Origin: Patescibacteria group bacterium | GTDB lineage: Bacteria; Patescibacteriota; Minisyncoccia; Phycocordibacterales; UBA9973 | Direction: 5' to 3' | Assembly: GCA_040390725.1 (NCBI GenBank) | Contig: JAZJXT010000003.1 | Location: forward strand, 1 to 32,501 | DNA: 32,501 nucleotides | Shown here: piece after piece, positions 1 through 32,501 of the stretch | How positions within the stretch are numbered: position 1 is the first letter of the stretch | Layout: each line of letters starts with the position of its first letter | Position numbers and translations under genes: made by a program | The notes under the pieces: model-generated | What the model saw: the letters and a program-made list of their open reading frames with translations, nothing else | Databases searched by the model: none | What the model was told of the DNA's origin: nothing

Positions 1-65
1 ATGGTTTAATGGTAGAACAGGTCCTTGCCAAGGATCAGATTCGGGTCCGATTCCCGGTACCCGCA
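1..65 (+). tRNA. tRNA-Gly(GCC), 5' end truncated by window edge
   Basis: D arm GTTT-AATGGTA-GAAC; anticodon arm GGTCC-TTGCCAA-GGATC; T arm TCGGG-TCCGATT-CCCGG; 3' acceptor strand TACCCGC plus discriminator A65; no encoded CCA. Confidence 0.93.
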
Positions 66-89
66 CAAATAGGCTTATAGTGCTAAATC

Positions 90-98
90 TGTGGATAA
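90..98 (-). promoter_or_regulatory. DnaA box
   Basis: TGTGGATAA is the reverse complement of the perfect box TTATCCACA; degenerate co-oriented copies at 102-110 and 111-119. Confidence 0.6.
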
Positions 99-157
99 CT
101 ATGTGGGTATTGTTTATAAAGGACATCTTTTAGGTTTGTCTTTGAGAAAAGTTTTTG

Positions 158-209
158 TTTAATAAAAGACAAAGTAGCTTGTTAAATAAGGATACTTTAA
201 TAAAAGACA
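158..209 (+). repeat. 14-bp direct repeat TTTAATAAAAGACA
   Basis: Exact copies at 158-171 and 196-209; related TTTATAAAGGACA at 113-125. Confidence 0.6.
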
Positions 210-235
210 TAAAAATTACTTGACTTTTAGATTTT

Positions 236-251
236 TGTTTCACGTGAAACA
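236..251. promoter_or_regulatory. parS: parS site (perfect)
   Basis: TGTTTCACGTGAAACA, the canonical ParB/Spo0J site; the palindrome extends to 233-254. Confidence 0.92.
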
Positions 252-259
252 AAATAAAG

Positions 260-275
260 TGTTTCATATGTAACA
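260..275. promoter_or_regulatory. parS: parS-like site
   Basis: TGTTTCATATGTAACA, 3 mismatches, 8 bp from the perfect site. Confidence 0.65.
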
Positions 276-278
276 AGA

Positions 279-313
279 ACCTCACCCTAGCCTCTCCTTA
301 TTAAGGAGAGGGG
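279..313 (+). repeat. short palindromic element, copy 1 (intergenic)
   Basis: ACCTCACCCTAG-CCTCTCCTTA-T-TAAGGAGAGG-GG; same element at 556-592 and 13717-13753. Confidence 0.85.
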
Positions 314-324
314 AAAATGCAAAA

Positions 325-340
325 CGTTACTCATGAAACA
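325..340. promoter_or_regulatory. parS: parS-like site
   Basis: CGTTACTCATGAAACA, 4 mismatches, immediately before the yraN ATG. Confidence 0.5.
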
Positions 341-342
341 TT

Positions 343-789
343 ATGCCAAAAGTTTTTACATCTAAAACTCAAAAAACAGGAGAAATTGGTGAGAACATCG
401 CTACTAGGTTTCTCGTGAAACATGGTTTTTCAATTCTGGAGCGTAATTATACTAAAAAGTGGGGTGAGATAGATATAATAGCTGAAAAGGGGAAGAAGCT
501 TTATTTCGTTGAGGTTAAGAGTGTTTCACGAGAAACATGGAATGTTTTGACTTACACCTCACCCCAGCCCTCTCCTTATAAAGGAGAGGGGGCAATACAT
601 GACAATTGGCGGGCAGAGGACAATATGCACCCATGGAAGCTTAAAAGACTTTCAAGGACAATCCAGACATATTTGTTGTCTAAGAAGATTCCGGAAGAAA
701 TGGAATGGCAATTTGACCTTTTGGTTGTGTACTTAGACATGGAAGGGAAGAAAGCTCGGGTAAAAGTAGTCAAAGACATAATTCTATGA
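343..789 (+). CDS. yraN: YraN family protein (UPF0102, PD-(D/E)xK-like) with palindrome-derived insertion
   Basis: GEIGENIA...GFSILERNY...GEIDIIA...LYFVEVK...FDLL motifs. Confidence 0.93.
   Translation: MPKVFTSKTQKTGEIGENIATRFLVKHGFSILERNYTKKWGEIDIIAEKGKKLYFVEVKSVSRETWNVLTYTSPQPSPYKGEGAIHDNWRAEDNMHPWKLKRLSRTIQTYLLSKKIPEEMEWQFDLLVVYLDMEGKKARVKVVKDIIL
407..422. promoter_or_regulatory. parS: parS-like site inside yraN
   Basis: GGTTTCTCGTGAAACA, 2 mismatches. Confidence 0.7.
522..537. promoter_or_regulatory. parS: parS-like site inside yraN (encodes VSRET)
   Basis: TGTTTCACGAGAAACA, 1 mismatch. Confidence 0.82.
556..592 (+). repeat. short palindromic element, copy 2 (in-frame in yraN)
   Basis: ACCTCACCCCAG-CCCTCTCCTT-ATA-AAGGAGAGGG-GG; encodes TSPQPSPYKGEG. 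Confidence 0.85.
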
Positions 790-810
790 TAGTATAAAAT
801 AGTTTTACTA

Positions 811-881
811 CGGGATGTAGTATACCGGTAGTACGTCTGTTTTGGGAACAGATAGACTGGGTTCGATTCCCAGCATCCCGA
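811..881 (+). tRNA. tRNA-Pro(TGG)
   Basis: Acceptor CGGGATG/CATCCCG; anticodon arm TCTGT-TTTGGGA-ACAGA; T arm CTGGG-TTCGATT-CCCAG; no encoded CCA. Confidence 0.95.
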
Positions 882-916
882 CATTGTTTTAATAGTTTTT
901 TAAGTAATATAAATAA

Positions 917-987
917 GCGGGATTAGTTTATCGGTAAAATAACAGTTTTCCAAACTGTGGTGAAGGGTTCGACTCCCTTATCCCGCA
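917..987 (+). tRNA. tRNA-Gly(TCC)
   Basis: Acceptor GCGGGAT/ATCCCGC; anticodon arm ACAGT-TTTCCAA-ACTGT; T arm AAGGG-TTCGACT-CCCTT; discriminator A; no encoded CCA. Confidence 0.95.
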
Positions 988-993
988 CAAAAT

Positions 994-1027
994 AAAAAAA
1001 CCACCGAAGTCATTTGGTGGTTTTTTT
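994..1027. terminator. bidirectional intrinsic terminator
   Basis: A7-CCACCGAA-GTCA-TTTGGTGG-T7 between convergent tRNA-Gly and M23 genes. Confidence 0.88.
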
Positions 1028-2171
1028 ATTGTAGTTTCCAGGAACTTCCTGTTTTATCAAAACCTGGATTTGTCGCTCCGCGGACTTCAAAATGCAAATG
1101 TGGCCCAGTAGAATGACCCGTACTCCCAACCTTACCAATAACTTCTCCTTGTTTTACAAAATCCCCTTTACTTACAAGAATTTTAGACTGATGAGCATAA
1201 AAAGTTTCAGTGCCATTTGAATGCTTAACAATAGTGAGATAACCGAAACCACCGTTATAAGCGTGATCACGGGCGAATATAACCACTCCATCAGCTGCAG
1301 CCTTGATAGGGGTACCGATTTCATGACAACTCATATCAACAGCATAATGGTCATGTTTTCCTTGGGTAAGCGGACAAGGAATTGGTTTTATAAAATATCC
1401 AAAAATTGAACCAATGTTCGTCTCTACATATAAAGGTATTTTACCTTTTTTATTAGTACTTTTTACAGGAGTTTTATCGACAACCTCACCATCTGGAATA
1501 ATCAATTCATCACCTAAGCTTAATTTTGTACCCTCAGTAATACCATTAAAACTTTCAATATCACTGATGTCTGCTTTATAAAATTTAGCAATACTTTTCA
1601 ATGTCTCTCCTTTAGTAACAGTATGTTTAACCCCGGAAACTGGTAAAATAACCAAAATATCACCTTCTGTTAATTTATCACCCTTCTTCATATCATTAGC
1701 CCATAAAATAGTATTAACTGAAACACCAAACATATCGGCTATTTGAGCAATAGAATCTCCCTTTTTTACAACATAAATACTTGTTTGGTTGGAATAAGAA
1801 TCTTCCGTGTCCATATTGTCGTCTATAATATGGCCCGTACTGGCTGGAACTAGAGCATTTTCGGAAGAGATATTCACACTTGCATCTTCTTGAATTACAC
1901 CATCACTACTGTCATCTTTTTTAATACTATTATTATCTTTATCTTTTTTATCTTGAATTATAGCTGTTGGAGAGATGTTTGACTGCAAAAGAGTCATTGT
2001 TTGTAGGTTTTTATCTACTTGAGAGGAATCAGTACTATCAGAAGCCAAGGCATCAGTTCCTAGGAAAGAAGGTAGCGACCAGGCATTTACCTTTTGGTAA
2101 GACACGAAAAAGCTCCCGAATATCAGAAAAAAAGCCAAAATAGCGCTAAAAATTTTAAATTGAGTTTTAAT
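1026..2171 (-). CDS. secreted LysM-LysM-M23 peptidoglycan endopeptidase (start possibly ATT 2171; ORF track gives TTG 2138)
   Basis: Two LysM repeats (YVVKKGDSIAQIA; HTVTKGETLKSIA); M23 zinc motifs HYAVD and GPHLHFEVR; signal peptide ending VNA. Confidence 0.92.
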   Translation of the reverse strand: MKTQFKIFSAILAFFLIFGSFFVSYQKVNAWSLPSFLGTDALASDSTDSSQVDKNLQTMTLLQSNISPTAIIQDKKDKDNNSIKKDDSSDGVIQEDASVNISSENALVPASTGHIIDDNMDTEDSYSNQTSIYVVKKGDSIAQIADMFGVSVNTILWANDMKKGDKLTEGDILVILPVSGVKHTVTKGETLKSIAKFYKADISDIESFNGITEGTKLSLGDELIIPDGEVVDKTPVKSTNKKGKIPLYVETNIGSIFGYFIKPIPCPLTQGKHDHYAVDMSCHEIGTPIKAAADGVVIFARDHAYNGGFGYLTIVKHSNGTETFYAHQSKILVSKGDFVKQGEVIGKVGSTGHSTGPHLHFEVRGATNPGFDKTGSSWKLQ

Positions 2172-2327
2172 AAACTAATTTGTTATCGCAAGAATTCCTT
2201 TTTATCCTTGATAAATAAGGATAAAATACAGAACGACCAAGTTTGTATTAAACACAAAGGCTCTCACGATGTTACTGTCTTCGCTGATTTCAGTCATCTA
2301 AGTCCTGCTCCTGTTCCGTGTTCTTTA

Positions 2328-2355
2328 ATGGTACCAAACTGACAAAGCAAGTCAA
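2328..2355 (-). promoter_or_regulatory. sigma70-type promoter for the M23 gene
   Basis: Minus strand TTGACT-16 nt-TACCAT, with extended -10 TGG. Confidence 0.55.
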
Positions 2356-2361
2356 CCTAAG

Positions 2362-2370
2362 TGTGGAAAA
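2362..2370 (-). promoter_or_regulatory. DnaA box-like site between divergent promoters
   Basis: TGTGGAAAA = TTTTCCACA, fits TTWTNCACA. Confidence 0.4.
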
Positions 2371-2378
2371 CCTGTGAC

Positions 2379-2407
2379 TTGACAAAATATTTGAAAGGGT
2401 GTATACT
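2379..2407 (+). promoter_or_regulatory. sigma70-type promoter for the hypothetical-protein cassette
   Basis: TTGACA-17 nt-TATACT. Confidence 0.8.
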
Positions 2408-2481
2408 AGTAATGTTGTAGGTAAAAAAACTAGGTGTTAAAAGATAAAAGAATTATAATAGAAAGAATAAATATAAAAAAT

Positions 2482-4665
2482 ATGAAAGAAAAAGTAGAAC
2501 AACAAAAAAAAAGAATTTTTAAAAAAGCTCCTCAAACGCCTCTTCGCATAAATCCCCATACAGGACGAGATATTCCAAATTCTACGGAACAAATTAACCT
2601 CAGTGGCATACCGGATGCCAGAAGACTTTTAAATTTAGGATACCCGGATACCACTATAAAAAAACTAAGCGGTCAAGAAAAAGCAAGAAGAACAATCCTT
2701 CAAGGAAATATAACTTTTGAAAAATTCAAAGAAGATTTGTTGAAAAGAAAAGACAAAGAAATGTCTGGAGATGAAGCAGCGAGAATCGAAGAGGTGCAAT
2801 ACAGACTTAAAAGATTAGACAAAAGGGAAAATGAAAGAATCGCAGAACAAATAGCAAAACTAACACCTGGTAGTAAAATTTTCAGCATGGTTGAGGGAAT
2901 AGGCACTGTAGACGAAATCCCGAATGAGCAAACTAAAAACAAAAAATATAGAATAATAACGACTGCAACTAACGGTGAAAAACGCACATTCTTGTTAACA
3001 ATAAAAGAGCTGTCAGAACTCTTAAGAGAAGAAAAAATAAGAATACTGCCGGAGAACAACGACAGCCCAGACGACAAATTCATGCGCCGTATCCTTACTT
3101 CTTTCTATGCCATAGAGATAAAAAATCAAAAAGAGAAAGAGATTAGAAAAAGAAAAGATAGGATAAAGGCCGGGGAAGAGGCTGGACCAGAAATAAAAAA
3201 TTTGGAAGAGTTAAAACTAGCAGAAAGTAAGCCTGAATGGCTTAAAAGGCTGGTTGATTTTAGAATGACCTCTATCCAGCCGTTTTTAAATGAAAAAAAT
3301 GAAAAAAAACAAAGACTTTTTACAAAAGAAAGTTTTAGAAAATTCGGACCGCAAATACTTTATTTCCTAGAAGGAGTAGAAAAACCGGACCTGCCAAAAA
3401 GAAAAAAAGGGAAAGACAAGCCTGTTGGAGAAGGATCTTCCATTAAAACAATAAGCACCAAAGCCAAAATAATACCTACTAATGAACATTCTATTATTTC
3501 TTTTGAGACGTTAAAAAATTTATTTAAATCCGGACAAGTCCAAAATCCGGCGCGACCTTTGCCGATGAAATTGATAGAAAATAATATGGAGCTGAGAAAA
3601 GCATATGAACAAGTGACAAGAGACATCAATAATACAATGAACGCCTTGGAAAAAAGCGACAAGTACCCAAATACTGTTTTTGGAAATATTCTTGCGTACC
3701 AAAGAAAAAAAGACAATCCAATAGAAGCGCGACTAGCCCTGCCAGGTACTACAGCTATTTTTAGTAATAGGCCCGATGACCATTCCAACGGCAGTTATTG
3801 CACCTTTTTAAATAATTTTAAAAATGGAGGGTTTTACATACAATCAGACCACCCTAAATTAAAAAAAATCGGAGAAAAACTTCAAGAACTTATACCTGAA
3901 CTAGAAATAGGGGAACAATCATTAAAATTCGAACCGAAAAATCCTAAAGACGGAATCACCAAAGAAATGCTTTTTAATATGATTGATCCCGGTATTTTAA
4001 ATAAAAAAATTGAAGGAAAAAAAGAAGTAGGGGAAAAAACAGAAGAAAAAAGAGGCGTAGCAATTTCAGAATTAATTGCACCGGAAAAACAAGAGGAAGT
4101 AGTAAATTTAATTACCAAAGAAGAAGAACTTAAGCAAAAAATTGACGCTGTAAATCAAAGAATCGCAGAACTGTTGGCATTAAAAAAAGAAGCCTCGCCT
4201 ACGGAAAAGGTTCTGGAAGAAACACCTGCGGAAATACCCGTAGAAAAAAATTTAGAAAATAAAAAAACAGATGAATTTAACGAACAAGAATTAAAAAAAG
4301 AAATAGAAAAAATCATACAAAATTTCGCGGGCAAATTAGAAGAAAAGGGGTTAAAATACGAAAGCTTGAAAATAACCAAGACAGGCGCAAATGGATTTAA
4401 TATAAATGCAAAATTAAAAGGAAATTGGATGACTGGTAGCCCGGTATTTAATGCCAATATCGAATCTCAAGATGGGAAAATAGCGACCTTGGACTATAAA
4501 TTGGATGCAAACCCATTTGTGAAAGTTCTCGCAAAAGAACAAGTTGAAAAATTAGCGAATACGCTGGGAGAAGAAGTAAAAAAATATATAGAAAAAGACA
4601 AGGGTAAAAAAGTGGAAAGGATGGATATAGAAAATGGAGTTTTGAAAGTGACTTACGCATCTTAA
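2482..4665 (+). CDS. large Lys/Glu-rich hypothetical protein (ATG 2482 preferred over GTG 2434)
   Basis: Long ORF; A-rich region before ATG; no signal peptide; coiled-coil stretches. Confidence 0.85.
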   Translation: MKEKVEQQKKRIFKKAPQTPLRINPHTGRDIPNSTEQINLSGIPDARRLLNLGYPDTTIKKLSGQEKARRTILQGNITFEKFKEDLLKRKDKEMSGDEAARIEEVQYRLKRLDKRENERIAEQIAKLTPGSKIFSMVEGIGTVDEIPNEQTKNKKYRIITTATNGEKRTFLLTIKELSELLREEKIRILPENNDSPDDKFMRRILTSFYAIEIKNQKEKEIRKRKDRIKAGEEAGPEIKNLEELKLAESKPEWLKRLVDFRMTSIQPFLNEKNEKKQRLFTKESFRKFGPQILYFLEGVEKPDLPKRKKGKDKPVGEGSSIKTISTKAKIIPTNEHSIISFETLKNLFKSGQVQNPARPLPMKLIENNMELRKAYEQVTRDINNTMNALEKSDKYPNTVFGNILAYQRKKDNPIEARLALPGTTAIFSNRPDDHSNGSYCTFLNNFKNGGFYIQSDHPKLKKIGEKLQELIPELEIGEQSLKFEPKNPKDGITKEMLFNMIDPGILNKKIEGKKEVGEKTEEKRGVAISELIAPEKQEEVVNLITKEEELKQKIDAVNQRIAELLALKKEASPTEKVLEETPAEIPVEKNLENKKTDEFNEQELKKEIEKIIQNFAGKLEEKGLKYESLKITKTGANGFNINAKLKGNWMTGSPVFNANIESQDGKIATLDYKLDANPFVKVLAKEQVEKLANTLGEEVKKYIEKDKGKKVERMDIENGVLKVTYAS

Positions 4666-4677
4666 TTAAAAAATTTC

Positions 4678-5391
4678 ATGACTGAAAACTTATCACAACA
4701 AGAAATAGATCTGCAGTTAGCAAAACTTCAAGAAGTACTTGGAGAAGCTACAGGCGAGCTGGAAGAAGTGAAAGCTCAAAGACTAAGCCAAGAAAGACAA
4801 ATAAAAATACAAAAGCTAAAAGAAGAATTGGCTGAATTAAAAGCCAAAATAGATTCCATGCCGGACGATAAAGAAATCGTTAAAGAAACTGCAACAGGTG
4901 GCGAAGAAATTCCTGAAAAAGGTCCGACAAAAGAAGAATTGGCTGAACTTGATGAAGAAGTCAGAAAATGCGGAATGCATGGAGCCAATGGAAATATTTC
5001 TACCTATAAGGCATTTTTGAAAAGTGGTTTGTCATATCCTGACTTGCAAGAAAAATTAGAAGAAATAATAAATAAATATAAAAAAAATCCTAAGGAAGTA
5101 AAAGAAGTGAAAAATGTTGGAGGTAAAAATTTTAATGGAATAAACATAACAACAGACAAGCATGCCACTTTTAAACTAACTAAAAAAAATGAAGTTGAAA
5201 TTGTTGATAAAAAGAAAGCATTTGCCGGAATAAATAATGTATTGAAAGACTTTTATGAATGGGACGAATATCCTGACAATGATTCTTCTTCAATGATAGT
5301 AATAAAAAAACCGATAGTATCTTTTAATAAAGAAGGGGAAGTAAGTTCTGTTGAAAAAGGAAAAATAATTTTCAACACAGAAAAAAATTAG
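4678..5391 (+). CDS. hypothetical protein with N-terminal coiled coil
   Basis: 237-aa ORF, 12 bp after the previous stop. Confidence 0.85.
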   Translation: MTENLSQQEIDLQLAKLQEVLGEATGELEEVKAQRLSQERQIKIQKLKEELAELKAKIDSMPDDKEIVKETATGGEEIPEKGPTKEELAELDEEVRKCGMHGANGNISTYKAFLKSGLSYPDLQEKLEEIINKYKKNPKEVKEVKNVGGKNFNGINITTDKHATFKLTKKNEVEIVDKKKAFAGINNVLKDFYEWDEYPDNDSSSMIVIKKPIVSFNKEGEVSSVEKGKIIFNTEKN

Positions 5392-5410
5392 AAAATAAAT
5401 AAAATTATAT

Positions 5411-7786
5411 ATGAGCAAAGAAAATCCAACAAAAAAAGAACTCGAGGCGAAATATGCAGCAAAGCTGGCGGAGCTTGCTGTGCTTGAGGCTGAGGAAGCA
5501 ACCGTTGGCGCAAAAACAGAACCAGCAACAACAACGAAACGCAAAAAGAAAATAGGAGAAGGCAAAGGACCAGTCAAAAAAAATGAGACAGTTACGCCGG
5601 CAAGCGTTGAAAAAGATACAGCAACCCCTGCGGAAACTCCAGAGCCAACCCCAGAACCGGCGGTGATAGAAACTCCAAAAGAAGACACTAAAGAAAAAGA
5701 AAGGCTTGCGAGAATAGAAGAGATTAAAGAAGAAATTATTGAACTCATGAAAGGCATGGCGAGTATGGAATTCGCCGAATTGGAAGATTTGGAAGAATTT
5801 TATCGATACTTGGAAGCAAACCCGAACGATGAACTGATCGGGGCTATCGAAAATGAAGACGAAATAAAAATAAAAGAAGTGGAAGCAAAACTTTATGCTG
5901 AAAGAAAAATGCAGAAAAATATGCCAATAGTAGAACCTACTGAAATCTTAACGGAAGAAACTGTAAATGAAACTCCAAAAGAAGAAGAAAAACCACTTGA
6001 TTTAGATCAAACTTTAAACAAACAAGAGCTAGAAATAGCAAAACTAAAAAAAGAAATAAAAGATATACCATGGTATAAGAAATTATCGAAAGAAAGTAAG
6101 CATAAAAAAGACTTATTGGCTTATTGGCAATCAGAGTATGAAAAAACAAAAAAAATATCTACCACAGTGACCCCCTCCGTGACTATTATTGAAAAAGAAA
6201 AAACTTCAGAAACCCCCGCTCCTATACAAGTAATAGAAATTCAAGGAGAAGTTATTCCTGAAACAGTTGCGACAGAAACAGAAATGCCACAGGAAGAGAA
6301 ATCAGAAAAAGTCGGGCTGAATGTAGAATTTTTGAAAAATTACACCGAAAAAGTAGCGAAGCATTTTGAAATTTGCGATGAAGCAATAAAAAGCATGGAA
6401 CAAAATGCTATAGAAGTAAAAAAACTTTATCCTGACAAAGCGCCTATAGTAGACCAATTACTAGAAAAATTTAGAAATAAAATAAACAAAATAGATATTG
6501 AGAAATGGAAAAAAATTATTGAAGAAATAAATACAACGGGGAAAACAACTGATACTGAAATCCCAAGAATGTTACTGCAAATAACTAACGATACCGAAAA
6601 AGAAAGAGAGTTTAAGCGAAGACTTTTAAGGGACTTACTATCTTCATCAAAAGAGAAAATAAAATATACTGACTATGAAAAAGGCAAAAATATCGAAAAA
6701 ACCTATACAATAGATTATGTGGATACATATGAAGGAAGCATTCTTATCTTGGCTGAAGAGCTTAGAAATATTCATCGCTTTATTAATGAAGATCAAGAAG
6801 TAGTCGCGCCTGTTGAAAACAAAAGTGAAAAAATCATCAAAGATATTTTAGCCAGTTCAGAAGAAATTGGAATTGAATTTAAATATACTCCTTTGTTCGA
6901 AAATTTTGAAAATCACCCAGGTAAAATAAGCTCGGTGGAAAGAGACATAAGCCCGGCCTACAAAAATGTAATCGGACTAGAAAAAAATTACTGTAATGAG
7001 ATTTTTGATTATGGTTTTAAAACTGACTATGAAGACAGAAGAGGGATGGCATATTTTTATTCTCCTAAAAGTGAAGCTCAACCACTCGCAAAGACTGTCC
7101 TTGAGAGCTCAGAAGTTGAAACAGCTGAAACAGAAAAAATAAGAGAAGAAATTAAAAATGAATTGCTAGAAAAATACCAGCTTTTAATAGATAAAAAAAT
7201 TACCACAAATAATGATGCGCCAATAAATTTTGCAACCGATATTCTTCATTCACAATATTTCCGCGAACAATTAAAGGCAGGCTTGCCCGTTGAAAACATG
7301 ATAGCAAATGAAATCGCGGAAAGACTTTCACGGCTAGAAGAAACGTCAGCTAAAGAAAATAAAATCAGACATGGGAAAATTATAAAAAAACTACTGGAAT
7401 ACTTAAAAGAACTCAGCGAAAAACTAAATATAATTCCCGGATTTGCTGCCTCGAAAGAAAAAACAAAAGAAATTAACGAGAAAGAAAAAAGTAATATTGA
7501 GGAATTTTTTGCAAAGTCACCAAGTGAATATACTAAAAATCAAATCTTGGAAGGCAATACGCAATTTATAATCCTGGGGGAAAAACTAAGTGCTAGAAAT
7601 ACAAACAATGCCGACTATATATTTTTCGAGAAAGGCGAGAAGGGAACATTTGGCTATACTGAACCGGCAGACCAAGTTAAAATTGCTAATTTAATTGATC
7701 AAAAATACAATACCGAAAAATGGACCCCAGAGAAGATGGAAGAAATTAATACATATTTGGATAAAATTTTAACTGAGAATAAATAA
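5411..7786 (+). CDS. large acidic hypothetical protein with Pro/Glu/Thr linkers
   Basis: 791-aa ORF; no signal peptide or TM segment. Confidence 0.87.
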   Translation: MSKENPTKKELEAKYAAKLAELAVLEAEEATVGAKTEPATTTKRKKKIGEGKGPVKKNETVTPASVEKDTATPAETPEPTPEPAVIETPKEDTKEKERLARIEEIKEEIIELMKGMASMEFAELEDLEEFYRYLEANPNDELIGAIENEDEIKIKEVEAKLYAERKMQKNMPIVEPTEILTEETVNETPKEEEKPLDLDQTLNKQELEIAKLKKEIKDIPWYKKLSKESKHKKDLLAYWQSEYEKTKKISTTVTPSVTIIEKEKTSETPAPIQVIEIQGEVIPETVATETEMPQEEKSEKVGLNVEFLKNYTEKVAKHFEICDEAIKSMEQNAIEVKKLYPDKAPIVDQLLEKFRNKINKIDIEKWKKIIEEINTTGKTTDTEIPRMLLQITNDTEKEREFKRRLLRDLLSSSKEKIKYTDYEKGKNIEKTYTIDYVDTYEGSILILAEELRNIHRFINEDQEVVAPVENKSEKIIKDILASSEEIGIEFKYTPLFENFENHPGKISSVERDISPAYKNVIGLEKNYCNEIFDYGFKTDYEDRRGMAYFYSPKSEAQPLAKTVLESSEVETAETEKIREEIKNELLEKYQLLIDKKITTNNDAPINFATDILHSQYFREQLKAGLPVENMIANEIAERLSRLEETSAKENKIRHGKIIKKLLEYLKELSEKLNIIPGFAASKEKTKEINEKEKSNIEEFFAKSPSEYTKNQILEGNTQFIILGEKLSARNTNNADYIFFEKGEKGTFGYTEPADQVKIANLIDQKYNTEKWTPEKMEEINTYLDKILTENK

Positions 7787-7793
7787 TAAATAA

Positions 7794-7955
7794 ATGACAC
7801 AAGAAGATGCGTTGGAAAAAATAAAAGAAATTTGCAATAAAGCTAAAAAGAAATTGATGGAGCTTTCTTTACTGCAGGATAAAATAATCAGCAAGCATTC
7901 AATAAAAACAAAAATGGAAAAAATAAAAGAATTAGAAGATAAATTAAAAAATTAA
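7794..7955 (+). CDS. small 53-aa helical protein (absent from ORF track)
   Basis: ATG..TAA gives MTQEDALEKIKEICNKAKKKLMELSLLQDKIISKHSIKTKMEKIKELEDKLKN and fills the gap (7 bp and 4 bp spacers). Confidence 0.75.
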   Translation: MTQEDALEKIKEICNKAKKKLMELSLLQDKIISKHSIKTKMEKIKELEDKLKN

Positions 7956-7959
7956 AATC

Positions 7960-10641
7960 ATGCGTAAAAAATTAGAAACTAATAAAAATACTATGACCCC
8001 AAAGCAAAAAAAGCTTCATCAAAGCATTCAAAATGAACCTAAGCATGAAAACCTGACAAAAAGGTTAAGCCAATTTGAAAAGGAAGGCTTGAAAGAGGTG
8101 GCGATGGCCCGCATTGCGGAATTAAAATTATTGGAAAAAACAATAAAAGAAAAAGGCAAAAAAGCTGTTGAAAAAGCAGGGGACACACGAGGTGCACCCG
8201 AATTGCAAAAAGAAATTGCGAATATCACGGCTGAAGCTGAAAAAATTGTAGAAGAAACAACGGAAAAAACCGATGCAGTTGTCGAAGAAGAAACTGAAAA
8301 AACTCCGGAGACTGCCGAGACTATCGAAACAAAAGGAGTTTCTGAAAAAGTAAAAAATTTCTTTGCAAATAAACTGGCAAATATAGAAAAATTAAAAGAA
8401 TTAAACGAGCAAAAAGATACTCTGGAAAAACAAGCTCCGGATAATAATAACGATACCCCTGTTGTCGAACCGACGCCGGAAACACTTTCTCCGGAAATGG
8501 AAAAAATAAAAAAGGATGTAAAAAATGCTTTGAGTATAGAAATCCACCGCCGAAAAGCAGGTGGAGAAAAAGCCATGAATGAACTCGAGGAAAGATTATT
8601 TGCGGGAAAAGTTTTCCGAGAAAAAACAAAAGAGGAAAACGAGAAAAAGAAAATGGCGATGGAAGGATCCATGCAAAAGCTCATAAATAGGGGAGAAGAA
8701 GCTTGGAAAAATCTCGATAAAACTGTTTGGGGCAAGACGGCAAAAGTAGTAGCGAGTTCGGCCCTCATCGGAGCAGGAGTTCTTTACACTGCGTCAAATA
8801 TGGACATGATGGCTGCCGGAGAAATAGGCGGAAGATTATTGAGCAGGGTAGGTATGGCAACAGTATTAAACGTAGCTTTGACTAAAATTAATGTTCCACC
8901 AAAAACACAAAAATATGTAAAAATTGGATTGATGGGATTAGGGCTGGGGGCAGCGTTTATGGTGGGTGGGCCTGTTTCCGCGATAGTGGCCGGAGGTGGA
9001 ATGCTCGCTAAGCTCGGAGTGAAAAAACTGACAACATACCTAGAGGGACGAATTGAAAAAGAAGAGCAAAAAGTAGCGGAAAAATTCGACAGAGCATTTG
9101 ATATAAATAAGCTTTCGGGCAACAAAGAAATATTGGAACAAAATCGAAATAAGATTGATGGAAAAATAAAATGGATGAAATGGGGTAAAAAAGTTTTGAA
9201 TCTGGGTGTATCATTCGGCACAGGATTGGCTACTATTGGAGGAATGCAATATGCTGAAACGCATGACCTGCATACAACTTCAGATGTGCTAAATAAAACG
9301 ACAAACACAGCATCAGAAGTTATTGATAAAGTAAGAGGAGTTGAACATCCTATTGAAAACCCTGTAGAAAGTGCATCCGCAGAACATCAAGACAGTATTC
9401 CTGCTGGAACAGAAGTATCTGCGCACAGTCATGCCTCTGAAGTAGCGAGCAACCCAACTAATATAACTACAGAACATCATGAAGCTCCGGCATCAACGGC
9501 TGAAAGCGTAGTGCATCAAGGCGAGGGGCAAGAAAGCTCTTTCATCAGACAAATTGAAAACAATGAAGAGTTGGCAAGAAATGCAGGGTGGGACGGCAAG
9601 GAGGATCTGCATCATTTTGCAGGAAGAGCTGCACATAGCCTAGCTATGAAAGTAGGAATAGTTGACGCAGATGGGAATCAAGAAGCGGTTCACGCCGGAG
9701 AAAGCGTAGTATTGAAATTCGAAGATGGGCATTTTGCAGTGGATAAAATAAATACCGATGGAGAATTGGCGCACACTTATCACGAAGGCGACACTGTCAG
9801 TCATCATGATGAAACTGCACCAAAGGGAGATGAACATGCTCAACCAGAAAAACACGATGATCATACTCCTCCGGCAAAACCCGATGAACATGTTCCACCG
9901 GCAGGAGGAGAAAATAATAATCCCAATGAGCAAATTTCAAAAACATTAAGTGTTGTAGTAGACAGAGCTCAATATACAAATGATGATTATGATGATATGC
10001 ATGACCACTTGCCGGAAGTGGAACAAATGGAATTGGAAATGAAAGTTGACGCATTGATCGTCGATGAGAAACATTTGGCAGAAATGAGTACTATGGATCA
10101 CAATAATCCGGAGTATCAAGAATTGCTCAAGAAAGTTCAAATGGAACAACAAGATATCCAAGCAACATACGGAGATGTTATTAATTTTGATAAATTTGGA
10201 GAAAATCAAGACTTGCACCCAACAAACACGGAACACCATGATGACGATGACACTAAACACGAAACAGATTCTGAAAAAAATCCGGAACAAGAAGAAAACT
10301 TGATCAATAATGATGTATACAATCTAAGACCGCAAGCATTGGAATTGTACAATGATAATGCTGAATATATTTTACAAACAACCCCCGGAGGCCATGACTG
10401 GCATTCACTAATAACAATGCATTCAGCAAAAGAAATTTCTGATATGGATGGTCATACTCCTATATTTTCTTCTCTTAGATATTATATACACACCCTCGAA
10501 GAAGCTACCGGCCTGCACCCTAGAGGAGCAACTTACTTCAACCATACGCCAGAAACAGTCGAGCACTTTATAGTTCGTGCCGTGAAAGCAGCTGAAAAAC
10601 TGGATGTTTTAGATAATATCAAAATGAATGTTTTAAAATAA
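7960..10641 (+). CDS. large membrane-associated hypothetical protein: coiled-coil N-terminus, central Gly/Ala-rich hydrophobic helices, His/Asp-rich C-terminal half
   Basis: 893-aa ORF; hydrophobic segments VASSALIGAGVLY, IGLMGLGLGAAFMVGGPVSAIVAGGG, VLNLGVSFGTGLATIGG. Confidence 0.87.
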   Translation: MRKKLETNKNTMTPKQKKLHQSIQNEPKHENLTKRLSQFEKEGLKEVAMARIAELKLLEKTIKEKGKKAVEKAGDTRGAPELQKEIANITAEAEKIVEETTEKTDAVVEEETEKTPETAETIETKGVSEKVKNFFANKLANIEKLKELNEQKDTLEKQAPDNNNDTPVVEPTPETLSPEMEKIKKDVKNALSIEIHRRKAGGEKAMNELEERLFAGKVFREKTKEENEKKKMAMEGSMQKLINRGEEAWKNLDKTVWGKTAKVVASSALIGAGVLYTASNMDMMAAGEIGGRLLSRVGMATVLNVALTKINVPPKTQKYVKIGLMGLGLGAAFMVGGPVSAIVAGGGMLAKLGVKKLTTYLEGRIEKEEQKVAEKFDRAFDINKLSGNKEILEQNRNKIDGKIKWMKWGKKVLNLGVSFGTGLATIGGMQYAETHDLHTTSDVLNKTTNTASEVIDKVRGVEHPIENPVESASAEHQDSIPAGTEVSAHSHASEVASNPTNITTEHHEAPASTAESVVHQGEGQESSFIRQIENNEELARNAGWDGKEDLHHFAGRAAHSLAMKVGIVDADGNQEAVHAGESVVLKFEDGHFAVDKINTDGELAHTYHEGDTVSHHDETAPKGDEHAQPEKHDDHTPPAKPDEHVPPAGGENNNPNEQISKTLSVVVDRAQYTNDDYDDMHDHLPEVEQMELEMKVDALIVDEKHLAEMSTMDHNNPEYQELLKKVQMEQQDIQATYGDVINFDKFGENQDLHPTNTEHHDDDDTKHETDSEKNPEQEENLINNDVYNLRPQALELYNDNAEYILQTTPGGHDWHSLITMHSAKEISDMDGHTPIFSSLRYYIHTLEEATGLHPRGATYFNHTPETVEHFIVRAVKAAEKLDVLDNIKMNVLK

Positions 10642-10676
10642 AATTAAGTTATCATTAACAATAAACAAAAAATAAA

Positions 10677-10991
10677 ATGCAAAAACAAAACATGCAATCT
10701 GTGCGACAAAATATTATTAAATTATTCGATATCGACAAGCTTCCGGAAGACAAACAAGAAGAAATGATATCTGAAATAGGGTCTCTCATTTTTCAATCTG
10801 TACTGATAAGGGTTCTGCCCCTTTTGGAAGAAAAAGATTTGGCGGAATATGAGAAATTAACGGATCAAAAAATGGATATAGAAAAATTATTTGATTTCTT
10901 TTTCGAAAAAATACCGAATTTTTTGCAAATTGTGACTGAAGAATCAGAAAACTTCCGAAAAGACGCGACGCAAGTTTTAGAAAATATATAA
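10677..10991 (+). CDS. DUF5663-like small acidic helical protein (CPR-typical)
   Basis: Pattern IDKLPEDKQEEMI...IFQSVLIRV...LEEKDLAEYEKL...IPNFLQIVTEE recognised by eye. Confidence 0.7.
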   Translation: MQKQNMQSVRQNIIKLFDIDKLPEDKQEEMISEIGSLIFQSVLIRVLPLLEEKDLAEYEKLTDQKMDIEKLFDFFFEKIPNFLQIVTEESENFRKDATQVLENI

Positions 10992-11015
10992 ATTCTCCCT
11001 CATATCCTAAACTCA

Positions 11016-11024
11016 TGCTATAGT
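11016..11024 (+). promoter_or_regulatory. extended -10 promoter, leaderless geometry
   Basis: TGCTATAGT, 6 nt, then ATG 11031. Confidence 0.6.
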
Positions 11025-11030
11025 GTTTAG

Positions 11031-13082
11031 ATGCAACACTTGGCAGGGTTAAATAATGCTCAAAAAGAAGCGGCTCTTCATGTGGAAGGTCCGCTTCTTA
11101 TCGTCGCGGGCGCGGGCGCGGGGAAAACCAAGACAATTACACACAGAATTGTGAATTTGATAAAAAACGGCGTTGCTCCTGAGAAAATATTGGCGGTAAC
11201 ATTCACAAATAAGGCTGCAAAAGAAATGCGAGAGCGCGTAATTGCGGAAATTGAAAAAAATGCCGGAGGACAAAATAATACGCCATTTGTAAGCACTTTT
11301 CACTCTTTGGGAGTTTATATAATAAAAGAAAATGCGCGAATATTGGGGCTGACGCGATATTTCACTATTTTAGATGATTCGGATTCCAACTCTATTATTA
11401 AAGACGCGATAAAAGAATTGGGTTTAGATCCAAAACAATACGAACCAAGAAAAATAAAAAGTATTATCTCGCGAGAAAAAGGAAAATTCACAGAGCTTGA
11501 TAAATACACAGAGAGGGTAAATGATCCCGCCTATCAAGAAAGAAATGGTTTGAGTAGAGTGGTGGCGCAAGTTTGGAGTATTTACGAAAAAAGAAAAAGT
11601 AAGGAAAATTCTTTGGATTTTGACGACTTGCTTTTAAAAGCTACAAAACTCTTAAAAGAAAATGAAGAAGTGCGCAAAATTTATCAAGACCGATGGGAGT
11701 ATATACATATAGATGAATATCAGGATACAAATGAAGCGCAGTATTTGATGTCGAAACTTCTTTCGGAAAATAATAAAAATATTTGTGTAGTGGGTGATGC
11801 CGACCAAAATATTTATTCTTGGCGCGGAGCGAATTTGAAAAACATTTTAAGTTTTGAAAAAGATTATCCAAATGCGAAAATAGTAATGCTCGAAGAAAAT
11901 TATCGCTCGACCAAAAATATTTTGGAAGCGGCAAATGAAGTAATAAAGAAAAATAAATATCGTCCCGATAAAAACCTTTTCACTGAAAATGAAACTGGTG
12001 AAAAAATTTCTCTATATGAAGCGCTAGACGAAAACGACGAAGCAGAATTCGTCGCGACAAAAATTTTAGAAATAATGGACGGGAACCCTGCGGAATTTTT
12101 TCGGCAGGGTCTCTCGCAGGCTGACGAGCCGAGAGTGAGCGCTGTGCCAGCAGGCACAGACAGCGACCCTGTAGAAAAAGATTCCGCGGGGTTTCCTAGC
12201 ATCGCCATTCTTTACCGAGCCAACTTTCAATCACGCGCATTAGAAGAAGCGATGCTTCGATACAATATTCCTTATCAAGTTTTAGGTGTGAAATTCTTTG
12301 AAAGAAAAGAAATAAAAGACACGCTTGCGTATTTGCGCGCGGCATTAAATCCTGAAAGTTTGTCGGACATAAAAAGAATTATAAATTTTCCTGCAAGAGG
12401 AATAGGCAAGACTACTTTAGTGAAATTATTCGGGGGTGAAAAAGAAAACCTGCCGATAAAAATGCAAATAAAAATACAAAACTTTTATGAAACTCTGGAA
12501 GAAATAAGAGAAAAAATACAAACATCAAAAGCAAGCGACGTGATAAAATTCACAGTGAAAAAATCCGGTATTGAACATGAGCTTTTAGAAGGAGGGGAAG
12601 AAGAATTAGAAAGACTCGAAAATATAAAAGAACTTGCTACGCTTGCATTAAAGTACGATAACTTAGAAGAAGGCGCAGGTATAGAAAAGCTTTTAGAAGA
12701 TGCATCGCTCGCTTCTGACCAAGACAGTATAATGATTACAGAAAATAAAAAAGAGAAGAAAGAAGGTGTAAAACTTATGACAGTACATGCTTCAAAAGGG
12801 CTGGAATTTAAATATGTTTTTATCACCGGGCTCGAAGACGGGCTTTTCCCGCATCAAAAATTCGGCGAGACAAAAAGCGGGGAAGACAGCGAAGAAGAAC
12901 GTAGATTATTTTATGTGGCACTCACACGCGCTCGCAGTAAATTATTTTTATCATATGCAAATTTCCGTACCATTTTCGGCTCACGACAAATAAATTCCCC
13001 TTCGGAATTCCTATCTGATATACCCCCAGACATTTTAGAAAAAGGTGACGAAGACCCGAATGTAAAAACCATTTATATTTAA
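11031..13082 (+). CDS. pcrA: ATP-dependent DNA helicase PcrA/UvrD
   Basis: AGAGAGKT, IDEYQDTN, VVGDADQNIYSWRGA, LMTVHASKGLEF, EERRLFYVALTRA. Confidence 0.97.
   Translation: MQHLAGLNNAQKEAALHVEGPLLIVAGAGAGKTKTITHRIVNLIKNGVAPEKILAVTFTNKAAKEMRERVIAEIEKNAGGQNNTPFVSTFHSLGVYIIKENARILGLTRYFTILDDSDSNSIIKDAIKELGLDPKQYEPRKIKSIISREKGKFTELDKYTERVNDPAYQERNGLSRVVAQVWSIYEKRKSKENSLDFDDLLLKATKLLKENEEVRKIYQDRWEYIHIDEYQDTNEAQYLMSKLLSENNKNICVVGDADQNIYSWRGANLKNILSFEKDYPNAKIVMLEENYRSTKNILEAANEVIKKNKYRPDKNLFTENETGEKISLYEALDENDEAEFVATKILEIMDGNPAEFFRQGLSQADEPRVSAVPAGTDSDPVEKDSAGFPSIAILYRANFQSRALEEAMLRYNIPYQVLGVKFFERKEIKDTLAYLRAALNPESLSDIKRIINFPARGIGKTTLVKLFGGEKENLPIKMQIKIQNFYETLEEIREKIQTSKASDVIKFTVKKSGIEHELLEGGEEELERLENIKELATLALKYDNLEEGAGIEKLLEDASLASDQDSIMITENKKEKKEGVKLMTVHASKGLEFKYVFITGLEDGLFPHQKFGETKSGEDSEEERRLFYVALTRARSKLFLSYANFRTIFGSRQINSPSEFLSDIPPDILEKGDEDPNVKTIYI
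12081..12196 (+). repeat. GC-rich ~116-bp palindromic element inserted in-frame in pcrA
   Basis: ~31-bp imperfect terminal inverted repeats (GGGAACCCTGCGGAATTTTTTCGGCAGGGTC / GACCCTGTAGAAAAAGATTCCGCGGGGTTTCC) enclosing stems CTCTCG/CGAGAG and CTGTGCC/GGCACAG. Confidence 0.82.
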
Positions 13083-13117
13083 TTAGGTGCTAGCTACTAG
13101 GTTCTAGTTGCTAGTAA
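13083..13117. repeat. degenerate heptamer tandem repeat
   Basis: TTAGGTG CTAGCTA CTAGGTT CTAGTTG CTAGTAA. Confidence 0.65.
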
Positions 13118-13125
13118 AAAAAGAA

Positions 13126-13947
13126 ATGCAAAAAAAACACAAAGCAAAAAAATCATTGGGACAGAATTTTTTAAAATCAGAACCGGCATTAAAAGCTATC
13201 ATTGTGGCGGGTGAAATAAAACCCGATGATGTTATTTTAGAAATAGGACCGGGCAAGGGCGCATTGACCAAAAAACTTTTGGAATATTCTGGCACTGTGA
13301 TAGCGGTGGAAAAAGACCGCGAGCTTATTTCTTTTTTGCAGGAAAAATTTACAGAAGAAATTAAAAATAAAAAATTAATTTTAATAGAAGAAGATATACT
13401 GGAATTTAATTTAGAAAAATTTTCTAAATATAAAATAATTGCAAACATACCATACAACATCACTGGTGCAATTTTGAAAAAATTTTTAACAGAAAAAAAA
13501 CAGCCGGAACGAATGGTGCTAATGGTGCAAAATGAAGTGGCGAAAAGAATAGTTGCGCGGGACGGTAAAGAAAGTATATTATCAATTTCTGTAAAAGCTT
13601 ACGGCGAGCCGAGTATTGTGATGAAAGTCCCAGCGAGATATTTTTCCCCGGCACCAAAAGTAGACTCAGCTGTTATTTTAATAAAAAATATTTCGAGGGA
13701 AAGATTTCATACCACCACCTCACCCCTAGCCCCTCTCCTGAAAGGAGAGGGGGAAAGGACTAATAAACAAAAAATTTCAGAAGAAAAATTCTGGGAATTG
13801 GTAAAGGCCGGCTTTGCTCATAAAAGGAAAAAATTATCGGGAAATTTAAAAAATTTTCTAAATATAAAACTACCAGAGAAATTAAAAGATGCTCGAGCCG
13901 AAGAATTAACACTTTCAGACTGGCTCACACTGGCGAAAGACATTTAA
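13126..13947 (+). CDS. rsmA: 16S rRNA m6,2A1518/1519 dimethyltransferase RsmA/KsgA (ATG 13126 preferred)
   Basis: KKSLGQNFL, VILEIGPGKGALT, IANIPYNIT, FSPAPKVDSAV. Confidence 0.97.
   Translation: MQKKHKAKKSLGQNFLKSEPALKAIIVAGEIKPDDVILEIGPGKGALTKKLLEYSGTVIAVEKDRELISFLQEKFTEEIKNKKLILIEEDILEFNLEKFSKYKIIANIPYNITGAILKKFLTEKKQPERMVLMVQNEVAKRIVARDGKESILSISVKAYGEPSIVMKVPARYFSPAPKVDSAVILIKNISRERFHTTTSPLAPLLKGEGERTNKQKISEEKFWELVKAGFAHKRKKLSGNLKNFLNIKLPEKLKDARAEELTLSDWLTLAKDI
13717..13753 (+). repeat. short palindromic element, copy 3 (in-frame in rsmA)
   Basis: ACCTCACCCCTAG-CCCCTCTCCT-GAA-AGGAGAGGGG-G; encodes TSPLAPLLKGEG. Confidence 0.85.
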
Positions 13948-13950
13948 CAT

Positions 13951-13959
13951 TGGTATAAT
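13951..13959 (+). promoter_or_regulatory. extended -10 promoter, leaderless geometry
   Basis: TGGTATAAT, 6 nt, then GTG 13966. Confidence 0.7.
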
Positions 13960-13965
13960 ATCCAA

Positions 13966-14373
13966 GTGAAAAAATATATTTTTGTTTCGTTATTAGCTTT
14001 CTTTTTAGTATTTGTGGGTACGCATACGGCTTTCGCTGGTTTAGTTTTTTTTGCCGGAAAAGTCACAGTGGCTCCAATAGCGAAAGAAATACAAGGACCG
14101 GAAGATGCGGGCTATATTTGCCCAGTTGACGGAATAACATTTGATATATTGCCAACAATAAATGGTGGACCACAGGGACCATATATAATAAGATCAACAG
14201 GAGTCAAAAAAATAACTAAAGGCGTACCAACTACAAATAAATATATTACAGGATGGTATAATCCACTAAGAATACCTATAACTTGCATATATCCAGGCAG
14301 TAGCGCCACAGCAGTAATAAATATTTATTCGGTAAAAAGTTTTGGTCTGCCTGGAATTATCGGGAAAAAATAA
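13966..14373 (+). CDS. small secreted protein with one Cys pair
   Basis: Signal peptide MKKYIF...HTAFA; 135 aa. Confidence 0.8.
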   Translation: MKKYIFVSLLAFFLVFVGTHTAFAGLVFFAGKVTVAPIAKEIQGPEDAGYICPVDGITFDILPTINGGPQGPYIIRSTGVKKITKGVPTTNKYITGWYNPLRIPITCIYPGSSATAVINIYSVKSFGLPGIIGKK

Positions 14374-14387
14374 TTTAAAAAACATAA

Positions 14388-15353
14388 ATGTATAAAAAAT
14401 ATTTGCCGAGTAAAAATTTCATAATTTCACTTACAATAATTTTAGTTATTTTAACTATAATCTTTTCAATTTACAAAATCTTTTTCGGGGGCTCAAAAAC
14501 AACAGTAGTCAATCAACAAAATCAAAACAGCCAAAGTCAATTAGAAGTAGGCCAAATAACCACAGAAGACCTTTTGCAAAAAGACTCTGATGAAGATGGT
14601 ATTCCAGACTGGGAAGAAGCTCTTTGGGGCACGGATCCTCATAAAAAAGTAACTTTCGACAATGTCCCCGACAGTGAATATGTCAAAGAAAAAAAAGCCG
14701 AGTTAAAAATAAAATCCGGCACAAATACAAACAATACTATAGATAAAAGCGGAGAAAGTTCAAATGAAACAGAAAAATTCTCTCACGAATTTTTTGCCAC
14801 CTACGTAGCATTGCAACAATCCGGACAAAATGACCCCGATACTATGAAGAGCATGACCTCAGCACTTGGAGAAAGAGTCGGCGATCCGACTTTGCCAGAC
14901 AAATACAGCCAAGTAGATATACAAATAGGTAAAAGCGGATCCAGTGAAGAAACAGCATATTATAAAACAATTCAGAGTATTTTCAGCAAATATAAAAATA
15001 CAAAAATGGGCGAAGAGCCAGCCATAATATCTGAAATATCGAGCGAAGATGGCGCTCCAAAACAACAAGAAGATGAAGCTATCGCACAATTAAATACAAC
15101 AGCCAATGCATACCAGGATTTTTCTAAAAAATTAATAAATACTCCGACTCCAAATGAGCTTGTAGAATATGCATTAAAAATAGCCAATAGCTCTTATAAT
15201 CTTGGCATAGCTGTTCGAAATATGACGAAAGTATCCGATGACCCATTGGTTGGGCTTTCCGGACTAGCGCAATACCAAAAATACAGCGATACATTTTTAT
15301 CAGCTACCGATGAATTAAAAATACACTTAGGCATCAGAACTGAAACTCCATAA
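14388..15353 (+). CDS. membrane-anchored protein with TSP3-like Ca-binding motif
   Basis: N-terminal TM; DSDEDGIPDWEEALWGTDP; helical C-terminal domain. Confidence 0.82.
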   Translation: MYKKYLPSKNFIISLTIILVILTIIFSIYKIFFGGSKTTVVNQQNQNSQSQLEVGQITTEDLLQKDSDEDGIPDWEEALWGTDPHKKVTFDNVPDSEYVKEKKAELKIKSGTNTNNTIDKSGESSNETEKFSHEFFATYVALQQSGQNDPDTMKSMTSALGERVGDPTLPDKYSQVDIQIGKSGSSEETAYYKTIQSIFSKYKNTKMGEEPAIISEISSEDGAPKQQEDEAIAQLNTTANAYQDFSKKLINTPTPNELVEYALKIANSSYNLGIAVRNMTKVSDDPLVGLSGLAQYQKYSDTFLSATDELKIHLGIRTETP

Positions 15354-15400
15354 TTGATTTGGTAAAATTCAAATATGAGGTATAATTACAAAGCAAATAT

Positions 15401-18307
15401 ATGCGGATAAATAAAATAATAAAAAACATAACCGTCACTCTCCTAATAATGAGTTTTGTTGTTTTCCCATTTTTAAATTCCGCACCAAAAGCTTATGCGC
15501 AAACAGGCTCATTTGGCGTAAACCAATTCGGAGTCACCGGGGGTGTGGGCGGCTATATGAAATTAGTAGGCCCCTTAATACCAAAACTCCAAGGATGCGG
15601 AGCTATGTTAAAAAATAAAATACACAACATCTCTTCAGCATTTAGCGGCACAACAGTAATGGCTACCGACCAATCAGCCCACCCCACAGGTGCTGATAAT
15701 TTAGTTACATCAGGAAGCACAGAAGGAGTTGTAAACGAAGGATTAGCGGATGACACAACAAAAGCAACCCAAGTCGCCACATCAATACCGGTTATGAACC
15801 TTTCAGACCTTCTTATTCAACAAGAACAACTAACACATATTAAGCACACAGAAAAAACAGCTGACGAGGTAGCTGCCAACAAACTCTGCTTGGATAGTGT
15901 CGGCAAGGCAATGGTGAAATTAATTATCCGAAAATTAACTCAAGACATAATAGTATGGATAAATACGGGAGATTTTGGTGATCCTCTTTGGCCAAAAAAC
16001 AGGCCGAATTATTTTACAAGCCTGGGTAAAAATATTACATTGGCATTCAATAATGAAATAGCCGGACTTGGTCCATTTTCTAAGGCTTATATACGAAATA
16101 ATGCCATAGCATTTAGAACAAAATTTGCACAAAATGCACGATTCTCCTTCAATCAAGTGATGCAAGACACAAATCAACCCGTCACTTACGATAGTTTCAA
16201 TAATAATTTCGGATCCGGCGGATGGGGGGCTTGGGCTCTGTTAACACAAGTACCGGCCAATAATCCTTTTGGATTTAATTTAATGACTCAAAGCGAATGG
16301 AGCAAGAGAATGAATGGCGTTCAACAATCTCAAGCTCAAGACGTACGTGATGGCCTTCAAGAAGCCGGAGGATTTTTAGGTACTTATCGTTGCACCGCTC
16401 CTGAAGAATTAAAAAACCAAACTAAACAAGAATACGCTCGCAAGCTCGCATCAGGCAATCCCTTTACCCCAAAACTTAACGCTTGCCTAAGTGAAAGAAA
16501 CCCGTATTCTCTGAATGACACTACCACAGACTCTTCAAGCATGACAATAACACCTTATGATGCATGGGTCAGAGACCATATAGCCAAGTGTGATGCCATA
16601 TCAGCTCAAGCTGATGATTGGAATAAACACAACCTCTGCGCACCAGATGCTTGGGCATATGTAACACCAGGGAAGATGGTTGCAGAAGCGGCTACGGGCC
16701 TGATGCATCACCAACAAGATTCACTTCTCAATGTAAATGACTTAAATGATGCCATTGCCGCTATTTTAGATTCAGCATTAAATAAATTCGGCGGAGACCT
16801 CATAGACAAAGGCCTTGCCGGCATGGATAAAAATTCAGACTACAATCAATACGACTTGACTGATGCTTATTCCCAAGACAGCTCGGGACAAAATAATACA
16901 AACATCCCGGACGGATTTGATAACGTCACATGGTTCCAACAACATCCGAATTTTGATATTACAAAAGATTTGAATCAGGCCCTTATAGATGAACAGAGAA
17001 CATACATGAACAAATTAAAGGATCAAAATGCAGAATTAATTTCAGATGGTACTCCAGGATTTTACACAGGGTTAATACCTACTATCAACCAACTTGATTA
17101 TTGTATTCCGGGGCCACATCCAGGATGGGAAGATGATTCAAGACAAGTTTTATCATCCGTAGAAGACAAAATGGCTCCAGAAACAGAAGACAGTCTCCAC
17201 AACAAAACACTAAATGACGTTTCAGAATATACATCGAGTTATGCACCATTGGCTGCGGGAGCAGCAGGACTAGTGATAGGAGCGACATGGGGAACAGCTG
17301 CTGCTTCATGGACAGGACCGGGAGCAATAATTGGGACAGTGATAGGTGCTATCGTCGGCAGCATAGTGGCTTTTGTTATCCAAGATGTCAATGATTCTAA
17401 TGATACATTAAAAGTACACACATACTACGCGGGTCAAATCAATGTTATCACTGGACTACGTATTCCTATGCCTACTTATGAAAAATATGTAAAAAATCCC
17501 AAGGTCGCAGCCGTAGATTCAAAACAGGGTGCTGTTTCCGCAGTGGACGAAACTTTCAACAGATACATACAAATGGTTCATGCAATATATAACGACAAAG
17601 ATATGCCTTCATATGCACAACAGGGCGCAGCTGAATACAGAAAAATGTCCGGTTATTTAGAAATGAAAAAAGAAAATGATGCTAGTATTACTGCCAAGCA
17701 AGGTATTGTAGATATGTTGGTAAAATTAAAAAGCCAAATGGAAGACCTACTGGCTCAAACAAAACTTGACCCTAGCGATACAAATTATATTGATCCTGAA
17801 GGCCAAGACTACAAAGATAAATTGCAAGTCATAATAACTACATTCGCCAATCTTGCATCGAATTTAGCTTCCGGAGATGACATTGCAAACGTAAACAACT
17901 TAATAAAGCAAATGAAAGACAGTGAGCAGTATGTTGCTGGCAGTCTCTTAGTAGCTTGTGAAAAAACAGAAAGAAATGGTACAGACAATAATCTACCGCA
18001 AGACATAAAAGATACAATGAAAATGACTTATTATCCTCCACATTTGCATGATTATCCTGCAACTGGCAGAACTTGGGGCCCGGGCTTCTTGAGTGCTATG
18101 ACATTTAATGATGATGCTAATAGCAACGAACCAAACCCTCCGGAACACTATCATACTGATTATGTACCGGGGAGAGACAGTGCATCGGGTAAATTGCCTA
18201 GATTAAATATAGGCGACTTATTCCCAGCCGGGAAATGGGGCACTTATCTAGGACGTCCCGTAAAAGATAATGGAGGAGTATGGGAAACAATAATCGGTGT
18301 TTATTAA
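15401..18307 (+). CDS. large secreted/membrane Cys-containing protein with glycine-zipper hairpin
   Basis: Signal peptide ending AYA; GGWGAW...PANNPFG...GGFLG...VTPG motifs I associate with Parcubacteria T4SS-neighbourhood proteins; hydrophobic hairpin at 17246-17380. Confidence 0.82.
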   Translation: MRINKIIKNITVTLLIMSFVVFPFLNSAPKAYAQTGSFGVNQFGVTGGVGGYMKLVGPLIPKLQGCGAMLKNKIHNISSAFSGTTVMATDQSAHPTGADNLVTSGSTEGVVNEGLADDTTKATQVATSIPVMNLSDLLIQQEQLTHIKHTEKTADEVAANKLCLDSVGKAMVKLIIRKLTQDIIVWINTGDFGDPLWPKNRPNYFTSLGKNITLAFNNEIAGLGPFSKAYIRNNAIAFRTKFAQNARFSFNQVMQDTNQPVTYDSFNNNFGSGGWGAWALLTQVPANNPFGFNLMTQSEWSKRMNGVQQSQAQDVRDGLQEAGGFLGTYRCTAPEELKNQTKQEYARKLASGNPFTPKLNACLSERNPYSLNDTTTDSSSMTITPYDAWVRDHIAKCDAISAQADDWNKHNLCAPDAWAYVTPGKMVAEAATGLMHHQQDSLLNVNDLNDAIAAILDSALNKFGGDLIDKGLAGMDKNSDYNQYDLTDAYSQDSSGQNNTNIPDGFDNVTWFQQHPNFDITKDLNQALIDEQRTYMNKLKDQNAELISDGTPGFYTGLIPTINQLDYCIPGPHPGWEDDSRQVLSSVEDKMAPETEDSLHNKTLNDVSEYTSSYAPLAAGAAGLVIGATWGTAAASWTGPGAIIGTVIGAIVGSIVAFVIQDVNDSNDTLKVHTYYAGQINVITGLRIPMPTYEKYVKNPKVAAVDSKQGAVSAVDETFNRYIQMVHAIYNDKDMPSYAQQGAAEYRKMSGYLEMKKENDASITAKQGIVDMLVKLKSQMEDLLAQTKLDPSDTNYIDPEGQDYKDKLQVIITTFANLASNLASGDDIANVNNLIKQMKDSEQYVAGSLLVACEKTERNGTDNNLPQDIKDTMKMTYYPPHLHDYPATGRTWGPGFLSAMTFNDDANSNEPNPPEHYHTDYVPGRDSASGKLPRLNIGDLFPAGKWGTYLGRPVKDNGGVWETIIGVY

Positions 18308-18308
18308 A

Positions 18309-20516
18309 ATGCAAAAAAATATAAAAAAAATAATATTAGGATTGATATTTATCTTGCCTTTATGTGCACCTCTTTCGTCTTTTGCTCTTTCCAACAAAGA
18401 CCTCGTCGTCACAAGCACTGCATCTGGAGTCACAGACGTCTCAGCTACATTTTCCGGATCAATCGACATGGACAACACAGATACAAATGTGAGACTGGGA
18501 TATTTCCGATATGCAACATTAGATAAGCCTCCTATTTTTTGCAATGATATTTATGGTTCCAATATGTTTTCGACCAATGATGCAAATCTAGGCAATTCCG
18601 GCTCGGCGACTTTTTCTAAAACTGTTTCCAATCTCACTCCCGGTTCAACTTATTATTATTGTGCTGTCGTTTCAGACATAAACCAAAATATCATAAATTA
18701 TGGCGGACCGGTAAAATTCACTACTAGATCAACAGTACAAGCAACCATCCAAACCAAGCAACCAATAATCCTCGACAGTACTTCTGCCGACTTGAATGGT
18801 TTTTATAATACAAACGTCGTGGCCAAAACTTGGTTTGAGTACAGAAAAACTGGAGATACTGCATGGATAAAAACTGACACAGAGGCGCATATACCTAATA
18901 CAACTTCTCACTATGTTTCCGGAGAAATTAAATTTTCACTCACAGGAGCAACGACAGACACTCAATACGAATACCGAGCGGGAATACAAGACAATGACCA
19001 AGGCAGTCCAACTTTTGGTAAAAATATTTACGGAAATGTTGTTACTTTTTATTTAAATTCTCCTGTAAATGTTAACACGGGAACTTTCGATGATGGAGTA
19101 TCATATGATCAAATGCCTGACTTTTCTTGGGATAACGGCACCACTAGCAGTAATAATAATCTGGGGACACCGATAACTGGCGGGGGTAATGGCACAGGAG
19201 GCACCGGTACAAATGGTTCAGGCACAGGGACTGGTTCCGGCAGTGGCAGTGGCACTGGCACAGGAACGGGAAGTACCGGATCAACAGGCACCGGCACAAA
19301 TGGCTCAGGAACTAATGGCACAAATGGAGGAACGCTAGGCACAGGGAGTAATGGTTCATCCGGAGGAATAGTTACATTTTCCGGCAGTGGCACAGCAGGA
19401 CAAGGAATTTTTGGACCATCCACCAACATTGAATATGGCAATAGCACAGGTACAGGCAGTGGTAGCGGTAGTGGCACTAATAGTGGAGCTGTAATTGGCT
19501 CTGCAGAAATCAATGCTAAAATTACTGCCTATCAACAAGCCAATATTAAATACAAAACGCTAAAAGATAACATAATCCCTGCTATAGCAAACTTTACCAG
19601 CCTGCTAACTGATGCAGCAGGTGGTATAAACCCATTCGATGTTAAATATAGCAGTGAAACTTTTACGCAATTCAAGAATCAACTTTCCGATAAGCAAAAA
19701 CCTATTTTTGATTCCGCATTTCAATCATTAATAACAAAAATAAATGGACTTCTAGATATCGGGGGCAATCAAATACCGGCAGACTTGCGAGATAAAGCAA
19801 AATTACTTCTAGACCCAAACACCAGTATGGGTACCATTAAATCCATTCTCGATAAATTTTCACAAGAAGGCGGAATAGTACTGACTAACCAAGAAAAACT
19901 TACCGAATTAGCATTAACAGCAGCAGAGGCAGCGAAGCCCGGCAGTACTGCGGGGAGCTTAAGTAGTGGCACAGGATCTGGCATAAATGGTGGGCCTAAC
20001 GGTACGGGAACTGGTGCAGGTATTGGTTCAGGCACAGGGACTAGTTCTGGAATAGGAAATGGTGCTGGGTCCAGCAATGGAACAAGTTCAGGAACTGGCA
20101 CGGGTGCTAGTGCTAGTACAATTACTAGTACAATAAAAGCGCCAGAAATTGGTGATATCAGGAAACCTATTTCAGATGCGATAGTGCGCACCGGCGAAGG
20201 AGTGGAGACTGTATTTGCCAGACAAATAATAGCTTATCCGCAACTAGCGAAACTTTACGGCTACACAGCAGGCTCAAACTTAAAAGTTTTTGCCGGAGAA
20301 CTAGCGCATACTTTTGCTAAACTTTTCGGATATTATAGCGGAGGAGGCAGGGAAATACGCGTCCTGCCTGCAAACATAGCTGCATATGAACTCGGAATGA
20401 AAGACAATAAACTCGCAGTCTATGAATATTATGGCAATAAAATAGAAAATATCGCGACCGTAGCTCCAATTCTGAAAAATGCTTTGGGTTACGAATATTA
20501 TTTCATTAAAAAATAA
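18309..20516 (+). CDS. secreted FN3-like protein with two Gly/Ser/Thr-rich tracts and an uncharacterised C-terminal domain
   Basis: Signal peptide ending SFA; FN3-like SNLTPGSTYYY and TDTQYEYRA; GTGS repeats. Confidence 0.85.
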   Translation: MQKNIKKIILGLIFILPLCAPLSSFALSNKDLVVTSTASGVTDVSATFSGSIDMDNTDTNVRLGYFRYATLDKPPIFCNDIYGSNMFSTNDANLGNSGSATFSKTVSNLTPGSTYYYCAVVSDINQNIINYGGPVKFTTRSTVQATIQTKQPIILDSTSADLNGFYNTNVVAKTWFEYRKTGDTAWIKTDTEAHIPNTTSHYVSGEIKFSLTGATTDTQYEYRAGIQDNDQGSPTFGKNIYGNVVTFYLNSPVNVNTGTFDDGVSYDQMPDFSWDNGTTSSNNNLGTPITGGGNGTGGTGTNGSGTGTGSGSGSGTGTGTGSTGSTGTGTNGSGTNGTNGGTLGTGSNGSSGGIVTFSGSGTAGQGIFGPSTNIEYGNSTGTGSGSGSGTNSGAVIGSAEINAKITAYQQANIKYKTLKDNIIPAIANFTSLLTDAAGGINPFDVKYSSETFTQFKNQLSDKQKPIFDSAFQSLITKINGLLDIGGNQIPADLRDKAKLLLDPNTSMGTIKSILDKFSQEGGIVLTNQEKLTELALTAAEAAKPGSTAGSLSSGTGSGINGGPNGTGTGAGIGSGTGTSSGIGNGAGSSNGTSSGTGTGASASTITSTIKAPEIGDIRKPISDAIVRTGEGVETVFARQIIAYPQLAKLYGYTAGSNLKVFAGELAHTFAKLFGYYSGGGREIRVLPANIAAYELGMKDNKLAVYEYYGNKIENIATVAPILKNALGYEYYFIKK
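19178..19490 (+). repeat. coding low-complexity G-T/S-N repeat (second tract ~19940-20120)
   Basis: GGCAC/GGCAGT-type hexamer periodicity encoding GTGSGSGSGTGTG. Confidence 0.8.
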
Positions 20517-20554
20517 AGAAATAAAAATGTTTGTATGTTAGAATTAAAACGATA

Positions 20555-23266
20555 ATGAAAAAAACATTTTCCAAAATTTTAATCCCACTTATTATCTTGA
20601 GCTTTTTCTTAGCCCCGATGATTGGTTTTCCTTTTAAAGCCAGTGCTTTGGCGTCAGAATTCACTCTTACTGCAAACCCCCCATCATCAACAGATACATT
20701 TGTATCACTTACAGCTTCCATCAGTAACGAAATTATAACTCCGGGAACCGTATTACGAATTTATTTTTACCCTGTTGGCACTATATTAAAAAAGCCAAAT
20801 CAAGATTTCCCAATACCTGAAGAAATAATAAAATCTAAAAAAGGCTTTATGACGGAAAAAATTATTAATCTTCCACCAGGAAACTATCAAACCTATGCAG
20901 AACTTTTTTCTGACCAAGGAAGCCTGATATACGGCACATCCAACACTGCATCTTTTACAATAACAAGTAAAGAAATGCAATATAGCGTCCCAGAATTTAT
21001 TCCACCGACCAATGTAGACGGCTGGAGATTTGATTGTTCGGGTCTATATCTTTCGCCAACTAACATAAAATGCGTTATAGCTTCCGTTTTGTACGATTTT
21101 ATTTTTACACCATTGTCTGACTTTGCTAGGTTCTCAGCAGGAGTACTCGACAAATTTATTTATTATTCCACCCTTAGCAGTTCATATTCACAAAGCTTTG
21201 TAGGCAAAGCTTGGGCTGCCGTGCGAGATATCTCTAATATATTTTTTATAATTGCTTTACTTTATGTAGCTATCCAAACTATCTTAGGCCTGGGGAGTAA
21301 AGCCAAACAAATGATAGCCACGATCATCGTGGTGGCTCTTATTATAAATTTCAGTTTATTTTTTACCGAAGTCATTATTGACGGATCAAATATCCTGGCA
21401 CGGGTATTTTATAATCACATAACTTCTAAAAATAAAAACGGTAAAGAAATAACAAATGCCGGTGGTGAAAGATCTATTTCTTTAGCCCTAGCCTCAGAAT
21501 TTGACCCGCAAAAAATAGTCCCGTCAAAAAAACAGTTTGAAGACAATTTGCAAGGACCATTTATTTTTACAACAATAATGGCAATAATAATAATGCTATA
21601 TATGGCGTATTGTTTTCTTTCTGTATCATGGCTGTTTCTGGGAAGAGTCTGCACTTTATGGATGGCAATGGTTTTCTCACCACTGGCTTTCGCTTCTTAT
21701 GTCGTGCCTTTTGATATTGCCGGCTTCGGTCATCAAAAATGGTGGGAAACTTTTCTAAAAAGCGCATTCCTGGCGCCAATATATATATTTTTCCTTTATG
21801 TGATAATTCTTTTTGGAGATGCCATACGTAGCGTTGTAGGAGATTTTCAAAATTCTACAGACTGGCTGGATCAAATAATGTATGTGGCTATGCCTTTCGC
21901 AATCGTTTACTTCCTTTTAAATAAATCCAAAAAACTAGCTGAAGATTATTCCGGCGACATGGCAGGAGCCGTCGGCAAAATCGCCGGCATTTACACTGGG
22001 CTACTCAGCGCCGTTGTCTTCGGTGGGGTAGGCTTCGCGGGCAGAGTCGGCCTCGGCCGAGTGGGGAATATGGTTTCAGAAAGTGCTTGGATGAAAGACC
22101 TAATAGGTTCACAGAAAAAAGTAAAATTAATGGGCATGGAATTAAACTTACAATCATGGCTTGGCAAAAGAGTTAGAAGTGGTGCCGAAACACTGGAAGG
22201 AGCGAGCTACGACGTAAGAGGATTAAAAATAGGAGGCAAAGATATAGCAGGGCATACTGGCTGGGATTTGGGTAAACCTCAAGAAGGTGGATTTAAAAAG
22301 ATGAGAGAGGAGCAAGGAAAGAAGAGACGAGAAAGGTCAGAAAAACTATCAGTAGGACATGACGAAGAAGAGCATCACATGCTAGAAGAGATGAAAGTAA
22401 TATTGCAAGACTTGTATTCAACAGGTAAGCCTTTAACTGATGCATGTGATAACTTAATAAAATTAGACACGACTAGATTAAACAATGCAATAAAACAAAA
22501 AAATCCAGAAAAAGCAGAATTCTATGGAGACAGAGTAGCAAATGCAAACGAAATAAGAAGAGCTGCAAAGGGTGTGTATGACTTTAAGGGAGATTATAAA
22601 CACGTTGATGAAATGAAATATGTCGTAGACCCAGAAACACACAAAGGTAAACTACAAAAAACAGGAAAGCGCGTGCAAATACAAACAGGTGTTACAAAAT
22701 ATAAAACGGGTGAATTAATAGAAGTAAAAAATGCAGAAACTGGAGAAATGGAAATGAAGGAAGAAGAGAAATTATATGCGGAAGCAGAATTTAAATCAGA
22801 GCTAGAAAAAAATCCGGAAGATTATAAATTCTCTAAAAATAAAAAATATATGAAAGAGGTCACGGAAGAAAGTCCATTCAAGAGAATAAATCTAAGTGGT
22901 GACGTGTTGTATAAAGAATTTGAAAAAAATGAAAAAGGTGAATTATTAAAAGATACAGCTGGTGATTTTATATTCACTGGAAAAGTTAGCAAAACAGTAT
23001 CCTATCTAGACCCGGAAAAGAAAATAAAAGCATACGCACCATTAGGAATGGACCCTCTTGAAGATGAAAGTATCGTTGTGCAACAAGGTAAAATCGCTCA
23101 GATAGGCTACCAGCGTAAATTAGGCGAAGCAGCTAGTGCTACAAGTGATGTGGCAAAAATATTTAACACAGTCACAAGCTTAGGAGGAGACAGTATAGAA
23201 GAAATAGAAAATTCAAGACATGCCACATTGTCTGGAGCGAAATTAGATAAAGGAGGAGGACATTAA
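20555..23266 (+). CDS. VirB6/TrbL-like polytopic membrane protein with N-terminal Ig/FN3-like module and long charged C-terminal tail
   Basis: WAAVRDISNIFFIIALLYVAIQTIL...IVVALIINFSLFFTEVIIDGSN...RVCTLWMAMVFSPLAF...KWWETFLK; many TM helices; upstream of PrgI and VirB4-like genes. Confidence 0.72.
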   Translation: MKKTFSKILIPLIILSFFLAPMIGFPFKASALASEFTLTANPPSSTDTFVSLTASISNEIITPGTVLRIYFYPVGTILKKPNQDFPIPEEIIKSKKGFMTEKIINLPPGNYQTYAELFSDQGSLIYGTSNTASFTITSKEMQYSVPEFIPPTNVDGWRFDCSGLYLSPTNIKCVIASVLYDFIFTPLSDFARFSAGVLDKFIYYSTLSSSYSQSFVGKAWAAVRDISNIFFIIALLYVAIQTILGLGSKAKQMIATIIVVALIINFSLFFTEVIIDGSNILARVFYNHITSKNKNGKEITNAGGERSISLALASEFDPQKIVPSKKQFEDNLQGPFIFTTIMAIIIMLYMAYCFLSVSWLFLGRVCTLWMAMVFSPLAFASYVVPFDIAGFGHQKWWETFLKSAFLAPIYIFFLYVIILFGDAIRSVVGDFQNSTDWLDQIMYVAMPFAIVYFLLNKSKKLAEDYSGDMAGAVGKIAGIYTGLLSAVVFGGVGFAGRVGLGRVGNMVSESAWMKDLIGSQKKVKLMGMELNLQSWLGKRVRSGAETLEGASYDVRGLKIGGKDIAGHTGWDLGKPQEGGFKKMREEQGKKRRERSEKLSVGHDEEEHHMLEEMKVILQDLYSTGKPLTDACDNLIKLDTTRLNNAIKQKNPEKAEFYGDRVANANEIRRAAKGVYDFKGDYKHVDEMKYVVDPETHKGKLQKTGKRVQIQTGVTKYKTGELIEVKNAETGEMEMKEEEKLYAEAEFKSELEKNPEDYKFSKNKKYMKEVTEESPFKRINLSGDVLYKEFEKNEKGELLKDTAGDFIFTGKVSKTVSYLDPEKKIKAYAPLGMDPLEDESIVVQQGKIAQIGYQRKLGEAASATSDVAKIFNTVTSLGGDSIEEIENSRHATLSGAKLDKGGGH

Positions 23267-23276
23267 AAAATAAAAT

Positions 23277-23783
23277 ATGATTGAAATATTAAAAAATGTA
23301 ATAAAAAAAGAAATGGTTAAACTTCCTAAAACAACACAGGAAATATTTAATCTTTCTGATTTTGAAAAGCAATTGGATGAAATAAGCAAAGAATATTTCC
23401 AAGATGACGAAGAAAAAATAAATAATTTCCAAGCTGAAACTGTATTATTGCTTTTAGGAGTTAACCCTCTAAATAATTATGCTAAAAAAGTTGCATATAG
23501 TTCAATCCTGGCCATGGAAGATGCTGAAAAAATAACAAAAAAAGCTATAGAAAAAATATTTATTCCGCTAGCAGAAAAAGTAAACGAGAACATAAAAAGT
23601 AAACTAAAAAGTAAAAACCCTAAATACGATCAAAACATGAAGTTCATTCTTTCCGGAGGAGATTATTCTCACTTTCTTGAAAATCCAAACATGGTTGGGA
23701 CAGTCGTCGAAGAAGAACAACCGAAATATGTCGCGGACACTTTCTCAAAAGTTGAAGATTTAAAAAATAAATTTGTTGTATAA
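23277..23783 (+). CDS. helical hypothetical protein, paralogue of the next gene
   Basis: FQAETVLLLLG aligns with LELETELLLCG of 23826-24497. Confidence 0.82.
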   Translation: MIEILKNVIKKEMVKLPKTTQEIFNLSDFEKQLDEISKEYFQDDEEKINNFQAETVLLLLGVNPLNNYAKKVAYSSILAMEDAEKITKKAIEKIFIPLAEKVNENIKSKLKSKNPKYDQNMKFILSGGDYSHFLENPNMVGTVVEEEQPKYVADTFSKVEDLKNKFVV

Positions 23784-23825
23784 TTAAAGCAGTTTAACAA
23801 GTTTAGATAAATACAAAAAATAATT

Positions 23826-24497
23826 ATGAATGACACAATAGATTTACTACAAGTAAAAATAGAAAATGCAAAAAAGGAATTATCCGAGGAGACTAGGCGC
23901 GCGATAGACGCCGTGGATTGGAGAAAAGTCATCCTCGACATGAGATTAAAAAAAGGCTATAGCCTCGAACAACTGGAAGACTTGGAGCTCGAGACGGAGC
24001 TTTTGCTTTGCGGCTTAATAAATACACAAGACTATCCAAAGGAATTGGCAAACAGTTTAAAATTGCCTCGAGCCAAAGCCGACCAATTGGCAAATGAAAT
24101 GAATGAATTGGTCTTCAAAAAAATCCGTGATGAAATGATAAAATTACTGGATAAAAAGCAACCAGCAAACACAGAACCCGTAAAAAACATAGTGAGTCCT
24201 GCGCCAGTTCCACCTATTAGAAGTTTCGCAGATATGCGAATAAAAAAAGAGGAAGAGCAAGTATTGGAAATAGCCGGAATAAAAATAAATGAGATACCAG
24301 GTGTAGATAAAGCTCCGGCTCCTGCCACGCCACAACCTACGTCCACAATGATGCCAATACAGAAACTTTCCGGGGCTTTCCAAATGCCGGCAAAAAAAAC
24401 TGAATACACGATAAATAATATTTCAAAAACCCCGGCAATGCCGACAAATACAAATACTTCTCTGCCAAAAGCAGATCCATACCGAGAGCCAATTTAG
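23826..24497 (+). CDS. hypothetical protein with Pro-rich linker and C-terminal DPYREPI motif
   Basis: 223-aa ORF directly upstream of prgI-like gene. Confidence 0.85.
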   Translation: MNDTIDLLQVKIENAKKELSEETRRAIDAVDWRKVILDMRLKKGYSLEQLEDLELETELLLCGLINTQDYPKELANSLKLPRAKADQLANEMNELVFKKIRDEMIKLLDKKQPANTEPVKNIVSPAPVPPIRSFADMRIKKEEEQVLEIAGIKINEIPGVDKAPAPATPQPTSTMMPIQKLSGAFQMPAKKTEYTINNISKTPAMPTNTNTSLPKADPYREPI

Positions 24498-24516
24498 TTA
24501 AATTTTTGAAATGTTG

Positions 24517-24522
24517 TATAAT
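24517..24522 (+). promoter_or_regulatory. -10 box, leaderless geometry
   Basis: TATAAT, 6 nt, then ATG 24529. Confidence 0.6.
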
Positions 24523-24528
24523 TGATTT

Positions 24529-24960
24529 ATGCAATTCAAGGTCCCACAATTTTTAGACATAGAAGACAAAATTTTCGGGCCATTTACTTTTAGGGAGTTT
24601 GCTTATTTGGCCGGGGGAGGGGGTCTGTGTTATGTGCTTTTCAAGCTTTTAGGTTTTTGGTATGGTGCAATACCGATACTCTTAATAGGAGGACTGGCAG
24701 CATTGCTGACTTTCTACAAACCAAACAATAAACCATTTATAAATATGCTTGAGGCCGGTGTAAAGTACGCCATCCAAGACAAACTTTATATCTGGGAAAA
24801 AAGAATGGTGAAAACCAGCGAGAAAATAGAAGCTGAAAAAAAACAAAAAGAAATGGAAACACCGACCCAAAAGAAAATGGCTCTAGGGGAAAGTAAATTA
24901 AAAGATTTAGCATGGGGTTTGAATGTTTTAGATTTAGAAAAAGAAAATAAAAATCAATAA
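24529..24960 (+). CDS. PrgI family protein (VirB3 analogue)
   Basis: MQFKVPQFLDIEDKIFGPFTFREF, two TM helices, then KPNNKPF. Confidence 0.88.
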   Translation: MQFKVPQFLDIEDKIFGPFTFREFAYLAGGGGLCYVLFKLLGFWYGAIPILLIGGLAALLTFYKPNNKPFINMLEAGVKYAIQDKLYIWEKRMVKTSEKIEAEKKQKEMETPTQKKMALGESKLKDLAWGLNVLDLEKENKNQ

Positions 24961-24966
24961 TAATTT

Positions 24967-25611
24967 ATGGCAATATCAGCAAAAGCAACTCAAGAATTCG
25001 TCCCTATAAAAGAAGTCCGCGACGGAGTAATCGTTTTGAAAAACGGTGATTTTCGAGCTATTGTTTTAGCCAGCTCTGTAAACTTATCTTTAAAATCAGA
25101 AGAGGAGCAAAAAGCCACCATACTTCAATTCCAAAATTTCTTGAATACTTTGGATTTTTCCATACAAATATCAATACAATCCAGAAAGCTCGACATCCGC
25201 CCGTATCTTTTAATTTTAGAAAACAGAATGAAAGTGCAAAATGAACCTCTATTAAAATTGCAAACAAAAGACTATATAGAATTTATAAAAAGCTTCACCG
25301 AACGGGCGAGCATAATGACAAAAAACTTTTTTATAGTCGTGCCTTTCACTCCTACGGCCTTCAAGGCGGAAAGTGGCATCTTAAAAAAGATATTTTCCAA
25401 AAGCACGACCGAAGAAGAAAGAAAACTCGAGGAATCAAATTTCGAAGAAAAAAAATCACAACTGGAACAAAGAGTGGGCGTCATATCGCAAGGGCTCGCT
25501 CGCTGTGGGATAAATTCAGTGCAATTGGGAACGGCAGAAGTGGTGGAAGTTTTTTACAAAGTATTTAACCCGGGGGAGATAGAAGGCAAGATAAACCTGG
25601 GACAAAAATAG
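24967..25611 (+). CDS. stand-alone VirB4/TraE N-terminal-like domain protein
   Basis: TQEFVPIKEVRDGVIVLK...SVNLSLKSEEEQ...FLNTLDFSIQI...KNFFIVVP; lies between PrgI and the ATPase. Confidence 0.78.
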   Translation: MAISAKATQEFVPIKEVRDGVIVLKNGDFRAIVLASSVNLSLKSEEEQKATILQFQNFLNTLDFSIQISIQSRKLDIRPYLLILENRMKVQNEPLLKLQTKDYIEFIKSFTERASIMTKNFFIVVPFTPTAFKAESGILKKIFSKSTTEEERKLEESNFEEKKSQLEQRVGVISQGLARCGINSVQLGTAEVVEVFYKVFNPGEIEGKINLGQK

Positions 25612-25617
25612 TATAAT
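25612..25617 (+). promoter_or_regulatory. -10 box, leaderless geometry
   Basis: TATAAT, 6 nt, then ATG 25624. Confidence 0.55.
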
Positions 25618-25623
25618 AAATAT

Positions 25624-27453
25624 ATGTCATTTTTAGATAAATTATTAGGCAGAAATAGTGCTGGAGAAAACGAAACAAACGCTTCTATTTTGCCGGTGCT
25701 TCCGGAGCAAATATATGAATCAGCCACACTCGAACTCCAAGACGTGATAGCGCCTTCAGCCTTAAAAATAGAACCTAAATCCATAAACCTGGGTGATAAA
25801 ATAGCTCGCACTTTTTTCATCATGTCATACCCGCGCTTTCTAGCCGACAACTGGTTTTCTCCCATTATAAACTTAGATAAAATTTTTGATGTTTCTATTT
25901 TTATACACCCGATAGACACTTCTTTGGCTTTGCGCCAATTCCAGAAAAAAGTAGCCGAGGTGCAGAGCCAAATAAACACTCGCGAGTCCAAAGGCATGGT
26001 GCGCGACCCTATGCTCGACACTGCATTTCAAGATTTGGAAGGACTGCGCGACAGCCTGATGCAAGCCCAAGAAAAAATGTTTGATGTGGGTTTGTATATT
26101 ACTGTCTATGCCGACAATGAAATGGATCTTTTCAAGGTTGAGAATGAAATAAAATCAATCTTGGAATCAAAACTTATTTACATCAAACCCGCACTTTTCC
26201 AACAAGAAGATGGTTTTAAAAGTGTCATACCTATTGAAAATGATTTATTAAATATTCACCAAAAATTAAATTCTGAACCCTTGTCCAGTATTTTCCCATT
26301 TGTTTCTTTCGACCTGACTTCCGACAAAGGAATTCTTTACGGCATAAACAGACACAATAATAGCTTGATCATCTTCGACCGTTTTTCTTTGGAAAATTAT
26401 AATTCCGTAATGTTCGCAAAATCAGGATCAGGAAAAAGTTATTGTACAAAATTAGAAATCATCCGATCATTGATGTTTGATATTGATGTCATAGTCATAG
26501 ACCCGGAAAGGGAATATGAATACTTGGCGGAATCCGTCGGTGGAAGATATTTTAATATTTCTCTTTCTTCTGACCACCACATCAATCCTTTTGATTTGCC
26601 TATGCCCCGCGAAGATGAAACAGCTGAGGACGTCCTCCGTTCAAACACTATAAACCTCGTCGGACTTTTTAGGTTGATGTTAGGCGGGCTAACTCCAGAA
26701 GAGGACTCCATGGTGGACAGAGCCATCACTGAAACTTATGCGATAAAAGACATCACACCTGATTCTAATTTTGCAAATGTCGAACCTCCGCTACTTTCTG
26801 ATTTTGAAATGGTTCTTTCCGGAATGGAAGGCAGTGATTCGGTCATCCAAAGATTAGTAAAATACACTCGCGGTTCCTGGGCGACGTTTTTAAACAAACC
26901 GTCAAACGTGGATATCAATAAAAAATTTATAGTTTTTTCAGTACGTGACATGGAGGATGAATTAAAACCCGTAGCGATGTATATCATCACACACTTCATC
27001 TGGAACGCAGTGCGTAAAAACTTGAAAAAAAGATTATTGGTAGTCGATGAAGCATGGTGGATGATGAAATCCCCGGATACGGCATCATTTCTATTATCCA
27101 TAGCAAAAAGAGGCAGGAAATACTATTTAGGCCTAGCCACCATCACCCAAGATGCCGGTGACTTTATGCAATCAGAATACGGTAAACCCATCATCAGTAA
27201 TTCATCCATTCAAATACTCTTAAAACAATCGCCCTCAACCATAGGCATCTTGCAACAAACCTTCAACCTAACAGATGGAGAAAAATATTTACTCTTAGAG
27301 TCAGGGCGAGGGGAGGGATTGTTTTTTGCCGGGTCCAAGCACGTAGCTATAAAGATAGAAGCTTCATATACCGAGGACCAGATCATCACTTCAGACCCTT
27401 CACAAATTCAAGCCATCAAAAAAGCAAAACAAGAGCTGGAAGCAGAGAAATAA
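25624..27453 (+). CDS. virB4: VirB4-like type IV secretion/conjugation ATPase
   Basis: Walker A AKSGSGKS; VIDPEREY; INPFD; Walker B LLVVDEAW; KRGRKYYLGLATITQ; GEGL. Confidence 0.92.
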   Translation: MSFLDKLLGRNSAGENETNASILPVLPEQIYESATLELQDVIAPSALKIEPKSINLGDKIARTFFIMSYPRFLADNWFSPIINLDKIFDVSIFIHPIDTSLALRQFQKKVAEVQSQINTRESKGMVRDPMLDTAFQDLEGLRDSLMQAQEKMFDVGLYITVYADNEMDLFKVENEIKSILESKLIYIKPALFQQEDGFKSVIPIENDLLNIHQKLNSEPLSSIFPFVSFDLTSDKGILYGINRHNNSLIIFDRFSLENYNSVMFAKSGSGKSYCTKLEIIRSLMFDIDVIVIDPEREYEYLAESVGGRYFNISLSSDHHINPFDLPMPREDETAEDVLRSNTINLVGLFRLMLGGLTPEEDSMVDRAITETYAIKDITPDSNFANVEPPLLSDFEMVLSGMEGSDSVIQRLVKYTRGSWATFLNKPSNVDINKKFIVFSVRDMEDELKPVAMYIITHFIWNAVRKNLKKRLLVVDEAWWMMKSPDTASFLLSIAKRGRKYYLGLATITQDAGDFMQSEYGKPIISNSSIQILLKQSPSTIGILQQTFNLTDGEKYLLLESGRGEGLFFAGSKHVAIKIEASYTEDQIITSDPSQIQAIKKAKQELEAEK

Positions 27454-27456
27454 TAA

Positions 27457-27465
27457 TGATATAAT
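27457..27465 (+). promoter_or_regulatory. extended -10 promoter, leaderless geometry
   Basis: TGATATAAT, 6 nt, then ATG 27472. Confidence 0.7.
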
Positions 27466-27471
27466 CATACT

Positions 27472-28446
27472 ATGCTAAAAAAGGTTTTGATGTTAATAGT
27501 AATATTATTTTTAGGCACTTTTCACCTTGTCGGTGCTCAATCACAAGGCACTGATATTTCTTTAGACATTACTCCATCATTCCCATCTCCAAATCAAAAT
27601 GTAAGTGCCACCGTCTCCACTGTTTCTTTTGATTTAAACCACTCAAATATCACATGGCTATTAAATGGCACTCCATCACTGGAAGGTATCGGCAAAAAAG
27701 AATTTTCTTTTAGCGTTGGAGATGCAGGGTCTCAAACATCCGTGGAAGTTAAAATTCTTGCTCCGGATGGCAACCTCATAGACAAAGTTATAGTCATAAA
27801 CCCCGCTGGTATGGATTTGCTGTGGGAAGCTTATGACTCTTATGCTCCACCATTTTATAAGGGCAAAAAGCTCGTACCTAGCGAAGGTAGTTTTAAAGTA
27901 GTAGCTATACCAAACCTGCAGTCCAGGGGACAAAGAATACCTAGCAGTAATTTATCTTACAATTGGAAACAAGACAATGAAGCACAACAAGATTTATCCG
28001 GCTATGGAAAAGACTATTATGTTTTCAAAAATAATTATTTAGACAATGACAACACCGTCGAAGTGACTGCTTCCAGTGTCGCAGGGAATTCTGTATCCAC
28101 CAAAAGCATCACATTAACTCCCGGCAATCCTAAAATTGTTTTCTATGAAAAAGACCCTACTACCGGCATAAAATGGGAAAAATCTTTGCAAAATGGATTT
28201 TTTATCCCACAGGGTGGCACTTCAATAGTAGCTATGCCATATTTCTTTTCGCCCAATGACATAAGTTCTTCTGATATGACTTTTGATTGGTCTTTTAACG
28301 GCTCTGACATAAACACGCCTTCGACTAAAAATATTCTTTCCGTAAAACCAGGAACAACTGCCGGACAAACGGCAATAAAAGTAAATATTAAAAATGCCAC
28401 CACTTATTTTCAAGAATTAGAAAAAGAATTAGATGTTAGTTTTTAA
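27472..28446 (+). CDS. secreted protein with three probable Ig/PKD-like beta-sandwich modules
   Basis: Signal peptide; repeated ITWLLNG, SYNWKQDN, FDWSFNG; YAPPFYKGK. Confidence 0.8.
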   Translation: MLKKVLMLIVILFLGTFHLVGAQSQGTDISLDITPSFPSPNQNVSATVSTVSFDLNHSNITWLLNGTPSLEGIGKKEFSFSVGDAGSQTSVEVKILAPDGNLIDKVIVINPAGMDLLWEAYDSYAPPFYKGKKLVPSEGSFKVVAIPNLQSRGQRIPSSNLSYNWKQDNEAQQDLSGYGKDYYVFKNNYLDNDNTVEVTASSVAGNSVSTKSITLTPGNPKIVFYEKDPTTGIKWEKSLQNGFFIPQGGTSIVAMPYFFSPNDISSSDMTFDWSFNGSDINTPSTKNILSVKPGTTAGQTAIKVNIKNATTYFQELEKELDVSF

Positions 28447-28453
28447 AAATTAA

Positions 28454-30238
28454 ATGAAAAAAATATTTCCAAAAATTTTAATACTCGCATCATTCACCCT
28501 GGCTCTGCTGTTATTTATTTTACCGTTTAGTGGTAAAGCAAGTGGCCCTGATGCTACAACTCAAGTCGTAGAAAAATCAGTAACCATAAGGGTGACATTT
28601 GATACTCCAGCAGTAGGAAGCCAAGCATGTAAGGCTGAATTCAGCACCATTAACGATAAAGGGGTTGTTGTAACAAATAGCGTAGCAAACTTTACAGGAT
28701 CTGCTTCTAGCGTTTCAAAAACTTTTAATAATCTTGATCCTGGGAATTATACAGCAAATATAAAAGAAACTGATTGTTATAATTATGATTTATCGACTCC
28801 TTTTTCCATAATCAGAGTTTTTTCTGGTACATTTAATGGTGATATTAATGTAAAAAAAAATGAAAATAAATCAGCAACAATAATAGTTACCCCTGCAAAA
28901 CCAATCGGAAGTGGAACATGTACTGCAAAGTTTTCATTACATAATAAAAATAACCCCGATATTGGTGATTACGCAGTAGAGAATTTCCAAGGCACCGCTG
29001 AATTTGTTTCACACACTTTCACAGAGCTTGGAGATGGAACCTATACAATAAAAGTAGATATAGATGATTGTTATGGTAGTGTCCCTCTTTATACTTTTGA
29101 CTTTAATGTGGTGACATTAGACACCAGTTGTACACCGCCACAAGTCTTAGTCAACGGTTTTTGCTCAAATCCTAATACTAAAACAGATTATTATCCCTTA
29201 GCCTCCTTGCCAGGAGTAGGACAAACAGATTGTGAACCACAAAGCCAAGTATCCGGAGGCACGACAACTACTTGCGTTAAGACTGCTGACCCAAATGCTT
29301 TTGGTAATTATTTAAATGTACTTATAAAAATATTCATGGGTGTTTGCGCCGTTTTAGCTATGGTCATGATAGTCATGGGTGGAGTAGAATATATGACGAG
29401 CGAGCTAGCCTCCAGTAAAGAAGATGGCAAAAAAAGAATCACCCAAGCTGTTTTAGGATTACTTATTGCTCTAGGTGCTTATGCAATTTTAAACACCATA
29501 AACCCCGAACTCTTAAATACAAGCTTGAGCAATTTACCTCAAGCCATATTAGAACTAGACATACATGATGAAGCGTTAGATGAAACAAAATATTCAACAT
29601 CTCAACTCGCAAATTTAGCTCAATGCCCTGATGCCCCTATTACAACAGGTGATGGTGTTGTTGCAGACCCTGTCATTGCTAACCTCAATATACAAAACAA
29701 AATTTGCCAAAGATTTGGTCATAATGGACAATCAAAAATAAAAGGTATTATATTACACAGAACAACTGGCACAAACCCAAATGGTGCCTATGGTGCTTGG
29801 TTACAAAATTCAGGAACAAGCAAAGAGGCCGCGGCTCACTTTATTATTGATGCAAGTGGAAACGTTATACAAGCAGCCGAAATTAATAAATATACCTATT
29901 CAATTAGAAATTCTGATTTACTACCTGGGAACCTAAAAGGCACTCTGAGTAATACAAATACTATCAGTATCGAAGTTACAGGTAGATGTTTTATAGATAA
30001 CTTAGGTGGACAAAATTGTCTTTTAAATGATACAGATACAAATAAAGCAAACGATGCTAAAAAAATTGTCTGGGACTCTCCGACCCCTCCTCAGGAAGCA
30101 GCATTACACGAATTAGTTTACTATTTATTAGATAAATATAATTTAACCAATAGTAATATATACGCACACGGAGAAACTTCAAGCGCAAAAATATATAATG
30201 AGGCCTCAGAAATAACACAGTATATAAAATCACACTAA
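28454..30238 (+). CDS. fusion protein: signal peptide, two Ig/FN3-like repeats, VirB2/TrbC-like pilin domain, Amidase_2-like domain
   Basis: Pilin-like AVLAMVMIVMGGVEYMTS...KEDGKKRITQAVLGLLIALGAYAILNTINP; amidase-like GIILHRT, AHFIIDASGNVIQ, NTISIEVTG, IYAHGE. Confidence 0.82.
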   Translation: MKKIFPKILILASFTLALLLFILPFSGKASGPDATTQVVEKSVTIRVTFDTPAVGSQACKAEFSTINDKGVVVTNSVANFTGSASSVSKTFNNLDPGNYTANIKETDCYNYDLSTPFSIIRVFSGTFNGDINVKKNENKSATIIVTPAKPIGSGTCTAKFSLHNKNNPDIGDYAVENFQGTAEFVSHTFTELGDGTYTIKVDIDDCYGSVPLYTFDFNVVTLDTSCTPPQVLVNGFCSNPNTKTDYYPLASLPGVGQTDCEPQSQVSGGTTTTCVKTADPNAFGNYLNVLIKIFMGVCAVLAMVMIVMGGVEYMTSELASSKEDGKKRITQAVLGLLIALGAYAILNTINPELLNTSLSNLPQAILELDIHDEALDETKYSTSQLANLAQCPDAPITTGDGVVADPVIANLNIQNKICQRFGHNGQSKIKGIILHRTTGTNPNGAYGAWLQNSGTSKEAAAHFIIDASGNVIQAAEINKYTYSIRNSDLLPGNLKGTLSNTNTISIEVTGRCFIDNLGGQNCLLNDTDTNKANDAKKIVWDSPTPPQEAALHELVYYLLDKYNLTNSNIYAHGETSSAKIYNEASEITQYIKSH

Positions 30239-30244
30239 ATTAAC

Positions 30245-31585
30245 ATGTCAAAAAGAAATTTAACACTTTTAATAATAACACTCGTAGCCATACTGGCGAT
30301 ATTTTTCGGGTATATATTTTTCTCCGGAAAAACAACACCTACTACGGGGACAACTACAGGCACAAACTTTTTCTCATTCTTGCCTTTTACTAAAACCACA
30401 CCCACCCCTCCGGCACCTGTACCTCCGGCAAATGTTTCAGGAACTGAAACTACTCCTCCGGCACCAATAGAAGCAACCGTATCAAAATTAATAAAAGTCT
30501 CTAGCATGCCCATAGCAGGGTTTACAGTATTCCAAAAAGAAAGATTTAAAGAAATCCCACCGGTTATCCCAGTAGAGACAACCCCAGCTCCTACAACCAC
30601 AAAGAGTAAGGCAACAGTAAGACCTACCGCTCCGCAAACTGAATTCGTACCATCTGTGCGCTATGTTGCAAAAAATGACGGAAATATTTATCAAACTTTT
30701 GCGGAAAAAATAGAGGAAAGAAAATTTACTACAACCGTAGTCCCGCAAGTTTATGAAGCATATTTCGGAGCAAAAGGGGAGTCTGTATTTATGAGATATT
30801 TAAAATCAGACAATGAAACAATAGAGACTTTTATCGGTTCATTACCGAAAGAAATTCTAGGGGGCGACACCACAGGGAATACAGAAATAAAAGGTTCTTT
30901 CTTGCCAGAAAATATCACAGACATGAGCATGTCACCCGATGCCACGCAATTATTTTATTTATTCAACACAGGAGACACTGCCGTAGGTATAACTTCTGAC
31001 ACAGCAGGAGTAAAGAAATCCCAAGTTTTTGATTCCTCTTTCACAGAATGGCTTTCATGGTGGCCAAACAATAAAATGATAACATTAACGACAAAACCTT
31101 CTGCAAATATCCCGGGCTATATGTATACTGTTGACCCAACTAAAAAAGATTTTAATAGAATTTTAGGTGACATAAACGGGCTTACGACTCTCACCAGCCC
31201 AAATGGTAAACTCATCCTATATGGTAACAATAACTTATCATTAAATATTTATAATACAGAAAAAAAGGAGTCTACTGCCCTAAACTTAAAAACTTTACCG
31301 GAAAAATGCGTATGGAGTAAAAATAGTGATGCCTTGTATTGCAGTGTCCCAAAATCAATTGACCGAGCAGCATATCCTGATTCTTGGTATCAAGGTGAAA
31401 TTTCTTTCTCAGATGAAATCTGGAAAATAAATATAACAAACAACAATGCCACTGATCTGGCTGACCTGACAGGAATATCAGGCGAAGAAATAGATGGAGT
31501 AAAACTTGCCCTAGATGACAATGAAAATTACTTATTTTTTGTAAACAAAAAAGATTCTTATCTTTGGGAACTAAATTTGCATTAA
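30245..31585 (+). CDS. membrane-anchored beta-propeller (TolB/WD40-like) protein with Pro/Thr linkers
   Basis: N-terminal TM; blade-like MSPDATQLFY, TSPNGKLILY, WSKNSDALY, LDDNENYLFF. Confidence 0.8.
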   Translation: MSKRNLTLLIITLVAILAIFFGYIFFSGKTTPTTGTTTGTNFFSFLPFTKTTPTPPAPVPPANVSGTETTPPAPIEATVSKLIKVSSMPIAGFTVFQKERFKEIPPVIPVETTPAPTTTKSKATVRPTAPQTEFVPSVRYVAKNDGNIYQTFAEKIEERKFTTTVVPQVYEAYFGAKGESVFMRYLKSDNETIETFIGSLPKEILGGDTTGNTEIKGSFLPENITDMSMSPDATQLFYLFNTGDTAVGITSDTAGVKKSQVFDSSFTEWLSWWPNNKMITLTTKPSANIPGYMYTVDPTKKDFNRILGDINGLTTLTSPNGKLILYGNNNLSLNIYNTEKKESTALNLKTLPEKCVWSKNSDALYCSVPKSIDRAAYPDSWYQGEISFSDEIWKINITNNNATDLADLTGISGEEIDGVKLALDDNENYLFFVNKKDSYLWELNLH

Positions 31586-32046
31586 ATTCCCCCTAAATAT
31601 TTAATAACCACTCGTCTAGAAGGGCCATCGCCCATAGACTCTGTTTTTAAATCAGTTTCATTTGCTAAAAATTCATGCACAACCCTTCGATCAAAAGCCG
31701 ACATAGGGTCCACTTCCACATTTGTTTTAAAATATCTCGCTCGTTCTGCCATCATATGCGCCACCGCCTTCACGCTATCCATTCTCTTTTTATGAAAACC
31801 ATTCACGTCTACTAAAATATTTGCCCCGACATCGGGACTATTTTTAGATTCAACAATTCTTTTTACCAGATGATTTAATGAAAAAAGACCTTCTCCATCA
31901 CGAGAAACAAAGAAATGAGGTTCGGACACTTCTACGGAAAAAACCACACTTTTACCGTTATTTTCAGTGATTTCAATACTGTTTACAGTCACAGCCATTT
32001 TTTCTATCAAATCTTTTATTAAATTTTGTATTTCTTGATTATTCAT
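31582..32046 (-). CDS. jag: Jag/KhpB-like KH plus R3H RNA-binding protein
   Basis: R3H motif PMSAFDRRVVHEFL...TESMGDGPSRRVVI; degenerate KH domain; downstream of yidC. Confidence 0.9.
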   Translation of the reverse strand: MNNQEIQNLIKDLIEKMAVTVNSIEITENNGKSVVFSVEVSEPHFFVSRDGEGLFSLNHLVKRIVESKNSPDVGANILVDVNGFHKKRMDSVKAVAHMMAERARYFKTNVEVDPMSAFDRRVVHEFLANETDLKTESMGDGPSRRVVIKYLGGI

Positions 32047-32049
32047 ATT

Positions 32050-32501
32050 TTATTTAACAACAAGAAGAGCTTTTAATTCGTCTCTATTTTTCTTGTTGGC
32101 ATAAAGCTGTTGACCTATGGCAAATATATTACTAGTTATCCAATATATTGCAATAGCCCCGGAAATTTTGTACGCGATAAAAACCACGAGTAATGGGAAT
32201 ATATATTTCATCTGCATTTGCATGCTCTTGGCGAAGCTTTCCTGGAAAGACCCTGTGCTAGGCTCAGTACTAGGTTTAGGCTGTGGCATAAAGTACGCCA
32301 CGAAGAATTGTGATATGCCGGCGATAACAGCCAACGTGAGGCTCTTGTGACTTATGTCCACAAGCCCCAAGAAAAAATTATTTACTGGCTCCGGGCTGTG
32401 CACAAAAGAATATAAAATACCATCACCAAACTTTACTCCTTTGTAAAAAACATAATACAAAGCCCAAATTATAGGCAGCTGTACAAGAACCAAAAGACAA
32501 C
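32050..32501 (-). CDS. yidC: membrane protein insertase YidC, 5' part outside the window
   Basis: CLLVLVQLPIIWALY...GAIAIYWITSNIFAIGQQ; frame open to the window edge. Confidence 0.93.
   Translation of the reverse strand, partial: CLLVLVQLPIIWALYYVFYKGVKFGDGILYSFVHSPEPVNNFFLGLVDISHKSLTLAVIAGISQFFVAYFMPQPKPSTEPSTGSFQESFAKSMQMQMKYIFPLLVVFIAYKISGAIAIYWITSNIFAIGQQLYANKKNRDELKALLVVK

Follow-up and report, generated by a model that had tools for sequence, protein, structure and literature searches.

A domain of about 115-119 residues common to a membrane protein and an accessory secreted protein of a T4SS-like cluster in Patescibacteria, with a candidate role in envelope binding

Two otherwise unrelated envelope proteins of a Patescibacteria group bacterium, designated here A and B, share a genuine homologous unit of about 115-119 aa, hereafter X. 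Both are encoded in the window, by which we mean the whole 32,501-nt stretch of DNA that was analysed, with A, a large, fast-evolving membrane protein, lying about 10 kb upstream of B, an accessory insert in a T4SS-like cluster. X matches no family in Pfam, NCBIfam or the PDB sequences, and is thus unrecognised, as an earlier note on this DNA had claimed. We tentatively propose, with a probability of about 0.4, that X is a non-catalytic module which may bind the cell envelope or retain its carrier there. The two genes and their copies of X are the following.

7960..10641, + strand: gene A, 893 aa
9490..9861, + strand: A-type X, profile positions 3-117 of 119 (113 bits, E 5e-33)
18309..20516, + strand: gene B, encoding 735 aa when translated from the ATG at 18309, with a GTG at 18297 as the first codon of the open frame
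20160..20513, + strand: B-type X, at the extreme C-terminus of B and ending YEYYFIKK-stop, profile positions 2-118 at 20160-20510 (162 bits)

The earlier note had reported a common segment of about 62 aa, and its two quoted translations proved exact. Aligned without gaps, the segments at 9505-9690 and 20178-20363 are identical at 22 of 62 positions, and BLASTP of full-length A against B yields a single significant segment, likewise ungapped (21/59 identical, 44.3 bits, E 2e-08). Shuffled controls, which the note had named as a check, bear out the relationship: the two domain regions reach a Smith-Waterman score of 92, shuffles giving 26.8 +/- 4.2 and none of 2000 as high, and the entire proteins reach 94 versus 43.6 +/- 5.4 (shuffle maximum 66; 0/300 as high). 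When the 829-kb genome was searched as 5058 six-frame ORFs, neither segment matched anything but its partner (E 3.3e-05 and 1.7e-05), and a profile built from 167 X sequences retrieves only A and B (3e-45 and 1.3e-23), the runner-up having an E value of 1.3. The common segment is therefore real, but its extent had been drawn too small: 9505-9690 corresponds to the first half of the A-type X, and the weaker similarity that the note had seen beyond it is the second half of the same domain, as judged from the profile and from an hhalign comparison of A-type with B-type alignments (99.7%, E 1.7e-26, 114 columns). The second half of the A-type copy is degenerate in this genome, and hhalign aligns X to aa 507-637 of A at 99.8%. 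In a 31-row tree the A-type and B-type, which are two old paralogous types, separate with support of 100/100, and the A-type occupies a long branch (1.02). X is always single within a protein and never tandem, and the search for hidden copies in the remaining window proteins (16 families) gave hhalign probabilities of no more than 1%.

Mean-field direct coupling analysis (DCA) of the 167 sequences reveals an antiparallel helix pair (column pairs 16-54, 21-50 and 25-46) which packs on a beta-sheet (20-88 at 11.7 sd, 79-88, 74-93, 75-110 and 97-107). These contacts indicate a single globular unit, and X is predicted to be a compact alpha+beta domain, in which the top covariation links helix 1 with the C-terminal sheet, and beta3 would pair with both beta4 and beta6. 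Glu, Arg, Gly and Tyr account for the positions that are invariant or nearly so (E14, G15, R22, E113, Y59, Y77, Y112 and Y114); in none of the columns of the 23-row alignment does Cys, His, Ser or Asp reach the 90% mark, and B-type copies carry 15-22 aromatic residues per about 119. Invariant E14 and E113, together with near-invariant E17, E66 and E90, would suit a small enzyme, such as a Glu-dependent wall glycosidase serving T4SS or pilus assembly. However, no hydrolase family is matched, the cluster already has an amidase, with an M23 peptidase nearby, and the small size and Tyr-rich surface of X fit binding better, making an enzymatic role highly improbable.

NCBIfam models matched neither A nor B when the complete proteins were scanned. 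Two PDB profile matches, to agmatine deiminase (44 residues, E 0.027-0.37) and to 2gqb (27 residues, E 0.008), were judged to be chance, and a match in locus L022 (E 0.004) was discarded as a false positive, the protein being a DnaJ protein. A query of the ESM Atlas with B residues 621-739 yielded no feature match, and its structure rows all had TM <0.5 with inconsistent families; the FliK C-terminal domain appears among these rows twice, along with AlkZ-like, ComEC and others.

The suggestion in the earlier note that X resembles an expanded LysM found no support in sequence comparisons with LysM. According to this reading, X would belong to the LysM superfamily, with a beta-alpha-alpha-beta core, an inserted helix and a beta-meander, and would bind GlcNAc-containing glycans such as peptidoglycan. 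A-type copies and distant relatives do have the motif hV-x-x-G-[ED]-G-h-x-x-h-h (VHKGDGLERVL), and the LAKxYGY stretch of X resembles IAKKYG of LysM. A weak local hhalign alignment places LysM columns 3-44 co-linear with X 12-72 (P 0.02), spanning the entire LysM, so that a LysM-like core is still conceivable. The DCA pairs 10-69 and 12-66 would fit beta1-beta2 pairing, although they rank only 123 and 169 of 6555, and their columns are nearly invariant. More distant lineages, in addition, match the first half of X only. Against this, the Pfam LysM model (PF01476, gathering threshold 20.9 bits) has no match in A, B, the two segments or 23 aligned domains, even at E<=1, and a local LysM HMM reached E 0.11 at best over the 23 domains. 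The hhalign probability is 0.3% against 8 LysM copies, 0.4% against an M23-LysM family alignment and no more than 2.2% (P 0.02) against 49 diverse copies from the phylum, compared with 99.8% for a control in which one half of the LysM copies was aligned to the other. In a six-frame scan of the genome, Pfam LysM occurs only twice, at 1494-1625 and 1647-1775, both within the M23 peptidase. X is also about 115 aa long, as opposed to about 44 for LysM, and it is between helix 1 and the C-terminal sheet that it covaries most strongly, so that membership in the LysM superfamily appears quite unlikely.

The cluster that includes B, and the parts of B ahead of X, are the following.

13966..31585, + strand: T4SS-like cluster including B, identified by Pfam, NCBIfam, a TM scan and gene order conserved in related loci
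18309..18386, + strand: Sec-type signal peptide of B, with the sequence MQKNIKK..., a hydrophobic core and predicted cleavage at SFA/L
18402..19061, + strand: two FN3-like repeats, conserved N-terminal part of B
19143..20138, + strand: variable middle of B, with Gly/Ser/Thr/Asn-rich linkers (about aa 283-400 and 560-614) flanking a helical insert

The ATG of B is located 2 nt past the stop of the preceding 968-aa gene, and the 735-aa form is the one found in public collections. A signal-like hydrophobic segment spans aa 12-30. In B itself, the FN3-like Pur_ac_phosph_N model scores 19.3 bits, under its cut-off of 30; among 75 X representatives, 24 have Pur_ac_phosph_N, fn3, PhoD_N or CARDB, several of them over cut-off, and 51 have no Pfam domain, so that only FN3-like or CARDB families accompany X. 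PF05345 and PF00041 are also present among the precomputed domains. The N-terminal part (about aa 3-300) is 30-48% identical in 12 loci by tblastn and the middle does not align in relatives, while the B-type X is 47-66% identical to 17 same-genus orthologues and is thus the best-conserved part of the protein. The C-terminus (...LGYEYYFIKK) has neither an LPXTG motif nor a hydrophobic segment. No RNA data are listed for B, and the one DNA run in which it occurs is possibly the source sample.

Monoderm surface proteins that are anchored non-covalently, such as those with SLH, LysM, GW or WxL domains, usually begin with a cleavable signal and a variable passenger, which a disordered linker connects to a conserved domain at the C-terminus. 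It is because B has this usual layout that we favour, by analogy, an envelope-binding role for X, and the same role is suggested by the superior conservation of X within B, by its Glu/Arg/Gly/Tyr invariants and aromatic residues, and by the presence of a cell wall, for which the peptidoglycan enzymes identified by Pfam in the window (M23+LysM and Amidase_2) argue. X would then work outside the cytoplasmic membrane as a non-catalytic binding module, fastening the protein that carries it to some part of the producing cell's envelope, be it a wall glycan, a different wall polymer or an envelope protein. In the case of B, this would keep the protein on the surface beside the secretion apparatus, its FN3-like modules extending outwards on the linker; in the case of A, X would connect the membrane with that envelope layer.

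A conserved domain at the distal end might just as well serve an adhesin as its working head, and not as an anchor. Surface adhesins contact target cells in monoderm conjugation systems, and B, as a secreted FN3/Ig-repeat protein with a long linker encoded in a T4SS-like cluster, might be a T4SS-associated adhesin which contacts host or prey through X as its distal target-binding head. Its presence in only part of the genus is what one would expect of a host-range accessory. A survey of Patescibacteria T4SS (PMC12102498) reports no detected PrgB-like adhesins, which leaves that role unfilled; it also describes T4SS-like clusters as near-universal in Patescibacteria and as essential for epibiotic growth in Saccharimonadia. 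However, once the signal is cleaved B has no other recognisable anchor, X being the only conserved candidate, and X is the most conserved part of B, yet receptor-binding heads usually vary more than their stalks. We therefore regard the head function as unlikely.

Gene order in the cluster runs orf135, orf321, orf968, B, orf911 (polytopic, VirB6-like), orf168 and orf223, followed by PrgI/VirB3, TrsD-like, VirB4, orf324, VirB2-like pilin with amidase, and orf446. B adjoins the VirB6-like gene in all 12 B-bearing loci examined, and the whole B gene is missing from all six X-less T4SS clusters examined. B is an accessory insert, missing from about 60% of the genus genomes which keep the cluster, and the role of X is therefore dispensable for the apparatus. 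This bears on the idea that X belongs to the structure of the secretion apparatus itself, for instance as a VirB8-like (NTF2-like) assembly factor. Its helices followed by a beta-sheet are loosely NTF2-like, B adjoins a VirB6-like gene, and VirB8 homologues are nearly undetected across the phylum according to the same survey (PMC12102498). Nevertheless, of 151 genus genomes 73 have X and 150 have VirB4, which is not the distribution of a core component, and in the X-less clusters it is all of B that has gone. No Pfam model for VirB8, PrgL or TcpC matches, and the PDB profile search returns insignificant and unrelated chains. The architecture of B, in which FN3 repeats follow a cleaved signal and the disordered linker takes up 300 residues, is foreign to such a factor, and the beta3-beta4 and beta3-beta6 pairings do not form a simple meander, all of which renders a VirB8-like role extremely unlikely.

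The earlier note had further proposed that X links an upstream cassette to the T4SS-like locus. B is indeed a syntenic member of the cluster; the link to the cassette is not borne out, as the ORFs at 2434-7786 have no orthologue in 25 related loci, leaving A as the only conserved upstream neighbour. Orthologues of A lie upstream of DUF5663-UvrD in L026, L035 and L036 and in four of five further loci. In A, a long K/E-rich N-terminal region leads into Gly/Ala-rich membrane helices and a linker; X follows, separated by a His/Asp/Pro-rich linker from the conserved C-terminal region.

8731..9264, + strand: membrane-helix block of A, aa about 258-435; by eye about five helices, N-terminus in, C-terminus out
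10348..10638, + strand: conserved C-terminal region of A, aa about 797-893 (tblastn: aa 797-889 in L048, 813-891 in L036)

The note's description of the two host proteins holds for B, with its signal-like N-terminal segment, and for A insofar as the latter lacks such a segment and has internal Gly/Ala-rich hydrophobic helices; a low-complexity linker indeed precedes X in both. A Kyte-Doolittle scan at a threshold of 1.6, however, flags only one helix of A, at aa 325-343, so the topology of A is read by eye from its K-rich loops (positive-inside rule), and on that reading its X would lie outside the cytoplasmic membrane. X is invisible to the profile in four of four further A orthologues and visibly kept only in that of genome G006, and a search with A residues 505-893 recovered relatives in one other protein only (P0152). 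Such rapid evolution of the A-type would be odd if both types bound one conserved envelope polymer.

X might also be a protein-protein docking module, the copy in B pairing with that in A, and A acting as a membrane receptor. Homologous domains often self-associate, and of 151 genus genomes 15 carry both types, which in 11 of the 15 share a contig at a distance of 9.6-15.6 kb, as in the window. On the other hand, 41 of 56 B-bearing genomes lack a profile-detectable A-type X and 17 genomes have the A-type alone, all these per-genome counts resting on a bit-score split checked for five genomes only. G017 has B but no A gene at the conserved site. The A-type diverges fast whereas the B-type is conserved, with no sign of co-variation, and the net charges of the two are not consistently complementary. 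We found no positive evidence for direct docking of A and B, and a complex prediction for the two types, run without controls (ipSAE 0.00 and 0.00), bears neither way on binding; overall, pairing of the two copies is very unlikely.

At E<=1e-3 the X profile matches 622 cluster representatives, 147 of them at E<=1e-30. The best 150 representatives place X no more than 10 residues from the C-terminus in 144 cases and begin with M in 140, 112 of these 140 having an N-terminal hydrophobic stretch, and the 40 aa ahead of X average 71% G/S/T/N/P/D/Q (146 representatives). The domain is largely confined to one genus-level lineage, its relatives being titled Candidatus Nomurabacteria. A locus search with the window's own X recovered no relatives, and one with a relative's X recovered three loci. 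The distant first-half matches G405 and G418, as well as the match G084, reside in proteins of 1244-1554 aa, while another first-half match, G431, was lost on re-scanning at E<=0.1. The proteins of 1244-1554 aa have no Pfam domain, no blastp similarity (1e-4) to any window protein, and hence no recognised T4SS neighbours, and they offer no functional hint.

X is a clean, alignable family that could enter the databases as a new domain of unknown function. It flags both the secreted accessory protein of a T4SS-like cluster and a conserved membrane protein nearby, and gives a handle on how Patescibacteria decorate their surface around the secretion apparatus, although its narrow taxonomic range limits its immediate reach. 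Patescibacteria depend on other cells, and in their T4SS an adhesin has gone unrecognised and a VirB8-like part almost so. A bolder view, which we consider doubtful, is that X represents a new fold-level class of envelope-docking domain that attaches the accessory FN3-repeat protein B beside the T4SS, with A carrying the ancestral copy. Were it true, the candidate phyla radiation would have in B its first identified T4SS-associated surface adhesin, and a PrgB-type role would be filled.

In comparison with known systems, X resembles VirB8, PrgL, TraM and TcpC in being encoded near virB4 and virB6 and in its similar-sized, predicted alpha+beta domain outside the membrane, but it is not a core component, has another domain context and lacks a sequence match to them. 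Like PrgB of pCF10, B is a large secreted repeat protein within an MPF_FATA-type T4SS gene cluster; it differs in having no LPXTG and no homology to adhesin domains, and in being accessory in its genus. Like LysM, X would be a small extracytoplasmic module that follows flexible linkers and is carried by secreted or membrane proteins in bacteria with a wall; both have a V-x-x-G-[DE]-x-h-x-x-h-h N-terminal motif and an AKxYG stretch, and a non-catalytic binding role is plausible for either. However, X is predicted to contain one helix more, as well as a C-terminal sheet of four to five strands which shows covariation with helix 1, is present as a single copy and never in tandem, and yields no HMM or profile-profile match to LysM. 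As for SLH, GW, WxL and CWB2, they have Pfam models, none of which matches X, and X is also internal in the membrane protein A; B nevertheless follows the plan generally known for their carriers, with a signal peptide, a variable passenger, a low-complexity linker and a conserved C-terminal domain.

The similarity between proteins A (membrane) and B (secreted) is far beyond chance. The two peptides that the earlier note had aligned as a ~62-aa domain (9505-9690 and 20178-20363) were found as written, ungapped and identical at 22 of 62 positions, and in BLASTP of the whole proteins a single segment was significant (E 2e-08, 44.3 bits, 21/59 identical). Aligned locally, the domain regions scored 92, versus 26.8 +/- 4.2 after shuffling (0/2000 shuffles as high), and the whole proteins scored 94, versus 43.6 +/- 5.4 (maximum 66; 0/300 as high). 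Among the 5058 six-frame ORFs of this genome (829 kb, 36% G+C, 7 contigs), each segment matches only the other, and the family profile (167 sequences) recovers only A and B.

Genes of the window discussed in the text
7960-10641, + strand: gene A, ORF of 893 aa
18297-20516, + strand: ORF of gene B, likely start ATG 18309, giving 735 aa
20531-23266: polytopic protein, 911 aa, ~8 hydrophobic segments
24529-24960: PrgI/VirB3
24967-25611: TrsD-like protein, 214 aa, with sub-threshold matches (E 1e-11 to 2e-6) to TrsD and to VirB4 in its N-terminal part
25624-27453: VirB4
28454-30238: VirB2-like pilin (aa 287-348) and amidase (Amidase_2, aa 426-574) in one ORF
31582-32493, - strand: R3H/Jag-like and YidC genes, at the window end

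Judged from its relatives, the shared unit, domain X, comprises ~115-119 residues, and the joint profile spans 9490-9861 in A and 20160-20510 in B. The C-terminal stretch of B is kept to the last residues in 18 same-genus orthologues and in L020, a B orthologue from another family of the order, with the consensus ...DAIVRYxEGIETVFxRQI...YGY...FGYV...GKEIRVSxPDIAAYxL...KLTVYEYY...YEYYFKK-stop; A orthologues carry a full-length, internal X ending in ...KYEYK. In hhalign, eight A-type domains matched 19 B-type domains at 99.7% (E 1.7e-26, 114 columns). Only 62 residues had been noticed initially because the A-type copy in the window is degenerate in its second half (branch length 1.02, versus 0.05-0.3 in its closest kin). 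In a 31-row tree the two types fall into separate clades (support 100/100); they are therefore old paralogues and did not arise by recent duplication in this genome.

Mean-field DCA (167 sequences, Neff 139), which is exploratory because Neff/L is ~1, points to X as a single globular alpha+beta unit. Helix 16-25 runs antiparallel to helix 42-57 (pairs 16-54, 21-50, 25-46), the latter with strong i+4 periodicity; hairpins are formed by 74-81/86-92 and 95-101/106-116, strand 74-81 is paired with the C-terminal strand (75-110), and the sheet is connected to helix 1 by the top pair, 20-88 (11.7 sd).

X is a genuine domain family absent from every library searched. Pfam had no match for A, B, the excised segments or any of the 23 aligned domains, nor did NCBIfam for A or B, PDB sequences with three profiles, or the ESM Atlas in a feature search; a full-text literature search found no paper treating the domain. 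Relatives are named only “hypothetical protein” or “Ig domain-containing protein” in Candidatus Nomurabacteria records, although the CPR-specific profile tables of PMC12102498 may already list the family of B as an unnamed cluster. The earlier proposal of an expanded LysM found no support, every sequence-level test being negative: a local LysM HMM reached at best E 0.11 on the 23 domains, and hhalign gave 0.3% against eight LysM copies, <=2.2% (P 0.02) against 49 diverse copies drawn from 30 loci of the phylum, and 0.4% against the M23-LysM family alignment, while a control of LysM half against half gave 99.8%. The weak local alignment is co-linear if helix 1 of X is treated as an insertion, pairing IV-x-x-EG with tV--GD, LAKxYGY with IAKKYG, and GKEIRV with GQxLxI. 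It might reflect a LysM-like core, unsupported as membership, and we consider it improbable that X is a true glycan binder of the LysM superfamily.

X is taxonomically narrow. Of 401 genomes sampled phylum-wide it was found in six, two of which belong to its own genus, and of 151 sampled genomes of that genus in 73, a count that takes in one unpublished genome, G528. Against 1.84 billion cluster representatives, the profile matched 622 at E<=1e-3, 358 at <=1e-10 and 147 at <=1e-30; queried with a single sequence, X gave 22/61 “relatives”, one of which was a DnaJ false positive. Relatives are records of Candidatus Nomurabacteria and one MAG labelled Burkholderiales (L054), whose B-type X is 77% identical to a Nomurabacteria copy and which is probably a mis-binned contig. 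In three more distant lineages the match is confined to the first half of X (positions ~8-63; V-x-K-G-D-G-h-x-x-V-L-x-R-Q-h), and two of the three passed a re-scan; neither these proteins nor their neighbours gave a functional hint.

In 144 of the best 150 representatives X ends <=10 residues from the C-terminus, the other six being five A-type proteins and one fragment. The 40 residues preceding X average 71% G/S/T/N/P/D/Q, and 140 proteins start with M, 112 of these having an N-terminal hydrophobic stretch. Pfam, run on 75 of the 150, found FN3-like domains (Pur_ac_phosph_N, fn3, PhoD_N) or CARDB alone in 24 and no domain in 51. B itself consists of a signal peptide (MQKNIKK-hydrophobic-SFA/L, with predicted cleavage), two FN3-like repeats, Gly/Ser/Thr-rich linkers around a variable helical insert, and X. 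A begins with ~250 K/E-rich residues and continues with Gly/Ala-rich membrane helices (about aa 258-435), a ~75-residue linker, X, a His/Asp/Pro-rich linker and a conserved C-terminal region. Its K-rich loops suggest that the N-terminus is inside and the C-terminus outside; since a hydropathy scan (threshold 1.6) flagged only a single helix, we infer rather than observe that X of A lies outside the membrane.

B belongs to a monoderm-type T4SS-like cluster near yidC and jag. The gene before it (968 aa) stops two bases ahead of the likely ATG of B at 18309. In 14 same-genus loci the order over ~20 kb is [A]-DUF5663-UvrD-KsgA-(orf135)-orf321-orf968-B-orf911-orf168-orf223-PrgI-TrsD-like-VirB4-orf324-pilin-orf446. 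B immediately precedes the polytopic gene in 12/12 B-containing loci; as the 14 loci were picked for holding an X match, this measures constancy of position, not frequency. The polytopic 911-aa product is probably a VirB6-like channel protein, given weak matches to mycoplasma ICE transmembrane and conjugal-transfer families (E ~5e-6, below cut-offs). Only ~aa 196-392 of the pilin-amidase ORF align in 12 related loci, so its flanking parts, amidase included, are not conserved there. In one genome (L035; G033, contig 14) the UvrD alignment breaks into two parts (aa 2-261 and 212-683) ~1 kb apart, which suggests an insertion or split gene. The Jag/YidC genes place the cluster by the rnpA-yidC-jag neighbourhood, in agreement with the reported origin-proximal T4SS of Patescibacteria. 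Between gene A and the M23-LysM peptidase gene, at 2434-7786, lie three large ORFs (743, 237 and 791 aa), charged and with no membrane segment. Neither Pfam nor NCBIfam matches them, blastp (E<=1e-8) found no orthologues among 25 related loci, and they resemble an insert specific to the strain.

B is an accessory gene in the genus: VirB4 is present in 150/151 genomes (a tally including the unpublished G528, G474 and G523), and X-less clusters read orf321-orf968-orf911 with no B gene between (6/6 genomes examined). Docking of A to B through X appears quite unlikely. By bit score, a split verified by inspection for G000, G003, G029, G033 and G315 only, the B-type accounts for 57 matches, in 56 genomes, and the A-type for 33; 15 genomes have both types (11 of them on a single contig, at a distance of 9.6-15.6 kb), 17 the A-type alone and 41 the B-type alone. 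An A orthologue lies upstream of DUF5663-UvrD in 4/5 further loci, and one genome (G017) has no A at the conserved site; X in those four is beyond the reach of the profile (best E 0.0035, four sequences), being visibly kept only in the G006 orthologue. Contig 9 of G315, a genome of the same genus, carries two A-type genes separated by ~3.8 kb (L046 and L047; 810- and 807-aa ORFs), both including a complete X; the one B-type gene of G315 is on another contig.

Homology, architecture, place in the cluster, accessory status and the lack of a described family are established; for the function, which is inferred, we favour, at a probability of roughly 0.4, the reading of X as a non-catalytic module that binds the envelope or retains its carrier there. 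In its layout B follows the non-covalently anchored surface proteins of monoderms, it has no other anchor after signal peptide cleavage, and X is its best-conserved part; X would hold B on the envelope. Set just outside the membrane in A, the same module would suit a tie from membrane to wall. The fast evolution of the A-type copy speaks against this reading. The alignment of 23 domains has E14, G15, R22 and E113 invariant, and V10, E17, I24, G35, F45, A54, G58, Y59, E66, R68, V69, A76, Y77, E90, Y112 and Y114 nearly so, with no Cys, His, Ser or Asp column at the 90% mark; conserved Glu, Arg and Tyr without a catalytic set argue for a binding role, and an enzyme is very improbable. It also speaks against it that a domain conserved at the end of a protein may serve as its working head, and X might instead be a distal host-binding head, which is less likely but the most plausible of the alternatives. 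A survey of Patescibacteria T4SS (PMC12102498) reports that no PrgB-like adhesin was found and that VirB8 homologues are nearly undetected; X as a VirB8-like part of the apparatus, a role that its position in the cluster might evoke, seems highly unlikely. X itself occurs in an architecture of a familiar type, in a lineage whose T4SS surface parts are little known.

Follow-up and report, generated by a model that had tools for sequence, protein, structure and literature searches.

A pilin-type hairpin joined to an Amidase_2 domain occupies a fixed slot with exchangeable outer modules in a Patescibacteria type IV secretion operon

The window, the whole 32,501-nucleotide stretch of DNA analysed here, comes from an ultra-small bacterium, a Paceibacteria/Nomurabacteria-type Patescibacterium, and carries its chromosomal type IV secretion system (T4SS), which lies near the replication origin. 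Genes for PrgI, a split VirB4, a 324-aa protein, the 594-aa protein studied here and a 446-aa protein follow one another (Table 1), in an order that is constant in 80 related species loci. The gaps between the VirB4, 324-aa, pilin-amidase and 446-aa genes measure 18, 7 and 6 nt. VirB4 and VirB3 genes accompany the gene in this T4SS cluster, and a peptidoglycan-hydrolase domain lies inside a T4SS operon. A preliminary description, made from the DNA letters, had taken the product for a T4SS-linked protein, which agrees with this setting: the VirB4, 324-aa and 446-aa neighbours are each kept in 77 of the 80 loci. The 214-aa protein, named by its position only, may be the split N-terminal part of VirB4. 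Even at loose thresholds, none of the 911-, 214-, 168-, 223-, 324- and 446-aa neighbours could be assigned to a Pfam family, and a promoter and terminator scan of positions 20000–32501 gave counts not above those of shuffles. The same genome encodes six small pilins in an array of their own, as well as three transpeptidase and five Mur-ligase matches and a separate Amidase_3. Given these genes for synthesis of its own wall and the separate Amidase_3, the pilin-fused amidase is not the sole housekeeping amidase.

Table 1. Features of the T4SS operon and of the pilin-amidase gene (positions in the window; aa, residues of the encoded protein).
Feature	Position	Strand	Basis and remarks
911-aa polytopic membrane protein, "VirB6-like" by position only	20531..23266	+	34/80 loci, flank length limiting
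PrgI (VirB3-like), 143 aa	24529..24960	+	PF12666, 34.6 bits; 66/80 loci
214-aa protein upstream of VirB4	24967..25611	+	Kept in 68/80 loci; no Pfam match
VirB4-type ATPase, 609 aa	25624..27453	+	P-loop_TraG, E 1.1e-24; 77/80 loci
324-aa secreted protein, upstream neighbour of slot	27472..28446	+	77/80 loci; no Pfam match over cut-off
Whole ORF, 594 aa + stop	28454..30238	+	Open in table 11; Pfam, hydropathy
Predicted signal peptide, aa 1-29 (KK, hydrophobic core, ...GKASG)	28454..28540	+	Hydropathy
Variable cassette 1	28485..29281	+	No DNA homology to nearest relative L010; both flanks align
Ig-like repeat 1, aa 41-110, Cys59/Cys108	28574..28783	+	Repeat comparison, ESM Atlas model, sequence
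Ig-like repeat 2, aa 138-207, Cys156/Cys206	28865..29074	+	Repeat comparison, ESM Atlas model, sequence
Pre-hairpin motif DYYPLASLPG (consensus Y-x-P/L-L-A-P-L-P-G)	29186..29215	+	Alignment of relatives
Pilin-type hairpin, ends in TINPELL	29297..29506	+	Pfam, hydropathy, alignment of relatives
Linker and amidase N-terminal extension, aa 362-425, Cys391/Cys418	29537..29728	+	Sequence
Variable cassette 2: amidase module and first third of next gene	29539..30617	+	No DNA homology to L010
Amidase_2 PF01510, aa 426-574 by Pfam (module to aa 594)	29729..30175	+	Pfam, PDB profile, Atlas model
446-aa membrane-anchored protein, downstream neighbour	30245..31585	+	77/80 loci; weak beta-propeller match only

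The encoded protein has five parts: the signal peptide is followed by two Ig-like repeats and a VirB2-like hairpin, which a linker connects to the C-terminal Amidase_2 domain. No lipobox cysteine is present in the predicted signal peptide. Ig-like repeats had been proposed ahead of the hairpin, and they are real, the two segments being 43% identical (E 4e-12). In the ESM Atlas model, residues 30–240 resemble tandem Fn3/PKD/Ig-like domains (TM 0.5–0.67), which we treat as a lead only. Twelve cysteines lie outside the membrane helices, and the linker with the amidase extension recurs in other pilin-fused amidases when their sequences are read side by side. The Ig-like and amidase parts are predicted to lie outside the membrane, on either side of the hairpin. 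This hydropathy-based topology matches the earlier proposal that a signal peptide and two transmembrane helices would leave both accessory parts extracytoplasmic, and no cytoplasmic placement was found. A chance reading frame or a gene-fusion artefact is ruled out by many independent assemblies that show the identical architecture.

Hydropathy shows the T4SS-pilin design: after the signal peptide come two hydrophobic helices (TM1, residues ~282–316; TM2, ~328–351), separated by the short charged loop SSKEDGKKR with its four Lys/Arg. The T4SS_pilin family PF18895 (cut-off 26.6 bits) matches residues 287–348 at 25.8 bits when the protein is scanned and at 30.0 bits, over the cut-off, in the whole-genome scan; relatives in the slot score up to 42.7 bits. 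TrbC (PF04956) reaches 17 bits, below its cut-off of 27.9. Of the two pilin families first suggested, T4SS_pilin scores around its threshold and TrbC below its own. A profile built from 12 hairpins found no solved pilin in the PDB (best E 2), and a PDB search with the whole protein as a single sequence gave nothing useful (best E 0.66). At 594 aa the protein is far from the small mature size of pilins (about 70–130 aa), whereas its conserved core (residues ~245–355) taken alone has pilin size; ~215 aa precede the core motif and 243 aa come after the core. Y246 and L249 of the pre-hairpin motif and P351 of TINPELL are invariant in 120 relatives. Across the 80 related species loci, the hairpin has a median identity of 67.5%, compared with 60% for PrgI, 55% for the 446-aa protein and 39% for the 324-aa protein; to the six small array pilins of its own genome it is only 20–31% identical. 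Some slot proteins are bare pilins, in which the pre-hairpin motif directly follows the signal peptide and the protein ends 7–86 residues past the TINP-type motif; these boundary-motif lengths rest on regular-expression subsets of 61 of 81 slot proteins (TINP-type) and 48 of 81 (YxLLAPL-type).

The Amidase_2 match is strong: with the cut-off at 26 bits, the domain scores 52.7 bits (E 6.9e-14), and 55.9 bits in the genome scan. With a two-helix hairpin at the PF18895 cut-off on the same chain, the fusion of a pilin-type hairpin to an amidase domain, the core of the preliminary description, is borne out. That description had staked its reading beforehand on an amidase fold at the C-terminus, and the fold held up in Pfam, in profile searches and in the Atlas model. 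Among solved amidases, the profile matched AmpDh2 (E 1.4e-18), AmiD (3.7e-15), AmpD (1.8e-13), XlyA (4e-13) and T7 lysozyme (2.5e-9), with 24 distinct solved sequences at E <= 1e-3. For the Atlas model of residues 400–594, Amidase_2 clusters made up 10 of 10 among the matches listed (TM 0.66–0.77), again a lead.

The key residues of the module are H435, H462, E507, H572, K579 and E583, and the motifs quoted earlier were all located: LHRT (H435), AHGE (H572), TYSIR and KIYNE. H435 and H572 align with His residues of AmpDh2, AmiD and AmpD that we take to be zinc ligands. Conservation in 92 aligned relatives is nearly complete (H435 in 92, H572 in 91, K/R579 in 91, E507 in 90, E583 in 89). The canonical third-ligand position, a Cys or Asp two residues past the Lys, is occupied by Tyr581; the conserved Glu583 falls one column after an Asp of AmpD, presumably the third zinc ligand of that enzyme. 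E583 is a candidate third ligand, with H435 and H572. The WHAG-type His, present in 82 of 92 relatives, is Ser here and in the four closest pilin-fused relatives. The substitutions at TYSIR and KIYNE are there as first described, but they do not indicate decay: E583 is retained and the Ser belongs to the closest clade, and the unusual motifs are, judging from the aligned relatives, typical of a subfamily. We reject a degenerate or pseudo-amidase, since the putative catalytic residues are conserved (89–92 of 92 relatives). An amidase of this subfamily also forms the C-terminus of a 1440-aa RHS-repeat protein (P0145), and in one Atlas cluster Amidase_2 appears to be linked to XVIPCD, the signal carried by antibacterial T4SS effectors of Xanthomonas.

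Orthologues with swapped C-terminal hydrolase domains had been anticipated, and they exist: a recognised wall enzyme is found in 41 of the 80 slot proteins (VanY 14, NlpC/P60 11, YkuD 6, SLT 6, M15_4 3, Amidase_2 1). These include the SLT and NlpC/P60 types of monoderm VirB1-class proteins (17 of 80). The other 39 comprise 7 bare pilins and 32 proteins with C-terminal parts but no recognised enzyme; a hydrolase is thus not obligatory in the slot. In database relatives, a wall enzyme lies C-terminal of the hairpin in 49 of 104. N-terminal cassettes of relatives consist of binding-type domains (TIG, Big_1, CBM_10, DUF5018, Fn3-like).

Outer domains are replaced even between close relatives. Two loci with near-identical VirB4 (L078 and L080) nevertheless carry NlpC/P60 and SLT_3, respectively, and their DNA homology stops 14 codons past the hairpin. 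Mapped on the VirB4 tree, enzyme type changes 22 times among 40 labelled tips, compared with 25.2 +/- 1.5 in shuffles, and is therefore nearly random. Such switching is not what one would expect if the enzyme acted on the wall of the producer itself, which is presumably stable. The YkuD transpeptidase domains found in the slot do not belong to the classical lytic enzymes. The locus has one trait of polymorphic toxins, a conserved carrier whose C-terminal enzyme domain varies, but lacks another: in place of a cognate immunity gene, the conserved 446-aa protein lies downstream in 77 of 80 loci.

How does this protein compare with known systems? A close parallel is Southlakia epibionticum ML1, whose pilins SEML1_0014–0019 show PF18895, a signal peptide and a hairpin, and whose relaxase-less chromosomal T4SS near dnaA has PrgI and VirB4, as here (Wang et al. 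2023, PMC10633639; Quinonero-Coronel et al. 2025, PMC12102498). In Table S2 of PMC10633639, SEML1_0014, 0015 and 0018 are listed with PF18895 and no enzyme domain, whereas here the hairpin carries an enzyme; the Southlakia hydrolase SEML1_0006 is a separate three-domain protein, whereas here the hydrolase is fused to the hairpin. Array pilins of Patescibacteria T4SSs are described as small and divergent, with about 25% identity within arrays (PMC12102498); unlike them, the present hairpin is highly conserved and has long flanking modules. The same survey reports that a VirB1 homologue is absent from most Patescibacteria with VirB2-like genes and that the association of VirB1 with VirB4 is found mainly in Paceibacteria (PMC12102498).

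The protein shares with VirB1-class hydrolases membrane anchoring and a place in a T4SS operon, and SLT and NlpC/P60/CHAP-type domains are common to these hydrolases and the slot orthologues; it differs in its mid-protein hairpin, Amidase_2, its extra Ig-like module and the swapping of the enzyme between close relatives. Monoderm members of the class include PrgK of pCF10, TraG of pIP501, CwlT of ICEBs1 and TcpG of pCW3; proteins of this class have a single N-terminal anchor and muramidase/CHAP domains and are not known to contain a pilin module. Where the class is defined by SLT/muramidase and/or CHAP/NlpC-P60 with an N-terminal anchor, our protein has Amidase_2 behind a mid-protein hairpin. 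Compared with AmpDh2, AmiD, AmpD and T7 lysozyme, to which it is homologous (E 1.4e-18 to 2.5e-9), it keeps the zinc His pair, the IGIE-type Glu and the Lys but not the K-x-D/C register, with a conserved Glu four residues past the Lys and, in its clade, Ser for the WHAG His. Xanthomonadales X-Tfes (XVIPCD) and RHS polymorphic toxins likewise have Amidase_2 of similar fold or subfamily and variable C-terminal enzymes; here, XVIPCD, RHS repeats and an adjacent immunity-like gene are absent, and the enzyme sits on a machine-type hairpin rather than on a translocated soluble substrate. Our literature search found no paper on a fusion of a pilin hairpin with a wall enzyme.

What is the function of the fusion? 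The reading that we favour, tentatively and at somewhat less than an even chance, is a tethered wall-cutting subunit of the Patescibacteria T4SS. After Sec export, the VirB2-like hairpin (residues ~245–355) would be embedded in the cytoplasmic membrane, its short K/R-rich loop facing the cytoplasm, and would be the part that docks to the T4SS machine, holding two modules outside: the N-terminal tandem Ig-like repeats and the C-terminal zinc MurNAc-L-alanine amidase. H435, H572 and probably E583 would bind zinc, with E507 and K579 acting in catalysis. The amidase would cut open peptidoglycan at the apparatus itself, the job of separate VirB1/PrgK/CwlT-type hydrolases in other monoderm T4SSs, and either the producer wall or the host wall may be its target. 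Several features count against this reading: the third ligand is off the K-x-C/D register, Ser replaces the WHAG-type His, the pilin homology is weak, 39 of 80 slot proteins show no recognised enzyme, enzyme type switches almost at random, and YkuD domains occur in the slot.

A host-directed module is a somewhat less probable reading. The hairpin would then be a true pilin subunit of a T4SS pilus, placed within it or at its tip or base. Displayed on the filament, the Ig-like repeats and the amidase would bind and cut the host wall; swapped cassettes would fit different host wall chemistries and so influence the host range of the episymbiont. Several observations point this way: (i) close relatives differ in both outer cassettes but retain the hairpin and the neighbour genes, with L078 and L080 as an example of exchanged enzymes; (ii) enzyme-type switching is close to saturation; (iii) the N-terminal cassettes are of binding type; and (iv) the amidase subfamily recurs on the RHS-repeat protein and, in the Atlas clusters, may be linked to XVIPCD. 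In addition, T4SS-pilin-domain proteins are reported among the top-expressed unknown genes of archaea-parasitising Paceibacteria (PMC10936435). However, no cognate immunity-like gene accompanies the gene, the 446-aa protein standing there instead, and the producer's own wall also faces a tethered enzyme. The array of six small pilins offers better filament candidates; no VirB2-type pilus has been seen in the group, and the filament structures determined for one CPR bacterium are reported to be unrelated Pam pili (PMC13278184).

It is improbable that the protein is a precursor cleaved at the boundary motifs Y-x-P-L-A-P-L-P-G and T-I-N-P-x-L-L, which would release a ~105-aa pilin core that is then assembled, with the Ig-like repeats and the amidase set free as secreted proteins. 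The invariance of Y246, L249 and P351, the ordinary pilin size of the core, as seen from the layout of the bare slot pilins, and the ending of DNA homology between relatives near both motifs are consistent with such maturation, and C-terminal processing is known from the pilins IncP TrbC and VirB2. On the other side, Pfam recognised no dedicated peptidase in the locus, and structural contacts could explain the putative cleavage motifs equally well. That the Amidase_2 domain binds without cutting, as a non-catalytic PGRP-like adhesin or anchor to peptidoglycan, we consider quite improbable: the protein lacks the canonical third ligand and has Ser for the WHAG-type His, but all five proposed catalytic residues are kept in 89–92 of 92 relatives, and slot orthologues bear many different catalytic domains. 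Non-catalytic PGRPs typically lack one zinc ligand. Most unlikely of all is an ordinary membrane-anchored autolysin with a generic two-helix anchor and a functionally meaningless VirB4 neighbourhood. The borderline pilin assignment and the failure of the hairpin profile to detect a solved pilin would suit it, yet 77 of 80 loci keep the slot, relatives score as high as 42.7 bits for PF18895, and most machine parts are less conserved than the hairpin, a constraint that a merely generic anchor would not explain.

In published accounts, the Patescibacteria T4SS is essential for epibiotic growth in the sole genetically tractable species, and its cargo and role are given as unknown (PMC10633639, PMC12857230). 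The pilin-enzyme fusion may account for the apparent absence of VirB1 from most such genomes, as surveyed in PMC12102498. A wider and doubtful possibility is that the conserved pilin core of the Patescibacteria T4SS serves as a universal carrier on which two outer cassettes, one for binding and one with a wall enzyme, can be exchanged, recombining between lineages almost as fast as these diverge; the cassettes may set which host walls are attached to or breached, and the modules may be cleaved off at the boundary motifs. If true, the cassettes would be a host-range locus built into a secretion machine. The two-cassette mosaic would be an easy marker by which lineages, and possibly hosts, could be compared, and a machine-type hairpin with interchangeable wall enzymes provides a concrete, testable tie between the T4SS and wall breaching.

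The open reading frame at the slot, the operon position between the genes for a 324-aa and a 446-aa protein, encodes 594 aa, and every element noted in the preliminary description was found there: reading frame, signal peptide, N-terminal repeats, hairpin and Amidase_2 domain. By hydropathy, the signal peptide covers aa 1-29, and two hydrophobic helices lie at roughly aa 282-316 and 328-351. The signal peptide, together with a helix-joining loop holding 4 K/R against K/R-poor hairpin flanks, predicts that both large parts of the protein lie outside the membrane; 12 cysteines fall in these parts. Among the families proposed earlier, Amidase_2 was clearly recovered by Pfam (aa 426-574, E 6.9e-14, 52.7 bits, cut-off 26). 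T4SS_pilin (PF18895, aa 287-348) fell slightly below its cut-off of 26.6 in the protein scan (25.8 bits) and exceeded it in a whole-genome scan with PF18895 (30.0 bits), and TrbC/VirB2 (PF04956) reached only 17 bits. The N-terminal repeats (aa 41-110 and 138-207) are 43% identical (E 4e-12), and in an ESM Atlas model aa 30-240 resemble tandem Fn3/PKD/Ig-like domains (TM 0.5-0.67), which may serve as a lead only.

Features of the slot gene and its surroundings (window positions unless a locus or contig is named; median identity over the best 80 of at least 226 loci)
Feature	Position (strand)	Description	Median identity
Separate wall endopeptidase	1026-2138 (-)	LysM + Peptidase_M23	
Large predicted proteins	2434-10641 (+), 15401-20516 (+)	743, 237, 791, 893, 968, 739 aa; no Pfam family above cut-off	
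911-aa polytopic membrane protein		upstream of slot gene	35.2%
PrgI/VirB3		upstream; PF12666	60.3%
214-aa protein		upstream	73.8%
VirB4-type ATPase		upstream; P-loop_TraG, E 1.1e-24	84.7%
324-aa secreted protein		upstream	39.3%
Slot gene	28454-30238 (+)	594 aa	
Y-x-P-L-A-P-L-P-G motif	29186-29215	contains Y246, L249	
Hairpin		aa 278-356	67.5% (biased upward, because loci were chosen by hairpin patterns)
T-I-N-P-x-L-L motif	29495-29515	contains P351	
446-aa anchored protein		downstream of slot gene	55.0%
Antisense ORF	30235-30600 (-)	121 aa; overlaps 446-aa gene start	
jag (R3H), yidC	31582-32493 (-)	opposite strand, after T4SS cluster	
dnaA	G000:C3:34071-34553	1.6 kb beyond window end	
DNA homology to nearest relative L010	24392-28484, 29282-29538, 30618-32501		
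PF18895 gene array	L089:2690-6356 = G000:C1:152689-156355	six genes, same genome	
Slot, locus L078	6680-7885	NlpC/P60	
Slot, locus L080	6617-7858	SLT_3	

The slot gene, with surrounding gaps of 18, 7 and 6 nt, lies within a chromosomal T4SS cluster of an 829-kb, 94% complete Patescibacterium genome (G000). Because jag, yidC and dnaA adjoin it, the cluster is origin-proximal. It thereby matches the origin-proximal, relaxase-less T4SS that the available parts of PMC12102498 and PMC12857230 describe for Patescibacteria, Paceibacteria included. Elsewhere in the window, the 739-aa protein has long low-complexity runs rich in Gly/Ser/Thr, and the antisense frame is most likely a chance frame opposite a Pro/Thr-rich coding stretch.

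How conserved is the slot? An alignment of 120 relatives, run against GTDB with each species represented by one genome, gave at least 226 tblastn-confirmed places among at least 605 pattern matches; we retained the best 80, mostly Nomurabacteria/Paceibacteria records. Among these 80, VirB4, the 324-aa protein and the 446-aa protein were each present at 77, in constant order. Contig ends account for misses of VirB4 and/or the 324-aa protein (L011, L032) and of the 446-aa protein (L019, L078); L071 is without the 324-aa gene, and L072 is a second copy in the genome that holds L080. The hairpin is 45-75% identical to its counterparts in the best 80. In the 120 relatives, Y246, L249 and P351 are invariant, within two motifs that flank the pilin core. 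Where the slot pilin is bare, the first of these motifs comes straight after the signal peptide, so the conserved core is about 105 aa, an ordinary pilin size, with the cassettes inserted outside it.

The swapped C-terminal hydrolases for which an orthologue survey had been proposed do occur. Among the best 80 of at least 226 loci, slot proteins span 156-653 aa and 41 carry a Pfam wall enzyme C-terminal of the hairpin (VanY 14, NlpC/P60 11, YkuD 6, SLT_2 5, M15_4 3, SLT_3 1, Amidase_2 1). Seven of the other 39 are bare pilins (<= 220 aa), and the rest have C-terminal parts, mostly 100-290 aa, without a Pfam wall enzyme. Database relatives, a count that omits P0106-P0120 and overlaps with the 80 loci, gave 49/104 (NlpC/P60 17, VanY 13, M15_4 6, YkuD 5, SLT_2 4, Amidase_2 3, SLT_3 1). 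Against L010, whose VirB4 is 90% identical, no DNA alignment was found between the homology blocks of 24392-32501; because homology breaks on both sides of the middle block, the Ig-like and amidase parts are two separate replaced cassettes. Likewise, L078 and L080, from two species-level genomes with almost identical VirB4 proteins, carry different cassettes, and DNA homology between the two (85%) breaks off 14 codons past the hairpin. On a quick VirB4 tree with many weak branches (68 rows, 10 loci left out for short matches; 40 labelled tips, 7 states), enzyme labels required 22 changes against 25.2 +/- 1.5 for shuffled labels, and 19/500 shuffles needed 22 or fewer. Amidase_2 has just one other carrier in the best 80, L009, which belongs to a distant VirB4 clade.

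The same genome also encodes six tandem PF18895 pilins on another contig, away from VirB4 (464, 135, 121, 219, 128 and 118 aa), the same kind of array as those described in the available part of PMC12102498. None of the six has a C-terminal enzyme; the 464-aa pilin has a large N-terminal domain. They are 22-50% identical among themselves and only 20-31% identical to the slot hairpin. In Southlakia, SEML1_0014, 0015 and 0018 have PF18895 and no enzyme domain in Table S2 of PMC10633639, SEML1_0019 is a pilin in Table S1, and the hydrolase SEML1_0006 is, in these tables, a separate three-domain protein, in contrast to the fusion here. Thus, the slot hairpin is a distinct, far more conserved class.

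A search with aa 380-594 against 1.84 billion representatives returned 107 amidase relatives at E <= 1e-3 (8 at E <= 1e-10). Each of the five nearest (P0121-P0125, 37-42% identity) has the same hairpin upstream of the amidase in its sequence. Of these five, PF18895 scores at E <= 1e-3 only in P0123 and P0124; it also does so in three remoter relatives, P0133, P0153 and P0156. We aligned the query domain with 91 chosen relatives, each up to about 700 aa (n=92): H435 is kept in 92, H572 in 91, E507 of the (S/G)IE motif in 90 and E583 in 89, and position 579 is K or R in 91. The 'WHAG'-type His is present in 82 and replaced by Ser in 5, the slot protein and its 4 closest relatives. The alignment profile matches the solved amidases AmpDh2 (E 1.4e-18), AmiD (3.7e-15) and AmpD (1.8e-13), as well as XlyA (4e-13) and T7 lysozyme (2.5e-9); E583 falls one column after the Asp that is AmpD's third zinc ligand, and Tyr581 occupies the canonical K-x-D/C position. 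An amidase fold, on which the earlier reading depended, is supported by these matches and by the Atlas model of aa 400-594 (Amidase_2 clusters in 10/10 matches listed, TM 0.66-0.77). By its sequence the domain is not degenerate. Since catalytic-type residues are conserved among relatives and solved amidases are matched, TYSIR and KIYNE, previously called replacements of AWHAG and K-x-CPG, are features of a subfamily with a probable His-His-Glu site. One member, P0145 (1440 aa), is an RHS-repeat protein (DUF6443, RHS_repeat) with a C-terminal Amidase_2, which suggests that this amidase type also serves as a polymorphic-toxin tip.

What does the slot protein do? We tentatively favor, at somewhat under even chances, a machine-tethered wall-cutting subunit of the T4SS. 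In the main alternative, the module may be displayed on a pilus and directed at a host, which we consider possible but rather unlikely: cassette swapping is near saturation, relatives' N-terminal cassettes are of binding type, P0145 uses the same amidase subfamily and an Atlas cluster carries an X-T4SS effector signal, but the locus has no immunity-like gene, a VirB2-type pilus was never observed in the group and the producer builds a wall itself, its genome having 3 transpeptidase and 5 Mur-ligase matches. The slot gene is the sole Amidase_2 of this 94% complete genome, with one Amidase_3 elsewhere. The boundary motifs are possible maturation or docking sites; that the protein is a precursor destined for cleavage seems unlikely. 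We give still less credence to a non-catalytic domain that binds the wall, and very little to an autolysin unrelated to the T4SS.

We found no description of a pilin-hydrolase fusion in these bacteria in the literature searched, nor in the available parts of PMC12102498, PMC10633639, PMC12857230, PMC10936435 or PMC13278184, and the PMC12102498 supplement may list such proteins under two labels. We rate the slot protein as a combination of known kinds, a T4SS pilin and a T4SS wall hydrolase. As a tethered wall-cutting subunit, it would dock to the T4SS inside the membrane through its hairpin, and its amidase would open peptidoglycan where the apparatus sits, a task that VirB1-class enzymes perform in other systems. 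Such a role would fit the absence of a VirB1 homologue that the available part of PMC12102498 reports for most Patescibacteria with VirB2-like genes.
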